A stretch of 64,000 nucleotides of DNA from a virus (Duplodnaviria; Heunggongvirae; Uroviricota; Caudoviricetes). A program made the position numbers and the translations under genes. The stretch is taken from IMG/VR virus record IMGVR_UViG_3300017788_000010; one strand, 5' to 3'. Numbering within the stretch: position 1 is the stretch's first letter; each line of letters begins with the position of its first letter. Of this stretch, positions 1 through 64,000 are shown in pieces. The notes beneath the pieces were generated by a model. The model ran no database searches. It was given only the letters and a program-made list of their open reading frames with translations, and was not told the DNA's origin.

Positions 1-1058
1 ATTATCTTACCAACAGTGCCGGAGGCTCCTACAGAGGGTACGGTAAAGGATCCGCTAACGAATATGGACAGGTCCGAAATCGTCTGGGACATTACTATCA
101 AACCAAACTCTGTCAGCCCGTGGATATGATCCGCTCTAGCTGATTGTTTAGATGTACCGGCCACAGCACTGGCGGGTTTGAAGTTGACACCCAGCTTGAT
201 CGCCTGGTCTTCAACTACAGCCGCTAACGAGCTGGCTAAGTTAACATGCAGAAGCGCGACCTTAGGTTCGGTTGTATTGCCTGAAGGTGCGTTGTCTCCA
301 GTGTAGACGACCTCAACAAACGACGACGTTGGTGTGGGCTGTATATCCTGAATAGCGCCAATTAGCGTCGTCAGCCCGCCTCTAGGTAATAGCCCTTCTG
401 TGCTCCCACCATCTACGCCGGGATTTACCGCGGCGTCGGGTATTCTATCGGTGCTTAGATGAGAGGCGGCGTGCGGCTGTGCCGGCTGAGCTGTTGCGGC
501 CGGTAGAGTGAATAAGTCAGCAGAGTTACCAGTGTAGACAAAACCACCTGTATTGAGGTTATATGTCAAAAAGCCAAGCTGTACAAAACCAACGTCGCCT
601 GCACCGAGAACCGGCTCTTCCGGTGGGTTGGTTATTACAGTACCGACAGTCACCTCCACTCTACCTATATCTTCAAAAGCCACAGGGGTGGTTAAATCTT
701 GTTGCACTGCTATAGAATCAGGATTAAGCGATAAAAAGTTACGCTCTTCCGGTATAGGCGCTTTTTTTAGAATGAAATAGATACCAAGAACCAGGTCTGT
801 GGTTGTTGACCGCGTCCACTGTGTTTCTGGAACATAGCTTACGGCCCCTTCTACAGCAAAGAACTGGTAGGGGACCGTAATAGTGATGATATTGTTATTC
901 GCTGAATAGACGGGCGGCGTCGCATTAAATAGAAGTCTCCCGCTCGACCCACCTACTGCCTGCAGTAATGAGAACAGCGCCTCCTCCGTATAGGTGTGAA
1001 GGTTGTTCATATCGCTGACCAGGGGCTTGACGCCTGCTACAAAGTGAACTTTTTTCAT
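1..1058 (-). CDS. Structural (tail-fibre-like) protein, 5' part only; gene runs off the window start
   Basis: Minus-strand ORF is open from the ATG at 1058 to position 1 (at least 352 codons, no stop). It was missing from the ORF track because it is unterminated. It is Ser/Thr/Gly/Val-rich like fibre proteins and sits directly downstream of the giant fibre gene. Confidence 0.5.
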   Translation of the reverse strand, partial: MKKVHFVAGVKPLVSDMNNLHTYTEEALFSLLQAVGGSSGRLLFNATPPVYSANNNIITITVPYQFFAVEGAVSYVPETQWTRSTTTDLVLGIYFILKKAPIPEERNFLSLNPDSIAVQQDLTTPVAFEDIGRVEVTVGTVITNPPEEPVLGAGDVGFVQLGFLTYNLNTGGFVYTGNSADLFTLPAATAQPAQPHAASHLSTDRIPDAAVNPGVDGGSTEGLLPRGGLTTLIGAIQDIQPTPTSSFVEVVYTGDNAPSGNTTEPKVALLHVNLASSLAAVVEDQAIKLGVNFKPASAVAGTSKQSARADHIHGLTEFGLIVMSQTISDLSIFVSGSFTVPSVGASGTVGKI

Positions 1059-1082
1059 TTTATCTACTTAAGTATAGTCGAA

Positions 1083-4000
1083 TCAGAATAATTGTCCAGG
1101 CGGGCCGGGGAGCGGGGAGGTGAGTGCTCTAAACAAGTTGAAGGACATTTGCTGGCTTGCTGAGCCGGTTTGGGAGGGGGCGTGCCCGAAATAATCGCGG
1201 CCGCCAACGAAGTTATTGTCAAATCCGGAGACGTTTAGTGCCGGGGGGTCACTAGATTCCGAATTCGCAGTGGTTACGTTAGATATACGCACGACGGGTC
1301 TAGGGGCGTGCCGTATATCGTTACCCTCCATGTAAACAGTACGGGGGCCACCTATGAACACGCCTGTTCTAGTGCCCGCACCAGGATTGGCTCCGGTTAG
1401 GAATGAGGCGGCCTGCCGCAATCCGATAGGGGTTTGACCAGGGGTGACCCACGGCGCCCGGACTTGTTTACTTGGACTATCGCTAGCATTAACCAGCTCA
1501 ACAGTATTGGCTCCATACACATTTGTATACATGATGTTGTTTCTCATGTAAAAGTCACCAAGCTGGTGCGCGCCGGGATAGTTTGTTTGCGGTGCACCTA
1601 GACGAACAACACCACTCGGGTACAACGGGTCTCCTTGAGCCCACGGAGGGGTTATTTCTATGTAATCTGTTTTACCGGCGGTGGACCAGGTCGGATGTCC
1701 ATAGGCCCTGTTTCTATATGGGTGTAGCGGATTGTTTATATCCGTCGTACTTTCCGGCCACACAGTGCCGTCCCTGTAAGCAATACAGTTCTGGTCGTTT
1801 GCCCCGCCTAAAAGCATTTGTCTAGTAATCGTGAATATGTAGTAGGCAGGGTGGCCCGGAGAGAAATGCTGGTACAGGCCGGGCGAGATTATAGGAAGGC
1901 CGCGGGTGTATTGGTTCAGGTCTACCGGATTCAGTACAGGACCGGCCGCGTCGGTCATGTACGGGAAATACCAGCTCATATCCTGCTTATTACCGGTCGG
2001 TTTAAAGGCGGACCCACTGTACATAACTAAGAACGCTGTGCCACTAGAACCCCCGTTACCAAATACGTGACGCAGCTCGCTATTGAACCCATTCAGGTGA
2101 TAGTTGTTGTCCATGTAGGTGGTGCCACCGTGCTCAGTTATACCAACATGAACGTTACCGTCGTTGAGACCAGAATCGGCGAACTTGTTGCCTTTGATTA
2201 CGAGATCAGTTCCTATAGAAGAGTAGTTAAGGCGGTTGTTGCCTGTTATCCAGCCCGCTCTACCGGGGACGCTGTTATCATAAGGCTGCGGATAGTTATC
2301 CCATCTACGCCACGTGAATTGTAGGTTCAATCTACCCGCATAACGGAACGTGGAGTTCTCTACGTGAATTCCAAAGCAGTTATGTGTGTAGATGTTGTGT
2401 TCTTTTTGCATGTACGCCACTAGGCTAGACAGGAAGTAATAGCCTTCGTGCGTGTAAACCTGCTTACCCCATTTAGTACTATGTCCGTGATCTGGGTAAG
2501 TGATGTTCTTCACCGGTGACGGCCACCAGCGGCGTAAATCCAGCTCAAAGTTTAGATGGTTAGGGTCGCCGGGCCAACCCGGAGCAAAATACCGTCCGGC
2601 GTAGCTGGTAGGCCGCAAACTACCAGAAGAATTGAAAACACGCATACCTCCCTCAATAGTAAAGGCTTTGAGAGAAGAACGACCACGCGTTTCTGTGGTA
2701 AGCGGAAGCGTTAAGGCGGCCTGCGGAATACCTACAGCGGAGGCGGTAGGCGATAGATCCACAACAATTGACAGCGGTGCGCTGGCCTTGAAGTTATAGG
2801 CGCCCGGGCGTACGGTGGGCGACATTCCAGGTCTAATACGCACATTGATTGTTACGGATTGTCGTACTCCTGCAGGAAGAGGAGACAAGCACTTCAACAT
2901 GGGAGCGCCGTACACGGTAGCTGCAGCTGTAGTCGGTGTGAGGGGTGTAATGAACCCGTCAACCATATTTGTGGCAAAACCGCCCTTACCTATGCCGGCG
3001 AGATTAGGTGAGTACACCGTACCATCAGCATACGCCCAACGCCACTTACGTAGGTAATCGGGGCTGCTAATAGTCACCATAAACGAGTCGGTGATGCCGG
3101 TCACGCCATGGTTTGTTTGTGAGCTGATTCCTATTGCCGGTGTGCGGTAGTTTATCGAACCAGCTAAGCCGTGACCTGCCGGCGGTGTGGTGTCTTCTAA
3201 CAGCGAAACCAGAATCGGGATAGAGAACGGCACTGACCGCGAGACCGTGGTTAGATAAGGTATCACCGGGTTCCGCGCCATTACCTCCCAACGTGTGTCC
3301 GGTTGACTTACCCCACCAGTGGTCACGTTTACAAAGAAGTACTGCGGCAACGATCCCGGTACCTGAGACCCGTTTCTTGTAACTATGGCTTCAAACGCGT
3401 AGCGACCGGCCTTTCTAAAGCGCACATTCTGGTAAGACCACACACCCGCATAAATATCGCCCGACAATGGGCGGCTAGGCACCGTAGTGTTCGCTCTGTA
3501 GCTTAACCCTCTAGTGAGCTCGCCGAAAGGTAGAACACGTGTGGATGTCCAGAACGGAGAGGTCGATAGGATCTCAGGCGTGGCCCCTTGCGCCTGCTCG
3601 ACGTTAGCGAACACGTCGTTAGAACCAGAGTTCACCCCACCACCCCAAACACAAGAGGCTAGCGCCCCGCTGGCTATTACCGGACGTACAGTTACTCTAT
3701 AATCATTAACACCATTTCCAGTTGTGTAGATATCTGGATTCAGATATCTGAATATTGTGCCTGTAGGGTCGCTTAGGGGTGTGCGCGAGGACGGAGGGAT
3801 TCCTTGAATGACGCCCTTCAAAGACACAGGTTGATCCACAGCCGCGCTCACTAACAAGCTGTTAGCCACTGCGGGGCTCTGATTAACTGTATACCCCGGG
3901 AGCTCTGATGAGAAGCAAGCTAAGGCCTCCGATATCTGTATATTCATGCTATACAGAGGGCTATCACCAGCACCCAGTGCAGGGGTAGTTATAAGATTAC

Positions 4001-7000
4001 CTAGATGATTAAACTGCTGCTGAGCCGCAAGAGTTGTCGCGAGCATTGAGCGCGTATGGCGTCTAGGCGTAAGAGAGATGGTTCTATAGTCCCATCTTCC
4101 TAAGAATGCGCACTTGACCCACTTAATGTCTCTATAGAAATAGTCCGCAGTTCCGTTAGCATTATCGCCTACGCCCCAGTTCAGACCATCTCTACCGTCA
4201 CACATGACCTTCAAACCTAAGAAAGTCATGAAGCTTGGTCTGTCAATACCAGCGGATGTGACGGTAGCTGTTAGGGTTGTGCCGCTATCGGCCATAACCG
4301 CCGTCTGTACTTGCGGATTAGCTATTAAAACAGGCTCAAACTCGATAACGGAGCCCACGGGGCGCTTTTTAGCTCTTACGATATAAGGCTGCTGCCGAGA
4401 CACGCCTCTGTGCATACCTATCCTGTTAAGAGCCGATCCTATCTCATAGGCCCATCCTGCATACGCGCCCGCGGATACTTCAACAACCTCTGCCGCACCT
4501 AATCCATTAGTTACAGGTATGATTGGGTTAGGGATAGAGGCACTAGGGTAACTGTTTCTCATAGCGTCTCGTAGTGACGCGCTATATATACCAAACGGAG
4601 CGTTCGGGGTATTCCAAGGACCTAGCGTGGGTAAGCGGCGACGCCATCCGTTAGGCGATACCTCAATAGTCGGGGACAGGGTCTCTTCGTTGGGGTTATA
4701 GGCAGCCCCGATCACATTTATTGTAGCGACGGCTGCTTGGTACGGTGGAGTGGCTGAGCTAAAGTAATTAGTCAGATTAGCGTACAGCGTGCCAGCGTTA
4801 TTAGTATCTGCCGGTTGTAGTGAAAGCAACACTTCTCGCGGAGACAGGTACGTGAAGTTTCTGTTGGTACCTGCAATGGATATCGTCATTCCTCTAGGAG
4901 AATCCTGTAAGAAGCGATTCCCTTTTATCGAAACAACTACAGCGCCTACACCGGCACTTACAGAAGAAGGTGTAACCGAGGTTATTGAAGGAACATAGTT
5001 TAGAACGTTCACTACAGAAGACAGTCCTGTAGGCGACATAACGTAACCAACGCCACCGGCAGGAGAGTGCGTGGCTTTGAACACGTACTGACCGTAGCTA
5101 CTTACAGCCAGCGAAGCTGCCGGGAATACGGCCTGCCCGCTTGAGAACGACTGCCATAATGTCAGCGTTCCTGTGAACATAGCAGACTGCGGAGAGGTTA
5201 TTAACACAGCCGCGCCGGTGGCGGTTGTGGCTATCATATCCTCCCTAGTAAACGCATTCACAACCACCTGTTGCGGACCGGACACCCAGCCCCCGCCGAC
5301 TCTTATAGCTGTAGGAATCTGTGATGATGAGGCGGGATTTGTCGGGTCGCTTTGGAAAGACAGATACCACGGTGAGGTAGACGGCGGCGTAGCCAACGTG
5401 ATAGCCTGAACTCCGGAGTTACCTGTGCTGAAGGGCTGGCTAACAACTGTGTAGGCTACACGATTACCAGCAGCTGGGTAGTCACTGGGTGATAGCGTAA
5501 AAGTGACTTTATTGCTATTAACAAACGTAGTTGTGCGCGTGACCACATCTGACGCGTTCGGTATCGTATAGTACAACACAGCCGCGGTATTAGTGAAACC
5601 AGACCCGATAAGCGACACAACCTGTGTTCCTAGCGGGCTGTATGTGAAAGGCGAGGCGCGTTGAACAACGGGGGCGCTAACAAGAGTGCTGAACGTCCCG
5701 CTGGCCGGGGTTACTACAGGTTCACCTATAGCCGGTGAATATGAGGCCGTAAGTCTGTACTGACCGAAGCTGTTAACACTGAAGCTGCCTGTGAGTACGC
5801 TATTTGTAAACTTCAGCGGAGCTGTTGCTGTCAACGCTCCAACAAATGGCGGGTATAGCGGGTCATTAAGCGGGCTGAGTGTCAGCCGTAGATTACCGGC
5901 GGCGTACGTAGCGAGCGCTCCGCCGGCGCCAGTAACGGTAGAGGTGAAGGGCACCGTAGCGCCAGCATTGAACTGCCCAGAAGGGAAGCTTAGTGTAAGC
6001 GCCTTGGGAGACACAACAACAGGCGGAACAAATATGGGCGAAACGTTTATGAAAACAGAGTTGCTTACCTGATTAGCTGCTGTAGGCACTCTAACCTGAA
6101 CAGGGTAGGTTCCTTGTACCGCTATATCACCTACGTTTAAGAAGGCCTGTACATGTCCAGGGGAGACAAAGTTTGTCGGCTTAGCTGAGTTATTGAACAG
6201 TATAGAGCCGGCTGAGGTAAAGTTGCTACCAAAAACGTTTATTAAAGGCGCGGCTGTTGCGCTAGGAGCAAACCAAGAAGGGGACACCTGAGCCACGAAA
6301 GGGTCGGGGTCATACACTGTTAGGAACTGTGACAGCGGGGCGGGTCTTGCGGGGCCTAGTGTCACAGGAGAGTGTGTAGCATCTATTCTGTACGTACCTG
6401 CCGTCGCTATGACGGGCTGCACCGTGGCTATACCGGCAACAGGAGAAGCGCTAAAGGTACTGACGTACTGGTTTATTCCTGTGTAAACGTTTACCTTGAA
6501 AAGACCGTCAGCTGCTGTTGCAATAGCGTTCGACGGGCTCTGGAACGCGGTCACTGTTATGAATTCAGCCTGTCCTTTGTTCCAGAACAGCGGGACAGTC
6601 CCCAGCTGCAGGTAGTGCGGAGACAGGATTATAGGTGCGGGGTTGGTTACAAGGAATCCTACAAAATTAGACGTACCGCCGCCAGGGGTTGGGTTGGTCA
6701 CGGTTATGCGACGCAGACCAGGCGGAGGCACTAGCTGCAGAGCTAAGTTGATTCTGCCCGGAGACACATAAGTAACGTTTGCTGAGGGTACGGGTACGCT
6801 AGAAACGTTGACCGTGGACTCTGGGAGGAAGTCCTGTCCAAATATAGCAACGCTCTGTGTGCCGTAATTTATAGCAGCCGTAGTGGGTGACCGCCCTGTT
6901 ATGACGGGCGCCGGGTACGGGACTACGACATCGACAGTGTCTGTCAAAGTACCTGAACTGAACTCTATTGTCTTATTACCGTAGGTATTGAACGACAACC

Positions 7001-10000
7001 CAGAGAACACCGCTACACCCGATACAGGAGATCTAGTCAGCGTACCTTGCAGGCCTGTTCCGCTAGTGAGGGTCGCCGTGACTAGAGTAGACCACGCAGT
7101 ATCTACCGCATTTATGTTATTCAACGCCGTCACAGTAACGGTGAACGGTGAGTTGAGTGCTTGCCCGGTTATCGTAAACGGCTGCGCATCTATTCTCACC
7201 GCAGTAGACGGTGGGACAGAATTCTGATTGTTCAGATGGTTGTACAACTCAACAAACGCAGCAGATACATCGGCAAAGGTTCCGGCACATAGGTACCGGT
7301 CACGCATATGCACACCCTGTGCATATCCGCTACGAGCCTGATTGGCCTCTCTGCTGATGAACACGATATGCGGATTCGGTGATGTCTCGTATATGACATC
7401 TGTGGTGATTATGTGTGTCGGCTTGCTGGGGCCGTTGTGGTATAAACCGATAGCGCGAGAGTAGTCACTATTTGACAATATCACCCCACCCCTAAACGTG
7501 GTGGTTAAGTGATGCATACGACCGTCTTCTGGGGCGGATAGTGTTATTGGGGTGCCTACTAGCCGCCCGCCGTCGCCTACGTTGAAAGAATGCGCAACAG
7601 TGAACGGGCTCTGCACAGCGAAGCTATGCACCCACGCCGCGCTCTGATTAACCTGAGATATGTAAAAATCAAAGGTGTTGTTTAGTTCAACGATGTGCGG
7701 GTTGTTTAGTGCGTAGGTCTTGACACGCTTGCTAAGCCGGTCACCTGACGCTTCTAGCAGCGCCGAGTTAACCAGTCTAGGCGAAGCAAACGCCGTATAC
7801 ACAGACGTTGCCGCCTCGTAACTGTTGCTAGAAAAAGAGATCAGCCTGGACTTGGGAGACGCCTCGGGAGACAGAGAATCAAAACCCGTCTCACACAACG
7901 TATACGCTCCACCAGCATCCCACTTATTCTGGAACAGGTGTCCTTTTCTATCGGCGTAGAGGTAGTTGTAGGCTGAGAAAGTGACTGCGGAGATGGCTCC
8001 GTTATTCTTGGCCGACAATGTGATAGTAGGATCATCGCCTATCACTATGTCCGAGGTCATCGGCGATAGGGTCGTGGTGCCGTCAGGGGCTGTACTAGCT
8101 CCAGCAATGAATCCAATAAACTCACTCTGACTAGAAGCGCCTATGCTAGAGCCTATGCTGTTAGCAAAGTACGCCTTACGCACCCATCCTCCAGATGTAG
8201 CGTAAGCGTACGCCACGTTCGGATCATAGTAGACGCGGTCCCCTCTATTGACTGTAAAAAAAGAAGGCGGAACCTGTTCGCCGTCGGCGTCTGTAAGAGC
8301 AAATTCAGAATTAGCAGATACCTGTACACCATCGCTGATATGGTACCCGTCTCTAGATATATTGTAGAGATCTCCTGCTGAAGACAGTGGTGTGTTAACG
8401 AGTCCAGCAACTGTCCAGTCAGTGGCTGCGTCTCCGTCAAGTGTAGACGTCTTAACCAGATCACGTCCTTTACCAGAGTGATCAAACATAATAGAACCGA
8501 AGGCGTTCTCTAGATCATAGTGCAGAACCATCTCAGCTCTGTACTCAGCAAGCGGTCCTTGGCCTACACCAAGCGGCCCGCTCCAGATACCCGCGCCGCT
8601 ATTGTACCAGCCAGACACAACAGCAGGAGAGGCTGTGTATCCGACAAACACCGTCTCATCCAACACAGCTTCTATAGATCTAGAGGCGGTGGTTAGGTTG
8701 GTGTTTGATCCTATATAGAGCGTACCTGAAAAGCTGGCGCTATTCCCTAGAGAAACCGAGGACGCAACGCTATTGACATATAACGTGCTAGTGCCTGTAG
8801 CCACCACAGACGCAGCTAAGAAGGTGCTGGCGCCTCTAGTGAACGTGGTCGGGGCAAACTGAGGGACAGCTGCGGGGGATATGCGCACGCCGAATCTAAA
8901 TCCGTTCGGCGACAGAACCTGCAATAACGCTTGAGGCCCGCTCTGTGTGCGGAATATAATCGGGCTCATACCCGGCGACATACTGTGCGTCGTCGGTATT
9001 TTCAACCAGGTTCTGAATGAAAACGCGGGCGATAACGCCAGCGTACCTGTAAGCGCGCGGTTATTTGTTAGAGAAACCGAGCGACCGTTCGGTCTGTTAC
9101 CGAAAGAGTTATAAAGGCTATAGGTGTAGAACGGGCTTGTGTAGGTTGATTTAAGAACGAGGTTGGCTAGCCCGTGGTTTGTAGAATAGGTTGAAGCCCA
9201 CGCTGATCCCTTTAACAGCATGGTAGCGCGCTCAGTGGTTAGATAAAGCCTATTAGCTGCTGGTTGCGTATCCGGTCCGTATGCGTGCGCGTACGCCTCG
9301 GGGCCGGAAATAAAGCTGCCTGGATCATATAGCTGCGAAATGTTGTCTACTGCCCCAGAAAAGACGCCGCTTAGGTGGCTCTCACCAACCACAAGGGTAT
9401 CTACAACAGGGTTGCCAGCCACGCTCAACAAAGGAGACGAGGAGATTAGCTGTCCACTAAAAGTCTCCGCCAAACCCGCCGCGTTGTTAAATTCTGTATA
9501 CACCGCCGCCGCCGTCTCGGAGGGCTTTATTAGAGCTAGCAGCCGACGCAGGTCGTCTAACGCGGAAGCGCTCTTGACACTATTCCAATCAAGTTTAAGC
9601 GTGAATAGGTGATGCTTCAGTACAGAAGACAGGCGCGCAGCTAACCAGGTCAGATCTTCCGCACTTACAAGCGCCCGGCCCTCGGCAGGCAGGGTGTCTA
9701 GTCCTGTAAAGGCGTCGAGGCGTCGCGTGGCTCTTGACCATACGGTATAACGCCATATAAGCGGACGGAATACGCCGCCTCCGTACGCACCTGCACCAAA
9801 AGTCAGATCACCCCAACCTGTGATCTTTTCCGCTATAGTAAGGTCTTCTAGGAGCAACTGATGCGGCCCTAGCACCTTTGTCACGCGAATGAGCTGTGTA
9901 GGTTCAGCGTCTACAGTTCCGACAACGTCTAGTGGAACAAACTCGATCTTTATGAGATCGTCCGGACGAACCTCTGCGTCTATAAAATCTACTGAATAGT

Positions 10001-12341
10001 CGCTTAGTATGCCTGTAGCCGAATCGAACGAAGTCGGGCGGCTAATTACTTTGTGTGGCTTACCCGCATCAAAACGATCCGCTATACGGAAATCCGTGCT
10101 AAGTGATTCCGCAAATACAGGAAGCCATTTATTAACAGACAGCTCGCGATCGCCTACCTCTACAAGTGCATTAACCGCATGCAACCGAGGAAGTTGCTCT
10201 CCGTCGCGCACACGAATGGCGGCTCCAGGTATAAGAGGGACGGTAAATTCAGACGACTCTGTATCTGCCGGGCTGATAGAGACAGCTTCTTTATCATCCT
10301 CTTTGACCACGCCCAGCGATGTGCCGGATTCTTCTAGATAAGCAGAGCCCAGCATTATAGACCCTAGATTGACTATGTTGTCAACCAATGAGTTGGATCT
10401 CGATGCCGCGACTAAGGCAGCTACGCGGCGATAGCTTGAATCAGAAGAGTCGTCGTCTATACCAAACAAGGTGCCCCACACCTTGCTCAAGCTGCGCTCG
10501 TCTACCGAGACATTGAATAACCACGCCTTATCTAAGGCAACATCTGAGTATAGATAAGTTAACCCATTCTCATCGACAAGATCGAAATTCTGCCCTTTTG
10601 TCAGGGTGGTGTTTACAACGACTAGTCCATCCTGTATGGCGGCAATATCTACAATCTTGCCTCTATAGTCATAAGCAGAGTCCGCTCTTTCTGGGAGAAC
10701 GTGTTTAAACGGTCGTCCTATCTTCTCTGCGAATACACTTACGAAACTACCTGGCACAAAGAACTCATCGAACACCAAATTCTGGTCTGCGACTGCTGTG
10801 AAGGCCGCATTGTTGAACATACCTGAATCAATAAAAACATCAACAGTAACTTCCGAATCGCCCGTGATCTTCTCGTCCAGAAGAAGGGAACGCGTGGTCT
10901 GCACTCCCTCAGGTATTACAAACTCCTGCTGAATATGCGCATGTGCGGTGATATTGTCAGGAGCATGTGTTAGAAGCGCTGTCAGCTGTGTTCCGGCAGG
11001 GAGCTCTGAAAACGAGATTACGTTATTAACCCGAGTGTAGGTGGCTGTGTCTAGTAACAACCCGTCCGCGTACAACCGTACCCAGTGCCCGGCTGGCGGC
11101 GTATACGGAAGGGTTATGCTGGTCGCATTAGCTGTTAAGGTAACAACATACTTCTCGTGCGCGTGCTCTCTGGAAAGCGCGGCTTCTACACGTAGCCGAA
11201 CACCTGCAACGGGTCTACTACCTAAAACCAACCTATTTTCTAGTATCTGTACCTTAGTTGGGTCGATATTGAAGATAGAAACAAAGGCCGTAGCCGTGTC
11301 TATTGTTCTAGGTAAGGTCAGTCTATTAACTTGCGACCGCGCAGTTACCGTAAACGACCCTTTGTTATCGGTTACACGGAACACCCCTCCAACAGGAAAA
11401 CGCCCCTTATCCAGGCTTATGTCTGTGGCGCTTATGCGTAGAACAGAAGGCGCTAGAGTGAAATTAAAGACCTCATGCACTTCTACCACAGTCAAGGTCG
11501 TCGGAACGATAATCTGATCCTCAGCTATCGCAACAATATCCTGAACAGTGTCGTTCTCTAGAAGAACGCGTATCACCTGTCCAGGGACAAACCGCTTGTT
11601 CCCTATAGGAACTATTGAAGAGTACGTAGTGTTATACGTAGTCTTTACTCTACCCGATATCTCCGCGCTTTCTATGACAACAGAGGAGAGCTCAGGCACT
11701 GCCTCGGCTCCTCCAAGACTCGGGAAGGCTACTTCTGTAGCTAAGCCTGACAAGTCCTGGTAAAAAGGCACAACATCATCAAAACTATATATAGAGACAG
11801 TATCAAGCTCTTCTACCTCCGGCCAGTGCTGTAAAAGAGACTGCTGAGACTGGATATACTCTTTTAGCTTGTACTCTTCTATATAAAACGTCGTGCCACG
11901 GAGCGTGCGGTCATCGGATATAATAGGATCCGTACTCTTGACGTACAAGAAGCTCGGAACGAACCTGCCGTTAAGATACAGCTGCGGATGCGTTAAAAAC
12001 AGGTGCCCAACAACAACCACCTTGTAGTATAAGGGGTTCGTTTCACCCAAATACCGCTGCGGTACGGGAGAGAACGCCTGCTGCATGTAAAAGTGGCTGT
12101 GACCAGGAAAGGTCTTCTCCCACTTATCCAGCTCCTCGTAGACTACTGGGTAGGCTGTACTTACAGGAACAGAGGCAATAGATTTAGCATCATCTATATG
12201 AAATAGACGGCTATAGTCCGACTCCTGAAGCCGAAGCACGGCATCATATATAGATGTGATAACCGGTTTATCTTTGTAGTACTCTCTCCAAAAGGACGGA
12301 AGAGCACCAAAGATGGATGAGGAGTCGAACTTTTTTGACAT
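1083..12341 (-). CDS. Giant virion/tail-fibre-like protein (3752 aa) with S/T-rich repeat regions and a C-terminal right-handed beta-helix (pectate-lyase/depolymerase-like) region
   Basis: Single uninterrupted 11.3-kb ORF. Low-complexity T/S/V/G-rich Ig-like stretches and a C-terminal segment with beta-helix-like NxxG/asparagine-ladder character. All internal opposite-strand ORFs are short and compositionally odd. Confidence 0.85.
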   Translation of the reverse strand: MSKKFDSSSIFGALPSFWREYYKDKPVITSIYDAVLRLQESDYSRLFHIDDAKSIASVPVSTAYPVVYEELDKWEKTFPGHSHFYMQQAFSPVPQRYLGETNPLYYKVVVVGHLFLTHPQLYLNGRFVPSFLYVKSTDPIISDDRTLRGTTFYIEEYKLKEYIQSQQSLLQHWPEVEELDTVSIYSFDDVVPFYQDLSGLATEVAFPSLGGAEAVPELSSVVIESAEISGRVKTTYNTTYSSIVPIGNKRFVPGQVIRVLLENDTVQDIVAIAEDQIIVPTTLTVVEVHEVFNFTLAPSVLRISATDISLDKGRFPVGGVFRVTDNKGSFTVTARSQVNRLTLPRTIDTATAFVSIFNIDPTKVQILENRLVLGSRPVAGVRLRVEAALSREHAHEKYVVTLTANATSITLPYTPPAGHWVRLYADGLLLDTATYTRVNNVISFSELPAGTQLTALLTHAPDNITAHAHIQQEFVIPEGVQTTRSLLLDEKITGDSEVTVDVFIDSGMFNNAAFTAVADQNLVFDEFFVPGSFVSVFAEKIGRPFKHVLPERADSAYDYRGKIVDIAAIQDGLVVVNTTLTKGQNFDLVDENGLTYLYSDVALDKAWLFNVSVDERSLSKVWGTLFGIDDDSSDSSYRRVAALVAASRSNSLVDNIVNLGSIMLGSAYLEESGTSLGVVKEDDKEAVSISPADTESSEFTVPLIPGAAIRVRDGEQLPRLHAVNALVEVGDRELSVNKWLPVFAESLSTDFRIADRFDAGKPHKVISRPTSFDSATGILSDYSVDFIDAEVRPDDLIKIEFVPLDVVGTVDAEPTQLIRVTKVLGPHQLLLEDLTIAEKITGWGDLTFGAGAYGGGVFRPLIWRYTVWSRATRRLDAFTGLDTLPAEGRALVSAEDLTWLAARLSSVLKHHLFTLKLDWNSVKSASALDDLRRLLALIKPSETAAAVYTEFNNAAGLAETFSGQLISSSPLLSVAGNPVVDTLVVGESHLSGVFSGAVDNISQLYDPGSFISGPEAYAHAYGPDTQPAANRLYLTTERATMLLKGSAWASTYSTNHGLANLVLKSTYTSPFYTYSLYNSFGNRPNGRSVSLTNNRALTGTLALSPAFSFRTWLKIPTTHSMSPGMSPIIFRTQSGPQALLQVLSPNGFRFGVRISPAAVPQFAPTTFTRGASTFLAASVVATGTSTLYVNSVASSVSLGNSASFSGTLYIGSNTNLTTASRSIEAVLDETVFVGYTASPAVVSGWYNSGAGIWSGPLGVGQGPLAEYRAEMVLHYDLENAFGSIMFDHSGKGRDLVKTSTLDGDAATDWTVAGLVNTPLSSAGDLYNISRDGYHISDGVQVSANSEFALTDADGEQVPPSFFTVNRGDRVYYDPNVAYAYATSGGWVRKAYFANSIGSSIGASSQSEFIGFIAGASTAPDGTTTLSPMTSDIVIGDDPTITLSAKNNGAISAVTFSAYNYLYADRKGHLFQNKWDAGGAYTLCETGFDSLSPEASPKSRLISFSSNSYEAATSVYTAFASPRLVNSALLEASGDRLSKRVKTYALNNPHIVELNNTFDFYISQVNQSAAWVHSFAVQSPFTVAHSFNVGDGGRLVGTPITLSAPEDGRMHHLTTTFRGGVILSNSDYSRAIGLYHNGPSKPTHIITTDVIYETSPNPHIVFISREANQARSGYAQGVHMRDRYLCAGTFADVSAAFVELYNHLNNQNSVPPSTAVRIDAQPFTITGQALNSPFTVTVTALNNINAVDTAWSTLVTATLTSGTGLQGTLTRSPVSGVAVFSGLSFNTYGNKTIEFSSGTLTDTVDVVVPYPAPVITGRSPTTAAINYGTQSVAIFGQDFLPESTVNVSSVPVPSANVTYVSPGRINLALQLVPPPGLRRITVTNPTPGGGTSNFVGFLVTNPAPIILSPHYLQLGTVPLFWNKGQAEFITVTAFQSPSNAIATAADGLFKVNVYTGINQYVSTFSASPVAGIATVQPVIATAGTYRIDATHSPVTLGPARPAPLSQFLTVYDPDPFVAQVSPSWFAPSATAAPLINVFGSNFTSAGSILFNNSAKPTNFVSPGHVQAFLNVGDIAVQGTYPVQVRVPTAANQVSNSVFINVSPIFVPPVVVSPKALTLSFPSGQFNAGATVPFTSTVTGAGGALATYAAGNLRLTLSPLNDPLYPPFVGALTATAPLKFTNSVLTGSFSVNSFGQYRLTASYSPAIGEPVVTPASGTFSTLVSAPVVQRASPFTYSPLGTQVVSLIGSGFTNTAAVLYYTIPNASDVVTRTTTFVNSNKVTFTLSPSDYPAAGNRVAYTVVSQPFSTGNSGVQAITLATPPSTSPWYLSFQSDPTNPASSSQIPTAIRVGGGWVSGPQQVVVNAFTREDMIATTATGAAVLITSPQSAMFTGTLTLWQSFSSGQAVFPAASLAVSSYGQYVFKATHSPAGGVGYVMSPTGLSSVVNVLNYVPSITSVTPSSVSAGVGAVVVSIKGNRFLQDSPRGMTISIAGTNRNFTYLSPREVLLSLQPADTNNAGTLYANLTNYFSSATPPYQAAVATINVIGAAYNPNEETLSPTIEVSPNGWRRRLPTLGPWNTPNAPFGIYSASLRDAMRNSYPSASIPNPIIPVTNGLGAAEVVEVSAGAYAGWAYEIGSALNRIGMHRGVSRQQPYIVRAKKRPVGSVIEFEPVLIANPQVQTAVMADSGTTLTATVTSAGIDRPSFMTFLGLKVMCDGRDGLNWGVGDNANGTADYFYRDIKWVKCAFLGRWDYRTISLTPRRHTRSMLATTLAAQQQFNHLGNLITTPALGAGDSPLYSMNIQISEALACFSSELPGYTVNQSPAVANSLLVSAAVDQPVSLKGVIQGIPPSSRTPLSDPTGTIFRYLNPDIYTTGNGVNDYRVTVRPVIASGALASCVWGGGVNSGSNDVFANVEQAQGATPEILSTSPFWTSTRVLPFGELTRGLSYRANTTVPSRPLSGDIYAGVWSYQNVRFRKAGRYAFEAIVTRNGSQVPGSLPQYFFVNVTTGGVSQPDTRWEVMARNPVIPYLTTVSRSVPFSIPILVSLLEDTTPPAGHGLAGSINYRTPAIGISSQTNHGVTGITDSFMVTISSPDYLRKWRWAYADGTVYSPNLAGIGKGGFATNMVDGFITPLTPTTAAATVYGAPMLKCLSPLPAGVRQSVTINVRIRPGMSPTVRPGAYNFKASAPLSIVVDLSPTASAVGIPQAALTLPLTTETRGRSSLKAFTIEGGMRVFNSSGSLRPTSYAGRYFAPGWPGDPNHLNFELDLRRWWPSPVKNITYPDHGHSTKWGKQVYTHEGYYFLSSLVAYMQKEHNIYTHNCFGIHVENSTFRYAGRLNLQFTWRRWDNYPQPYDNSVPGRAGWITGNNRLNYSSIGTDLVIKGNKFADSGLNDGNVHVGITEHGGTTYMDNNYHLNGFNSELRHVFGNGGSSGTAFLVMYSGSAFKPTGNKQDMSWYFPYMTDAAGPVLNPVDLNQYTRGLPIISPGLYQHFSPGHPAYYIFTITRQMLLGGANDQNCIAYRDGTVWPESTTDINNPLHPYRNRAYGHPTWSTAGKTDYIEITPPWAQGDPLYPSGVVRLGAPQTNYPGAHQLGDFYMRNNIMYTNVYGANTVELVNASDSPSKQVRAPWVTPGQTPIGLRQAASFLTGANPGAGTRTGVFIGGPRTVYMEGNDIRHAPRPVVRISNVTTANSESSDPPALNVSGFDNNFVGGRDYFGHAPSQTGSASQQMSFNLFRALTSPLPGPPGQLF

Positions 12342-14299
12342 TACCGTTTAGTTAAAGATAGCACCGGGACTGGCTTGAACGTCTGTATCTGATTAAGTAT
12401 AACTCTGTCCTCGCTAACGGTAGTCGTAAAAGTGCCATCTTTGTTAGTAATTAGCGCCGATAGTCTTACAGGCATCGTAATATCTGTCACGCCGAAATAT
12501 CCTAGTAAAGTGATTAGCTCATTAACGGTCAGGGAAGCGCCGAAACCTTTCTTAGTTATGTAGCGAGAGATGATATCAGACATCTCCTGTGTCGTTCTGG
12601 CGCCTGCGTACGTCATCTCTACATCAATAAAGACAACGTCCGGCCCCAGCACTCTAGTGTCTTTAGTAACGTCTCTGTTTGTAGGACTATTGATAAATGA
12701 CTCAATCAAAGGTATATCAGAGTTAGTCGTATAGGTGACCTTTATACGCTCTCCTATAAACAAAGGGATGCGGGACCCGTCTATTTCTTCATAGCCCTCT
12801 ATGCGCAAAACATCCGACGTTGTAAGCGTAAACTGCCCTCTGGCCTCTTTTCTTATAAGGCTGTAGTGCACATCAGGTATCAGCACCCTTATCACCCGAT
12901 CACTATCAACAGCCAGCTGCTCAACCTTGGCTATAGCGATAATTGGTGCAGCAAAGCCTATTGAGTTCTCAAAAAGCTCGACGTTGTTAACTAGCAAAGA
13001 ACTTGTTAAAGGAACCTCTGCTACATCAGACGAAGCTACAGCAGGCAGCGCAGAGATGACAACAGCCTGGTCGGTGTCTGATATTGATTTAACATATATG
13101 TCTGTTTTACCGCCTATATGAAACGTGCTGGTATTTATATCACCAATGATGGTGTACTCGGCTCCATCTAGAGGACTAGTTACCTCGCCTGTTTGTGAAA
13201 GCGGGCGATCCAGCCTGAGGACCTTAACAGGAACACCACCTACACTGGTCGGGACTGTCTCGACTTTTGTAACTATGAAATGTGTTCCAAAATCAGGACT
13301 GTTCTCATCAAGAAACCGAACGCCGAACCCGGGCTGTACTGATACCTCACCGAATACCTTACCATCTAAAGACACCTTTAGTGCATTGAAGTCTTTATCA
13401 AGCAAGTCGTAGACAGCTCCGACATATCCGCCGGTTGGCGCAACTATCGCGTTACCAGCACTATCTTCCCACATTACCTTGCCAGTCATGTCTAGTGGTA
13501 AGTTGACTTTCTGTGCGAAAGACGCTTGGAACAATCTATCTGTAGAAAGAACGACTGTTGCGGTATCTCTTAGCATTAGCGGATCGCCGTAACCCTGTAT
13601 CACAACATCAGTTACCGTAGGAAAGGTTCGCAAAATAAGAGACGTAAGAGACGCTGATCTAGAAGTTCCTGTAGAGCTGAAGCTCTTTTTGATCCGGCCG
13701 TATAGCTCTCCGTTACTCTCAGCAAACGCGCCGCCTGAGTAATCAAACGGGTTAGTTGTTCTAGTTGCGCCTAACACATTAATGACGCGAGACACCTTAC
13801 CTGCCTTGGCTCTATAATCGGACCCGATAGCCGCCGCTATTGTAGGCACATCAATAAAGTACTCCCCTGTTTGTTGATCTAAGCTTGCGGATAGTGTCAG
13901 GCTGTCGGCCGTCACGTCCGATATAGGCAAATACTCACGTCCTTCGTCGTCAGCAAATCTAGCTGACGCGGATACGTTAACGTCCTGTATTTCGGAGAAA
14001 TAGATTCGCTGAACTCCTCTAGCGCGCTCTCCTTCTCGCTTAGATATTAGGAAGTTCGCGGCTAGCCTATCGAGCTCCTCTGGAAGCATTGTAGAGAAAT
14101 TACGTAGCGACTGGTTACGCTGAATAACCCGCATACGATCTCTGAACTGCTGTTGAATAAGCGCAATCGGCGTTATGACAAGATCATAAACCGCAGAGCC
14201 GGGCGCTGTGTTGAGCTTCGGGTACTGTTCCGCCAAATACTGTCTTATGAAAGTTTCGACAGGTAAGCTAAATCTATTAGGGTTTTCTACAACAGTCAT
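12341..14299 (-). CDS. Virion structural protein (baseplate-like), 652 aa
   Basis: Long ORF abutting the giant gene; its start and stop are tightly coupled with neighbours. Product has beta-rich structural character. Confidence 0.65.
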   Translation of the reverse strand: MTVVENPNRFSLPVETFIRQYLAEQYPKLNTAPGSAVYDLVITPIALIQQQFRDRMRVIQRNQSLRNFSTMLPEELDRLAANFLISKREGERARGVQRIYFSEIQDVNVSASARFADDEGREYLPISDVTADSLTLSASLDQQTGEYFIDVPTIAAAIGSDYRAKAGKVSRVINVLGATRTTNPFDYSGGAFAESNGELYGRIKKSFSSTGTSRSASLTSLILRTFPTVTDVVIQGYGDPLMLRDTATVVLSTDRLFQASFAQKVNLPLDMTGKVMWEDSAGNAIVAPTGGYVGAVYDLLDKDFNALKVSLDGKVFGEVSVQPGFGVRFLDENSPDFGTHFIVTKVETVPTSVGGVPVKVLRLDRPLSQTGEVTSPLDGAEYTIIGDINTSTFHIGGKTDIYVKSISDTDQAVVISALPAVASSDVAEVPLTSSLLVNNVELFENSIGFAAPIIAIAKVEQLAVDSDRVIRVLIPDVHYSLIRKEARGQFTLTTSDVLRIEGYEEIDGSRIPLFIGERIKVTYTTNSDIPLIESFINSPTNRDVTKDTRVLGPDVVFIDVEMTYAGARTTQEMSDIISRYITKKGFGASLTVNELITLLGYFGVTDITMPVRLSALITNKDGTFTTTVSEDRVILNQIQTFKPVPVLSLTKR

Positions 14300-14322
14300 A
14301 AAGACCTCAGTTTATTGAATAT

Positions 14323-14338
14323 TGTGGCATAAGATACT
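14323..14338 (+). promoter_or_regulatory. Conserved promoter-like motif TTGTGGCATAAGATAC (copy 1 of 6)
   Basis: Copy of a motif recurring six times in the window, always on the plus strand and immediately upstream of plus-strand ORFs. It has an extended -10-like TGTGnCATAAGAT core. Confidence 0.5.
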
Positions 14339-14340
14339 GA

Positions 14341-14801
14341 TGAAGCTCTTAACTTCTCTTACTATTAATAAGGTACTGCCTGGCCTGCAGATATACGAGG
14401 CGACGACTTTAGGTAACCACGCACTGTCGAGCAGATATCTATGGGGAACGCACGCGGCAGCCTCTAAATTACTCTGTCCTGTATTCACTATCCGCACCGA
14501 GGAGCGAGACGCTGAGCCGATATACATTGTTGGCGCGTTTGCGCGATATCTGTCGTATAGCGGCAACCTGGTAGAAAAATATGCGTCTGTTAGAGACGAT
14601 TTTATGGACGCTATTGATGAGGATATGTGCGTGCTTGTTAGAGACATACAAACAGTTTCACGTGAGTGGATGCACTATTCAGCCGACACTACAGTCAAAA
14701 GAGTGCTTGTAGATATACGGGGAGATTTAATAGACGGTGTACGAAACGGGAAAATCGATGTGTACGCTACTATCGACGATCTTCCTCCTGACTTTTATTA
14801 A
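14341..14801 (+). CDS. Hypothetical protein (153 aa)
   Basis: ATG lies 2 nt after the motif. The ORF track starts at an upstream TTG inside the motif. It converges on the next minus-strand gene. Confidence 0.5.
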
Positions 14802-15369
14802 ACGTTCTGTTACTTATGGCATCAATAGCCTTGCCTTGTAGATGACCCATAACAAAGGGAGCGGTTGCGGCGCCTACTGTTTTCCAGCTAGCCGGGCCTA
14901 TAAAACCTCTAACGGTGCTGGCCGCTCTGCGTCCAAAAGATCGGTTACCTGCCGGACCCAAGCCTTGTGTGGGTCCGGTAGGCGCACTCTTAGTTAGAGC
15001 TCCCGGGGTGCGTGAGGCTTTGGCAAGCCACATACGCAGGGCGCGAGGAGCGGGCACGAAAGCTTGTTTCTGCATGTCTTCCTCGTCCCAACGACGCATA
15101 TCGTTGCGCATATTTTTTGTCATGCGGTGTACCGCGTACGTCTGTCCTACGCCAAGCGCGACCGGTGCGGCAACAGCTGCCGCAGAATTCATCGTAAGAG
15201 GGACCGTTGCTCCTCTAGCAAAGCGCGCCGCGCCTCCAGCAAACCCGCGCTGCTTAGCTTTTTCAGTAAGCCATGCTCTAGCTCCACGAGTCACAGGAAA
15301 AACAGCTGTCTTATCAAGCCCGGCTGAGATAGCGCTCCCTGCAAGGGACGTTATGTTAGATTCCTTCAT
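14770..15369 (-). CDS. Ala/Gly-rich basic virion-associated protein
   Basis: Minus ORF 14770..15414. The internal Met 16 (MKESN...) is preferred as start, giving a 14-nt overlap with the upstream helicase gene. The overlapping plus-strand ORFs are GC-frame artefacts. Confidence 0.5.
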   Translation of the reverse strand: MKESNITSLAGSAISAGLDKTAVFPVTRGARAWLTEKAKQRGFAGGAARFARGATVPLTMNSAAAVAAPVALGVGQTYAVHRMTKNMRNDMRRWDEEDMQKQAFVPAPRALRMWLAKASRTPGALTKSAPTGPTQGLGPAGNRSFGRRAASTVRGFIGPASWKTVGAATAPFVMGHLQGKAIDAISNRTFNKSQEEDRR

Positions 15370-16810
15370 GTCGCTGTCCTTCTTCTTTGAAAACAGACAA
15401 AACATCATCAACAAGCTTTTGTTTATTACGAGCTAACGACATCATATACGCGTCAGCTCCTTGCTCATATTTCGGCGGCAGTAGGCCGAAAACACGGCTC
15501 TTAGGCTGGGGCTTAACTACATAATGCTCAACCTCTACGTGCCGCTGTCCTGCTGGTAAATGCGCGTGGCTTCTGTTACGAACAGCCCGGCCGACTACCT
15601 GCCGTATTCTAGCGCTATTCCAGTGCGGCTCCATGACTTGCACAGAGCGGGTGCCTTTGAGATCTAGTCCCTCAGCTCCCGCACCGCTGATCAACAGAAC
15701 CTTTATTTTTCCGTCATTATAGTCTTGCACAATCTGCTTACGTTGCTTATCCGATATGCCGCCGTGGAATACGGCGTGAGGAACGCCGGCGGCGCGTAGT
15801 TCTTCCGCTAGCGGCATCACGCCGGCCTGTAGGTAATTAGAATACACTAAAGCCTTATGCTCAGGATCCGCTAACTTATGCGTTAAGCTGGAGAACATAG
15901 CCCGAATCTTAGGGCTCCGTTCATTCGGCCTGCCCTGTATCTTCTGGTTATATGTTAGCGGATCATTCGACACCTGGCGAATACCGGACAAGAAGGCGTT
16001 AAGCTGCTGGCTTTCTTTTTTACTTGGCGGCAGATTAGCGCGTACTTTATAAGCCAAAGAGGGGTTGACGTTCAGAAGCCCCTCATATATACCAGTCTGA
16101 TCCGGCGACATCTGCACCTCTTTAACAGAGTGAGAGACTTCCGGAAACTCTCCTTTAGACTCCTGGTAATCCACTCTCCCTCTAACAAGAGAGGCTAGGC
16201 CCGACTTGTTACGAATAAACCGCTCCTCGCCTGGTTTCACGCCACGCAGCCTAGCAAAAAAACCAGGATTTATTTTACGTGTCCCAACGAACTGCTTATC
16301 AAACTCTACTGCGTTTCTAGGGATTGGCCTATCCTTCGCTATCGCCTGTAAAAGGGGCAGCGCCTCCGAGGGCTCGTTTCGAATAGGCGTGCCTGTTAAA
16401 AGCACCGCCTTTCCAGAAACCTGTTTAGCTAACCGACTTCTGGACGAGTCGGTTCGTCCTAGCCGATGGGCCTCATCAAAGATAACCACATCAGACGGGT
16501 CAAGTTTTTTAGAAGCCTGCTCATATGATTTTATATCGTACTTAGCTCTAGGCTTGTGGACATAGTTAGCTAGTTCTTTTCTATAATTCTCCCGCAAAGC
16601 CGCCGGAACAACTACGCTAGCCTTACCACCAAGAGATTCTGCTATAGCAATGCTAGAGAGCGTCTTACCCGATCCGAGGCCGTGATACAACAGAAGACCC
16701 GGTTCTTTGTTGATCTTTTTTCGTACACGCTCTTGGTGCTCAAGCAGTTTAACATCAGGCCGTATATCGGCATGCTTAAGTAACCCAGCCAGTATAGCGT
16801 TAGCTATCAT
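15356..16810 (-). CDS. Superfamily-2 (SNF2/Rad54-like) helicase
   Basis: Walker A motif GLGSGKT, DEAH-box motif IFDEAHRLG, TGTPIRN motif, and C-terminal helicase-C motifs (LISGAGAEGLDL ... VVGRAVR). Confidence 0.8.
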   Translation of the reverse strand: MIANAILAGLLKHADIRPDVKLLEHQERVRKKINKEPGLLLYHGLGSGKTLSSIAIAESLGGKASVVVPAALRENYRKELANYVHKPRAKYDIKSYEQASKKLDPSDVVIFDEAHRLGRTDSSRSRLAKQVSGKAVLLTGTPIRNEPSEALPLLQAIAKDRPIPRNAVEFDKQFVGTRKINPGFFARLRGVKPGEERFIRNKSGLASLVRGRVDYQESKGEFPEVSHSVKEVQMSPDQTGIYEGLLNVNPSLAYKVRANLPPSKKESQQLNAFLSGIRQVSNDPLTYNQKIQGRPNERSPKIRAMFSSLTHKLADPEHKALVYSNYLQAGVMPLAEELRAAGVPHAVFHGGISDKQRKQIVQDYNDGKIKVLLISGAGAEGLDLKGTRSVQVMEPHWNSARIRQVVGRAVRNRSHAHLPAGQRHVEVEHYVVKPQPKSRVFGLLPPKYEQGADAYMMSLARNKQKLVDDVLSVFKEEGQRHEGI

Positions 16811-17208
16811 AGAGGCACCGTGACTAGCACTTGCCTTCCAGCAGCGTTTACAAGCCGTAGCTCTATGTTAAAGGCCCCTGAATTAAGAGTAGCGTTAATG
16901 AGCTCCAAAGAGAACAGGCGCTCCTCTGACGACCTATCAGAGACTGACTGGTTCGCTATTATATGTGTCTGCGCCGTACGGATGGCTTCAGATACAACAG
17001 GAGCCAACTCCTGGGGGCTCTGTAGGGCGATATCTGTTATGTTTTTGACTAGACTACATCCTCGACCAGTGCGCTCATCAAAATCCGACAGAAGCTCTAT
17101 AAGAACTTCTTGGATCAAAGCAGACATACCGAAAGTGCGTTCGGGTGTGTCTCCCGATACAAAAGTTATTTCCCCGGCTGAGGCGACATTTACTACGTTA
17201 TAGTCCAT
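16807..17208 (-). CDS. Hypothetical protein (133 aa)
   Basis: Start/stop overlaps the helicase gene (ATGA-type coupling). Confidence 0.5.
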   Translation of the reverse strand: MDYNVVNVASAGEITFVSGDTPERTFGMSALIQEVLIELLSDFDERTGRGCSLVKNITDIALQSPQELAPVVSEAIRTAQTHIIANQSVSDRSSEERLFSLELINATLNSGAFNIELRLVNAAGRQVLVTVPL

Positions 17209-17276
17209 CGTATCAATTATAACGCCCGCCGAGGCATAGCCTAAGCGGGCGCGTCCTAGGTAGCGCTAGAACTGAA

Positions 17277-17852
17277 TCAGCCTTCGGCTTGCTCGCGCAT
17301 CGCTTTACGAGCCTTCATCTTCTTATACAGCTTATAGCCACCGTACGCGGCGCCAGCGCCTAGCGCAGCGGCACCAACACCATACGCAGCCTTCCTGCCT
17401 GTTGACATGGCACCAAAACGGTTACGGGCGTAACGCAGCCTCTCGCGAAGACCGGATAGCATTGAGCCCTTCGCAGCAGCAGCGGGGGCAGCTTGGGCAG
17501 CTTGGGCAAACCCCGCCGCGTTCGCCTTGCGCGCTGAGCGGTAGCTTAACGGCTTCTTCGTGAGCTCCGCGACATTACCTTTAGCGGCAGCGGACATAGC
17601 CTTTTTGTACCCGGCGCTGCCCTTTTTGAACTTCTTAATAGCCGCTAACATCTTAATGCGGTCAGCGGTCGTGGCGGCAGTTTTATCCATACCTTCGACT
17701 ACGCCCTCAAGAAATACATCCTCAAGGGCGGTTTTCTCCATACCGGCTACAACTCCGTTCATGAACGCATCTTCAACTTCATTAGCCATGTTTGTATCTC
17801 CTATAGGGTAAAAAGTAACTAGGCCTGCAATAATATAACTACCAAAAATCAA
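17277..17852 (-). CDS. Ala/Lys-rich protein (191 aa), possible internal virion or scaffold-like protein
   Basis: ORF coupled to the upstream 642-aa gene. Composition is low-complexity A/K/G-rich. Confidence 0.5.
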   Translation of the reverse strand: MIFGSYIIAGLVTFYPIGDTNMANEVEDAFMNGVVAGMEKTALEDVFLEGVVEGMDKTAATTADRIKMLAAIKKFKKGSAGYKKAMSAAAKGNVAELTKKPLSYRSARKANAAGFAQAAQAAPAAAAKGSMLSGLRERLRYARNRFGAMSTGRKAAYGVGAAALGAGAAYGGYKLYKKMKARKAMREQAEG

Positions 17853-19777
17853 TCCGCAAGAAGCACAGCCTCTACATAGTCGCCCTCTGATTGATAGAAG
17901 ATGTTATCAAACAGCTCTGCGGCGCGGACTTCTTCACGAGCGACATCATAGGCGGTCTTTGCTTGGATAACTTGATCCAAATCGCCCGACTCCTGTAAGC
18001 AGGTGGTCGCCACAGCGGCGTACTCCTGTAGCTGGTTATACAGGGTGGCGGTTAGCGAATCAAGGGCGAGGAACCCGCGCACATCCCCTCTAAGCAAGGA
18101 ATCAATGGCCGTATCGAAGCCTCTATCGGACGTAAGGGTGATGAACTGTTGGGCGAGCACTATCCCGGGGCCGGCCTCCTCCTCCAACTTACTTACAGCC
18201 TTAGCTAAGGGATTGCTTAGTAGGCCGGAGGCTAATCTTTCAAATCCAGGAGGCAGGTCGCCAAAGAACACCTCGGCAAACATAGCCCCATGAAAGTTCG
18301 GACGCTCGTCCATATATTGACACAACTTAGCAATGGCAGCGTCACCTGTGCCTACTACAACAGCCGGTGGCAGGTTAAAGGTCATCTTACGCTTAACTAG
18401 ATTAACGTACCTAGTCAAGAAAATATTGATTTCTTCTAAGGAAGTGGTCCCAGAATAACTAGTCATAACCATCTCTGGGGAAACGTCCACCCGGAAATTG
18501 AGCTTCTTCATATTAGTAAACAGCCTGTCCAAATATGAAGTGGACCGCAACAGCTCCTGTGCTATGACCAGTTCAACATACCACTGTTTCTCTTTTAGAA
18601 GATACTTGACGAGCTTTTTTTGAGGAAGGGTTATCTGCATATCGTCTATCATACGAAGCAGGCGGCACCGGACAGCAGAAAGGGTGGGTATATACAAGAA
18701 CCCCGCGCCCGAGCTTTCCGCTATAACGGTCGACTCAAACTCTGCAAAATAATCTGTTCGGCTGCGGTTATCCACGGCCAGCTTATTGAACACCGCTATG
18801 AGCTGCTCTAACTCATATAACAGCCCAGCTATTTTAAGGAACCGTCTAGTAGGCAATATATCTATAATGTCTTTAAAGCTGGTACTTCTGAGAAGCTCTG
18901 CCGCGGCCTTCATATCCGCTTTAGCTACCGCTATATCACCGCCCGGGGAGCCGCCGGTAGTTCTAAGCTGCTCAATAGTGCCGGCTAGGCGACTGTCGGC
19001 CGACTGAACTAAGGACAGGGCTGTGGTTATGATAGCCACGTGATCCGTTACGTAATCATTTTCGTTAAGGTTAGGTATCTCCTTATTGAGCTCCCGGATA
19101 ACGCGAATCATTTGCCTAATGGTGGCCATCTCATTCTTGAGGGTCACTTTAAGAGCGTTGCCAGCAATGTGACGCAATCCGTCACCGAAGCCCTTGTCAA
19201 GGCCCAAACCTATGGCAAAGGAATTGAATACCTGCGCTGCCTGCCTGCGTATCCTACCAAACTGATTGGGTATACCTGTTACACCTGTCCAGGTAGCCGA
19301 CAGTTGGGGAAGGGCAGATCCAGATAAAGGCCCGCATATGTTATTACCGGCCTTACGAGCGTTGTCAGTGAGCAACGCAGAAGTTTCTGGAGCAAAGATA
19401 TCCGCCACATTACCAAACGCGCCTATAGTTGCTGTAGAGGTAGCTACAACAGAGTTTGCGATGGTAGTAGGGTCTTTTATCAGCCCCTCAACTAAAGACT
19501 GCAGAGAATCCCCTGCCAGCAGAGTAGCGTCAAGCAAGGCCGCTCCACCGCTGCTGGAAACCCCTTCGACTAACGAATCAAGAAAGGAGGGGGGCTGTGC
19601 GGGGCCTAGCGTCACACTGTCTTTATCAGCTAGAGCGGCCTCTATCGCAGCTTTTTTAGAGGCCGACTCCGCTGAGCTAATTATGGACAAAATGTCCCGT
19701 ATACTCGTTACGCTAGGAGCACAGTTTCTTCCGAGTGTTTCGGTTCTGATTTCACTGCTTAGCGACAGTAGGGTCAT
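17849..19777 (-). CDS. Hypothetical virion-module protein (642 aa)
   Basis: Long ORF inside a co-directional minus-strand operon. Confidence 0.65.
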   Translation of the reverse strand: MTLLSLSSEIRTETLGRNCAPSVTSIRDILSIISSAESASKKAAIEAALADKDSVTLGPAQPPSFLDSLVEGVSSSGGAALLDATLLAGDSLQSLVEGLIKDPTTIANSVVATSTATIGAFGNVADIFAPETSALLTDNARKAGNNICGPLSGSALPQLSATWTGVTGIPNQFGRIRRQAAQVFNSFAIGLGLDKGFGDGLRHIAGNALKVTLKNEMATIRQMIRVIRELNKEIPNLNENDYVTDHVAIITTALSLVQSADSRLAGTIEQLRTTGGSPGGDIAVAKADMKAAAELLRSTSFKDIIDILPTRRFLKIAGLLYELEQLIAVFNKLAVDNRSRTDYFAEFESTVIAESSGAGFLYIPTLSAVRCRLLRMIDDMQITLPQKKLVKYLLKEKQWYVELVIAQELLRSTSYLDRLFTNMKKLNFRVDVSPEMVMTSYSGTTSLEEINIFLTRYVNLVKRKMTFNLPPAVVVGTGDAAIAKLCQYMDERPNFHGAMFAEVFFGDLPPGFERLASGLLSNPLAKAVSKLEEEAGPGIVLAQQFITLTSDRGFDTAIDSLLRGDVRGFLALDSLTATLYNQLQEYAAVATTCLQESGDLDQVIQAKTAYDVAREEVRAAELFDNIFYQSEGDYVEAVLLAD

Positions 19778-19967
19778 CTAAAGACCTCGATCGGCATAGA
19801 ACATCAGCAATTATATTAGCCCAGGTTCGTTTAGGACGCCTATTTTTCTCTTCGATAGCCTGTGCTATCTCAACAGTTGTCATAAACTTAGGGATAGATA
19901 TGTTGCTAGGAATAGATCGACGAACACCTGCTCGTCTAGAAAGATGGCGCGCTTTCCCTGCGCTCAT
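19752..19967 (-). CDS. Small hypothetical protein (71 aa)
   Basis: Minus-strand ATG at 19965-67 overlaps the stop of an unannotated small upstream ORF. Confidence 0.35.
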   Translation of the reverse strand: MSAGKARHLSRRAGVRRSIPSNISIPKFMTTVEIAQAIEEKNRRPKRTWANIIADVLCRSRSLDDPTVAKQ

Positions 19968-20244
19968 TTGGCAGCCTTCTTAGAATCGGTCTGCTCTTTA
20001 ATATATTTGGCCTCAAGAGCCTCTTCGAGGTTTGTGTCAAACTTGGCTTTCATATCAGGATACGGAAATAGGCGTATCTTTTTGGCGCCCGTTGTGAGCG
20101 CCTGCGCTACTTTCAGTATTTGATTCGAATTAGTACTCATCATCGAGAGCGTCTTCTATAATATCGTCATCGACGGTATCGCGAGAATCATAACCCTCGT
20201 CGTCGGTATCTTCTTCGGGAACTTCTTCGTCGTCTATTAGATCT

Positions 20245-20427
20245 TCATCCATTGTTCAAAACCTTTCTGATAAGTAGGGAGGCCCTTTTCTTCAAAACAA
20301 CCCCATGCGCATTAGTACCAGCGCTTCCAGGGGTGGATTTATGAGACTTACTAGACAGGCCAGCTGGATTATACCCAGCTTTTACACGACCTGTAGTTGT
20401 ATATGTTTTTACTATAGGCTGCTTCAT
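20245..20427 (-). CDS. Small basic protein (60 aa)
   Basis: Coupled to the neighbouring small minus-strand ORFs in a run of overlapping genes. Confidence 0.35.
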   Translation of the reverse strand: MKQPIVKTYTTTGRVKAGYNPAGLSSKSHKSTPGSAGTNAHGVVLKKRASLLIRKVLNNG

Positions 20428-20645
20428 ACTCTCGTCACATCATTAACTTTCTGGACCCTTGGCTTAGGTCCTGAATAAGGGGTATAAACAGAAGACACGC
20501 CTGTGTTTATACCAGAAATATCCTGCCCTCGATGAGACCTAGGTATGTGCTTAGCGTCCGGGTATGGCTCTATGTATTGCATACCCGTAACAACAGCCCG
20601 GGCTAATTTGCGCAGTGTTGTAAAAAAATAGTCAGTTTGTGGCAT
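20424..20645 (-). CDS. Small hypothetical protein (73 aa)
   Basis: First gene of the leftward small-gene run. Its ATG is the CAT inside promoter-motif copy 2 on the other strand. Confidence 0.4.
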   Translation of the reverse strand: MPQTDYFFTTLRKLARAVVTGMQYIEPYPDAKHIPRSHRGQDISGINTGVSSVYTPYSGPKPRVQKVNDVTRV

Positions 20646-20652
20646 AAGATAT
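20637..20652 (+). promoter_or_regulatory. Conserved promoter-like motif TTGTGGCATAAGATAT (copy 2)
   Basis: Exact 16-mer; 50 nt upstream of the plus-strand ATG at 20702. Confidence 0.5.
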
Positions 20653-20701
20653 TTGGTGCTGTCTTTCTTTTTGACCGCTCTACCTGAAAGGTCCCCAAAC
20701 C

Positions 20702-20959
20702 ATGCCAGGCGTACACAAGTATATACTCAAACGAGTCTATTCACTCATATCCCATACCATTCCCCACCTTGTCGACATAGCCTACAGTGTCGGCCAAACC
20801 CTACGAAATCGGACGTTGCCCATACCTACGAATAGGACACTGTCCATACCTACGAAATCGATCACTTTCAGTTTTTGTATTCCATCCGTAGCCCGGAACC
20901 GTTTTCCCATTACTTCTATAAGATCAGGGCGGGACGCCGCTCTGATGTACTTTTACTAG
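20702..20959 (+). CDS. Hypothetical protein (85 aa)
   Basis: ATG-initiated plus-strand ORF downstream of motif copy 2. It contains the short-repeat region. Confidence 0.35.
   Translation: MPGVHKYILKRVYSLISHTIPHLVDIAYSVGQTLRNRTLPIPTNRTLSIPTKSITFSFCIPSVARNRFPITSIRSGRDAALMYFY
20799..20865 (+). repeat. Short direct repeats: CCATACCTACGAA twice and CCTACGAAATCG twice
   Basis: Seen directly in the sequence between the convergent genes 20702..20959 (+) and 20956..21423 (-). Confidence 0.5.
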
Positions 20960-21423
20960 AAAATGTGTGGGACTCTTCTTTTAGCTAACTCAAGGTCATC
21001 TGTTAGCATATCCACAGAATCAAGCTGTCCTGGGAATAGTATTTCTATTGTTGCCCTGAACCGCCTCAGCGCGGGGTCGTCCAAGAAATCCCTGATGTCC
21101 TGCTCTATGACGTAGATTTCTCTTTTACTGTTAGGGGACATTTTTGATCTGAGACTCACAACCTTCAACCAACGAAGGTGTCTATCCAAATCCGCCTCAG
21201 CGCCAACGTAGAACAATCGAACAACGTTATGCTGTTCTATACTTTTCTTATCGGTTCTGAATACGGGGGTACTGACGTCATGATACCCGCCAAACCCGTC
21301 CTCAAACAGTATTCTGTACACTCTGGTGTGATCAAATGCCCGCGGCGGTGTGGCTGCGCCAGAGCTAGGTAGTATATAAGGGCTATGTATATAATGCAGT
21401 AGGTGTAGCTTACCCGGGTCCAT
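20956..21423 (-). CDS. Hypothetical protein (155 aa)
   Basis: ORF; overlaps the next minus-strand gene by 14 nt. Confidence 0.5.
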   Translation of the reverse strand: MDPGKLHLLHYIHSPYILPSSGAATPPRAFDHTRVYRILFEDGFGGYHDVSTPVFRTDKKSIEQHNVVRLFYVGAEADLDRHLRWLKVVSLRSKMSPNSKREIYVIEQDIRDFLDDPALRRFRATIEILFPGQLDSVDMLTDDLELAKRRVPHIF

Positions 21424-21709
21424 TTGATTCGCCCACTAGCTTTGACAGTGAGTCAGGAAGGCCTAGTATAACACCGACTTTGTTATCGGTAGTGCGCAGA
21501 TACCCTGAGCACATAACGCCCCGAAGGCGTCCGCGAATTTGGGGGTTGCTAATCTTGTCCGCAGCCGAGACCCACATTGTATCTACTGTAGTAAAAGGAG
21601 GTAGCGCGCCGTAATACTTATAATAGCTATTAACGCATTTATTCAGATTTCTGTGTGTCTTACGAAGACCATCTTTTAGAAGCTTACTAGAAACCATGTC
21701 GTCCTCCAT
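21410..21709 (-). CDS. Hypothetical protein (99 aa)
   Basis: ORF coupled to its neighbours. Confidence 0.45.
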   Translation of the reverse strand: MEDDMVSSKLLKDGLRKTHRNLNKCVNSYYKYYGALPPFTTVDTMWVSAADKISNPQIRGRLRGVMCSGYLRTTDNKVGVILGLPDSLSKLVGESNGPG

Positions 21710-21990
21710 TATGTAGAAAACGTGTCCGGTCCAAACTTAGTCAATAAACGCTCCTTAAGTAGACGTTCTGTCCGCTCTTCTGACATGAGCATTGTGATAA
21801 CAAACATATTAGCGGCGCCATTAGTTGTCGCTAGAGATATAGGGCCGTGAGGCCCGTCGTACTCGATAAAAACATTACCACTAGCCCCGTGATTGACTGT
21901 CACAGGAAAGCCAAGACAATCGTTTGTCACGGTTATTACAGAAGAGACGACTTTAACATCGCCTGTCATTACCAAAGAGCGCTTAGACAC
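21709..21990 (-). CDS. Hypothetical protein (93 aa)
   Basis: ORF coupled to its neighbours. Confidence 0.45.
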   Translation of the reverse strand: MSKRSLVMTGDVKVVSSVITVTNDCLGFPVTVNHGASGNVFIEYDGPHGPISLATTNGAANMFVITMLMSEERTERLLKERLLTKFGPDTFST

Positions 21991-22037
21991 CTAAGTATAC
22001 TCCTACAAAGTATCTGTTCTGATTCACCGTTATACCA

Positions 22038-22823
22038 TCACTTTGAATACTGAGCACTGAACTCCTCTAAAGAAAGCTTGAGCCACCCCGCTCTGTTTAT
22101 AGGCGTATCCGAAAACGGGGTCAAATTAAACACGGAGGTGCCTTTAGAAGCAGCCCACGCAGGAAACTTGGAATAGAAGTCGGCGTGGTGCTCCTGCCAG
22201 TCGCCACCACCCGTAGACTGCACAGATAAACCATCGCCGTAGAAATGCGTCTCGGTACCCCGTAAATGTTGCTGAACTGCAGAAAAATCTACCCCTAGCA
22301 TCCCCACAACACGCGCACCACCTAAAACAGCTAGCTGTAGGCAATAAGCAGTGGTGGTGCCTTGGCGTATTAGCGGGTCACTAAGGCGATCAGGCCATAT
22401 CCAAGAAGCGGGTCTAGCGGGCGGTCCTAGCAGAAAGTACCGCGCATTAGGAAGCTCATGTACCCAGCTCTTAATGTAGTTGTGCCATACAAAAATAGGG
22501 CCTTTAAAAGCTCTATAGAAAGGCTCTTCTGCAGCCAGAATAGGCGGATCAGTGAACAACAAAGCAGTAGGGGAGTACACCCTGCCTATTCTATTGACGC
22601 CTATGGTTGTGAAAGAATCAAGTAAAGCTAAATTGACTTTATTAAGCGCTGGAGAATTGCCTAATACGATAACCACCTTATCCTTAAAGTCTATATGAGG
22701 ATCCGTGGCAAAGTTCTTTAGCCCGTGCTTGTTTTGTATAATCGCCTCTCTGGCGTCCTGTATTCTCTGTATTCTGAGCATGTGTACCTCTATAGAGTTA
22801 TACTGTATTACCGGGAGAAACAT
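22038..22823 (-). CDS. DUF115 / Maf (motility-accessory-factor)-like putative glycosyltransferase
   Basis: Motif KVVIVLGNSPALN ... TIGVNRI is typical of the MAF_flag10/DUF115 family implicated in nonulosonic-acid transfer and glycosylation. Confidence 0.5.
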   Translation of the reverse strand: MFLPVIQYNSIEVHMLRIQRIQDAREAIIQNKHGLKNFATDPHIDFKDKVVIVLGNSPALNKVNLALLDSFTTIGVNRIGRVYSPTALLFTDPPILAAEEPFYRAFKGPIFVWHNYIKSWVHELPNARYFLLGPPARPASWIWPDRLSDPLIRQGTTTAYCLQLAVLGGARVVGMLGVDFSAVQQHLRGTETHFYGDGLSVQSTGGGDWQEHHADFYSKFPAWAASKGTSVFNLTPFSDTPINRAGWLKLSLEEFSAQYSK

Positions 22824-22847
22824 AGTACTTTCGTAAAATTAGTGCTT

Positions 22848-22863
22848 TTGTGTCATAAGATAT
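22848..22863 (+). promoter_or_regulatory. Conserved promoter-like motif TTGTGTCATAAGATAT (copy 3)
   Basis: Motif copy, 43 nt upstream of the ATG at 22906. Confidence 0.5.
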
Positions 22864-22905
22864 TTGAAGCACTGCTTCGTCAATTTTTCCCTCTCCCATA
22901 AAAAA

Positions 22906-23619
22906 ATGAAAAATACCAAAAGACTCGACAGAGAGATAATCGAGCACGAGCGCTGGAACAGCTCCGCTAAGTCCACCATTGACCGCAAGGGATGGCGCAA
23001 GGACCCTGAGAACGCCTCTGAGACGGGCAAACTGTGCGACTGGTTCGGGTGGAGCGGAAAGAAAAAAGAACGCCACGACAACCTGAACCCGCTGTACGGC
23101 TTCTTGAGAAAACACGTTGGGCAGCCCTACGACAAAGTGTACTCTGAGTTGTGCCAGCGATACGATCGCCGCAGGTTTGATGGATGGCGTCTGCATAACC
23201 GCCTGAGCATCACCGTGTACCCCTGGATGGAATTTCAGACGTTGTCTGGAAAGGGCTTCCTGCGCTACAGACTGAACTACACAGACATCTTTTATGTAGA
23301 CGCCGCGGGTATCTTGCGGTATACCGGCCAACGTCAGAGACCTTTCGGTAAGGCTGGTCGTAGGGACAAGGTGGCTGAAGAACTCGCCAAGGGTCGCTTT
23401 GAAAAGAACGGCAAGCTGTACCGAAAACTGGACGGCTGCTGGTTTGTCGTGACCCTGGACCCGACCGACCTGTTCGCTGTCTCCGAGGGTTTTGTGCCCG
23501 GTAACCCGGCAGCGAAGACCTTCTACAAATACCGTAAGGACAATCCCAGAATACAAACAAAGCGGCAGCTCGGGAAGAGAGAGCTGTCGGAGCTGGGTCT
23601 GGTTAACGATGCGGCATAG
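22906..23619 (+). CDS. Hypothetical basic protein (237 aa)
   Basis: Plus-strand ORF with a charged, protein-like composition, preceded by the motif and followed by tRNA-Ser. Preferred over the fully overlapping minus ORF 22798..23649, which is L/V/A/Q-rich and antisense-like. Confidence 0.5.
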   Translation: MKNTKRLDREIIEHERWNSSAKSTIDRKGWRKDPENASETGKLCDWFGWSGKKKERHDNLNPLYGFLRKHVGQPYDKVYSELCQRYDRRRFDGWRLHNRLSITVYPWMEFQTLSGKGFLRYRLNYTDIFYVDAAGILRYTGQRQRPFGKAGRRDKVAEELAKGRFEKNGKLYRKLDGCWFVVTLDPTDLFAVSEGFVPGNPAAKTFYKYRKDNPRIQTKRQLGKRELSELGLVNDAA

Positions 23620-23624
23620 TACAA

Positions 23625-23711
23625 GGAGGGGCCGGCATTGGTGCGCCAAACTGATTTGAAATCAGTGTACCTCTAAAGGGTAGGGGGGTTCGAATCCCTC
23701 CCCCTCCGCCA
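23625..23711 (+). tRNA. tRNA-Ser (anticodon UGA), type II with long variable arm, CCA encoded
   Basis: Acceptor GGAGGGG pairs with CCCCTCC. D-stem is 3 bp. Anticodon stem is ACTGA/TCAGT with loop TTTGAAA. Long variable hairpin TACC...GGTA. T-arm GGGGG-TTCGAAT-CCCTC. Confidence 0.85.
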
Positions 23712-23717
23712 ACACGC

Positions 23718-24227
23718 ATGAAAAGATGTAAACACGCTTACCGGCTTATTAGCTATTCTGGGATAAAGGGTTCGTTCGAATGCTCCCAGTGCGCTAAAAT
23801 CGTGTCGCGAGGCTTCACTAAAAAAGAGCGCGCTGCGGTTAAGAAGCGCTCCGTGGTTATGCAAAAGAGGGCCGAAGACACACATAAAGTGTATCACGCT
23901 TGGGCGCAACTCGTTGCACAACATAAAGGTAATCCGAGTAGTCTAATGGACGCCGCAGAGGACTTTCATAAACAGTACTCGGGTCAAACCTTCCTGATAA
24001 CCGTGGACGATAAAATGCATATGTCAAGCCAGATGCTTGTCATAACTCACGAGACAGAAGATAGCTTTATGGGTATTACGGTGACTACGTTGACGCAGGC
24101 AGACACACAGGTACACGAGTGTTTCCTGTACCCGCATTCAATAGACAACCTAGCTAACGCCTTAGCTACAATAAAGTGGCGCACATATAAAAGAAGCGGC
24201 GAACCGCCGCTTGATATAACGTACTAA
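23718..24227 (+). CDS. Hypothetical protein (169 aa)
   Basis: ORF starts 7 nt after tRNA-Ser. Its stop abuts the tRNA 5' fragment. Confidence 0.55.
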   Translation: MKRCKHAYRLISYSGIKGSFECSQCAKIVSRGFTKKERAAVKKRSVVMQKRAEDTHKVYHAWAQLVAQHKGNPSSLMDAAEDFHKQYSGQTFLITVDDKMHMSSQMLVITHETEDSFMGITVTTLTQADTQVHECFLYPHSIDNLANALATIKWRTYKRSGEPPLDITY

Positions 24228-24252
24228 GGGCGATTAACTCAGCGGCAGAGTG
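24228..24252 (+). other. tRNA 5' fragment (acceptor strand GGGCGAT + D-arm ACTCAGCGGCAGAGT); possible 5' half of a split or disrupted tRNA
   Basis: Canonical acceptor/D-arm architecture. GGGCGAT is exactly complementary to ATCGCCC of the 3' fragment at 25013-19. No anticodon arm follows. Confidence 0.4.
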
Positions 24253-24877
24253 CATCAATCCAGCCTGAGATTCTGGCTCGGGCGTCAGTATTGCACCACA
24301 ACACCATTGCTGTTCCATAAGGACAGCGATGTTCGGTGACTTGCTTTGAGGATATTGGCACACAAACGTGTGTTTTTCTTAGCGCTGTTGTTGGTAAGCC
24401 CAACTCCTGCTGCCAAAACTTTTCAGCGGCTTTAACATCTAGGCCTGGATGGATTTGTATTCTTAGTGTTATGCTCTCAACAGGTGCCTTGAGGTAGTTG
24501 AGGATGAAGCTAACAAAAAAAGCCAGCATCTTTGGGTCCGATGACCCCATTCCCACTTTATTCTTGTTCTTAACTCCCTCTCCCCAGTAGAGGGCAGCAA
24601 ATGCCCACAAACGCCTGTCGGTGGTGTTTGATGCTTCGACAAAACCAAGATCTTCTTGTCCTTTTCGACGCTTAAAGGCTTCTGTCTGATTTCGACGAGC
24701 CCGCTCACGTAATCTGGTTGTCGTTTTGTCGCTGAGAGAAAACGTTGGGTATGGTAGATCAGCTACCCAATGCGAAACGGATGATTTTGAAACACCCAAA
24801 TTACGTGATATTTCCGTTATGCTCTTCCCGTCAGATCTCATCTGACGTGCTGATTGTCTTTCCGCTTGTTTAGTCAT
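24239..24877 (-). CDS. HTH-containing LAGLIDADG-like putative homing endonuclease (212 aa)
   Basis: N-terminal HTH KSITEISRNLGVSKSSVSHWV. Motif AALYWGEG resembles a single LAGLIDADG box. Paralogous to the antisense ORF in the tRNA-Leu(UAG) intron, sharing the Y-x-GEG ... LK-x-P ... L-x-I pattern. Its stop overlaps the tRNA 5' fragment. Confidence 0.45.
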   Translation of the reverse strand: MTKQAERQSARQMRSDGKSITEISRNLGVSKSSVSHWVADLPYPTFSLSDKTTTRLRERARRNQTEAFKRRKGQEDLGFVEASNTTDRRLWAFAALYWGEGVKNKNKVGMGSSDPKMLAFFVSFILNYLKAPVESITLRIQIHPGLDVKAAEKFWQQELGLPTTALRKTHVCVPISSKQVTEHRCPYGTAMVLWCNTDARARISGWIDALCR

Positions 24878-24883
24878 GGTAAT

Positions 24884-24957
24884 AGGCGCTTAGTTAAACG
24901 GTATAATAACTGAGTTACATTCAGTGGTCCAGGGTTCGACTCCCTGAGTGCCTACCA
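24884..24957 (+). tRNA. tRNA-Val (anticodon UAC), CCA encoded
   Basis: Acceptor AGGCGCT pairs with AGTGCCT (one G-U). D-loop has GG. Anticodon stem ACTGA/TCAGT with loop GTTACAT. T-arm CAGGG-TTCGACT-CCCTG. Confidence 0.8.
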
Positions 24958-24990
24958 ATTATACCAAACACTTATGTTAATACAAATACC

Positions 24991-25023
24991 GGGTCAGGGG
25001 TTCGAATCCCTTATCGCCCACCA
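24991..25023 (+). pseudogene. tRNA 3' fragment (T-arm AGGGG-TTCGAAT-CCCTT, acceptor ATCGCCC, discriminator A, CCA) with no usable 5' half nearby
   Basis: Perfect T-loop and CCA end, but the preceding 33 nt cannot supply acceptor/D/anticodon arms. The complementary 5' acceptor strand lies 760 nt upstream at 24228. Confidence 0.4.
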
Positions 25024-25062
25024 ACACGAGGCCATGGCGAAATAGGTAGCCGCAGCAGACTT

Positions 25063-25814
25063 CACTCTTTGCATACAAAACACTGCGTATTACACTTTAG
25101 AAAAGAGGTAATGTGCAATGAAAAAACTTGTGTGCATAAAATGCGGTAAGTCCAGAGAGGTAGGTAGACGCGTGTGTGCGGCTTGTCATAAGGAAATAGC
25201 TAGAGAGCGTCAAAAACAACGTGCAGCTGTAGCCGGTCGGTATATGTACGACCTACTATGCGTGTGCTGCTTTTCCTCATTTAAGGGGTGGAGGAGCACA
25301 CAGCAGTGGTGCGGCGCGTGTTACGACAGCAGAGCGGTTCTAAGAAAGAACAAACTGAAAGCAACAAACCGATACGTGTTTACCCAGACTCCTGGGAGAA
25401 CACAGCACAAGGATGTTGCAGAACAGGCCCTAGGTAGGGCGCTTAACTCTAACGAAACGGTTCATCATATGGACCACGATCCGAAAAACAACCACATAAC
25501 TAATCTGGTTGTTTTGACAAGAAGTACGCATGGCAAGCTACATAAGTATCTAGACGACCAACGAGCCCTCCTAGAGAAATCTAGGATGGTGAATTCCGAG
25601 AATTGCTGGAACACCCTTATAGCTCCCATGACTACAGCGTGGTTGGAAACGACGGGCGCGAAAGTCAAAAAACTATGGGAGATTGGGCAATCAGCAGGCG
25701 AGCGCCGTACAGGCGAAGCTTCAGAGACTAGGCACGGAACACCTGACCATTAAGTTGCAGGTGATGATATAGTCCAGACTACAACGAGAGGCTAGCGAAA
25801 GCTAGAGTAGTAAG
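25063..25814 (+). mobile_element. Group I intron in tRNA-Leu(UAA), encoding an HNH homing endonuclease
   Basis: Conserved core elements: R-like TTCAGAGACTAGG (about 25714), S element GATATAGTCC (about 25777), a P9 hairpin with GAAA tetraloop, and terminal G (omega-G) at 25814. Insertion is after U34 as in the classic tRNA-Leu(UAA) introns. Confidence 0.7.
25118..25753 (+). CDS. HNH homing endonuclease (211 aa) with N-terminal CxxC...CxxC zinc finger, intron-encoded
   Basis: HNH motif ETVHHMDHDPKNNHITNLVVLTRSTHGKLH. Zinc-finger CIKCGK...CAACHK. The C-terminus overlaps the intron catalytic core (R element lies inside the coding region). Confidence 0.8.
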   Translation: MKKLVCIKCGKSREVGRRVCAACHKEIARERQKQRAAVAGRYMYDLLCVCCFSSFKGWRSTQQWCGACYDSRAVLRKNKLKATNRYVFTQTPGRTQHKDVAEQALGRALNSNETVHHMDHDPKNNHITNLVVLTRSTHGKLHKYLDDQRALLEKSRMVNSENCWNTLIAPMTTAWLETTGAKVKKLWEIGQSAGERRTGEASETRHGTPDH

Positions 25815-25872
25815 AAAATCTGCTACCGAAAGGTGTCCTGGGTTCGAGTCCCGGTGGCCTCACCACACTTCA

Positions 25873-26160
25873 ATGACAGACAGATTATTAAAACTAGTGG
25901 AATCTTTTGAATCTCAGCAATTCACTCGTATAGAGATATGGCCGCTCGCGCAGTACTTTGGAATCCAGTGTATGGAAAAAAGCTGTCCAAGCAAACAGGC
26001 GTGTATCCAGCACTATATGAATCATGCTACAGTAAATAAACCGCTACAAACACCAAATATAATGTGGGATACCAATAACTACGTCTACTGTTCACGAACC
26101 CTCAGCGGCAAAAACCACGGCCGCCTAACACTCACCTACGACGGACTAAGATGCATCTGA
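25873..26160 (+). CDS. Hypothetical protein (95 aa)
   Basis: ORF starts 8 nt after tRNA-Leu exon 2. Confidence 0.45.
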   Translation: MTDRLLKLVESFESQQFTRIEIWPLAQYFGIQCMEKSCPSKQACIQHYMNHATVNKPLQTPNIMWDTNNYVYCSRTLSGKNHGRLTLTYDGLRCI

Positions 26161-26708
26161 CAGTTACCTCAAAGCTCAACGACATCACTCCTATCACGGC
26201 GACGTTCTCGTCGACGCATATCCGCGACACCGACAAAAGCACCCTGCACCTGCACCGCGTCCCGAAACAAACAGGTGGCGCTACGGTCATCGGCGTATCT
26301 ATCGACGGGGGGATCAGTATGCACCACGCCAAGTGCGACCCGCGAGACGGGTTCAGCCGGAGGCTCGGTACGCTTATGTGCTTGGATCGCTTCGTCGACC
26401 AGACGCTGAGATCACAGAACCCGAGCAAGGCGTGGTCCATCGTGTCCTATCGCTGCGACGCCAACGGCTACTATCTGATCGTGGAATCGAGGCCGCGCCC
26501 GGAGTACCCCACAAACGGCTCTGTTCGAGAGAAGGAGGCCTTCCGGGTGCTGGAGACGCGCCGCGCTTGGGAGCGGGTCACCGCCCTCGCGTCCAGCTTC
26601 AAGTCTGGAAAGTGGGTCGAGTACACCACCATGCCTAAGGAGGACACGGACGATGTCGTCTACACGAAGAAAGCAAAGCGCGTCTACCAAAAGACCAACG
26701 CATCCTGA
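26151..26708 (+). CDS. Hypothetical protein in a GC-rich island (185 aa)
   Basis: Longest ORF in a roughly 65% GC patch. Shorter ORFs overlap it on both strands, as expected for a GC-rich sequence. The exact start is uncertain. Confidence 0.4.
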   Translation: MHLTVTSKLNDITPITATFSSTHIRDTDKSTLHLHRVPKQTGGATVIGVSIDGGISMHHAKCDPRDGFSRRLGTLMCLDRFVDQTLRSQNPSKAWSIVSYRCDANGYYLIVESRPRPEYPTNGSVREKEAFRVLETRRAWERVTALASSFKSGKWVEYTTMPKEDTDDVVYTKKAKRVYQKTNAS

Positions 26709-26914
26709 CTCCGGGCGTGTGCGAGCGGCCCTCGCACACCTAAAAGTGCACCCTTGGTACAAGGACGTGCGTTGGAGCGGGAAAGATTATGAGGTTACCG
26801 TGAAGGGCCCTCTTAATAGCTCGGCTGTTCCTGTATCCGTCCTAGGGTATAGGCTGGTCTACATAGTAATCTGAACAAGGTGCGGACGTGGCGAAATTGG
26901 CAGCCGCGCAAGAC

Positions 26915-27457
26915 TTACCTTAATGACCTTAGTATCTCATAAGCGTTTTCTACTAGCTCTCTACCCAAACGTCGGCCTCCAGCATGCACTCTAACAAGAG
27001 GTGTTTTACGTGCTGGTTCTATATACAGGCGGGCGTTTGGGTAGGTGCTGCAAAGTAGCGTCGCGGCCTCTTTGTCCGGAGAATAGAGAACAAGTCTAGG
27101 CGCTCTTTTGAGCTTATAGACATCTCTTAAAAGCCAGACAACGAGGTCGATCAAAGCAGTGTCTGTGTTGCAAAAACAAACGCACGTGGTCCTGTCTGTA
27201 TGCCACCCCTCGCATAAATAAGCGACGTGGGCGGCAACAGATTTGGGGCTATACAGCTCCTCTCTAGTAGGGGTCTCGTGCGACCGGCGGCAAAGATAGT
27301 TGTACTCAGAGGCTGGGCGTGTGTCAATACCGTAACGGCGCATGTAGCTCCGTACAGTTTTGTGATCACAACCAAGCTCCTTAGCAACTTGATAAACCGT
27401 CTTTTGGTTTGTGCAATACTCGGCAACTAATTGATCTTTTGAGATGCGAAGAGTCAT
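26915..27457 (-). CDS. HTH + LAGLIDADG-like protein (180 aa) encoded antisense within the tRNA-Leu(UAG) group I intron
   Basis: N-terminal HTH QKTVYQVAKELGCDHKTVRSYM. Motif YLCEGW and downstream LK-x-P...LVLY align with the 24239..24877 protein. The stop codon overlaps the last 2 nt of tRNA exon 1. Confidence 0.5.
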   Translation of the reverse strand: MTLRISKDQLVAEYCTNQKTVYQVAKELGCDHKTVRSYMRRYGIDTRPASEYNYLCRRSHETPTREELYSPKSVAAHVAYLCEGWHTDRTTCVCFCNTDTALIDLVVWLLRDVYKLKRAPRLVLYSPDKEAATLLCSTYPNARLYIEPARKTPLVRVHAGGRRLGRELVENAYEILRSLR

Positions 27458-27710
27458 TGAACCTGAGCGCTTAATCAGAAATGGTTAAGTAGAACGAAGC
27501 TGTATGCGGGAAACCCCTAAAGCCTGTGGTACTACGCGACTAACAAAAGTGTAGTAAAAATCCACAGGATGTCAAATGGGCAACCCGCAGGGAAGACGGT
27601 CGCCGTCCCCTCAGAGACTAAACGCTTCGCTCCTGACCGGCCGGTGGCTAGAAGGAGATGATATAGTCCAGACCACAACCGTAAGGCTTAGCGAAAGCTA
27701 GGGTGGTAAG
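26917..27710 (+). mobile_element. Group I intron in tRNA-Leu(UAG) with complete P/Q/R/S core; carries an antisense ORF
   Basis: P-like ATGCGGGAAA (about 27503), Q-like AACCCGCAGG (about 27582), R TCAGAGACTAAA (about 27620), S GATATAGTCC (about 27660), P9 GAAA tetraloop, and omega-G at 27710. The 3' roughly 130 nt are near-identical to the tRNA-Leu(UAA) intron. Confidence 0.7.
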
Positions 27711-27768
27711 AGGATCTTGTGTCGAAAGACGTGTGGGTTCGAGTCCCACCTTCCGCACCACCTACAAA

Positions 27769-28032
27769 ATGATCTACTCTCTTGTCTTCGGTAAATATAC
27801 TAGGCGCGTAGAGGCCCCTAAAGATTTTGATTTCACAGCGGCCTACGTGAAAGCATATATGCAAGACCCTATGCTCAGAGGAGACCCTTCTGGCGTAGGC
27901 AAGTTCGTCCTTTTTTTATTAGACACTTATCCAGAGGTAACAATACCTATAGAAGAAAGTAGAGTGGTTAATCTAGTACACGCGTTCAACGCAGCACAAG
28001 AGAAATACTTTAAAACACATGGACAAGGATAG
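27769..28032 (+). CDS. Hypothetical protein (87 aa)
   Basis: ATG lies 9 nt after tRNA-Leu(UAG) exon 2. The ORF track begins upstream, inside the tRNA. Confidence 0.5.
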   Translation: MIYSLVFGKYTRRVEAPKDFDFTAAYVKAYMQDPMLRGDPSGVGKFVLFLLDTYPEVTIPIEESRVVNLVHAFNAAQEKYFKTHGQG

Positions 28033-28396
28033 AAATTCAGAACTATCTATAAACGATTATCAGCGCATAGCAGCCACGTATGGGCGCTACCCTAAAATAG
28101 GGCGCGGAGACATAACCTACCCTGTACTTTTACTGTGCTCAGAGGCCGGCGAAGTTGCTGGCAAGCTGACAAAATTATGGAGAGATAAAGGCTATCCTGA
28201 CAAGATGAGCCTCACTGACTACTCAGACGATGAGAAGCTAGAGATAGTTAAAGAACTAGGCGACGCCCAATGGAGTCTAGTTATGGTAGCCTACGAAGCT
28301 GGTTTTGATGCAGAAGAGATCTTGAGAATAAATCTTGAAAAGCTCGAAGATAGAAGAAGACGGAACGCCCTCAGCGGATCCGGAGACAATAGATAG
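28019..28396 (+). CDS. mazG: MazG-like nucleoside triphosphate pyrophosphohydrolase
   Basis: All-alpha NTP-PPase signature: YQRIAATYGRYP ... LLLCSEAGEVAGKLTKLWRDKG ... EKLEIVKELGDAQWSLVMVA. Confidence 0.65.
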   Translation: MDKDRNSELSINDYQRIAATYGRYPKIGRGDITYPVLLLCSEAGEVAGKLTKLWRDKGYPDKMSLTDYSDDEKLEIVKELGDAQWSLVMVAYEAGFDAEEILRINLEKLEDRRRRNALSGSGDNR

Positions 28397-28631
28397 TTTC
28401 CTAGTCGTCGTACACAAAGACAGAAAACCCATAACTGTAGCTGTAGTACAAAAAGACACTATACTTTACATAGCCAGTCGAGGAGCTCAGGTAGAGGAAC
28501 TAGACGCCTTAAACACTAGGTATAGAATGCCTATAGAAAAGGCGGTTATTGGTTTCTTGATGCTCATGCTAACGCATGATTTGAGAAAACTCGATCCAGC
28601 AAAAACAGAGACTGTAGGAATAGTTTTTCCT

Positions 28632-28706
28632 CGGGCAGTGGACCAGTGGTGGGTCACGGCGTTTGGGTCGCCGTCTACGTAGGTTCGACTCCTATCTGCC
28701 CGACCA
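28632..28706 (+). tRNA. tRNA-Pro (anticodon UGG), CCA encoded
   Basis: Acceptor CGGGCAG/CTGCCCG. D-arm GACC-AGTGGTGG-GTC. Anticodon stem CGGCG/CGCCG with loop TTTGGGT. T-arm GTAGG-TTCGACT-CCTAT. Confidence 0.85.
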
Positions 28707-28708
28707 TT

Positions 28709-29152
28709 ATGCAAACATTTCTTCCTTTACCAGACTTTCGTGCGTCAGCGGAAGTTATGGACTACAAACGACTAGGTAAACAACGTGTAGAGGCCTTCCA
28801 GCTTCTTAACTCGCTAACACCTGGCTACAGTAAAAAAGGTTGGTTAAACCACCCCGCCCGTTTGATGTGGATAGGGTACACACCTGCTCTACGTAACTAC
28901 CTCGCGGTGTTTATTGACGAGTGGGTGTGTAGGGGATATCGAAACACCATGGTTATACCGCCATACGAAGAGAGCGCCACGCTACCGCATTGGTTCGGTA
29001 GCGAGGCGTTCCACGCCTCTCACAGAGCTAATCTGATAAGAAAAGACACGTTTTACAGAAAATGGGGCTGGACAGAGTCTCCCGATATGCCCTACATATG
29101 GCCTAGCCCACTTCCCGACAGCGTTGATCCTGTAACAGGCGCGCAGTTGTAA
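28709..29152 (+). CDS. Hypothetical protein (147 aa; begins MQTFLPLPDFRASAE)
   Basis: ATG lies 3 nt after tRNA-Pro. The ORF track's upstream extension overlaps the tRNA. No function could be recognised from the sequence. Confidence 0.5.
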   Translation: MQTFLPLPDFRASAEVMDYKRLGKQRVEAFQLLNSLTPGYSKKGWLNHPARLMWIGYTPALRNYLAVFIDEWVCRGYRNTMVIPPYEESATLPHWFGSEAFHASHRANLIRKDTFYRKWGWTESPDMPYIWPSPLPDSVDPVTGAQL

Positions 29153-29257
29153 TATGTTCAAAGACAAGACTCAGAAAAATCAGGCGCTAGTCATAACAGG
29201 TATTGTATCCCTGTGTAGCGCCTTGATTGTGTTTGCTTGGTTTGTTTTCGATTCGCT

Positions 29258-29500
29258 ATGCAAAAAGCAGTAGAGTACACGACGCGTTTTCTTTCAGACA
29301 TGCGCTTCTCAAGAGCTACCTGGGACTATACCCTGGTGTGCTATGCAGGAAATAGGCGCGTAACGAGGCATGAGCTAGAGCAGGATCTTCGGTGGCACTC
29401 CGCTAAATGCCGCTGGTACGAGCTGGAGCTGTTATTGGAATCCGAGCTCGGCTTGTTTGACCCCGACAATCCTAAAAAGATATCCAGGTATCGTAGTTGA
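29258..29500 (+). CDS. Hypothetical protein (80 aa from the in-frame ATG)
   Basis: ORF followed by a strong intrinsic terminator. Confidence 0.45.
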   Translation: MQKAVEYTTRFLSDMRFSRATWDYTLVCYAGNRRVTRHELEQDLRWHSAKCRWYELELLLESELGLFDPDNPKKISRYRS

Positions 29501-29505
29501 TAGAA

Positions 29506-29540
29506 GAACAGCCGGCTAACCCGGCTGTTCTTTTCTTTTA
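29506..29540 (+). terminator. Bidirectional rho-independent terminator
   Basis: Perfect 10-bp stem GAACAGCCGG-ctaa-CCGGCTGTTC followed by TTTTCTTTT. Lies between convergent genes. Confidence 0.7.
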
Positions 29541-29861
29541 CTCTTTGTGCTCTGATACAAAATGATGTCGATGAAGTAACCTTAGTTCCTGCAGTATCTC
29601 GCGCTGCGATGCTGCCAAGGTCACCGAGGTCTCTTTCTCCTCGGCCGTGTGCGCCCGCCACAGCTCTATACTCTCTGCGAAAGAATCGACCGCCTTTTCT
29701 AGACTCTTCTGTGTGGTGTCTATGCGCACCATCATCCATCTAACGATAACACCAACAAACGCAGCCAGGGCTATCACCGCCCCGGCTATCCAGCGGATAG
29801 CTTCTGTGAAATGCTCCACCGATAACTGGGACGGGTCAGTGAGTATGACTAGTAGATGCAT
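29538..29861 (-). CDS. Small membrane protein (one TM, 107 aa), possible holin-like or membrane-anchored protein
   Basis: Hydrophobic segment IAGAVIALAAFVGVIV with a charged C-terminal coiled region. Immediately downstream of the beta-helix protein gene. Confidence 0.4.
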   Translation of the reverse strand: MHLLVILTDPSQLSVEHFTEAIRWIAGAVIALAAFVGVIVRWMMVRIDTTQKSLEKAVDSFAESIELWRAHTAEEKETSVTLAASQREILQELRLLHRHHFVSEHKE

Positions 29862-31288
29862 TATTCGGCTTTCTGATACGCGTCAATAGCGGTATCGCTT
29901 AGGGTTAGTCCTCTATACATCATCTTGCGACCGCTCTGGAATCCGCTATATTGCGACAGCCGCCCTGGTCTTCCTGCTGTTATCTCTACGAGGCCATTAT
30001 CAATTGAGCCGCCAAACTTATTGAATAGATCAATAGCTGTCGGGCAGCCTTTAGCAACAAACTCGTCGATGATTAGATGCTCGATGCCAGATAGCATCAT
30101 GGCATTACGGCAACCTGTTGTGCCTGTTATATTGTTGTTGATCAGGCGAACAAACGTGTGTGAGAAGCCCCCGGGAGTCCGATGCGGTTTCTTGCCGCCG
30201 TCTGTCCACACAACTATACCGCCTTCATCTTTACCGGCGCTTAATTCGTTGTCCTCAATATAGACCGGCCCTAAATGGCCGGCTACTGTAATGACACCAC
30301 CACCGCCACTGCCGCCAGTAGCTGCGAACTTGTTTCTTTGGATAAATACAGCACCCAAACCAGTCGGACCACCTGCCCATAGAGCGTTAGGGTCGCCGCG
30401 GTTTACTAGCTGAACAGCTGTTCTACCTGTGGGGCCTAGCGAGATGCAATCGGTGATATAAGTATCACCAAGACCATCAGCACCGACGCTATCAAGATAT
30501 ATGTGGTGCTCACGAGCGGCGGCAAAACTACCGTTCCGTATATCGTATCTACCACGACCGTGCGCGCGGATATTCCAGTTGATGCCCGTGCCGCCGAAAG
30601 TTGTTGTCGATTCGCCAGTGAAGCGGCAATTATGGAACCCCAGGAGACCTTGCCAGGAGTGCGCCGCTACGCCGACACACGAGCTACCCGTAGCGGGATT
30701 GCGTATGGTTACATCCTTGAACAATATACGACCTACGCCGGTATTGCCAGCAAGAAATGCTGATGTACTAGATCTAACGTCCCCAGTAAACGAAAGGCCT
30801 TTAATAAGGGCCGGATTAGCGGGGTCGGCGCTGCGCGCAACTACGCCCGATATAGGGCGGCCTGACCACGCAACAACGAAGGCTTTATTTTTATCTCCAC
30901 CACCAAGATGCGCCCCGTTCAAAACGCCTTTTAGAATCAGCGAGCGGCAACGTTCGGACTCCGCCCACTTAAGCGCTTCAACCAATTCGTGTGTTATGGG
31001 TGCGTTATAGCGGCGATCTCTCGTTATTACTCTACCGTCAGGAAGAGTGAGCTTACCGGGCTCTACGATGATATGCTTATCAAAATCAGTTTGCCAGAAA
31101 TACCCGGTGTCGCCAGGAGAGGGGTCTTCTTCCTCAACAGAAACAACACTAGGTACATCGTCTAAAGAAGCTTGCAAGAGAGCGGAGGGATTAGGTGCCG
31201 CAGAAGCGCTGGCAATAGCAGGGCCAGTTACTACCCATGTAGAGGGGTCGACCCAAAGTGAATTACCGGTTGATGTGCTAGCGGCCAT
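29861..31288 (-). CDS. Right-handed beta-helix (pectate-lyase fold) tailspike/depolymerase-like protein (475 aa)
   Basis: Repetitive G/N/T-rich beta-helix-like segments (GDVRSSTSAFLAGNTGVGRILFKDVTIRN ..., GGSGGGGVITVAGHLGPVYIEDNELS). Confidence 0.65.
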   Translation of the reverse strand: MAASTSTGNSLWVDPSTWVVTGPAIASASAAPNPSALLQASLDDVPSVVSVEEEDPSPGDTGYFWQTDFDKHIIVEPGKLTLPDGRVITRDRRYNAPITHELVEALKWAESERCRSLILKGVLNGAHLGGGDKNKAFVVAWSGRPISGVVARSADPANPALIKGLSFTGDVRSSTSAFLAGNTGVGRILFKDVTIRNPATGSSCVGVAAHSWQGLLGFHNCRFTGESTTTFGGTGINWNIRAHGRGRYDIRNGSFAAAREHHIYLDSVGADGLGDTYITDCISLGPTGRTAVQLVNRGDPNALWAGGPTGLGAVFIQRNKFAATGGSGGGGVITVAGHLGPVYIEDNELSAGKDEGGIVVWTDGGKKPHRTPGGFSHTFVRLINNNITGTTGCRNAMMLSGIEHLIIDEFVAKGCPTAIDLFNKFGGSIDNGLVEITAGRPGRLSQYSGFQSGRKMMYRGLTLSDTAIDAYQKAE

Positions 31289-31289
31289 A

Positions 31290-31670
31290 TTATAATCCTG
31301 TTCTTACGATTAGACGTATATCGCCGCCAACGTTTTTAGTAGTCGTTCCTTCGGCGAACTGTTTCTTACTCACAGAAGTAATTGTAGGGCTGATCCAATT
31401 TAAATCAAAAATGTTGTCTTGAACAAAGATGGCCCAGTGAAGGGCCAGCAAGTCAGCGTCTTTCAATTTTTTTGATAGTATGGTACTTACAGCAGATAAA
31501 AGAAAAGCCGCCCTATCGTCTTTGTCTAGGGAGGCGTTTACGAAGATCTGCTTAGAAGAGAGGGCTAGTCGGTATTTTTCAGTTTCCGGTAAAGTCTTGG
31601 CCGTGACTGAATATGTCGTACCGAGTATCTTTAATGTTTTCGGCATTTTGATGCTTTGGTAAAGAATCAA
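31290..31670 (-). CDS. Hypothetical protein (126 aa)
   Basis: ORF separated by 1 nt from the downstream gene. Confidence 0.45.
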   Translation of the reverse strand: MILYQSIKMPKTLKILGTTYSVTAKTLPETEKYRLALSSKQIFVNASLDKDDRAAFLLSAVSTILSKKLKDADLLALHWAIFVQDNIFDLNWISPTITSVSKKQFAEGTTTKNVGGDIRLIVRTGL

Positions 31671-32218
31671 CTAATCGTAGCGGACTCAGACCAGGAATTA
31701 GATATCAGGCTGAGTGCGAACGCGGGAGCAAAATCACTGAGCCGCATGTTCACAACTGTTACGCCAAAATCCTTAAGGGCTCTGCTTGCTTCCATGGTAA
31801 GTATAGCGTCTATGTCTACGCGTTTCTCCTGAATCTCAGAAAAAGTATGTGTCACCACAACACTACGCACAACGGCTAGAGATATCTCCGCTATCGCCTC
31901 GGCCGCGTCTTCATTATTAACGAGATATTGCTCTATATCAGTGACCAGGTAGATAATGATTCCTCCACAAACAACCGTTCTCCCGTCTTTGGTGCAAAGA
32001 GTCTGAGGAGCTAAATGAGAAAGCTGCCTAACTACCGGAATAACAACTATTTCGGTAACCAAAGGCCACCACCAAACAAGTCCTGGAAGGAGATGCTTTG
32101 TCCTGTATCCGTGAACAAACGCGATACCCTCGTGTGTTTTACGAACTATCTTGAGCCTGGGAAAGAACTTCCCAAACCAATTGACCAGTTCGCTAAGCCA
32201 GGCAAAGGCGGCGTCCAT
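31667..32218 (-). CDS. SPFH/band-7 (stomatin/prohibitin-like) domain protein
   Basis: TKDGRTVVCGGIIIYLVTDIEQY ... AIAEISLAVVRSVV ... DFGVTVVNMRLSDF matches the SPFH core. Start chosen at Met 38 to avoid overlap with the divergent promoter motif. Confidence 0.55.
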   Translation of the reverse strand: MDAAFAWLSELVNWFGKFFPRLKIVRKTHEGIAFVHGYRTKHLLPGLVWWWPLVTEIVVIPVVRQLSHLAPQTLCTKDGRTVVCGGIIIYLVTDIEQYLVNNEDAAEAIAEISLAVVRSVVVTHTFSEIQEKRVDIDAILTMEASRALKDFGVTVVNMRLSDFAPAFALSLISNSWSESATIS

Positions 32219-32249
32219 ACAATAAGTATAGCAAAAAGATATGCAAAAA

Positions 32250-32263
32250 AAGGCATAAGATAT
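32250..32263 (+). promoter_or_regulatory. Conserved promoter-like motif AAGGCATAAGATAT (copy 6, lacks the TGTG part)
   Basis: Lies in the 105-bp divergent intergenic region, about 60 nt upstream of the ATG at 32324. Confidence 0.4.
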
Positions 32264-32323
32264 TTGATCCGACAGAGGTTGTCTCATATCGGACACACAC
32301 AGAGATATACGGAGATACTCAAA

Positions 32324-33223
32324 ATGCAATCGCTAGGTCGGCGAGTTGAAGCGGCGATCAAAAAGATCAAGGAAGAGGGAGGCTACATCGCCCTAATCGG
32401 GGGCATGCCACGCAACCTGCCTCCTTGGGTGTCGGAGAGCCGCTTGTTCAGGTTCATCAAAGACGGTGAGACCATCAGCGACACCTGCCGACTGTTGTTA
32501 GTTGGACGGCATATCCAACACAGTCATGAAAAGCGAAATAGGGCTCTCGCTCAAGGCAAAGACTTCCGCGGATTTGTTAAGACGGGTCAGCTGTCCAGCG
32601 TGCTGAAGGTCTTCAAGGACGAGCTGCTCCCCGACAGACGGTCCGTAGTCGTCGAAGCCCGGGTGACCGCCTCGGCGCCGGGTGAAGGGGTGGCCGAGCC
32701 TACGGCGGCCGAGGCGCCGAAGGTTGTCGCGCTGAAGCCCCCTGTTGGGGGTGACGGGGTAGCGCTGGCCAAGTTGTACGAGGAGCAAATCATCCAGAGG
32801 TACAGGGAGGGCCAAAGCGGAGCTCTTATTGGCCTGTGGCTCGTAACCAAAGCCCGAGAAGAGGGCTTTGAGCCGTCCGCAGACTACATGCGTCACCTGA
32901 CGCTGGCGGTTATCCGAAACTACAAGCAGCGGCGGAGCGACGGAGCCGAGCTGCTCGCCGAGTCCAACGAGCGCGCGACTGCGGAGACCGCAAAGATCCA
33001 GAAGAAGGTCGAGCAGCCGTCGACCACTGCGCAGCGCGTTGCTGCCGAGCTTGTGTCCGCAAACGAGTCGGTGGTGCTATCGGCTTCTGTGGCTGCGAAC
33101 CTGGAGGCGCTCGTTAACGGCCTCGGCGGAGTCGTGAATCTGGAAAAAGAGAACACTCGGCTCCGAGCGGAAAACGCGGCGCTCAAGGAGAAGCTCGAAA
33201 AGCTCAAGGCCGCCCTGAGCTAG
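32324..33223 (+). CDS. Hypothetical protein with C-terminal coiled coil (300 aa), mostly in a GC-rich island
   Basis: SD GGAGAT lies 8 nt upstream of the ATG. The C-terminal heptad-like segment is LEKENTRLRAENAALKEKLEKLKAAL. About 68% GC from 32.6 to 33.2 kb. Confidence 0.55.
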   Translation: MQSLGRRVEAAIKKIKEEGGYIALIGGMPRNLPPWVSESRLFRFIKDGETISDTCRLLLVGRHIQHSHEKRNRALAQGKDFRGFVKTGQLSSVLKVFKDELLPDRRSVVVEARVTASAPGEGVAEPTAAEAPKVVALKPPVGGDGVALAKLYEEQIIQRYREGQSGALIGLWLVTKAREEGFEPSADYMRHLTLAVIRNYKQRRSDGAELLAESNERATAETAKIQKKVEQPSTTAQRVAAELVSANESVVLSASVAANLEALVNGLGGVVNLEKENTRLRAENAALKEKLEKLKAALS

Positions 33224-33228
33224 CCACA

Positions 33229-33265
33229 AAACAATCCCCGGTTATTCCGAGGGTTGTTTTTTTAC
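33229..33265 (+). terminator. Bidirectional rho-independent terminator
   Basis: Hairpin AACAATCCCCGG-ttattc-CGAGGGTTGTT followed by TTTTTTT, between convergent genes. Confidence 0.65.
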
Positions 33266-34219
33266 CTGCTCCTGTATCCAAGCATACGTGGTGGCGAGGC
33301 CTTCTACTAGTGGTCGACTAGGGGCCCAATCTAAGCGCTTACGTATGAGCGCGTTATCACTATTGCGCCCAGCTACGCCCATGGGACCTGCTATGTGTTT
33401 TATCCTTACTTCTTTTTTAGCTATGTGCGCAATCATCCCAACTAGCTGGTTAATAGACACGCGCTCTTCAGATCCTATATTAACCACGTCTAGGCAATCA
33501 GATTGAGTTAGGCGTAAGATACCATCTAAGCACTCATCTATGTACAAAAATGATCGGGTTTGTTCACCTGTGCCCCACACCTCTATCTCACCACCTTCAG
33601 CAGGCAGTTCCGCTACTTTACGGCACAGAGCGGCGGGGGCTTTCTCTTTACCGCCCCGCCATGTACCTTCTGGTCCAAAGATGTTATGGAATCGGGCTAC
33701 ACGGACAGATAGGTCCCAGTTTCTTCTAGCGGCCAAATACATGCGCTCGCTAAACAGCTTCTCCCATCCATATTCAGAGTCTGGATTGGCGGGGTAGGCG
33801 GAAGACTCCTCACAGTTAGGATTATTAGGGTCGGTTTGATTCTCTGCTGGGTATATGCAAGCGGAGCTGGAGTAAAACACTCTAGCTCTACCAGACATGT
33901 ACTTAGCACAATGAAGATTTATGGAAGCAGAATTATGCATCACATTTGCGTCGTTCTCTCCGGTGAAGATGTATCCAGCCCCACCCATATCAGCAGCAAG
34001 TTGATACACATCTGACAGGTTTGGATAAGCGGAGACCAGGGTCTTCCACGAAGACTCGTTTCTGAGATCTAAGATATGGAAGTGATCAGCAGAAGTAAGC
34101 GCGTATTCCGGGTGCTTAAGATCTACACCAATTACAGCATGTCCTTGGCTCTTCAAACGCTTAACAAGGTGCGATCCAATAAAACCACCCGCTCCGCAAA
34201 CTAGTAAGGTACTAGTCAT
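33242..34219 (-). CDS. NAD-dependent sugar epimerase/dehydratase (extended SDR), 325 aa
   Basis: N-terminal GAGGFIGSHL Rossmann motif and catalytic Y-x3-K (YGWEK). Length and layout resemble GDP-fucose synthase or a UDP-sugar epimerase. Confidence 0.75.
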   Translation of the reverse strand: MTSTLLVCGAGGFIGSHLVKRLKSQGHAVIGVDLKHPEYALTSADHFHILDLRNESSWKTLVSAYPNLSDVYQLAADMGGAGYIFTGENDANVMHNSASINLHCAKYMSGRARVFYSSSACIYPAENQTDPNNPNCEESSAYPANPDSEYGWEKLFSERMYLAARRNWDLSVRVARFHNIFGPEGTWRGGKEKAPAALCRKVAELPAEGGEIEVWGTGEQTRSFLYIDECLDGILRLTQSDCLDVVNIGSEERVSINQLVGMIAHIAKKEVRIKHIAGPMGVAGRNSDNALIRKRLDWAPSRPLVEGLATTYAWIQEQVKKQPSE

Positions 34220-35033
34220 GACACAGCCTCCGAATGCCTTCTTGTATAGATACTGTAGGTTTCCAAAACTGTAAAAAATAAGGATTAGGGGCGTTCTTTA
34301 TACCCCTCTGTAGGTTGTCCTCATTTTTAGCACTACTAATAATGCACGGAATGTTGGCTTGAATCAGCTGCGCTACCTCAGCTACCGTAGTCCAGACATG
34401 ACTTGTAATATCTAAAAACTCGTCTTTGTTCAAGTTTTGATGATTGCTACACCAGAACGCAATAGCCTGTGCACAATCATCCACGTGAAGAAACTGCCTA
34501 GCCTCCGCTCCTGACGTACGCATCTTAATAACACCGTCGCGTTTAGCCATGCTAATAAAATCAGTGATGACGTGGCTCTTCGGAGAATCGGGGTCTTCAT
34601 AGCCGTAAGCGTTCCAAAACCGACAGGTCCATCCACCAAGAGACTGTGTATATCGTTCGCCTATAAGCTTCAGCGGGCCGTAGTTAGTATGCAACATATT
34701 AGCCATCTGGCTCGAAGCAAACAGGAACGGTTTTTTTGCTTTTTCTAAGGCACTAAACGTCAAGGACATTAACATCGAGTTTTCGTGTATATAAGAAAAC
34801 TGGCTGTCTCGTTCTGATAGATACTTACTTCCGCCAACCTCAAACGCTAGGAAAACCACCGCGTCGCACTCGGCGGTTGCTTGACACAGTCGGTCGTAAT
34901 TAGCGACCAAAGATAGATCTTCATCCGCCCCTCGAACTTTATCCCATTGTGCTACTACGTGCCCAAGGGATTCAAGGTGGGCGACTAAGGGTTTTCCTAT
35001 CTGACCACACGACCCGAGTACCAAAACCTTCAT
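34212..35033 (-). CDS. NAD(P)-binding sugar-nucleotide reductase/epimerase (RmlD-like), 273 aa
   Basis: N-terminal VLVLGSCGQIG Rossmann motif. Short-SDR length is typical of 4-keto-6-deoxy-sugar reductases. Confidence 0.6.
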   Translation of the reverse strand: MKVLVLGSCGQIGKPLVAHLESLGHVVAQWDKVRGADEDLSLVANYDRLCQATAECDAVVFLAFEVGGSKYLSERDSQFSYIHENSMLMSLTFSALEKAKKPFLFASSQMANMLHTNYGPLKLIGERYTQSLGGWTCRFWNAYGYEDPDSPKSHVITDFISMAKRDGVIKMRTSGAEARQFLHVDDCAQAIAFWCSNHQNLNKDEFLDITSHVWTTVAEVAQLIQANIPCIISSAKNEDNLQRGIKNAPNPYFLQFWKPTVSIQEGIRRLCHD

Positions 35034-35890
35034 TGTACACCTCCTAAGCGCTCAAAGCAGTTAACACGCATCCACTTATCAGGAGACGCGTATTCTCTAA
35101 ACCGCATAAAGTTGTCTTCTATGGCAGCCATTCTACTCATATAGTCTTCTGTAGAAAGTGACTGCAGGATAGTTACTAACTGATCAATTGTCGAAAAGAC
35201 TATCACACCTAATGGATTGAATATCTCCTGAATATTAGGGCAGCCCCAAAAAATAGGGACTGTTCCCGTTGCAAAACAATCGACAATCTTATCGGTAAAA
35301 TAATCTGTCACAGAACTGTTCTCTATAACTATGCTGTAGCAATAATCCTTGAACGGCATTAAGCGGCCTTCGTCTGTGTGCGGAAACGGGTTGTAGCCGC
35401 TTCCGTACAGCTCCGGGCACTTACCAACAGACCGTAAATACCGAATCACGTCGTGCCGCATCTGGTGTCCAGGGGCGTAGTTCTTATTAGAGGCCACCAT
35501 GGACAACATCTTGGATTTGTCGTAGATACGGCAGTTTGGTTCGGATATCCAGCACGCGCCGTAGCGCATCCTTTTGTACCTGTTGCCCCGCTTTAAAAGT
35601 ACTGGGTCGTGCGTGTATATTTCAGTAAACTGTGATTCAATAGCCGGTATTATGTTATAACCGTAGGGCTTAACTACTCGCGGCTCCATAAGCCAGGCAA
35701 CTTTGTGACGACTTTCGCACTCCAGCGCCTCTATATTACCAAGCTGCTCATCAGCGACAACAGTAACCCCGTCATACGAAGAGAGCGGCGGTCGTATGTA
35801 TTCTAGCTTGTGATCGGGCCACCACACATTCGCATAAGCATCTTTTTGTGGGATGGTTGTGCAGAACAGATTTACTTTAAACTTATCCAT
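35030..35890 (-). CDS. GT10-like alpha-1,3-fucosyltransferase family glycosyltransferase
   Basis: Segment FKDYCYSIVIENSSVTDYFTDKIVDCF matches the GT10 acceptor/donor motif (Y-x-F-x-L-x-FENS ... DY-x-TEK). Confidence 0.6.
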   Translation of the reverse strand: MDKFKVNLFCTTIPQKDAYANVWWPDHKLEYIRPPLSSYDGVTVVADEQLGNIEALECESRHKVAWLMEPRVVKPYGYNIIPAIESQFTEIYTHDPVLLKRGNRYKRMRYGACWISEPNCRIYDKSKMLSMVASNKNYAPGHQMRHDVIRYLRSVGKCPELYGSGYNPFPHTDEGRLMPFKDYCYSIVIENSSVTDYFTDKIVDCFATGTVPIFWGCPNIQEIFNPLGVIVFSTIDQLVTILQSLSTEDYMSRMAAIEDNFMRFREYASPDKWMRVNCFERLGGVQ

Positions 35891-36578
35891 AAAGATTCAT
35901 GTAGTCTTCTAAAACAATATCAACTTTAGGTCCGGTTCCGTACTTATTCAGGCCAGCGTAGTGAATAAAATCCGCCTTATAGCGTGCACGCTCCGGATCA
36001 GCCTTACCTAGGTGCATTCGATTGAACGCATACTCAAGATTACTAAAGGAAGCGCCTCGTTCTACGGACAGACAGTTTAGATATGTCTGATCTCCACAAA
36101 CCCACAAATTTCCTGAGTGGTGGCGCAGAGCATCCTTGTGATCTCTTAAGAACCCTGCGCTTATTGAAGACAGCACATACACACCTGTATTGAAATACCG
36201 CCTTCTCCCATTATGTTCTACAGGCCAAGGTATCTTTGGGTTGGTGCCATCAATCCATGGGTCCCTGTTCATATCAGCATAGTCTAGGTTCTCGTGCAGC
36301 GCGTAAAACCGTGTAGGATCCGAATGATGATGAAAGATGTTTCTAGCTGTAGGCGTAACAAGAATATCCAGATCAACCACAGCTACTTGACGGTACTTAT
36401 CTAAATGATCCAATACCTGTAGCCGCTCAAAATAGACGTTCTGCCAGTTGATTCTAGGTTGTGTCGCAACGATTAGATCAAGATCGTACTTTTGACAATA
36501 TTCCTCATACGTCCTCATAGAGGCCGCGTAAATAGGATTATCTCCCCCGATCTTTACCGTAAATAATGCGTTTCTCAT
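35883..36578 (-). CDS. GT8-like nucleotide-diphospho-sugar transferase
   Basis: D-x-D (VVDLDIL), FNTGVYVLS (GT8 FNxGVxxxN) and a C-terminal H-x-x-G...K motif. Confidence 0.55.
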   Translation of the reverse strand: MRNALFTVKIGGDNPIYAASMRTYEEYCQKYDLDLIVATQPRINWQNVYFERLQVLDHLDKYRQVAVVDLDILVTPTARNIFHHHSDPTRFYALHENLDYADMNRDPWIDGTNPKIPWPVEHNGRRRYFNTGVYVLSSISAGFLRDHKDALRHHSGNLWVCGDQTYLNCLSVERGASFSNLEYAFNRMHLGKADPERARYKADFIHYAGLNKYGTGPKVDIVLEDYMNLYG

Positions 36579-37351
36579 AAATCAATCACAGTAGAACTCG
36601 CTACTACCTTATCCCACTCACGAGGTGTTAGCATCTCGACGGTACTAGTAGTCACAGGATTAACCTGTCCTCTATGCTGATTGAGCTCTCTATGACTTAG
36701 ATGGAGTAGTTCGTTCTTACTTCTTGTGATACAAAACGAATTACTACGTAATCTTTCTGTAAACTCTGAATCCACGGCCCAGTTTTGATGCGCTAATAAA
36801 TAACCACCAACACGTAGATACTCGTCTTTCCTTATTAACAAAAAATCTCCTTGAGCGCCTGGGTGTGTTTGTCCACGAACCAGTTGCCTGTGTTCGTTAA
36901 CTAACGTGTCAAGAGGGAGTGCTACAGAAGAGTACGGGATCTCTGTCCTATTGGAAATCACTGCTTGCAGCATATCAGGCAATACGTTCTCACATGCCGT
37001 GTAGATGAGATCGTTATTACCAACCAAAACATGGGTAGTGCATACGTACTGTATCGCCAGGTGCTTGGCTACGTACTCATGAAAGTTGATCTTTCGGTGG
37101 CCTTGAATCTCTTTAGTAACCGCGTAAGGAACCGTTACGATTCTAACGTTAACAAAGCCATCAAAAAAAGAGCGCACAGGCTGTCTATCTTCAGCCGTTC
37201 CCCAATCAACTACAACAATAGGGCAATATCGGTAATGTTTACGGAAGCTGGTGGCGGTTAACAAGGTCTTTTTGATAGACTCGTTATCGATACCTAGCTC
37301 GCAAGCATAGGTATCGTTTCTAGTCGCCAGCACAAGGGTGACAGCAGACAT
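36575..37351 (-). CDS. Hypothetical protein (probable GT-A-fold transferase), 258 aa
   Basis: Embedded and translationally coupled within the glycan cluster. No definitive motif recognised. Confidence 0.4.
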   Translation of the reverse strand: MSAVTLVLATRNDTYACELGIDNESIKKTLLTATSFRKHYRYCPIVVVDWGTAEDRQPVRSFFDGFVNVRIVTVPYAVTKEIQGHRKINFHEYVAKHLAIQYVCTTHVLVGNNDLIYTACENVLPDMLQAVISNRTEIPYSSVALPLDTLVNEHRQLVRGQTHPGAQGDFLLIRKDEYLRVGGYLLAHQNWAVDSEFTERLRSNSFCITRSKNELLHLSHRELNQHRGQVNPVTTSTVEMLTPREWDKVVASSTVIDL

Positions 37352-37355
37352 TTCT

Positions 37356-37958
37356 TCAGACCTCAGAGACTTTCCTCAAAATGGTTAGTCCATTGTTCGT
37401 CGGGATCGTACAATACTCCCACTTAAACTTGGATTCTTTGAGGAATTCTTGCAGCCCGCCCCACGGTCCTTGTCCACCAAACTCATGGTCAGCCGGTAAC
37501 GTGGATGTGTTGTATTTAGGCATAGTATCTCCCCACATTAGATCATGCATGAGGATTAGCCCGTTAACGCTCAGCTTGTCTTCAAGAAGAAGCAGTTCTT
37601 TTTTAACGTGAGGTGTTGAGTGCCAATCATCAACAAACACTAGGTCATACTCTAGGTCATCAATAGATAGAAAGGCTATAGCCTCTTGCTGGATGAACGT
37701 CCAATACGGAGCGAGCTCTGTCGGAGGTCTGTATTGTGTGGGTTCAATATCTACAGAAAATACATGCCCTTCGGTTATAGCTGCAGCAAGCAAAAGAGGT
37801 TTGGTTGTGATTCCTCGGCGAACGCCTAGCTCTAGGATATTCTTCGCTCCAATTGATACACTAATGGACATAAGTGTAGCAAGATGGTGCGAGGTGTCGT
37901 CCATCCCCTGCTCGCTGACCTTAATAACATCTACGATATGTTCGGTTAAGATCTTCAT
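37356..37958 (-). CDS. Class I SAM-dependent methyltransferase
   Basis: Motif I ILELGVRRGITT plus acidic motif II/III (LVFVDD). Confidence 0.6.
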   Translation of the reverse strand: MKILTEHIVDVIKVSEQGMDDTSHHLATLMSISVSIGAKNILELGVRRGITTKPLLLAAAITEGHVFSVDIEPTQYRPPTELAPYWTFIQQEAIAFLSIDDLEYDLVFVDDWHSTPHVKKELLLLEDKLSVNGLILMHDLMWGDTMPKYNTSTLPADHEFGGQGPWGGLQEFLKESKFKWEYCTIPTNNGLTILRKVSEV

Positions 37959-38524
37959 CGAATAACCACCAATCTATCGTCGTTGCGCCCGTTAACCGCA
38001 GTAAGGTCAATCATCTCAGCTGTTCGGTTACTGGGCAGGTTTTGTTTAATCAACTTTAACCACCCCGCGGGGTCCGCGGGAGGTATGTCTTCAATTATCA
38101 TAATACCGTCCTTCTGCAATCGAGGGAGGAAGGCCTCTACCATAAAAACAATATCATATATGTGATGGCTTCCATCATCAACAATGATATCGAATAAGGT
38201 GTTATTGTTCTCAAAATAGCTAAGTACCTCTGGATCATGGATATTAGCTAAGATAAACTTGTATCTGTCAGACACGTACTTAGGTAGGCGCTTATCAACT
38301 ATATCAACACCGTAAAACGTGCCTGTAAAAAACTCTGTCCAGCTATGCAGGCTGCCTCCTCGGTCCACTCCTATCTCTAAAAGAGTTACCGGTGCTTTAG
38401 TGTATGAGGCCAATAAGCGATCATAGCTTTCGCCATAAACATGACCTAAAGCAAGGCCCTCAATATACCCGGAGTTTTTATCCGTGCCGTCGGCGTTCTT
38501 TTCAAAAATCTGTGATAACTTCAT
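37955..38524 (-). CDS. SAM-dependent methyltransferase (FkbM-like), probable sugar O-methyltransferase
   Basis: Motif I LLEIGVDRGGS and motif DIIVDDGSH. Confidence 0.6.
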   Translation of the reverse strand: MKLSQIFEKNADGTDKNSGYIEGLALGHVYGESYDRLLASYTKAPVTLLEIGVDRGGSLHSWTEFFTGTFYGVDIVDKRLPKYVSDRYKFILANIHDPEVLSYFENNNTLFDIIVDDGSHHIYDIVFMVEAFLPRLQKDGIMIIEDIPPADPAGWLKLIKQNLPSNRTAEMIDLTAVNGRNDDRLVVIR

Positions 38525-39306
38525 CCGGGAAACATCATTCCTTTCTGTAAAAAACGCTCGTAGTTAGTGCGTAAGTACGCAGGGTATTCTTCTTTGTGTA
38601 TATCGATCCGCTTTAGAACAAAATCGGGTCGATCAAATGGATCTCTAAAATTACGCATACGGGCGCGTATGGCTGTCAAGTCTGTAAAGCGCTCTAGATT
38701 ATACTCGCTATGAGCAAATGTCTTTATTTTAGTACTTATGGCCTCTGCTCCTCCTTGAAAGGAGAAGTGCCATCCCGCGTCTTTAAACGGAAGTAGTGAG
38801 TGCCGTTGTTGCCGATACCAATCGGGTCTTTGCATATCTTTTCGTCTAAAAACCGTGGTAGTAAGCTGCTGACGATGATTGCCTGGTTGCTCAACTGAGA
38901 CATCCAGATAATAGTAGCAGCAGCGATGACACAGTACTATGTCCTCATCAGCTTTGGCAACTTGTTTAAGTTTTAGCGGGTTGGGGATCTCATCCACGTC
39001 AGAGACCATAATTACAGCGTCGTCTGGTAGATTAACTAGTCCACGCTCACAGGCGTTACGCATATGTCTTTCAGCTAACCAAAAATCTGCGTTAATAGGC
39101 GCATCGTCTACCACAACGTGCGTAATACGATCTCGAAAGTCAGAAAACCTGTCCTGATTATTCTTGAATATGAGGTCTTTCGAAAGACCTGATTGCGTAG
39201 TCAGGCTCTCTACTAACACAAAACGATCTACGGTGTTTTTTAGAACGTTGAGCCGTATCTCTAAGATATCCAGCTCGTTAAAGAACTGAAAACAATCTAC
39301 TATCAT
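38521..39306 (-). CDS. GT17-like glycosyltransferase (beta-1,4-GlcNAc-transferase family)
   Basis: N-terminal DCFQFFNELDILEIRL is the hallmark start of Glyco_transf_17 family proteins. D-x-D at MVSDVDE. Confidence 0.5.
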   Translation of the reverse strand: MIVDCFQFFNELDILEIRLNVLKNTVDRFVLVESLTTQSGLSKDLIFKNNQDRFSDFRDRITHVVVDDAPINADFWLAERHMRNACERGLVNLPDDAVIMVSDVDEIPNPLKLKQVAKADEDIVLCHRCCYYYLDVSVEQPGNHRQQLTTTVFRRKDMQRPDWYRQQRHSLLPFKDAGWHFSFQGGAEAISTKIKTFAHSEYNLERFTDLTAIRARMRNFRDPFDRPDFVLKRIDIHKEEYPAYLRTNYERFLQKGMMFPG

Positions 39307-39929
39307 CTACCTTCTCCATTACTTCCGAATAATCTCGGTCTAATTAAGTATATCGGCTCTTCCAACCACCCTACCGTAAATCCTGCTTTTTTACAAAGAC
39401 ATATGTGCCAATAGTCTGTGTAATCTACAGCGGTAAAGAAGTGGCTGTCTACAAGATTATATGGTACATGAGCAAATACAGACGCTCTATATGTAGGAAT
39501 AACGACATTTGTGCGTATCAAGCCTTTACTAGCGGCGCCGGGACCGCAGCGAACAGTGCCGTCCGCTAATTGAGCCCCTGGTATCCATATATCTATATCA
39601 GGAAACCGGGCAAACCTGTTCAATAGAATGTCCGAGGCGCCCGCAATCAGCTCGTCATCGTCGTCTAGAAACGTTACAAACTCTGAATCAGCTAAAGCAA
39701 TGGCGGCGTTAGCGGCTATACAGCCGTAATGCCCGTACGATCTAGGTACGCGTAGTATATTTGCTTCTGTAGCACATACGGCTTCAAAAAGCGTTGTATT
39801 AGAAGAATCCACAGTAACGCCGTCCAGCACTACAGTAACCGGTAACTTGTTTTGCTTACACGACTCAATTGAAGATAAAAGAGTGGGCCTAAGCAGGCTT
39901 CTTATGATCACAGTTGTTTTAGAAGTCAT
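39303..39929 (-). CDS. GT2 family glycosyltransferase
   Basis: TVVIRSL ... FLDDDDEL (GT-A D-x-D). Confidence 0.55.
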   Translation of the reverse strand: MTSKTTVIIRSLLRPTLLSSIESCKQNKLPVTVVLDGVTVDSSNTTLFEAVCATEANILRVPRSYGHYGCIAANAAIALADSEFVTFLDDDDELIAGASDILLNRFARFPDIDIWIPGAQLADGTVRCGPGAASKGLIRTNVVIPTYRASVFAHVPYNLVDSHFFTAVDYTDYWHICLCKKAGFTVGWLEEPIYLIRPRLFGSNGEGR

Positions 39930-40623
39930 TCGGTTGAAGCTTTCTAGCGAGGTCCGCTCTTATGCGATCAAAATACACGTTTGTTTTGGGTTGGTCTCTA
40001 GCAGGTATCCATTCCTCGCCTTGGTACATAATCTTGGTTTGTGTGTTACAGGAGATGTCAAAAACATGCTGCCACATAACGTCACGCGCAATAACGATCT
40101 TCCAGCCAGCGACTACAGCACGTAGCTGCAGCTCAACCTCATCTGCAAGAGGAGAAGCTACAGGATCGTACATTCCGATCTCGTCCAGCATCTTTTTTCT
40201 AAACGCTATCAAGAAGCCTTGGACAGCTGTACCGTCCACGCATTTTTCAGAATAGCTAAGTGGCTTAAGCCGGCCCTCAGCAACGCCAACTATACCTACA
40301 CGAGGATCATTAAATTCCTCCAGGATCTTTTCATAAGTATCGTCTCCAACGCGACAATCGTCGTTAAGCGCCACCACGACATCGCCTGTACACAGCGACA
40401 TTCCGATATTAAAGGCTTTAGCGCATCCTACGTTCTGAGAACACCTGACCCATCTAGCCACCGGTGCGGATCTGACATAATCAGTAATACCGTCAGACAC
40501 GTTCCCGTAGTTGTTTATGACCACAACAAGTTCAGCGGGTATTGTAGATTCTTTTATATCACCGACAACGTTTTGGATGTTCCTTAGGCTTTTATAACCT
40601 ATCGTCGCAACAGACAGCTTCAT
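39919..40623 (-). CDS. GT2 family glycosyltransferase
   Basis: VVVINNYGN ... ALNDDCRV. Start set at Met 22, which gives an ATGA overlap with the upstream gene. Confidence 0.55.
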   Translation of the reverse strand: MKLSVATIGYKSLRNIQNVVGDIKESTIPAELVVVINNYGNVSDGITDYVRSAPVARWVRCSQNVGCAKAFNIGMSLCTGDVVVALNDDCRVGDDTYEKILEEFNDPRVGIVGVAEGRLKPLSYSEKCVDGTAVQGFLIAFRKKMLDEIGMYDPVASPLADEVELQLRAVVAGWKIVIARDVMWQHVFDISCNTQTKIMYQGEEWIPARDQPKTNVYFDRIRADLARKLQPNDF

Positions 40624-41591
40624 AGTAGTTTTCTGATTACCTCTATTGAATAATCTGCCAGGGCTACGGGGTCGAGGTTCTCGCACTCTAGGTTACACCT
40701 ATCAGACTGGCTGACGCCTCCGAACACCTCTGTGTAGTAAGATCGACACTTAAACCTACATGGTAGGTGTAGATGATCAGGATAAAACGCGGTCTGCAAT
40801 TTGAAAAACTCCGCCTTGTTTACCAATGTTCCAGTAAAAAGAATTACCGGCTTCTTCAAAAAGTTAAAGACGTTGTGAATGCCGCCATCAGACATTATTC
40901 CTAAATCCGAGGACCAGCAGTAATCAACTATATTCGACAAACCTTTAATAGGCGGGACGTATGTTCCGTCAATACCTAAGGGTTCCTCAGCTAAGTACTC
41001 AATGGTTACTAAATCACCTAACGCCGCGGTTATTCGCTCCGCTAGGATTTTCCAGGAGTCAAGCTTATATCGTAGACCTACGCCGTTACAGCCTGGATGA
41101 GGAGAAGGCCGTCCTGCTAGCTTAGTTGCGGGCACAAGAACTAGTTTGAACCTGTCTCCGGGCTGACGTGTTTTTACGGGACGTAGAAGAGGCGTAAAAT
41201 CAAAATCCGAGAAAACCTCCTCCTCTAGCCCTAATTGTAATAGGTAGTTTGTAGTCAATATGTTAGCTGTCGGATGATCAAACAGCTTTCTAGAGTACTG
41301 CTTCCAAAACTTGAACAATAGCGGATGCCACGCCGGATACACAGTCTTAGTATCGGAATACTGAGACTGTGTCGACAGCGCGGCTTGTTTGTAGTCGCTA
41401 AGCGGTGTACTAAGCTCGGCTGCTGTAGGAGCCCGGGATGGGTCTTTAAGAATGTCCCGAATATTCTGATCCGCCACAACGGTAACATCAGTGCCGTACA
41501 CCTTACGCAAGAGCGGCGGTATAAATGTAGTTACTACCGAGTCTCCGATATTATTCGGATATAGCCAGCTAGGCGCTACTAACTCAATCAT
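40620..41591 (-). CDS. Hypothetical glycan-cluster protein (323 aa)
   Basis: Coupled within the cluster. No confident motif. Confidence 0.4.
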   Translation of the reverse strand: MIELVAPSWLYPNNIGDSVVTTFIPPLLRKVYGTDVTVVADQNIRDILKDPSRAPTAAELSTPLSDYKQAALSTQSQYSDTKTVYPAWHPLLFKFWKQYSRKLFDHPTANILTTNYLLQLGLEEEVFSDFDFTPLLRPVKTRQPGDRFKLVLVPATKLAGRPSPHPGCNGVGLRYKLDSWKILAERITAALGDLVTIEYLAEEPLGIDGTYVPPIKGLSNIVDYCWSSDLGIMSDGGIHNVFNFLKKPVILFTGTLVNKAEFFKLQTAFYPDHLHLPCRFKCRSYYTEVFGGVSQSDRCNLECENLDPVALADYSIEVIRKLL

Positions 41592-42337
41592 AACACAACA
41601 GCGGTTCGTAGCGGCTTATTATAGCTATCCTGAGCACAACTAGCTTGCTCAAAATAACGCAGGCTTGCCTCATGCAACGGGTTTGTGCCGTTGTATACCA
41701 CTAAGTTTTTTTGTATAAACACTACCGAAGAGCTGCCAGCCATCTCAAAGATAGGTAAACATATAACAACGTCCGGTGCGGCAGTAAAATATTCACCATT
41801 GTCGTCTCTAAGATGCTTATCTTCTAGATGCTTAGTATAGCCTACACGAAACGTTCTAAGATGAGAAAACGGCCACCCATTTTTCTTCAAATCACGCCGT
41901 AGATTAGACCAATCAGGAACACGACAACAAGAAGGTATTCCTCTATCATCTACGTAGTTTCCGTAGGTTGCGCCCGCTCCTGTGTCTCGGTACACATAAT
42001 GTACTGTAGATACAGCGGCTTTTGTACTAAACCAATCATCCCCATCTAGTTGCGCAATAACATCATAGTCAGTGCCGAGTTCTCGGGCTTTAGCAAATCC
42101 ATCTAGTTGCGACTGTATAGGGCCTAGATTCTTTTCGTGTGTAATAACAATTTGTCTAGGCCCACTATATTTTTTGATCTCGTCGGCTGTCTTATCAGTA
42201 GACCCGTCATCGATTATGATGTGGTGAATTTCAAAATCGTCTGTTATCTGCTCATTAACAGATTGGATACATTTACCTATATAGGCTTCTGCATTATATG
42301 TACCTGACACAACAAAATACTTCTTAGGTGCCTGCAT
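41588..42337 (-). CDS. GT2 family glycosyltransferase
   Basis: YFVVSGTYNAEAYIGKCIQS ... HIIIDDGSTDKT ... LDGDDWF. Confidence 0.65.
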   Translation of the reverse strand: MQAPKKYFVVSGTYNAEAYIGKCIQSVNEQITDDFEIHHIIIDDGSTDKTADEIKKYSGPRQIVITHEKNLGPIQSQLDGFAKARELGTDYDVIAQLDGDDWFSTKAAVSTVHYVYRDTGAGATYGNYVDDRGIPSCCRVPDWSNLRRDLKKNGWPFSHLRTFRVGYTKHLEDKHLRDDNGEYFTAAPDVVICLPIFEMAGSSSVVFIQKNLVVYNGTNPLHEASLRYFEQASCAQDSYNKPLRTAVVL

Positions 42338-42908
42338 GTATTTTCTTTCTGTTAACTCTACTTGCTTGAGTATGCAGTATTACGGGGTTGGGTACTGTCG
42401 CTAATCCGCTTATCCACACATATTCTTCAGGTATATTCAACCAGTCGTAGGACCCGGCCTCGATTATTTTTTGTAGTGTTTTCTGATCCCATGTTCCCGG
42501 CTCGGTTTTGTTACGGGAATCCCACAAAGCTACCAAGTCTTTACATGTTTCTGTATTAGGTAAATAAAGCGTGCCTGACAAAAGCTCTACTCCTCTGAAA
42601 TAGTGAAAGGCTATATCACACTCAGGGAATCTATCAAACAATGTGGGATAGCTAAGTACGCGGGCGTCTGAATCTAGGTACACTACAGGGCCTGTAATCT
42701 CTTCTAGAGCTTTACACAACACCGCGCTCTTGAGCTGTGTATTTCTTTCCCAGGAACCAGTAGATACCACAGCATATTCCTTATGAATAAGCTTGTGCTT
42801 ATCTAATGTTTCAACTAGTTTTTTTGATTCTGCTTCATACGGAGTATTGATAGTGTAAAAAGATACGTAGGTCGGCTTAGTCGTCATACCCACCAAAATC
42901 TTCAACAC
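42324..42908 (-). CDS. Nucleotide-diphospho-sugar transferase-like protein (194 aa)
   Basis: VVYLDSDARV (D-x-D) in a GT-A-like context. First gene of the leftward cluster. Confidence 0.45.
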   Translation of the reverse strand: MLKILVGMTTKPTYVSFYTINTPYEAESKKLVETLDKHKLIHKEYAVVSTGSWERNTQLKSAVLCKALEEITGPVVYLDSDARVLSYPTLFDRFPECDIAFHYFRGVELLSGTLYLPNTETCKDLVALWDSRNKTEPGTWDQKTLQKIIEAGSYDWLNIPEEYVWISGLATVPNPVILHTQASRVNRKKIHAGT

Positions 42909-43094
42909 CTATTTTGTCTTTTGGGCGAAACGTTAGTACCCGTCCGGTCTTCAATACTATCTGAACGGACGTTTCACTTATTCTAGTTACCTCTAAAACA
43001 CGTACGGCCACACCATCCTCTCGGATAACGTCGCCTGCAAGAACATCCTCTGCTTGAATCAACTTCGCCATACAAACTACCTAAACTCCAAAAA

Positions 43095-43111
43095 AATGTG
43101 TCATAAGATAT
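43095..43111 (+). promoter_or_regulatory. Conserved promoter-like motif ATGTGTCATAAGATATC (copy 4)
   Basis: Motif copy in the divergent region between the glycan cluster and the plus-strand genes. Confidence 0.45.
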
Positions 43112-43394
43112 CTGATGATCCTGGATTATGTGATGTACGTATGCTCCGAGGCTGTCGTCTAATTCCTAGCTCTATGCACAAGCTGGGATCAGATATAAGC
43201 TTTGTTCTAGCAGCACTGTCCAGGGAATTCACTACGGCCCGCGCATCCGCCTTTTCTTTAGGCGTAGTCTCCGCCAATAGCGTGATCATGGCCGCCACAA
43301 GGCTGTCCCTGTGCGCATTAAGCGCAGCGATCACTTCCGTTAGCGCGGCGTACTTTTCACAATGCTCAGTAAAATGAGTTGTTCTGGTAGTCAT
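43101..43394 (-). CDS. Hypothetical helical protein (97 aa)
   Basis: More protein-like than the overlapping plus ORF 43054..43377. No clear SD. Confidence 0.3.
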   Translation of the reverse strand: MTTRTTHFTEHCEKYAALTEVIAALNAHRDSLVAAMITLLAETTPKEKADARAVVNSLDSAARTKLISDPSLCIELGIRRQPRSIRTSHNPGSSDIL

Positions 43395-43639
43395 TTGTAG
43401 GGTCTTTCTGCTACGTCTTACTGAAGTATAGTAGCGAGCGGCCTTGCTTTGTTTAAAAAACCCAAATTATTTGCTCATCGGTATTGAGAGATTTCAACCT
43501 ATAATATAGGCGCTTTATTGTGGCTTATATCGATAGGAAGAAATAACCTCCGTGCAAGTGCAGCGCTTGCCGAAACTGTAACCCGCCAGCATCCAAAAGA
43601 CCGGCATGTCTTTAAGGTATAAAAGACATCGCCTAAGCG

Positions 43640-44437
43640 ATGAGTAGCTTAACCCTTTCCATTCATAGCGACCTTCATCTTGAATTTGATGACGAGGCTG
43701 GACACGAGTTCGACCTTGACCTCACTGATGTAGACGTCCTTATCCTCGCAGGAGATATACACATGGGACGACAGGCCGTAACCTACTTAACAAAATGGGC
43801 GGCGCATGTACCCAACATTCTATATATAGCAGGAAACCACGAATACTATATGAATGACTTTGACAAACTTTTTCCAGATATAAAAACTATGGCGGCCGCT
43901 ATCCCCGGCGTGGTAGTTATGGAAAATGATGAGGTAATCATCAAAGGCACCAGGTTTCTCGGCTGCACTATGTGGACAGACATGCATCGCGGGTCGGTCA
44001 GAGCACTCCGCCTAGCAGAAGATCGCATGAATGATTACCATCTAGTACACCGTGGAAAAGCAAAGTTGCGAGGTAGGGACACCGTAAATCGCCACGACCA
44101 ATCAAAAGAGTGGCTAACCGGTAAACTAAAGCAGCCCTTCTCAGGCCCTACGGTGGTAATAACCCACCACCTACCCACACCGTTTGTAGTGGCTGAGGAA
44201 TTCAAACATGACTATTTGTCCGCGGCATACGCCTCTACTGATCTAGACCCGTTAATAACGGAATGTGATCTATGGGTCTTTGGTCATCAACACACAACTA
44301 CCTTGAAAACTGTTGACAGGGCAGATCAAGGTAAAACCATCCTCCTGTCAAATCCCCGCGGGTACTACCCGCAACGTCTCAACGAAAACTATGAGCAACG
44401 CCAACGCTTCCTCATCGAACCCCGGAAACAAGCCTAG
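43640..44437 (+). CDS. Calcineurin-like metallophosphoesterase
   Basis: Motifs DLH ... GD ... GNHE ... H-x-H (GHQH). Confidence 0.7.
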   Translation: MSSLTLSIHSDLHLEFDDEAGHEFDLDLTDVDVLILAGDIHMGRQAVTYLTKWAAHVPNILYIAGNHEYYMNDFDKLFPDIKTMAAAIPGVVVMENDEVIIKGTRFLGCTMWTDMHRGSVRALRLAEDRMNDYHLVHRGKAKLRGRDTVNRHDQSKEWLTGKLKQPFSGPTVVITHHLPTPFVVAEEFKHDYLSAAYASTDLDPLITECDLWVFGHQHTTTLKTVDRADQGKTILLSNPRGYYPQRLNENYEQRQRFLIEPRKQA

Positions 44438-44459
44438 CGGCGACAAAGAACTGAAACGG

Positions 44460-45215
44460 ATGCGTGTCGAACCGGGCGCGCGTATCCCTCGCTCGGTGAC
44501 CCTGAACATGGACACCGGCATGACGCTGCTGTCAGCGGAGGTGCGTGATCAGATTCTGCGGCTTCCTGACAATCTCTATGATGGCGAGGCGACGATGATC
44601 ATCTCTGGTGACATCGCCAGGGATGGGGTCTCCCCTACCCGCGCCATCGGCTTCGAACGTCGCTTCAACGGCTCGGCCCGCGTCGACTGGGCAGTCGACT
44701 GGGCATGGCGCGTTCCCTCCAAGTGGGTACACAACGAAAAGCGTCGCTCGCCGGACGCGTTCGTTGGCGCCCTGGTTTTCCTGGAAACCGACGGGGACAA
44801 GGACGCCAGCGAGATCGAACGCTGGACACACCTGGAGATCACCAGTGTGACGAGCCACGCCGTGGCGGCTCGTCGGTCGTTTGTGGTGCACGTCGGGCGG
44901 TTCATCTACGAGCCCCAAGAGCTCGCGGACTACTACCGGAAGGTGTACTCGCAGGTCTTGTTCGGCAGCAAGAGCGTCACGAGCAACCGGGTCAAGGGGC
45001 GCTACACCGCGCTTCTGAACACCTTCACCGCGGACAACGTCGCGCGGCTGTGCGAGGGGGTCGACTTCGTCAACTACGCTGCGGACGCCGAGCCCGGCGA
45101 ACCCGTGGCAGACGCCGGCGAAGGCGAGGGCGAACCAGAGCAGGTGGACGAGGTGGCTGTGGCCGCCGTCCAGCCGCGCGCGGCGCAAGGCTTCCGGGCC
45201 TCTAACCCCACGTAG
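44460..45215 (+). CDS. Hypothetical protein in a GC-rich island (251 aa from Met 50 of the track ORF)
   Basis: First ATG after the stop of the upstream gene. About 65% GC. Acidic Pro/Glu-rich C-terminus. Confidence 0.45.
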   Translation: MRVEPGARIPRSVTLNMDTGMTLLSAEVRDQILRLPDNLYDGEATMIISGDIARDGVSPTRAIGFERRFNGSARVDWAVDWAWRVPSKWVHNEKRRSPDAFVGALVFLETDGDKDASEIERWTHLEITSVTSHAVAARRSFVVHVGRFIYEPQELADYYRKVYSQVLFGSKSVTSNRVKGRYTALLNTFTADNVARLCEGVDFVNYAADAEPGEPVADAGEGEGEPEQVDEVAVAAVQPRAAQGFRASNPT

Positions 45216-45223
45216 CGACTACA

Positions 45224-45262
45224 AGCAGTATGTGGGGGAAACCCCACGTACTGCTTTTTTAC
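45224..45262 (+). terminator. Bidirectional rho-independent terminator
   Basis: Hairpin AGCAGTATGTGGGG-gaaa-CCCCACGTACTGCT followed by TTTTTT, between convergent genes. Confidence 0.7.
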
Positions 45263-45531
45263 TCCACCAGTATCTCTGTTCCAATTATTTTAATAGACTT
45301 AATACCACGGCCTGTGCCGGGCCATGTTATGGACTTCTCGTTATAAAGCTGGTCCTTATCCACGCTTATAAAAAGTCCCGTGTCTGTTAAACAAAGAATT
45401 CCGCCCGTTGTTCCTACTGTTCCAGGTAAAACAAACACCATGCCTGGTTTGGCTTCCAACAGCCACCTACTAGGCCACTCTCTTATCATTCGAACAGTAT
45501 CAAACATTAAGGGCGGTTTCAGGAACATCAT
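45259..45531 (-). CDS. Hypothetical protein (90 aa)
   Basis: ORF coupled to the metallophosphoesterase gene. Confidence 0.45.
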   Translation of the reverse strand: MMFLKPPLMFDTVRMIREWPSRWLLEAKPGMVFVLPGTVGTTGGILCLTDTGLFISVDKDQLYNEKSITWPGTGRGIKSIKIIGTEILVE

Positions 45532-46259
45532 GTTTTATAAACGTCGTTACCCATGATCTCATATAAAGACGGAACAATTATGCCGTTAGTGTATCTAGTT
45601 AAACTACTGAACCCGACCTGCCAGTCAGCGTAACTAGTCATCTCATATCCAGGGTCCAGAAGACTTAAAGTACCCGTCTCTACTCCGAATAGACGCTCAT
45701 TAGCAGCGGTTCTGCGATGAACTATAGCTAGCCGGTGAATATGTCCGACCACACAGCTGGCCATGTAGCGATCCATCCACTTAGTTACAGTTGTTCCGGC
45801 TTTGGAGCCCATGAGCCCGTCACCGTGAACTAGATAACAGTTTCCAAAAATAAACCCGGACGGGGCCAGGGTTATCTTGAACTTCTCTAGTTGCAGCGCT
45901 TCTCCTAAGCTAAAACGTTTAGAACCATCAAGTTCAGGAGCGTGGTCGCGGAGATACTTATTCCAGCGAATCTCGTGATTCCCTAGAACAAACATTATTC
46001 TGGCTTTTGGGGCGGCGTCGCGTACCTCAGAGAGGAATTCCGCAAACCCATCTAGTTCCTCATCTATTCCCTGGCGGCGCTTGGGATCACGCGAGTACCG
46101 CGAGATAGCGTAGAAATCAATAGCATCGCCGTTGATGTTAACAACCTGAGGCCGCTCGTGTTTAATATACTCCAGAGCTACTTTGGTAGCTGCTTTATTG
46201 TGATAAGGAACATGTATATCTGATATGGTAAAGAGACGGTCTTTAACCTTCTGCATCAC
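45528..46259 (-). CDS. Calcineurin-like metallophosphoesterase
   Basis: Motifs DIHVP ... NGDAID ... VLGNHE ... YLVHGD. Confidence 0.7.
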   Translation of the reverse strand: MMQKVKDRLFTISDIHVPYHNKAATKVALEYIKHERPQVVNINGDAIDFYAISRYSRDPKRRQGIDEELDGFAEFLSEVRDAAPKARIMFVLGNHEIRWNKYLRDHAPELDGSKRFSLGEALQLEKFKITLAPSGFIFGNCYLVHGDGLMGSKAGTTVTKWMDRYMASCVVGHIHRLAIVHRRTAANERLFGVETGTLSLLDPGYEMTSYADWQVGFSSLTRYTNGIIVPSLYEIMGNDVYKT

Positions 46260-46969
46260 AAATTCTCAGCAATCCTATCTGTTAGGCTTCGTCTTATTTT
46301 GTAGACCTGATCGGTCGATAGACCGGTCTTCTTAGACAGGTCTACTACTGAATGTATAATCGGTTTTCCGTGCGCACCTAGAGAATAATCGTAAATTTGT
46401 CTTTCAGTGGGCGAGAGAGATGAATACAGCAGCTCCGCCGTCTCGTGCATTCTAGATGTGAGCTGCGTGGCCTTACCCTGGTCCTCATAATCCATAGACG
46501 ACAGATCACGCTGCTTCAAGGCCTGCTCCATAGAGAAGACGTCGTTTCGGCTCCAGCCGAGCTCGTCCGATATCTCAGATACAGTAGGGGCCCTTCCGTA
46601 CTGAGCCTGTAGAAGAGACCGTACGCTCATAAAGTGCCGCATTCTGAGAAACTTGTTCTCAGGAACACGAGCTATGTTCTTATTGGAGTTTACGTATCTA
46701 TTCAGCCCTCTAAGCGTGTGTTCTAGATAAGTTCTGAAGGAGGCGCCGGATGCCGGCGAGTACTTCTCTAACGCCAGCAGAAACAGGTTGAACGCCTCGC
46801 CCTCTACAGCAGCTCCCGGTACCGGGGCTTTTCTGTAGTTATAAACCTTCACGTCTATAAGATCCTTATTCATACGAATTAGATCGTTTAGCGCTATCTT
46901 GTCTCCGGCCTGTGCTCTACGTACTAGGCCAGCTTCGGTGTTGTCAGCTATTTTTCTTAGAATGTTCAT
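46256..46969 (-). CDS. Sigma-70 family RNA polymerase sigma factor (phage-encoded)
   Basis: Region 2-like FRTYLEHTLRGLNRYV and region 4 HTH LSPTERQIYDY ... LSKKTGLSTDQVYKIRRSL. Confidence 0.75.
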   Translation of the reverse strand: MNILRKIADNTEAGLVRRAQAGDKIALNDLIRMNKDLIDVKVYNYRKAPVPGAAVEGEAFNLFLLALEKYSPASGASFRTYLEHTLRGLNRYVNSNKNIARVPENKFLRMRHFMSVRSLLQAQYGRAPTVSEISDELGWSRNDVFSMEQALKQRDLSSMDYEDQGKATQLTSRMHETAELLYSSLSPTERQIYDYSLGAHGKPIIHSVVDLSKKTGLSTDQVYKIRRSLTDRIAENL

Positions 46970-49437
46970 CGCCCATCATATCCTAGTTTAGTGTAGTGTT
47001 TTTGAGTGTAGCGCTCCACAACCGACTGTCGTTCCGAGGTTCGTAGGAACTTACCAAAGCTATCAGAGCGTACGCGCTCTATACCAACGTCGGGCACTTC
47101 CCCGGCAAGAGCGCCTTCATCGACTAACTTACTAAATATAGTGTCATCCCAGGCGCTTTTTGTGACAGGCCGCAAAACCGTATAGCCAGGGAACTCTTCT
47201 TTTAGCGCCTCGGCTGATAGAAACTGCTCTAATGTCGTGCCCTCTCTTTTCAAAAAAGAGTTCTCTGCCCACTCCCCTGGATTCATAATATTGTTTCTAC
47301 CAAGATCATCCCAGCTTAAGGTCTTTTTGCCCTGTCTCTCGCCATAAAAAGGAAAGACCTCGTTTATAACAAGAAGACCTTTTATGTAGCTGAGAAACAG
47401 CCGCAGTCTACGAAGCTCTGTAGCGTCCTCAAGCTCATCATCTATAGTCAAAAATACTGGAGAAATCTCTCTAGCATACTCAGAGGTATAAAAAGAGACA
47501 CACCCAAATAGAGTTTTGTACAAATTATCAAGAGAGCTGAGCTCTAGTAGCTCTTTGTTAAAGAACGCCGGCGGGACCGGTACGTCTAGCTCCACAGATA
47601 GGTCGTCAGCCACACCGTCACTTACCTGCCCAAGCTCTTCCGATAGTTTCTTTATCTCCCCACGCAAAGATATTACAATAGGGTCGTTTTCCGGATCTAC
47701 TGGAGTTACCGTACCGCCATCAAAAAAGCGGGGCGGAGTCTGAAGGTCTGGGTTATTACCTAACCGCGCAGCTAGCTCCTTTCGCTTAGTGAGTACTTCG
47801 GCATTCTTAGTAGATACGCCAGCTAGACGATCCTTAATCGTGTTTATAAACTTAGCATCTATCCTAGGCACCGGACGAAGCTTGTCTATAGAGACATTAG
47901 TAGTTTCAAGACCAGTAACCGCCACAGATGTGTTAACCGATACTATGTGGCATATGTACGAAACAGTCTTGTCAAAAATAATAGCTGGCCAACCCGGAAT
48001 GAGCCAACGATTACCAGACAAAGACAGGGTCCCCTGTGTACCAGAAAACTGAGACAGCTGAAACAGATAGTGCGCTAAAGCGGTTGTCTCTTTTTTATAG
48101 CTAGTGTTATTGAGCTCAGTCACTAGATCCTGTACAATAGGTCGTCTAGTAGTGTCTGCTCCAGGAGGAACGCGGCTAAGAGAATTAGCCAAAGCCCTAT
48201 TCTCTAAAGTAGAGGTGCCTATATAAGACAACATACCACGTTCTAATTCGTAAGGATTAAAGTAGCTTAGTAGGTTCTTACCTTCTGCTATGTATACCGA
48301 AGAAGGGTCGGCCTTTCTAACATCGACAGCTGGTATAAGAAGACCTACTAAATCCTGAGTAGTGGTCCCTGCTGGCTTATTAGCCAGAATAGAGGCTGGC
48401 GCCATAACAGACAGCATATCCAACCCACCAAAAACAGCGTAAGGATCCTTCAAAAAGTACCGCGTCGGTTCTACCAAGTAATCCCTAGACAAGCTGGCGG
48501 CTGCTACCTGATCAGGAAAAATGAAATTACACGGAGGGGGTAGCGCAAAGAAAGTATCGGGCTGTATACAGAGATCGTTGCGCGGAGACCGTCTAGGGAA
48601 CCCTTTCACACCAGGCTCGGTTACCAATATAGGGCTATCATAACGCCCGGGGGTTACTTTAGTAGGCGGTGTGTATGGAAAAGGAACGTGGACCGTTTTA
48701 TGGAAAACATAGCCCTGCAGCCGTTCTATAATATCAGACACACTGCTAGTTTCAGATATGTCATTAGCGAGATCGCCCATAATCTCTTTGTAAGACTCTA
48801 TCTGAATCAACTTTCCATAGAGATCGTCATCCACACCCACTATTTTATCTAATAGCCTTAGCCGCACACAGGTCTGTCTCAAAAGCGCATTGTGCGCTGC
48901 TAGGTAACCAATAGCGTTCTTTATCATCTCAGCCGCAGGCTGGTTATTCTTAACGAGCCTATCCTGCATAAGTGATAGGCGGAACAGGTTGTTACCCTGC
49001 CCTGCCAAGCTAAGCGCGCTGTCAGAAGCGAACACAGGCAGCAAGTTAGACCCACTCAAAACCGATCCGTAAAGCATGCTGCCTATCCCAATAGAAAAGG
49101 CTTTATAGTCACGGAACACCTGCATGATACCGGAGCCGGTTATAGAGATGTTTCTACCTGTCGGTTGCTTGGTATACTGATACCCGGAATACAGGCCTTC
49201 CCAGTACAGGCGATAGGTTCGTTCCTCTGGCGTATCTTTCTTTACATAGAAGTCACGGGCCCATATGTGGATGAGCGCGCCAGGGCGGAAAGACATTATC
49301 AGCGCGTCCGGCTCCAACAATATGTTGGCCTGGCTAATCTGTCCCTCAGAGAAAGACACGGATAGGCCTAGATGTGGTATCTCTACGCCATCTAAAAAAA
49401 CACGCCAATCAGAATACTTAAACTCTATCTTATCCAT
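46966..49437 (-). CDS. Large virion structural protein (823 aa)
   Basis: Long ORF at the head of the leftward structural operon, coupled to the sigma factor gene. Confidence 0.6.
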   Translation of the reverse strand: MDKIEFKYSDWRVFLDGVEIPHLGLSVSFSEGQISQANILLEPDALIMSFRPGALIHIWARDFYVKKDTPEERTYRLYWEGLYSGYQYTKQPTGRNISITGSGIMQVFRDYKAFSIGIGSMLYGSVLSGSNLLPVFASDSALSLAGQGNNLFRLSLMQDRLVKNNQPAAEMIKNAIGYLAAHNALLRQTCVRLRLLDKIVGVDDDLYGKLIQIESYKEIMGDLANDISETSSVSDIIERLQGYVFHKTVHVPFPYTPPTKVTPGRYDSPILVTEPGVKGFPRRSPRNDLCIQPDTFFALPPPCNFIFPDQVAAASLSRDYLVEPTRYFLKDPYAVFGGLDMLSVMAPASILANKPAGTTTQDLVGLLIPAVDVRKADPSSVYIAEGKNLLSYFNPYELERGMLSYIGTSTLENRALANSLSRVPPGADTTRRPIVQDLVTELNNTSYKKETTALAHYLFQLSQFSGTQGTLSLSGNRWLIPGWPAIIFDKTVSYICHIVSVNTSVAVTGLETTNVSIDKLRPVPRIDAKFINTIKDRLAGVSTKNAEVLTKRKELAARLGNNPDLQTPPRFFDGGTVTPVDPENDPIVISLRGEIKKLSEELGQVSDGVADDLSVELDVPVPPAFFNKELLELSSLDNLYKTLFGCVSFYTSEYAREISPVFLTIDDELEDATELRRLRLFLSYIKGLLVINEVFPFYGERQGKKTLSWDDLGRNNIMNPGEWAENSFLKREGTTLEQFLSAEALKEEFPGYTVLRPVTKSAWDDTIFSKLVDEGALAGEVPDVGIERVRSDSFGKFLRTSERQSVVERYTQKHYTKLGYDGR

Positions 49438-50077
49438 TAGCCGATTCAGCCAAAACTACGTAAAGAAGAAACGAAAGATCGTAAGTATGCGGTTCTAGAC
49501 TACTATGCGTGCGGTTATTCTGTAGCACTGCTCCATAAAGAACACGATCTGTGTAGGTAAGTTTGACTATCCTTCGAAGTCTGGCGCATTCAGACAGGCG
49601 GGCATGCGTGTCGTAGAAGATCTTCCAATTAGCCAGTCCTTTACCGTTCCAGCCGTTTATAGAATTGTTCAGTCTGGTATCTAGAAGCTTGGCGCTTACG
49701 TTAAAGAGCTGATGCTCTCTTCCAAAAAAATAAGCTTTGTTTAAGCCAGAGCTCGTAGTTATCAACTGAGACCGCTCTCTAGTGGACTCGATAATACTCT
49801 GTACTATGAACTCGTCATATTTAGCCACTGGAGTGGGTATGATAGCTCCAGAAGCGTCTAGATCATGCACAGTCATAACAGAGCGCTTGTCGTCAAACAG
49901 AGGTATGGCGGACTGTCCGTACGAGCCCTTTGTTTTATAGTAAAACGTTTGTGGTAAAAACAAAGCTCTGTTATCAGAGTCCGGCGTATCTACCGTATCC
50001 TGACCAGACAGCTGTCCTACTTTAGTAGTCAAGGACACGGTTCTAGGGGTGTTTAGGGCGGCGACTGTTCGTCTCAT
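49430..50077 (-). CDS. Hypothetical structural-module protein (215 aa)
   Basis: ORF coupled to its neighbours. Confidence 0.55.
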   Translation of the reverse strand: MRRTVAALNTPRTVSLTTKVGQLSGQDTVDTPDSDNRALFLPQTFYYKTKGSYGQSAIPLFDDKRSVMTVHDLDASGAIIPTPVAKYDEFIVQSIIESTRERSQLITTSSGLNKAYFFGREHQLFNVSAKLLDTRLNNSINGWNGKGLANWKIFYDTHARLSECARLRRIVKLTYTDRVLYGAVLQNNRTHSSLEPHTYDLSFLLYVVLAESANG

Positions 50078-50652
50078 ACTACTCTCTCATCATAGACAAA
50101 CATGGAAAAGGTGGCGGCTACGTCAACTAGCTCATTAGAAGACAATGGAACGTCTAAAGACAGCAAGACTCCTCGTACTAGTCTGTTTTTGTAAGACAGC
50201 TGAACATAGTACTCTTCCGTCTGTGGCGTAACCGCGGACGTACCTCGCCCATATGTTTGATACGCTTTTATCAGCTCACTTCTGGTATCGCCGTTTCCTT
50301 TATTCATCAAAAGCCTAACCTGGTATATGTAGACTTTCGGCTGTGTACCAAAAGACGAAAATACCACAGGGACACCAAAAGTGTATATCGGATCTGCTTT
50401 CTCTGACTCTGATTCGTTTACATCAGTCAATATCAGATCGCTCGTACTGAACACGGGCCTGGAGTATCCTCCTTTAGTATTAGTAACGTAGAAAGTGAGT
50501 GTGGCGAACGCGTCGTTGTATTCTCCAATGAATGAGGCGCCCCGACTATTGCCCAAATCTCCTACAATCCGTCTGGTAATCAGATCCTCTGAAGGCTGCG
50601 TTACCGATACGGGAGCTCTACGAATAAATAGGAGGTCTGTTGTTCGTCTCAT
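50074..50652 (-). CDS. Hypothetical structural-module protein (192 aa)
   Basis: ORF coupled to its neighbours. Confidence 0.55.
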   Translation of the reverse strand: MRRTTDLLFIRRAPVSVTQPSEDLITRRIVGDLGNSRGASFIGEYNDAFATLTFYVTNTKGGYSRPVFSTSDLILTDVNESESEKADPIYTFGVPVVFSSFGTQPKVYIYQVRLLMNKGNGDTRSELIKAYQTYGRGTSAVTPQTEEYYVQLSYKNRLVRGVLLSLDVPLSSNELVDVAATFSMFVYDERVV

Positions 50653-53132
50653 CTTCCGTTAAAGATATCAGTTAACTGACGTACGGCATCCGTACCTAAA
50701 CTAGCTATGGCGACATTAGATGCCGCAGTTGCCGTGTTGTTAGTAGCAGTTGTTCTCATTGTCTCTATAGCAGTAAAAAGAATACGTCTCTCGTCGGCAC
50801 TGAACTTCATAGAGCCTTGCAATCCCTTTTTGTTCTGCACAATGTTTCTGGCTTCTTCTGCACTGAAGCCCATATTGTCTCTAGAAGAAGCGGCCATTAT
50901 ATTCTTGATCAAATCATCTTCTGAAACAATACCCTCTTCTTTTAACGCCGCTAAATAACCACCAAAATTCTGATCTTTAAAAACAATATCAGGTAGACCG
51001 GCTGTTATGCTAGTGAACAAAGAAGCCCCACGCTTAGTGCTAATTCCTCCGCGCCGATCCTGCCACTCTCGATTACCCTCAGCTACGCTCGTATCAAACC
51101 AATTATCCCGAGACCTGGTGAGCTTCACCAGCTCCTCAGCCTCAACATACTTGGCGTAATTGTCTCGCTCCTCTGGTGTAAAAAACTGAGACAGCAGGTC
51201 TTTATTTCTCAATCCTAGGCGATCCGCTGCTTTGCCTAAAGCCACACCAACCCCGGATATTCTACCGGCCTCTCTATCCGAGGTGCCTAATACATCCGTA
51301 AAAACGGCCTGTTCTTTAAGCCTGAGCTGGTCATCTCCTCCAGCAATAAGGTATTCAGAGTTTGTAAAGTCGCCTGTGCCTGCGTTTATTAATGTGGTGT
51401 CGCTGTATCGTCTAAAAGAGTCGCGTATACCCCCTACTCCGGAAGCTAGCCCAAGACCAGACATACCTTCTTGGAGCAGTAAAGCAGTCTCCGCAGTCAG
51501 CCCGCTGAGTCCGACTAAGCCGCCGACGCCTGCTAAAGTCTGTTCTCTGCGTCTAACCATCTCAGCAGCTCGAACAAAATCCACACCCATTGCTTTAGAG
51601 AAGGCGCGTATTTTCATTGTTCTACGATCTCTGTCGTTAAAGCTGGCTCCAACAGTGTCGGAAATTCCCTGAGCATGCCTGTAGGCGACGGCCTCGGCTC
51701 GATCTTCCATAGTCATTCTAGTATTGGGATCCTCTAAGGCCTGTAGGTACGCGAAGGGTGTTCTTGAGTACGCAGCGCCTACATCGGATAAGGTATCGCC
51801 TAATCGGCCGCTCATCCAACCTGTTCCAGACACGGCGGCTACACCTAAGGAAGAGCCTAAAGGACCTCTAGAGAACTGTCGGCCAAGTTCCTGTCGTTGA
51901 GCCTGATAAGCAAGTGCCGCTTCGGTGGCGTTGGATCCACCAAATCGGAACAGCTCTGCCATACCAGCCTCGCCTTGAGACGTTAGGCGCTCTCTTATAG
52001 CATTGGCTAGCCCGTATTGTCTATTAGCGAAGGCCTGTCCTGTGCCGTAATCTCCAGAACGACCAACGGACCAGAGGCGCATAAGAACCTGAGCACGTTG
52101 ATCTGCTGATAGATTGTCGTTTACAAGAGAGGCCCCTGCGCTCATCCCAAGGGCGCCTATCTGCCGGTTGTTTAGGCCCATCCCCATGCCTTCGCGACGA
52201 AGACGGGTAGCCTCTTCTAGATTCACCTTAAGCGTATCAGATAGCCTATCTAATGAGGCTCTAACTTTTTCAAAAATTGCAGTGGCAGACTGTCCCTTAC
52301 TAGATACAAGACTCCTACGGCTGTCAGAATTCAGCGCCAGCTCATCCATAAAAGCCGTCTGCATGAACGCCTGATCATCAGAAGTCAGGCTATAACCTCT
52401 TATGAAATTAGCCGCCTCTATACCGGCCATTACTCGGTCGGTAGCGGTCTGTACGGTGGTGCTTCGTAGTTGCGCTCCTATGCCGTCAGATCTAATGTCG
52501 CCACCAAGCCCTAACGAGGTCGCAGACAACGTGGATGTCAGGTTACGCGCAAAGTCGCCACGCTGACCTATAAAGCGCATACCTAGGCGAGAGCTTAGAT
52601 AATCGGGCGTGATGCCAGAAACAAAGCCTCTGCCGAAGTCACCGAACCGTTGCTGCAATTCCTCTCTAGCTGTCTCGGCTACCTGTGAAACAGACGCGCC
52701 ATATTGACGGGCGTAGCCCGGCATGAAAAAGCCGCCAGACGCTTGGTTGATAAGCCTGGCTACGCCAGCATCCGCCAGCAAACCGCCAAAGTTCTGTGTA
52801 TAGGCCCCCGACGCGGTATAGCCTACGTTACGATTAAATATCCCGGCCGTTCCTGGAATAGCTCCAGGAAGTGAGGCGAACGTAGAGTAAGCCATCTGAC
52901 GTAACAGAGATTGCTGAGATATATTCTTGAGGCTGTTCTCTTGAATAGTTCTCAACATATCCTGCTGCATTCGCTGCATCTTAAGCTGCGAATCAACTAA
53001 AGCGGCCGCCTGCATCTCACGGACGCGTGCGGCCATATCAACAGATGAATTAGAAAGCTGGAACGCCTGAACAGCGTCTAGTCTTGTCTTTAGAACATCC
53101 GTGCTGAAAGTACTGCTATAGGGATCATTCAT
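50649..53132 (-). CDS. Large virion protein (827 aa), possible tape-measure or internal-body protein
   Basis: Long G/A/S/Q-rich ORF with predicted helical segments inside the structural operon. Confidence 0.55.
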   Translation of the reverse strand: MNDPYSSTFSTDVLKTRLDAVQAFQLSNSSVDMAARVREMQAAALVDSQLKMQRMQQDMLRTIQENSLKNISQQSLLRQMAYSTFASLPGAIPGTAGIFNRNVGYTASGAYTQNFGGLLADAGVARLINQASGGFFMPGYARQYGASVSQVAETAREELQQRFGDFGRGFVSGITPDYLSSRLGMRFIGQRGDFARNLTSTLSATSLGLGGDIRSDGIGAQLRSTTVQTATDRVMAGIEAANFIRGYSLTSDDQAFMQTAFMDELALNSDSRRSLVSSKGQSATAIFEKVRASLDRLSDTLKVNLEEATRLRREGMGMGLNNRQIGALGMSAGASLVNDNLSADQRAQVLMRLWSVGRSGDYGTGQAFANRQYGLANAIRERLTSQGEAGMAELFRFGGSNATEAALAYQAQRQELGRQFSRGPLGSSLGVAAVSGTGWMSGRLGDTLSDVGAAYSRTPFAYLQALEDPNTRMTMEDRAEAVAYRHAQGISDTVGASFNDRDRRTMKIRAFSKAMGVDFVRAAEMVRRREQTLAGVGGLVGLSGLTAETALLLQEGMSGLGLASGVGGIRDSFRRYSDTTLINAGTGDFTNSEYLIAGGDDQLRLKEQAVFTDVLGTSDREAGRISGVGVALGKAADRLGLRNKDLLSQFFTPEERDNYAKYVEAEELVKLTRSRDNWFDTSVAEGNREWQDRRGGISTKRGASLFTSITAGLPDIVFKDQNFGGYLAALKEEGIVSEDDLIKNIMAASSRDNMGFSAEEARNIVQNKKGLQGSMKFSADERRILFTAIETMRTTATNNTATAASNVAIASLGTDAVRQLTDIFNGR

Positions 53133-53140
53133 GATACTAC

Positions 53141-53464
53141 TTAAGTATCATCACCCGGCTCTCTTTCAAAAGTTGTTATCATCTCAGTTCCTTGTAGATC
53201 GTACACGGCGGCCTCTATAAACATATCCAGTATTCGAGGTTCCATAATTTGGATACCAAAATGAGCTATGCTCTCTACATAGCGCCGAATAGCGGCCTCT
53301 TTCTTATCTACAGAGGGCAACTTCCGTAGTGTCATTTCCTCTGTATGGCGGTTAGTTTGTTCTACAAAAGACACCGCATCCTGGGCCAGGGAACGTAACA
53401 GATGATAATTCGCCAGCTTCTCGGCGTATGAGATGGTCGGCTTACTTGAGGTACGTCTGAACAT
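53141..53464 (-). CDS. Hypothetical protein (107 aa)
   Basis: ORF in the structural operon. Confidence 0.5.
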   Translation of the reverse strand: MFRRTSSKPTISYAEKLANYHLLRSLAQDAVSFVEQTNRHTEEMTLRKLPSVDKKEAAIRRYVESIAHFGIQIMEPRILDMFIEAAVYDLQGTEMITTFEREPGDDT

Positions 53465-54026
53465 AGGTCAGTGCTTTCAGTGTGTTTGCGTGAATGGTCG
53501 GATCTAGATCGGCAACTATAAAGGGATCTGATTCAATCAGATGCTTAGTTAACGCGGCGTAGCTAGCCTTACTAGCTAGATCAACGCTAGCCGTTATATC
53601 GGCAACTACGGGCGGATTACTGATATCGTTTATGATCTGTTCAGATAACAAAAAAGCCCCGCGATCCTCCTGATAGGGAATAGATGTGGAGCTGGCTACG
53701 GTAAGATCTTCTGTATACTCAGTCTCTATGCCGGCAGAGTTTAGTATCTGCCTAAAAATCTCGTTAGATGAGGCGGCCAGCAGCTGCTCTAAAAAATCAT
53801 CCTCAGCCAGCGGTGAAAAGCCGCTATCTACCGCCTTTTTAACATAACTACCATAGGCAGCTAAAGCCTGCTCCTCAGATAAAGCCGGTTGTGTAGGTAA
53901 AAAGGCCGCTCTATCCACCCTAAGATCGCGTGTGCCTTGCTGTACTACAGCAACCGTCTCTTCTAATAGGCGAGTAGTAAAAGACACGTCTGTGACTAAA
54001 CTGTTGCTTTGTATATCATTTAGCAT
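53442..54026 (-). CDS. Hypothetical protein (194 aa)
   Basis: Start set at Met 10, which has SD GGAGAT 5 nt upstream. Confidence 0.5.
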   Translation of the reverse strand: MLNDIQSNSLVTDVSFTTRLLEETVAVVQQGTRDLRVDRAAFLPTQPALSEEQALAAYGSYVKKAVDSGFSPLAEDDFLEQLLAASSNEIFRQILNSAGIETEYTEDLTVASSTSIPYQEDRGAFLLSEQIINDISNPPVVADITASVDLASKASYAALTKHLIESDPFIVADLDPTIHANTLKALTYVQTYLK

Positions 54027-54249
54027 CTTTGATCTCCAGAACCAGTCTACCACCGCCGGTGACCATGTTATAGGACTTACTCTGCATATCCATGAGCGCC
54101 GCCACCTGTCTAGCCGTGGCGTCTCGTTTATTAGAAATATAATCCGTAAAGTACTCTATTCTTAGGCGATCGATCATTTCTTTGGCCTTCTCTCCGTCCT
54201 TGGCCAACAAGTACACTATGTTAGATTGCTCTACATAGCGCATAGTCAT
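54016..54249 (-). CDS. Hypothetical protein (77 aa)
   Basis: ORF in the structural operon. Confidence 0.4.
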   Translation of the reverse strand: MTMRYVEQSNIVYLLAKDGEKAKEMIDRLRIEYFTDYISNKRDATARQVAALMDMQSKSYNMVTGGGRLVLEIKDAK

Positions 54250-54356
54250 CTGGCGCCTATAGTACTCTACAAAATCAAGCTGCTCTAGCTCGTCGTAGTC
54301 ACGAATGTCTGCCCCGCTATTTATTAGGGCCTCTACCCTAAAAAAAGCTAGCGGGG

Positions 54357-54959
54357 TTAGGTAGGGTTTTTGAGGTTCTCTACTAGAGCCAAGTTCTTAG
54401 CCACATTAAGGTCATTAAACAACCCAAATAGGAACAAAAACAACGACTCATCTAGGTTCTCTACTATGTCAATAGCGGCCTTTACCTGCTCGTCTTGTTC
54501 CCAAGTACTTAACGTATCAGGAGTTAGTTTGACAGACGGGAACGACCGTGTATCTAGCTTCTCTATAGCAAGCGTAAGCACATACGTTCTATATCTGGGA
54601 TCGGCCGCACCCGTGCCGTCAACAGAGCCGGCTAACGGGGCTAAAGCCAAGCGTTCCCGTGTCTTCAAGCTACGCATAGTCACAGACATGTTTCCTATGC
54701 TAAAAACACAGGTAACCTTTCCTGTAAGCAGGTGGGTTTTGTCCTGTACTTGATCATATATCTTAGAAAACCGGGTTTTAAAATCAGAATAGCTGAGCTC
54801 GCCGTAGATAGTAGGTACTGTTTCAGGTAGTTGCTTATTTACAGCCTCTGATATACCAGCATTCTGCTGCTCACGCTCCTCTATTACAGAGGGTTGTCTA
54901 GGTGTGGCTGCTGAAGCGGCCTTAGTCAATACGTCCTTTGCGCTATTTAGCGGGGTCAT
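54357..54959 (-). CDS. Hypothetical virion protein (200 aa)
   Basis: Start set at Met 29, which has SD AGGAGAG 7 nt upstream. First gene after the divergent promoter region. Confidence 0.55.
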   Translation of the reverse strand: MTPLNSAKDVLTKAASAATPRQPSVIEEREQQNAGISEAVNKQLPETVPTIYGELSYSDFKTRFSKIYDQVQDKTHLLTGKVTCVFSIGNMSVTMRSLKTRERLALAPLAGSVDGTGAADPRYRTYVLTLAIEKLDTRSFPSVKLTPDTLSTWEQDEQVKAAIDIVENLDESLFLFLFGLFNDLNVAKNLALVENLKNPT

Positions 54960-55070
54960 TAATAGCTCTCCTATAGCTAGTGCCTTATAAGTGTAGCACC
55001 GGATAGGCCCTAAAAGGTAAAAAAACCATAAAAACACACCCATTAAATAGGGATCAAATACAGACCAAAA

Positions 55071-55140
55071 GGGGGTATTTTAGGCCAAAAAGGGCTATTT
55101 TAGGCCAAAAAAGGGCTATTTTACGCAAAAATAGGCCTAT
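55071..55140 (+). repeat. Three and a half tandem copies of a 21-nt unit GGGCTATTTTAGGCCAAAAAA
   Basis: Seen directly: gggggtattttaggccaaaaa / gggctattttaggccaaaaaa / gggctattttacgcaaaaata / ggcctattt. Immediately upstream of motif copy 5. Confidence 0.6.
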
Positions 55141-55156
55141 TTGTGGCATAAGCTAT
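55141..55156 (+). promoter_or_regulatory. Conserved promoter-like motif TTGTGGCATAAGCTAT (copy 5), candidate promoter of the RT/Ubl operon
   Basis: Motif copy, 58 nt upstream of the 55215 ORF and about 430 nt upstream of the reverse transcriptase. Confidence 0.45.
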
Positions 55157-55214
55157 ATGAAGCAAGGGTATGTCGCCCAAGCCTCAAAAACCCCCTAAAT
55201 AGGAAAATCTCCGA

Positions 55215-55493
55215 ATGGAAACCACCCTCATCACTGCCAGCTCGAAGACCCCGTGGACGCTCGTCGCCTTGGCCGCTGTGGGTGCCTTGACGGGTACCAC
55301 GGCGTGCGTCTTGGGATACCGCCAGGGCAAGAGACTCACACGAGCCGAGGAGCGGCTCGACACGCAAGGTCAGGCCATGGAAGAGGTCCGCGCCCTCACG
55401 AGCGCGGTGAACACGCTCGTGAACAACAAGCCGGGCCGGAGCGCCGCGAAGCGCAAGCCGAGCGCCAAAGCGCGCAAGTCGACCTCGGCCTGA
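55215..55493 (+). CDS. Small single-TM membrane protein with basic C-terminal tail (92 aa), GC-rich
   Basis: TM segment PWTLVALAAVGALTGTTACVLGY and basic tail KPGRSAAKRKPSAKARKSTSA. The segment is about 66% GC, so a non-coding structured RNA cannot be excluded. Confidence 0.4.
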   Translation: METTLITASSKTPWTLVALAAVGALTGTTACVLGYRQGKRLTRAEERLDTQGQAMEEVRALTSAVNTLVNNKPGRSAAKRKPSAKARKSTSA

Positions 55494-55501
55494 TGAAACG
55501 C

Positions 55502-55544
55502 AAAGACGCACGCCATAGTGGCGTGTGTCTTTGTTTTTGTTTTA
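55502..55544 (+). terminator. Rho-independent terminator or attenuator hairpin upstream of the RT gene
   Basis: CAAAGACGCACGCC-atagt-GGCGTGTGTCTTTG (14-bp stem, one G-U) followed by TTTTTGTTTT. Confidence 0.6.
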
Positions 55545-55582
55545 ATGCTACTTGACTTACTTCTGATATTAGGCCAGTAAAC

Positions 55583-56569
55583 ATGACACTAACACTGGAT
55601 ACTGAAGAGATAACTAGTGCGCACTATAAAACCATAGTTATCCCCAAAATCCGTCTTATCGACGGAGAAGAGCGTCGTGTAGGGCAGCGCATAATACACG
55701 AGCCGTGTGAGGAACTCAAGGCCCTGCAGAAAGAAATACTGCGGGAGATCGAGGAGTGCCGGTCTGCTTTTACAAGCAACGTGTCGCATGCTTTTACAAA
55801 AAATAGAAGCATAGTCACGATGGCTGCCCCACATGTAGGGAGCAGGTATCTAGTAAAAGTGGACATAAAGGACTACTTTCCTTCTATAGATAAACAAAAG
55901 GCGCGGGTAGCCTTATTAAACGCAGGCTACCCGACAGCCTTGATAAGAAAAATTCTGAAGTACTGCTTCCTTAATGATGTGCTTCCTCAGGGAGCGCCGA
56001 CCTCACCAGCCATAGCCAACGTAGTTGGTAGGATCATAGACAAGCGTATGCTCGGTCTAACCAAAAAATGGCGGTTACATGCCCGACCTGTTAGACGGGG
56101 AAGACGGAGTACAGCTGTCACAGATACATTAAAAAACATGAGCAGAATAGAGCCTATCGTATACACACGATACGCGGATGATCTAGTTTTTACATCAGAC
56201 TATCCCTTGCTACATCACATACGCTATCCAGTAACATACATATTGCAGCAATGCGGGTTTACGGCTCATCCAGACAAGGTTGTGACAGCGTCTTCGCCTA
56301 GACGGCTGGTCGTTTGTGGAGTGACCATAAACAGCAAGCTATCTAAGCCTAGGCCCTATAGACGACGGCTGCGTGCTATGGTCCATAGGATGTGGGTAGA
56401 GACTGTGACGGGGTCATCGAGATCCGGAACCATAATCGACGCCGTTACAAATGAGCCGGTAACAATAGAACAATTGTGGGGGCAGGTAGCCCATGTTTAT
56501 CAAATAAACCCGACTCAAGCCATCCCCTTAGAAATAAAACTCCGTGAGATAAAAGAAGCGCTCAAATGA
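55583..56569 (+). CDS. Retron-type reverse transcriptase (328 aa)
   Basis: RT motifs: SIVTMAAPHVGSRYLVKVDIKDYFPSI (motifs 1-2), LPQGAPTSPAIAN (motif B'), YTRYADDLVF (motif C, YADD), and the retron-like RLVVCGVTIN segment. Confidence 0.85.
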   Translation: MTLTLDTEEITSAHYKTIVIPKIRLIDGEERRVGQRIIHEPCEELKALQKEILREIEECRSAFTSNVSHAFTKNRSIVTMAAPHVGSRYLVKVDIKDYFPSIDKQKARVALLNAGYPTALIRKILKYCFLNDVLPQGAPTSPAIANVVGRIIDKRMLGLTKKWRLHARPVRRGRRSTAVTDTLKNMSRIEPIVYTRYADDLVFTSDYPLLHHIRYPVTYILQQCGFTAHPDKVVTASSPRRLVVCGVTINSKLSKPRPYRRRLRAMVHRMWVETVTGSSRSGTIIDAVTNEPVTIEQLWGQVAHVYQINPTQAIPLEIKLREIKEALK

Positions 56570-57345
56570 CAACACAGTTACCGACAGATGTCGCAAGCAG
56601 ACAAAAAAGGCTAGTCGTCATAGACGGCGACGCAACCCACGTATATAACCTACAAACTGAGAAAACAGTAAGCACGCTGGACTTTTTCTCTAAAATACAC
56701 ACAGAAAGCAGAGTAGTAAAGACCCCCATACTGCCGTTCGGCTGCATACGCTATGCTAGCACCAAGACAACACAGCAGTATGTTCTGTCTTTCCCGCCCA
56801 CTTTCATATCGGCTACATTCTTAGACGGTAAGGAAATCTACAACGTAGGCCTTCCGTTCTCAGTGATCATAATCAATGCCCGCAATCAATCAATTATTGA
56901 TAGCGTTGCGCTATATCTGTCTAAGGGGCCGATAGTATCGGAAGATACCGAAGTGTTTATGACTGCTTTACCTAATCAGTACGATAGTCAGTTGTGCTGC
57001 ATGGGTAATGGTTTCAACAGCATAGCTACAGGAAAAACACCTATCCTACAAAGGGTGAGCCAAGTATTCCCGTATATACAAAACAGCTCTTTCAACGAAG
57101 ATCTGCCGGTACCGACAGCGTACATACCTAAAGAAGTGCTTCCGGAAGCACTAGCAGCGCATCCCAAGGTAGACGAGCTGCCGGCCTACATAAAGGGCGT
57201 TGTGCGGAGGCCTCGCGACTTTGGTCCTAACAGAGTTGCGTTAGCGTGTAGAGCCGCATGGACAATCCTAAATCCCAGCCCCGACGCCGCTTTGAAGCTA
57301 GGCTATGTCTCGGCCGGTAAGCTAAGTAGGCTAATACAACAATGA
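56566..57345 (+). CDS. Hypothetical protein (259 aa), operon partner of the RT
   Basis: ATGA overlap with the RT stop. No recognised motif. Confidence 0.5.
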   Translation: MTTQLPTDVASRQKRLVVIDGDATHVYNLQTEKTVSTLDFFSKIHTESRVVKTPILPFGCIRYASTKTTQQYVLSFPPTFISATFLDGKEIYNVGLPFSVIIINARNQSIIDSVALYLSKGPIVSEDTEVFMTALPNQYDSQLCCMGNGFNSIATGKTPILQRVSQVFPYIQNSSFNEDLPVPTAYIPKEVLPEALAAHPKVDELPAYIKGVVRRPRDFGPNRVALACRAAWTILNPSPDAALKLGYVSAGKLSRLIQQ

Positions 57346-57701
57346 ATGCTGAAGTAGAGGCTAATCTAAACAGAATAAACACCCTACGAGATAAAGGCAG
57401 CAGTTTCGTAGCGGTTCCTGATCTAGTAAAGGAAGTGATTGGTGTGCTACAAACTGTATCAAATCCTCAATTCAAAGCGCACATAAGCACCTCACGTAAA
57501 GCCATACGAGAGGCTTTTCCACACATACTCAGACTATGTCCTACTATGGCCGCGTGTAAAGCCAGAGACGGCATTACTTTCCATGATCTACATTACCAGC
57601 TACAACACACCACCAATGAACGTGAGGAGATAAACAAAAGAATCTCCACCGCGATAAACCACTGTGACAACTACCCAAGCACCTCAACTACTATACGGTA
57701 A
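57342..57701 (+). CDS. Hypothetical protein (119 aa); weak candidate for a divergent E2-like component
   Basis: Coupled start/stop. Contains FPHILRLCP with a Cys, but no confident UBC signature. Confidence 0.45.
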   Translation: MNAEVEANLNRINTLRDKGSSFVAVPDLVKEVIGVLQTVSNPQFKAHISTSRKAIREAFPHILRLCPTMAACKARDGITFHDLHYQLQHTTNEREEINKRISTAINHCDNYPSTSTTIR

Positions 57702-59439
57702 GGACGGTAAGCTCTACGTCAAAAAGACCGTAGGGCCTACCGAAAACCCTCAATTCGTGACCATTCTACCGGCCAGAGAAGAAGATATACCGGAACCTAG
57801 AATAGCGGGCCCATCGCTGACGCTAGGGACAGGATTCACCAAAATATCTATGCGTACGATGCTATTCGTACACGCCTACTTTAAAGAAATCTATGATAGA
57901 TTCAAGGCCGAAGCTATCGTATTTTTCCACAAAGATCCGGGCAGCACAGAATACACAATCCTTGTTCCTGAATCATTCTCAGCGACTGCGGCTAGCTTAA
58001 CATACGAGCACGCACAGCCTAAATACTGCACCATCTGCCACGTATGCTCTACTAACGAAGACATAACCACATGCCCTAGATGTGGTACGGAAACGATGGC
58101 GCGCACGCACATCTACGGCACAGCACACAGCCATGGATCTATGAGCGCGTTCCACTCGGGAACGGACGATGAGCACGAAAAGGGACAAACCGGCTTCCAC
58201 ATAACCTTTGGTAACGTGGATAAGGGCATGTTCTCGTTGTGCCCCAGCTTTGTAACAGCATTGTTAGGGTACACCGTAAACGGTAAAGGTACGCGCCACT
58301 ACCCCGAGCTAGAGGAGCTAGTAGAGCTACCCTCCCCTTTAACACCGGCGGATCGTCAACTGATAGAAATATGGACGTCGACGATCCTGAACGAGGATAT
58401 AGCAAGAAAGCTATCAAAAGACTGCGTCGCAGTTATAGAAAAAAATACAAGCCGGGTGGTGTTTCATGGGGCGAATTCCTCCGTAGCCGAAAGGTGGGTC
58501 AGCTTCCAAGGATCGCGACGGGAGCTGGAAATATATCCTATTGCCAACCTGCTGAAAAGCAAACAAACGAGGAGCAACAGACCGTACAGGACTGGTGCGA
58601 ACACCACGCAAGCAGCAGAACAACGTCGTACAGCGGAACCTACGGGTATACCGGTTCGTACTACGGGTGGGGCTCGTACAAGAGTTACGGCTACGGGGAA
58701 GCTTCCGGTATTGATTGGAGTACCAGGTCAGAACCCCGGCGAGGTCGTGAAAAACCAGACGACGCTCCCGGTTGGTGGGGAGACAGCGACTGGCGAGCGT
58801 TCGACTAGCACCCTGCATCTACAAAGTGAACGCGTATGGGATATCGGAGAGTTCACAGTAACAGTAGATCACGACTATGACGGTACCGAGGTTAGTAGAG
58901 GGAAGAGCGACTACATCCCTTGGCCGAATATGTTGGATGATCAGCCTGCTGAATTCCGGTTCTTACAGGTGTGGGAAGTCATATTCATTGCGCAGCAGAT
59001 ATCCGCGCTTATTGGCGAAATAGTTCCTAAAAAGACCGGTGGTATCGACAGAGACGTCGACACCGCACTAAAGGATCTAGCAAACAAGCTGGACCTGTGT
59101 TTCGGTACAGGAACGGCCGCCGAGAGTATTGTATCGGAATATACCAACGGCGGTACGGATATAGAAGAGATCGTCCAAAATTCTATAAAATGTGTCATGA
59201 GAGAGATTGAAGGATCGGAGTACAATACCGAACATCCTTTATCAGTTCTCAAGTCTATTGGATCTTTGTTTTTAATAAACTTCCTAGTAGAGGATCTGCT
59301 ATTCTGGGCAGATAAACACAAGATCATAAACACCAGCATCATAGACGACATAGAAGAAGAGTGCAACAATGTTGGTAATGCTCTACTGAAGCAATACACA
59401 AAAGAGCTCGAAGACGCTGACGGAAACATACCCGAATGA
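57664..59439 (+). CDS. JAB/JAMM (MPN+) metalloprotease domain protein with inserted CxxC...CxxC zinc ribbon and large C-terminal extension (591 aa)
   Basis: JAMM motif HSHGSMSAFHSGTD (H-x-H-x7-S-x2-D) with an upstream Glu. Zinc ribbon CTICHVC...CPRC. Confidence 0.75.
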   Translation: MTTTQAPQLLYGKDGKLYVKKTVGPTENPQFVTILPAREEDIPEPRIAGPSLTLGTGFTKISMRTMLFVHAYFKEIYDRFKAEAIVFFHKDPGSTEYTILVPESFSATAASLTYEHAQPKYCTICHVCSTNEDITTCPRCGTETMARTHIYGTAHSHGSMSAFHSGTDDEHEKGQTGFHITFGNVDKGMFSLCPSFVTALLGYTVNGKGTRHYPELEELVELPSPLTPADRQLIEIWTSTILNEDIARKLSKDCVAVIEKNTSRVVFHGANSSVAERWVSFQGSRRELEIYPIANLLKSKQTRSNRPYRTGANTTQAAEQRRTAEPTGIPVRTTGGARTRVTATGKLPVLIGVPGQNPGEVVKNQTTLPVGGETATGERSTSTLHLQSERVWDIGEFTVTVDHDYDGTEVSRGKSDYIPWPNMLDDQPAEFRFLQVWEVIFIAQQISALIGEIVPKKTGGIDRDVDTALKDLANKLDLCFGTGTAAESIVSEYTNGGTDIEEIVQNSIKCVMREIEGSEYNTEHPLSVLKSIGSLFLINFLVEDLLFWADKHKIINTSIIDDIEEECNNVGNALLKQYTKELEDADGNIPE

Positions 59440-60191
59440 ACGGAGCTATAACGATTGTGGGCGCCGGCGGCACCGGCTATCATCTAGCGGAGCCGCTAGT
59501 AAGATTTGTTAACTACACAGCAGCTCTGAAGACACCGGATATCTTCATCATAGACGGTGATCGGATAGAGGAAAAGAATTATGAGCGGCAGCACGCTGCC
59601 GGATCTAGTGGAGGCATGAAAGCGGATGTTCTTGTAAACAGCCTATCTGAAAAGATAAACTACAAGGGTCGTCTCTCAGCTATCGCATCCTACGTATCTC
59701 CACAAACACAAAACAATTCTATGATAAAACAAGCACTGGGAAACGGCAGCACCGTTTTCGTGTGCGTTGACAATAATCCTTCAAGAATATTTATTGAGGA
59801 TCTACTGAATCAGCACAGTGACTTTACCCTGATATCAGGCGGCAACGATTTATCGTCTGGTCAGGTAAACATCCATATAAAAAGAAAAAACGCGTTGCTA
59901 ACCCCAGCGCCTTCAGAAATCAATCCAGAGATACTGGAGGACGACGAGGCGTTCCCTGATGAGGCTGCCTGCACAACTGCGGTTATTTCAGATCCGCAGC
60001 TGCTGTTTGCAAACTTATCGATAGCGACATCTATGCTAAATCTATGGTACAGCTCTGTGCTACAACACGAGCTACACAACCAACCTATTCCCACCGACGT
60101 TATTAACGAGGTGGTGATCAATGTTTTGACCGCGTCTGCTCATCAGTTCAAAAGAACAAGTCACAAAAAGAGAGTTAGTTCACATGTCTAA
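59436..60191 (+). CDS. E1-like ThiF/MoeB-family adenylyltransferase (251 aa)
   Basis: Rossmann IVGAGGTGYHL and the family signature IIDGDRIEEKNYERQ (D-x-D-x-V-x-x-S-N-L-x-R-Q-like), followed by VFVCVDNNPSR. Confidence 0.75.
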   Translation: MNGAITIVGAGGTGYHLAEPLVRFVNYTAALKTPDIFIIDGDRIEEKNYERQHAAGSSGGMKADVLVNSLSEKINYKGRLSAIASYVSPQTQNNSMIKQALGNGSTVFVCVDNNPSRIFIEDLLNQHSDFTLISGGNDLSSGQVNIHIKRKNALLTPAPSEINPEILEDDEAFPDEAACTTAVISDPQLLFANLSIATSMLNLWYSSVLQHELHNQPIPTDVINEVVINVLTASAHQFKRTSHKKRVSSHV

Positions 60192-60648
60192 TGTAAATCG
60201 TCCCATGTTCAGCCCGTCAAACGGCGCTCGCATCAAGTACCAGAACAGCCCCACGTACGATGCGGTGACTGGAGCGGCTATCTCGTATGGAGAAGACCGT
60301 TCCAACCCGCAGGCGTTCGATCAGGTAACGGGTCTTCCCGTAGGCACACAGGCCACCGTGAATATCACTGGGGCTGTGCCGGCTGCGGCTCCTGTTCAGG
60401 AGCCGGCGGCTGACGAAGGCGGCTTCGCGACTGTCACGAAGATAGCCGATTCGTCATACGAGACTCCTCCGGTGATCGAGGTTGCTGAGGGTCTCACTAT
60501 TCGCCAAATCCGTAACATACACGGTAACGAGCTCTCGTTGAGCCCGTCCATGATCGCTCTGGTAAACGGCGAGCAGGTCGGCGATAACGAGGCTGTAAAC
60601 GAAGGCGACAGCGTCGTGTTCAAGGAACCGGCCAAGCGGCGCGGTTGA
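60184..60648 (+). CDS. Ubiquitin-like (ThiS/MoaD beta-grasp-like) protein with disordered N-terminal region (154 aa)
   Basis: C-terminal 60 aa (VIEVAEGLTIRQIRN ... ALVNGEQVGDNEAVNEGDSVVFKEPAKRRG) fit the ThiS/MoaD pattern (VNGE ... DGDEV ... terminal G). It ends in a single Gly. Confidence 0.55.
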   Translation: MSNVNRPMFSPSNGARIKYQNSPTYDAVTGAAISYGEDRSNPQAFDQVTGLPVGTQATVNITGAVPAAAPVQEPAADEGGFATVTKIADSSYETPPVIEVAEGLTIRQIRNIHGNELSLSPSMIALVNGEQVGDNEAVNEGDSVVFKEPAKRRG

Positions 60649-60668
60649 TTCGATCTTAACCGATCAAA

Positions 60669-60741
60669 GGGCACTCATGTTCCACGGTGGCGAGGAGGCT
60701 TTGCAAGCCACCTGCGTTGGGTTCGATTCCCATAGTGTCCA
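60669..60741 (+). tRNA. Degenerate tRNA-Ala-like gene (anticodon UGC); possibly a pseudo-tRNA
   Basis: 73 nt with canonical numbering: acceptor GGGCACT/AGTGTCC (one G-U), G18G19, U33, anticodon TGC, A37, T-loop TTCGATT, 5-nt variable loop. Weak points are the D-stem (2 of 4 pairs), one A-A in the anticodon stem, and C8. No CCA encoded. Confidence 0.4.
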
Positions 60742-60867
60742 CTAAGTAAACTGGTAGTATTTCTTGGGGTAGCTCGGATCTGGGCTGCCTAGTATCAATA
60801 AACAAGAAATGAAGGCGGAGCGCCTTCTACCTATAAACAGATGGGTTCAGTTCCCATAATGTTCGCC

Positions 60868-60976
60868 ATAGTATTAATATTAATATACTACAGCCGGTGA
60901 CAGACCCCCTTCGGAAAGCTTCGCTATCCTCGGCGGCTGCCACCGGCTTCCGCATATTAATATTAATACTATATTA
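60868..60976. repeat. GC-rich hairpin element (about 68 nt) flanked by two copies of the AT palindrome (A)TATTAATATTAATA(CT)
   Basis: Flanks ATAGTATTAATATTAATATACTA and CATATTAATATTAATACTATATT. Core has inverted repeat AGCCGGTG ... CACCGGCT. Confidence 0.55.
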
Positions 60977-61144
60977 AGTTCCAGTTTACGCTCACCATAT
61001 AAACACTATGACCCAAGGATCAAAGAAAATCTGAAAAGATTTCGATGTCGCTGCGACATCATAAGAAATATCTACACACATGACAAAGGTAGATCTCCAG
61101 ACGGAGGTGTACACAAAGTCGGAATGTGTAGGGAATCACACCAG

Positions 61145-61532
61145 CTGAGAAAAATTAACTAATTAATATACAATTAATCGTATACGTTACATTTTCCCTG
61201 AAGAACAGAAAAATCGCGATTTGAAATAAATTTAGCTTAGTTTCAAGAAGAAGCGGTCGTCAATAACCTCCCCAGAAGAACTAACTTTGTAACTATTTCG
61301 ATGATGAAAAGGATCAACAGAGCTCACTCACGGCTAATAAAATAGCCTGAGCCTGCTGACCCGTTTTCCTCATACAAAAAGTTACAAAAGTTAGTTCTTC
61401 TGGTGTGTTTATTCACAACCGTTCTTCTTCAAACTCAAGCAATAAATTTAAACCAAATCAAAGAGTTTTCTGTTCTTCAGGGAAAATTGCACAATACGAT
61501 TAATTCTATATTAATTACTGTAATTTTCTCAG
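61145..61532. repeat. Large imperfect palindrome (about 390 bp; arms about 75-80% identical), candidate origin/packaging/cruciform element
   Basis: Left arm CTGAGAAAAATTAACTAATTAATATACAATTAATCGTATACGTTACATTTTCCCTGAAGAACAGAAAA ... and right arm ... TTTTCTGTTCTTCAGGGAAAATTGCACAATACGATTAATTCTATATTAATTACTGTAATTTTCTCAG are reverse complements. Inner segments (AAGAAGAAGCGGTCGTCAATAA ... / ... TTATTCACAACCGTTCTTCTT) also pair. Confidence 0.6.
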
Positions 61533-61628
61533 TCCGGTATGATTCCTTTAAAACTACACATTCCAACTTTGAATACACCTCCGCCAGGATCCCTAGGTTC
61601 GATCCTTACGTAAGAGGTAAAAAAAAAA

Positions 61629-62258
61629 ATGAAAGCCGCTCAAGTCGACCAGGTGCATCTGACTACTCCCAGAATATACGAGAGTAGCAGCGCAATGTCG
61701 CCTGATAGACGAGAACTCTATTTAAGTCATAAAAGTGGGGCGCGCACAGTATCAGAGCTAGACGAAGAAACCACCAAGTCAATTACCAAAGACGCTCGGT
61801 TTCCGCTAGACCTAGTATGTGTGCATCACGATATTGGGAAAATCGCATTTGCGTGCTATTCATCTAAGATGCTGAAAGTAGCAAAAATACAGCCAGCATC
61901 AGATAATACAGCAACCGCCATAAAAGCAATCAGACAACTAAGCACCATCACTACAGCCACAAGACTTCCTGAAGACATTCTTCAACGCCTCCCTCGTAAA
62001 ACAGGGATGCGCAAGGCGGATAATTACGATAGGATTCCGATATCGGACGAGGGCGCCGTCCTTGTATCCGAGGATTACTATCCGACTTTTTCGTCAAGTA
62101 AGAAAACGACTCAGAGTCTAAACACGGACAGATGGTATGTCTGGTTTTCGATAGTTGCGGATTTCAGTAACAATCGGACGACATTGGTGAAATGTGATTC
62201 CAAGGTATTCTTCTGTTTAACCAACGGATATACACTGTTGGGCGAACAGATAGTCTAA
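61629..62258 (+). CDS. Hypothetical protein (209 aa)
   Basis: Strong SD TAAGAGGT followed by an A10 run before the ATG. Confidence 0.65.
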   Translation: MKAAQVDQVHLTTPRIYESSSAMSPDRRELYLSHKSGARTVSELDEETTKSITKDARFPLDLVCVHHDIGKIAFACYSSKMLKVAKIQPASDNTATAIKAIRQLSTITTATRLPEDILQRLPRKTGMRKADNYDRIPISDEGAVLVSEDYYPTFSSSKKTTQSLNTDRWYVWFSIVADFSNNRTTLVKCDSKVFFCLTNGYTLLGEQIV

Positions 62259-62459
62259 AAATTCGACGTATGTGTGGGTGGAGAGATAATCTTCACCCAC
62301 ACTACTTTTTTTTTAAGTTGCGGTGAAAGCCTGGCTGTTACTAGCCGGCCTAAGCCCGTCATAATAGGTAGCGGCCGCAGGCGGCTACCATTGATCATGC
62401 CGAGCGAAGCGAGCGCTGATCAAAAATAAATCTTACTTTTCATTTGGTTAGTATCTAAT

Positions 62460-62620
62460 CAAAGTTATACTACACGCGTACGCACGCACGCACGCATTTT
62501 ATATAATATATATAGTATATAGGAACATTACTTCGTAATGTTCCCGTAAATCTCCTAACGTAGATTTACAATACACACTTTAGGTTTTTCTTTTCTTTTG
62601 TTTCTTTTCTTTTCTTTTTG
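62460..62620. repeat. Low-complexity intergenic region: (CGCA)4 microsatellite, (AT)-rich tract, perfect 10-bp hairpin GGAACATTAC-ttcg-GTAATGTTCC, and a (TTTTC)n polypyrimidine tract
   Basis: Seen directly in the sequence between 62258 and 62632. Confidence 0.6.
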
Positions 62621-62631
62621 ATCAAAACCTA

Positions 62632-63171
62632 ATGCGAGAAGAAGACCCGTTTAAGCATCTTTTTGAAGATGAAAGCTATAAGCGCGCTATGAAGAAAGCT
62701 ACTCCAGACAAGGAGTCGCTCGTTCATAACCAAAAAGCACAAGACCATAAGAAACTGCAAGAGCTTTCCGGCGGTACGTTGAACTTCAATGTCGCCACCA
62801 GCTCCCAGTGGTCAATGACTAAATGCGTGGATTACATCAACGCCCTTTGCATACAGAACGGCGTTCGTAATTGGAATACGACCGTGGCGTCTTCGAGAGC
62901 GACTCTGGAACTAAAGAAGCTCTTGGCGGCAATTATTCCCAAGTACTACGCTAGCAGAGTCGAAGCCATCAAAGCCATTCAATGGATTATCGAGAACTGG
63001 GTAAATTTTGAAAAGAGCTATCCCAGAGCCGCAGAAATTGGGTTCAGTATCCCGTACTGGGCCAAGGCCTGGGACAAGATAAAAAAATTCCAAGAATTAT
63101 CAACACAGGCCAATGAGAAAGAGTTATATTTAGACAGACCGCTATACGACTTGGACAACTTTCTTAAGTAA
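62632..63171 (+). CDS. Hypothetical protein (179 aa)
   Basis: ORF following the low-complexity region. Lys/Glu-rich. Confidence 0.55.
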   Translation: MREEDPFKHLFEDESYKRAMKKATPDKESLVHNQKAQDHKKLQELSGGTLNFNVATSSQWSMTKCVDYINALCIQNGVRNWNTTVASSRATLELKKLLAAIIPKYYASRVEAIKAIQWIIENWVNFEKSYPRAAEIGFSIPYWAKAWDKIKKFQELSTQANEKELYLDRPLYDLDNFLK

Positions 63172-63172
63172 T

Positions 63173-64000
63173 ATGCTTACTACGAGACTAAACGACGCGA
63201 CCTTTATCATCGGCTCCGCTACTTACACAGCGGGCCAGCCTATTCAACTAACAGCAGATGAGCAAACCAAGCTTTCACAGCTGGTCTCACTCGCTCCGGT
63301 ATTACGGGATCAAAAGCCCGTCCTTATGAATCTATGCCACTCAACAGAAGGGGCGTATAACAAAGAGCTCGCTGTAGAGTTTTTCAATTTTGAACAAACG
63401 TCGAGAGATTTCACTTATATCAGCTCTACGCTGATGCACAATATCTGCCAGCGCCTAGGCGGAATGCTGCCTTTGAGTATAAACACAGAGGCCGGGTCGG
63501 AAGGCGTGTTTGTTCGTCCTATCGGTAATCCGAACGAAAGTGTTGTTCTCACGACAGATATCGTTCGCAAGGCGTCGCGCTTCAGCTCTCTTATTGGGGA
63601 TGTTCGCAGCTTCATAGCTGCTCTTATAAAGCCGACAGCCATAGAAGAGGCCGCTGTATCTTCGCTCACTCTCAAGTCCGCCAACTGGCCGCTGATGGGC
63701 GCTCCGTACGTCAAGACAAAAACGGAGCTTCTAACGATGCCGTTCAATTCAGCCGACGAGTGGGATTCGTTCAAGTGGTCAGCTATAGAGAACAGCGCAT
63801 TTGATAGAACTATACTAGACGCTCTAGGCGCCTCTCTATCGCACGAAAATAGGCTAGGTGGAGTCATAAACGGCTCCGCTCCTTTCAGAAATATCACATT
63901 GCTAATAGGTGAGAAAGAGACGCTAGGTCTCAATCTATCTGAAGTTCCGGACGATATGCAGAGAACACAGCTGCTCAAACGCGAAGCTACCCGCGTAAAA
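63173..64000 (+). CDS. Hypothetical protein, N-terminal 276 aa; gene continues beyond the window end
   Basis: ATG at 63173 lies 2 nt after the upstream stop. The frame is open to position 64000, so it is absent from the ORF track (unterminated). The overlapping minus ORF 63415..63978 is judged antisense. Confidence 0.5.
   Translation, partial: MLTTRLNDATFIIGSATYTAGQPIQLTADEQTKLSQLVSLAPVLRDQKPVLMNLCHSTEGAYNKELAVEFFNFEQTSRDFTYISSTLMHNICQRLGGMLPLSINTEAGSEGVFVRPIGNPNESVVLTTDIVRKASRFSSLIGDVRSFIAALIKPTAIEEAAVSSLTLKSANWPLMGAPYVKTKTELLTMPFNSADEWDSFKWSAIENSAFDRTILDALGASLSHENRLGGVINGSAPFRNITLLIGEKETLGLNLSEVPDDMQRTQLLKREATRVK

What the first reader, a model, noticed from the sequence alone, without database searches (positions are those of the whole stretch)
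55583..60648. Six-gene coupled operon joining a retron-type reverse transcriptase to a JAB protease, an E1-like enzyme and a ubiquitin-like protein
Sequence observation: all six plus-strand genes overlap at start/stop (ATGA or similar), so they form one translationally coupled unit. Gene 1 has unmistakable RT motifs with retron-like features (LPQGAPTSP, YADD, DIKDYFPSI, VCGVTIN). Gene 4 has a complete JAMM motif (HSHGSMSAFHSGTD) plus a zinc ribbon. Gene 5 has the ThiF/MoeB/E1 signature (GAGGTG ... DGDRIEEKNYERQ). Gene 6 ends in a ThiS/MoaD-like beta-grasp with a terminal Gly. Established knowledge: retrons are RT + ncRNA + effector defence systems, and Ubl/E1/JAB cassettes occur in antiviral (Bil/Bub/CBASS-associated) or sulfur-carrier contexts. 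To my knowledge, a retron-type RT fused in one operon with a ubiquitin-like conjugation module is not a described retron type or Ubl system. Inference: this is a candidate new defence or counter-defence system carried by the phage. The RT product (msDNA or cDNA) could act as sensor or substrate for Ubl conjugation.
Basis: partly seen in the sequence, partly recalled or inferred. Interest (0 to 1): 0.9.

Follow-up and report, generated by a model that had tools for sequence, protein, structure and literature searches.

The report
Retron-type RT operon with ubiquitin-like conjugation
A large uncultured phage carries a six-gene operon that joins a retron-type reverse transcriptase, with a candidate structured RNA template nearby, to a complete ubiquitin-like tagging kit (E2, protease, E1, tag); the same operon recurs in distant phages and bacterial mobile elements, and I found no published description of it.

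Summary
Six plus-strand genes at 55583-60648 overlap by 4, 4, 38, 4 and 8 nt, and every quoted motif is present. Compared with a diverged relative (L005), all six show far fewer non-synonymous than synonymous changes.

Gene 1 is a retron-type RT. Gene 4 is a JAMM protease, gene 5 a ThiF-type E1, and gene 6 a Ubl ending in Gly.

The linkage is not local chance. All seven sampled nearest RT relatives (31-51% identity) sit in the same RT-E2-small-JAB-E1-Ubl order. They come from six phage-like lineages and from bacterial integrative-element-like loci. A very distant jumbo-phage group has it too. The E2-JAB-E1-Ubl core (operon type 6d, PRTRC-like) also exists without an RT.

A retron-like ncRNA candidate lies at 60746-60989, next to tRNA-Ala (closing stem, small hairpins, 105-nt hairpin; z = -8.2). 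Bacterial relatives have a structured RNA between RT and E2.

I found no description in the searched literature, PADLOC or NCBIfam. Function is inferred only: a two-module conflict or establishment system of mobile elements.

The parts
55583..56569 (+). Gene 1: retron-type reverse transcriptase (328 aa), YADD catalytic motif intact
   Evidence: Pfam RVT_1 2.7e-17. PADLOC retron RT models score 1e-54 (types XIII, III-A, II-A and others). NCBIfam retron_St85 1e-46 is below its cut-off, and the DRT models are at 1e-3 or weaker. It is 81% identical to the L005 RT, pN 0.11 against pS 0.66.
56566..57345 (+). Gene 2: E2-like (UBC-fold, Prok-E2_D-related) enzyme, candidate catalytic Cys145 in LPNQYDSQLCCMG
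57342..57701 (+). Gene 3: small protein (119 aa) of unknown function. An 80-130 aa gene sits between E2 and JAB in the RT-bearing cassettes whose gene maps were read, except L029.
   Evidence: No family hits. It is 53% identical to L005, pN 0.34 against pS 0.63. Positional equivalents are in L027, L028, L040, L038, L039, L021, L023 and L026. Sequence similarity is detectable only within the window lineage.
57664..59439 (+). Gene 4: JAB/JAMM metalloprotease (591 aa) with an inserted CxxC...CxxC zinc ribbon and a C-terminal extension of about 390 aa that the bacterial homologues (239-282 aa) lack
   Evidence: Pfam Prok-JAB 2.1e-6 is above its cut-off, and Zn_ribbon_NOB1 scores 0.006. NCBIfam PRTRC_A 1.8e-5 is below its cut-off. 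The HxHx7Sx2D motif is at aa 155-168. There is no PDB sequence relative. Homologues lie upstream of the E1 in the related loci, apart from contig-truncated L017 and the weak E1 match L037.
59436..60191 (+). Gene 5: ThiF/E1-like adenylating enzyme (251 aa), with GxGxxG and conserved Cys110 and Cys179
   Evidence: Pfam ThiF 7.2e-12. NCBIfam PRTRC_ThiF 2.2e-17 is the best hit but below its cut-off; ThiF and MoeB models score far weaker. PADLOC Cap2-type E1-E2 models reach only 5e-4. Invariant residues are in alignment A3.
60184..60648 (+). Gene 6: ubiquitin-like beta-grasp protein (154 aa) ending ...AKRRG, with a low-complexity N-terminal half
   Evidence: Pfam ThiS 0.0028 is sub-threshold. It is homologous to the Ubl of L001, E = 4e-4. 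Family C-termini read ...AG[KRE]KG or AKRRG, either terminal or followed by 1-20 residues.
60746..60989 (+). Candidate retron-like ncRNA. A closing stem (a1 60746-60754 GTAAACTGG, a2 60981-60989 CCAGTTTAC) encloses three small hairpins (msr-like) and one long hairpin at 60868-60972 (msd-like). It starts 4 nt after tRNA-Ala.
   Evidence: MFE -98.4 kcal/mol, z = -8.2, with 0 of 200 shuffles as stable. L005 has the same architecture, z = -7.4. RNAalifold on window plus L005 predicts 62 pairs, 13 of them kept through changes on both sides. L027 has an analogous unit closed by TCCGGTA/TACCGGA, z = -5.5, and L028 one closed by GCCGGTA/TACCGGC. The inverted repeat is I1. There is no Rfam hit.
60669..60742 (+). 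tRNA-Ala(UGC) between the Ubl gene and the ncRNA candidate. The ncRNA abuts this tRNA in four lineages: on its 3' side in the window and L005, and on its 5' side in L027 and L028.
55500..55534 (+). Terminator-like hairpin plus T-run between the small upstream ORF and the RT start, followed by a conserved TTGACT...TAGGCCAGTAAAC-ATG leader
   Evidence: 16-bp stem. Four stem positions differ from L005 and stay paired, two of them with changes on both sides (my reading of the alignment). A similar hairpin is in L028 but not in L027 or L029.
55215..55493 (+). Small GC-rich ORF (92 aa, N-terminal TM helix plus coiled coil) heading the transcription unit; whether it belongs to the system is uncertain
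   Evidence: A positional equivalent is found in L005, L027, L028 and L029. PHROG Rz-like spanin hits are weak (0.007). GC is 64-67% against about 48%. pN 0.52 is close to pS 0.55 against L005.
55147..55159 (+). Conserved promoter-like motif CATAAGCTATATG upstream of the small ORF, preceded by roughly 20-bp direct repeats at 55067-55150
   Evidence: The motif CATAAG(A/C)(T/C)ATATG recurs upstream of the unit in L005, L027 (twice), L028 (twice) and L029. A similar CATAAGAAATATCT lies at about 61061 before the giant palindrome. Promoter function is inferred.

Best explanation
What it is (well supported): the six genes are one operon of a conserved family carried by mobile elements, for which I found no published description. 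A retron-type RT is coupled to a complete four-part Ubl-conjugation set. That set consists of an E2 (gene 2, Prok-E2_D-like, with a catalytic Cys), a JAMM protease (gene 4), a ThiF-type E1 (gene 5) and a Ubl ending in Gly (gene 6), plus a small lineage-variable protein (gene 3). The RT appears to have its own structured ncRNA. In this phage the candidate lies next to tRNA-Ala just downstream of the operon (60746-60989). In bacterial relatives it lies between RT and E2.

How it most likely works (inferred): it behaves like other retrons, as a two-module conflict or establishment system. The RT copies the long hairpin of the ncRNA into an msDNA-like RNA-DNA product, and the RT-product complex serves as the sensing or gating module. 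The Ubl machinery is the output. E1 adenylates the Ubl C-terminal Gly and passes it as a thioester to the E2 cysteine, and the Ubl is then attached to target proteins of the host or of a rival element. JAB trims Ubl precursors that carry C-terminal extensions and reverses conjugation. The operon sits at the head of the early/replication arm of the phage. In bacteria it sits among integrative-element establishment genes (RadC, DUF932, DUF4942, PDDEXK, methylase). This placement suggests it acts early after the element enters a cell, either against host defences or against competing elements.
For: Operon and selection: the genes overlap at their junctions, and pN is far below pS for all six.

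RT: it scores about 1e-54 against retron models and no better than 1e-3 against DRT models. YADD, xAxxH and V(T/C)G are conserved in the cassette RTs examined; one jumbo-phage RT (L023) has MLG instead.

E2.

JAB, E1, Ubl.

Conserved linkage: L005 has the same six genes. The nearest RT relatives P0160, P0164, P0167, P0168, P0173, P0183 and P0179 (31-51% identity) all lie in an RT-E2-(small)-JAB-E1-Ubl arrangement. Metagenome loci L042-L046 have RT upstream of E2_D wherever upstream DNA exists. The jumbo-phage loci L020-L026 share only 23-32% identity in E1 and have the same order. A control RT at 33% identity, P0223, lies in an unrelated context. In an NJ tree the cassette RTs form three adjacent groups apart from the rest.

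ncRNA: window unit z = -8.2; against L005, 13 pairs are kept through changes on both sides; L027 z = -5.5. In the bacterial RT-E2 gap, 132 pairs are predicted and 16 are kept through changes on both sides. The gap forms two domains, each with a closing stem, small hairpins and a long hairpin.

Mobile-element context.

Not in known libraries: PADLOC has no hits for genes 2, 3, 4 or 6, and all NCBIfam hits are below their cut-offs.
Against: No experiment exists. msDNA, Ubl conjugates, targets and any phenotype are all unobserved.

The ncRNA candidate is not in the canonical position immediately upstream of the RT. Its msr-like part cannot be aligned across lineages. The truncated L028 fold was not significant (z = -0.9). 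The jumbo-phage lineage has no obvious room for an ncRNA near the RT.

The cassette is syntenic and co-diverged across a whole phage lineage (RT identity down to 36-38%). That pattern looks more like a core phage function than like accessory defence cargo. The cassette also adjoins replication genes, a giant palindrome and, in jumbo phages, LigA and RusA. This placement is equally compatible with a role in DNA metabolism.

Confidence: 0.5

Rival explanations
1. CBASS-type-II-like logic, with control running the other way. The RT (a nucleotide polymerase) is the effector or signal generator. The E1/E2 pair conjugates the Ubl to the RT or to the RT-ncRNA complex to prime or activate it, and JAB reverses this. 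This parallels Cap2/Cap3 regulating the CD-NTase. The cDNA or msDNA would then be the active product, for example a decoy for host nucleases or a toxic DNA.
For: There is precedent for a polymerase combined with E1/E2 and JAB in one mobile operon (operon type 6b of Iyer 2006; established knowledge of CBASS type II). The E1 gives weak hits to Cap2-type E1-E2 models (5e-4). The E2-JAB-E1-Ubl core is the older, autonomous module and the RT is the added partner. The RT and E1 are the two most conserved proteins of the operon (81% and 82% identity).
Against: Unlike CBASS, this system has a separate dedicated Ubl with a conserved C-terminal Gly, so the polymerase's own C-terminus is not the conjugated moiety. 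The RT-less cassettes show that the Ubl module has an output of its own. No evidence identifies the RT as a target.
Confidence: 0.2
2. A core function in DNA metabolism or replication rather than a conflict system. The RT uses hairpin RNAs transcribed next to the replication module to make DNA primers or hairpin DNA needed for replication, end maintenance or establishment of the element. These RNAs would be the 105-nt hairpin and possibly the 495-nt palindrome. The Ubl system would regulate or assemble that machinery.
For: The cassette is syntenic and vertically inherited across the phage lineage: the window, L005, L027, L028, L029 and L040. It heads the replication arm; in L005, DnaB and RNR lie downstream. 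A giant palindrome follows it in the window (z = -21), in L005 and in L029. In jumbo phages LigA is inserted inside the cassette, RusA follows it and an exonuclease-like gene precedes it. In L029 the motif GGCGGTAGCGCC occurs three times, twice just upstream of a long hairpin, one of which is the giant palindrome.
Against: Retron-type RTs characterised so far are defence or toxin-antitoxin-like, not replicative (established knowledge; PMC8632793). Many related phages carry the Ubl core without any RT (L001, L002, L010-L019), so the RT cannot be generally required. The bacterial copies sit among accessory cargo genes. The palindrome may simply be a replication origin unrelated to the RT.
Confidence: 0.15
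3. Two unrelated systems, a solo retron-like RT and a 6d/PRTRC-like Ubl cassette, lie side by side because mobile-element cargo clusters. There would be no functional coupling.
For: The Ubl core occurs without an RT in many loci. In jumbo phages a LigA gene can sit between RT and E2. In L039 extra genes separate JAB from E1.
Against: The gene order RT then E2 is kept in every sampled close RT relative (7 of 7), in all five metagenome loci that have upstream DNA, and across E1 identities down to 23%. In the window lineage the start and stop codons overlap. The cassette RTs group together in the tree. In the bacterial forms the ncRNA lies inside the cassette.
Confidence: 0.04
4. The E1, JAB and beta-grasp proteins form a sulfur-carrier (ThiS/MoaD/CysO-type) biosynthetic cassette that happens to lie next to an RT.
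For: The E1 gives weak matches to ThiF and MoeB models, and the Ubl gives a weak match to ThiS.
Against: The best E1 and JAB matches are PRTRC models, not ThiF/MoeB equivalogs. An E2 with an invariant Cys is present. No ThiG, MoaE, CysM, rhodanese or other biosynthetic partner lies in or beside the operon. All occurrences are in phages or mobile elements.
Confidence: 0.02

Closest known systems
Retrons (RT + msr-msd ncRNA + effector; 13 types in Mestre et al. 2020, PMC7736814)
   Same: The RT scores about 1e-54 against retron RT profiles. It has YADD plus the retron-typical xAxxH and V(T/C)G regions. A nearby structured RNA has a closing inverted repeat, small hairpins and one long hairpin. 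The layout is modular: an RT/ncRNA module plus accessory genes.
   Different: The accessory module is a four-enzyme Ubl-conjugation system, which is not among the described effector types; ThiF, JAB and ubiquitin do not occur in PMC7736814, PMC8632793 or PMC8934634. The ncRNA is downstream of the RT: between RT and E2 in bacteria, and after the whole operon in this phage. The RT matches no single retron type preferentially and falls below the NCBIfam retron cut-offs. The signature motifs are variant in the window (MAAPH, VCG). msDNA is unproven.
Operon type 6d of Iyer, Burroughs & Aravind 2006 (PMC1779556), corresponding to the TIGRFAM/NCBIfam PRTRC (ParB-related, ThiF-related cassette) of plasmids and integrative elements; function unknown. 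The equation of 6d with PRTRC is my inference.
   Same: Both have standalone E2 (Prok-E2_D / PRTRC_B-like), JAB (PRTRC_A-like), ThiF-type E1 (PRTRC_ThiF is the best hit) and a small Ubl with a C-terminal Gly, plus an extra small gene, and both are borne by mobile elements.
   Different: All PRTRC model scores are far below their cut-offs: 24 against 102, 63 against 145 and 25 against 131 bits. There is no ParB in the six-gene operon. An RT and an ncRNA are added. The phage JAB carries a zinc ribbon and a C-terminal extension of about 390 aa.
Bil (BilABCD, operon type 6e) and Bub bacterial ubiquitination-like anti-phage systems
   Different: The E2 family differs (Prok-E2_D). E1 and JAB are separate genes of PRTRC type. 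An RT is present. Here the system is encoded by the phage or mobile element itself. There are no PADLOC hits.
Type II CBASS (CD-NTase + Cap2 E1-E2 + Cap3 JAB; operon type 6b)
   Different: The polymerase here is an RT, not a Pol-beta-fold CD-NTase. E1 and E2 are separate proteins. A dedicated Ubl exists. No cyclic-nucleotide effector is present.

Membership tests
Retron | RT belongs to the retron/retron-like RT clade | tested here: met
   PADLOC retron RT HMMs score 1e-54 to 1e-31, with the best hits spread over types XIII, III-A and II-A. NCBIfam retron_St85 scores 2.7e-46 (158 bits against a cut-off of 235), group II RT 2e-11, and Drt3a and Drt2 no better than 1e-3. Nearly all of the 4977 homologues named by their sources are called retron-type RT.
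Retron | Retron RT signature motifs NAxxH and VTG | tested here: inconclusive
   The window has MAAPH and VCG. Among 124 aligned relatives, the N position is N in 89 and M in 10, and the T position is T in 101 and C in 17. A, H and G are (near-)invariant. Bacterial cassette RTs have NAAPH or HAxxH and VAG, ITG or VTG.
Retron | Contiguous ncRNA with flanking inverted repeats (a1/a2), msr hairpins and an msd hairpin | tested here: inconclusive
   A candidate with this architecture lies at 60746-60989 (z = -8.2; 13 pairs kept through changes on both sides against L005). Analogous units are in L027 and L028. A structured RNA lies between RT and E2 in bacterial relatives (16 such pairs). Against membership: it is not upstream of and adjacent to the RT, it has no Rfam match, and none was found in the jumbo-phage lineage.
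Retron | Production of msDNA branched from a 2'-OH of a priming G | not testable with these tools
   This needs msDNA extraction or sequencing after expression.
Retron | Effector belongs to one of the 13 described types | tested here: not met
   Genes 2-6 have no PADLOC retron-effector hits. ThiF, JAB and ubiquitin are absent from the classification paper.
6d / PRTRC Ubl cassette | ThiF-type E1, JAB, standalone E2 (Prok-E2_D/PRTRC_B) and a small Ubl with C-terminal Gly in one neighbourhood | tested here: met
   the 6d description is.
6d / PRTRC Ubl cassette | Scores above the curated PRTRC_A, PRTRC_B and PRTRC_ThiF cut-offs; presence of the ParB-related partner | tested here: not met
   PRTRC_A scores 24.4 bits (cut-off 101.8) and PRTRC_ThiF 63.2 (cut-off 144.75) for the window. 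PRTRC_B scores 25 (cut-off 131) for L038. No ParB is among the six genes; the wider window was not scanned for ParB.
Bil / Bub / CBASS type II defence systems | Match to the systems' own protein models (PADLOC); CD-NTase for CBASS | tested here: not met
   Only weak E1 hits to Cap2-type E1-E2 models (5e-4 to 0.02). Nothing was found for genes 2, 3, 4 or 6. No CD-NTase is present. PADLOC-DB 2.0 (2023) may predate some Bil and Bub models.
Sulfur-carrier (ThiS/MoaD/CysO) pathway | E1 equivalog of ThiF or MoeB plus biosynthetic partners, with no E2 | tested here: not met
   ThiF and MoeB models score 4e-7 to 8e-5, far below their cut-offs. An E2 is present. No partner genes are present.

The most novel reading that the evidence does not exclude
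The RT product itself takes part in the conjugation chemistry. The Ubl would be covalently attached to the msDNA/cDNA, or to the RT-linked nucleic acid, or the msDNA would guide the E2~Ubl to specific nucleic-acid-bound targets. That would make this a nucleic-acid-directed ubiquitin-like tagging system in prokaryotic mobile elements. The 495-nt palindrome would then be a second, unusually long RT template.
Probability: 0.1. Interest if true: 0.95.

Novelty: new variant of a known kind. Interest (0 to 1): 0.82.

Why it matters
Retrons and bacterial ubiquitin-like systems (Bil, Bub, CBASS Cap2/Cap3) are two of the most active topics in prokaryotic immunity, and they have so far been treated as separate worlds. 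This is a conserved operon in which they are hard-wired together. It spans at least two distant groups of phage lineages and also bacterial integrative elements.

If the coupling is functional, three things follow.
- It adds a new effector class to retrons, namely protein tagging.
- It gives the long-uncharacterised 6d/PRTRC cassette its first mechanistic handle.
- It raises the testable possibility that a reverse-transcribed DNA controls or directs ubiquitin-like conjugation.

Carriage by lytic-looking phages at a fixed early-gene position also opens the question of whether viruses use Ubl tagging offensively.

The system is compact (about 5.4 kb including the ncRNA). It has clear catalytic residues to mutate: YADD in the RT, Cys145 in the E2, HxH in JAB and the terminal Gly of the Ubl.

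Tried and rejected
- Megablast of the region against GenBank phages found no match. tblastn with the RT or E1 found only distant hits, and tblastn with the jumbo-type E1 found none.
- A single-protein scan of gene 2 in IMG/VR found nothing. An RT alignment scan in IMG/VR found nothing. IMG/VR seems to lack the window lineage.
- The first AF2 run of gene 2, with 9 sequences, failed (pLDDT 34). Only the 89-sequence alignment worked.
- A profile of the E2 family against PDB sequences gave only chance-level hits (E 0.4 or higher). The JAB protein against PDB sequences gave no hit.
- The region upstream of the RT is not a conserved ncRNA. The hairpin there is terminator-like and is absent from L027 and L029. 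I therefore rejected the canonical upstream position for the ncRNA.
- Rfam searches of the window 53-64 kb and of the bacterial loci found nothing relevant.
- The msr-like parts could not be aligned meaningfully across the window, L005, L027 and L028, so I built no covariance model.
- The broad E2 alignment (A7) was too diverse for the genome scan.
- The Bacillus jumbo phage KLEB27-3 has PRTRC_A-like JAB plus ThiF, and no RT is annotated in the 14.5-kb region shown. I therefore found no cultured carrier of the RT-bearing cassette.
- One literature search was wasted on over-general terms.

Full report
1. Observation.

The six plus-strand ORFs exist exactly as described: 55583-56569, 56566-57345, 57342-57701, 57664-59439, 59436-60191 and 60184-60648. 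The junctions are three ATGA overlaps (RT/g2, g2/g3, JAB/E1), one 8-nt overlap (E1/Ubl), and one 38-nt overlap in which gene 4 starts at a GTG. Similar overlaps of 11-47 nt occur in the relatives.

Pfam gives RVT_1 (2.7e-17), Prok-JAB (2.1e-6) and ThiF (7.2e-12), all above their cut-offs, and ThiS (0.0028) below its cut-off.

The genes are real. Against a diverged relative (L005; amino-acid identity 53-82%), non-synonymous divergence is far below synonymous divergence for all six (pN/pS from 0.11/0.66 to 0.34/0.63).

The surrounding window is a very novel phage-like genome. It has a baseplate wedge, a helicase, a 3752-aa ORF with no PHROG hit and four tRNAs. It has no near relative among GenBank phages. 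The same element occurs on a 144.7-kb contig and on several metagenome fragments.

2. What the parts are.

Gene 1 is a retron-type RT. PADLOC retron RT models score about 1e-54, with no single type preferred. NCBIfam retron models score 1e-46 to 1e-34, below their equivalog cut-offs, while group II and DRT models are far weaker. YADD is intact. The two retron signature regions are present in variant form: MAAPH for NAxxH and VCG for VTG.

Gene 2 had no direct hit in any library, and only one homologue was found by a single-sequence search. I noticed a shared LPN....C.G motif with proteins upstream of JAB-E1 in other viral loci and built a family profile from it.
- The profile recovers 202 representative clusters.
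- Of 89 aligned members, 61 match Pfam Prok-E2_D, best 3.3e-15.
- The only invariant column is the window's Cys145.
- With that alignment AF2 gives a confident model (pLDDT 93.3).

Gene 4 is a JAMM protease with a complete HxHx7Sx2D motif, an inserted zinc ribbon and a long C-terminal extension. Gene 5 is a ThiF-type E1 whose best match is the PRTRC ThiF model. Gene 6 is a beta-grasp Ubl. The Ubl family's C-termini read ...AG[KRE]KG or AKRRG, and they are either terminal or followed by 1-20 residues. That pattern is expected for a conjugatable Ubl that JAB matures in some lineages.

Gene 3 (119 aa) has no recognisable family. A gene of 80-130 aa occupies the same slot between E2 and JAB in the RT-bearing cassettes whose gene maps I read, except L029.

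3. Is the RT-Ubl linkage more than chance?

Yes.

(a) L005 (RT 81% identical) has the same six genes in the same order.

(b) I sampled the genomic context of the seven nearest RT relatives outside that pair: P0160, P0164, P0167, P0168, P0173, P0183 and P0179 (31-51% identity). All seven lie in an RT-E2-(small)-JAB-E1-Ubl arrangement.
- Four are phage-like loci syntenic with the window (L027, L028, L029, L040).
- Three are bacterial. L038 lies beside a DNA methylase, HNH and PDDEXK genes. L039 lies in an integrase/DnaN/PDDEXK/RadC/DUF932/DUF4942 island. L030 is a Victivallaceae MAG contig.

(c) A metagenome scan with the bacterial-type E2 returned eight loci. All five that have upstream sequence carry the RT upstream of the E2.

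(d) A scan with the E1 found a jumbo-phage group (L020-L026, contigs of about 175-179 kb) whose E1 is only 23-32% identical. It still shows RT-(LigA)-E2-small-JAB-E1-Ubl(s).

(e) A control RT of similar identity (P0223, 33%) lies in an unrelated neighbourhood. In a rough NJ tree the cassette RTs form three adjacent groups separate from the remaining retron-type RTs.

Conversely, the E2-JAB-E1-Ubl core also occurs without an RT. It does so in other phages, where the E2 is usually fused into a protein of roughly 500-870 aa and a second E1-like gene usually follows (L001, L002, L010-L019). It also does so in MAGs of several phyla (L031-L036). The Ubl core is therefore the older autonomous module, and one RT clade became attached to a subset of it.

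4. The RNA.

The canonical position upstream of the RT does not hold a conserved ncRNA. It contains a small GC-rich ORF and a terminator-like hairpin that is absent from L027 and L029.

In the bacterial cassettes a 220-470-nt GC-rich gap lies between RT and E2. Five homologous gaps align well, and RNAalifold predicts 132 pairs, 16 of them kept through changes on both sides. The pairs are organised in two domains, each with a long-range closing stem, small hairpins and one long hairpin. This is the retron msr-msd layout. There is no Rfam match.

In the window, RT and E2 overlap, so there is no such gap. However, 4 nt after the tRNA-Ala that follows the Ubl gene lies a 244-nt unit (60746-60989) with the same layout.
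- The closing stem is GTAAACTGG/CCAGTTTAC.
- It encloses three small hairpins and a 105-nt hairpin (60868-60972).
- The fold is very stable (z = -8.2; L005 z = -7.4).
- Between the window and L005, 13 of 62 pairs keep pairing through changes on both sides. The whole AT-rich outer stem of the long hairpin is among them.

L027 and L028 have analogous units closed by TCCGGTA/TACCGGA and GCCGGTA/TACCGGC. These lie immediately upstream of their tRNA-Ala. A YGGTAG motif is shared near the 5' end.

I regard this as a good candidate for the RT's template RNA, but not a proven one. The msr-like parts could not be aligned across lineages. A truncated L028 fold was not significant. The jumbo lineage shows no candidate.

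5. Mechanism.

What is shown: an operon under purifying selection encodes an apparently active retron-type RT, E2, JAB, E1 and Ubl, with a conserved structured RNA nearby. The linkage is conserved across phages and integrative elements.

What is inferred: the system works as a retron-like two-module device. The RT-ncRNA (msDNA) part senses or gates. The Ubl machinery is the output and tags proteins. JAB matures the Ubl and reverses conjugation.

The context suggests action soon after the element enters a cell, against host defences or competitors. In the phage, the operon is at the head of the early/replication arm, behind a conserved promoter-like motif. In bacteria, it lies among establishment-type cargo of integrative elements.

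The rivals are listed here.
- CBASS-type-II-like logic, in which E1/E2/JAB regulate the polymerase.
- A DNA-metabolism role, suggested by strict synteny across the phage lineage, by the adjacent 495-nt palindrome (z = -21; also in L005 and L029), and by LigA and RusA in the jumbo cassettes.
- Chance adjacency, which is disfavoured by the conservation.
- A sulfur-carrier pathway, which is excluded by the E2, the best-hit families and the context.

6. Comparison with known systems.

The closest described core is operon type 6d of Iyer et al. 2006: JAB, E1, a small Ubl with a C-terminal Gly, an E2-like protein and one more gene. I take this to correspond to the PRTRC cassette of NCBIfam. The window proteins hit those models best, but far below their cut-offs, and no ParB is part of the operon.

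It works like Bil or Bub in having a full Ubl cascade, and like type II CBASS in pairing a polymerase with E1/E2/JAB. It is a member of none of these.

It resembles retrons in its RT and RNA, but its accessory module is not among the 13 described types. The ncRNA position is atypical.

7. Novelty.

Full-text searches combining retron or reverse transcriptase with ThiF, JAB, ubiquitin-like, E1-like or PRTRC returned no paper that describes the association. These terms are absent from the retron classification paper, the prokaryotic RT review and the myRT paper. RT and retron are absent from the founding Ubl-operon paper and from the polyvalent-protein paper. The eLife 2020 conflict-systems paper mentions both only in separate contexts. 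PADLOC 2.0 and NCBIfam 20.0 have no models for it.

The searchable library excludes most subscription journals, so prior mention elsewhere cannot be excluded.

I rate the finding a new variant of known kinds: a new retron effector class, which is equally a new RT-bearing branch of 6d/PRTRC-type Ubl systems. Interest is high because it is conserved, compact and directly testable.

Noticed in passing
window 61096-61589: A giant imperfect palindrome of about 495 nt (RNA MFE -228 kcal/mol, z = -21) lies between the ncRNA candidate and the next gene. The sequence has diverged but the palindromic structure is kept in L005 (6022-6524) and L029 (about 14975-15340). The L027 and L028 contigs end about 600-900 nt after the Ubl gene, possibly at this element. 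It is preceded by a promoter-like CATAAGAAATATCT (about 61061) and a GGTAG motif (about 61087). It could be a replication origin or a second RT template.
   Followed up: partly
window 55215-55493: A small ORF (92 aa, TM helix plus coiled coil; weak Rz-like spanin hits) has 64-67% GC in a genome of about 48% GC. A similar GC-rich TM ORF precedes the RT in L005, L027 and L028, and L029 has a small ORF in the same position. Against L005, however, pN (0.52) is close to pS (0.55), so the protein sequence looks unconstrained.
   Followed up: partly
window 55067-55159; also about 61058-61075: Direct repeats of about 20 bp (AAAAGGGCTATTTTAGGCC-like) are followed by the motif CATAAGCTATATG. The motif CATAAG(A/C)TATATG recurs upstream of the cassette in L005, L027, L028 and L029. 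It is probably a lineage-specific promoter with operator-like repeats.
   Followed up: partly
window 60669-60742 and 60841-60857: The ncRNA candidate abuts tRNA-Ala in four lineages: on the 3' side in the window and L005, and on the 5' side in L027 and L028. RNase Z or RNase P may therefore define its ends. The unit also contains a T-arm-like hairpin (ATGGG TTCAGTT CCCAT) that resembles the 3' part of the tRNA. ARAGORN does not call the near-identical tRNA in L005.
   Followed up: partly
window 1083-12341 (- strand): A 3752-aa ORF with no PHROG match. Most large structural-region ORFs of this window, including the 827-aa and 823-aa ones, also have no PHROG hits, so the phage is very distant from described groups.
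   Followed up: no
L001 5703-12118; L002; L010-L019: RT-less phage cassettes. In most, a protein of about 850-870 aa (shorter or split in L002, L014 and L018) carries the Prok-E2_D-like domain near its N-terminus (Pfam 3.6e-6 in L001). It is followed by JAB, E1, Ubl (ending ...GKKG) and, in most loci, a second E1-like gene of about 300 aa. In L001 and L002 this sits between a radical-SAM gene and multisubunit RNA polymerase genes.
   Followed up: partly
L023 4115-11915; L025; L026; L021: Jumbo-phage version of the cassette. An NAD-dependent DNA ligase is inserted between RT and E2 (it is absent in L021). Two beta-grasp-like genes follow the E1; the longer one ends ...SKG|LAD or ...TKG|CRR and is a putative JAB-processed precursor. 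RusA lies downstream. No room for an ncRNA is visible next to the RT.
   Followed up: partly
L039 8856-9302 (= L046), L042-L045, L038 8838-9063, L030 1956-2255: A structured GC-rich RNA of 220-470 nt lies between RT and E2_D in the bacterial cassettes. It has two retron-like domains and no Rfam family. It looks like a new ncRNA family in its own right.
   Followed up: partly
L029 14348, 14922, 15428: Three copies of the hairpin motif GGCGGTAGCGCC occur in the 1.7-kb non-coding stretch after the Ubl gene. The first two lie just upstream of a long hairpin, one of which is the giant palindrome. The L029 Ubl homologue lacks the terminal Gly (it ends ...VHKSQSN).
   Followed up: no
L050 (Bacillus phage vB_BauM_KLEB27-3, OM634661.1 167647-169897): A cultured 217-kb Bacillus phage carries a PRTRC_A-domain JAB gene and a ThiF gene side by side, with no RT annotated in the 14.5-kb region shown. 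It sits among RNA ligase, polynucleotide kinase and CCA-adding enzyme genes. It is a possible experimental entry point for the RT-less phage Ubl core.
   Followed up: no
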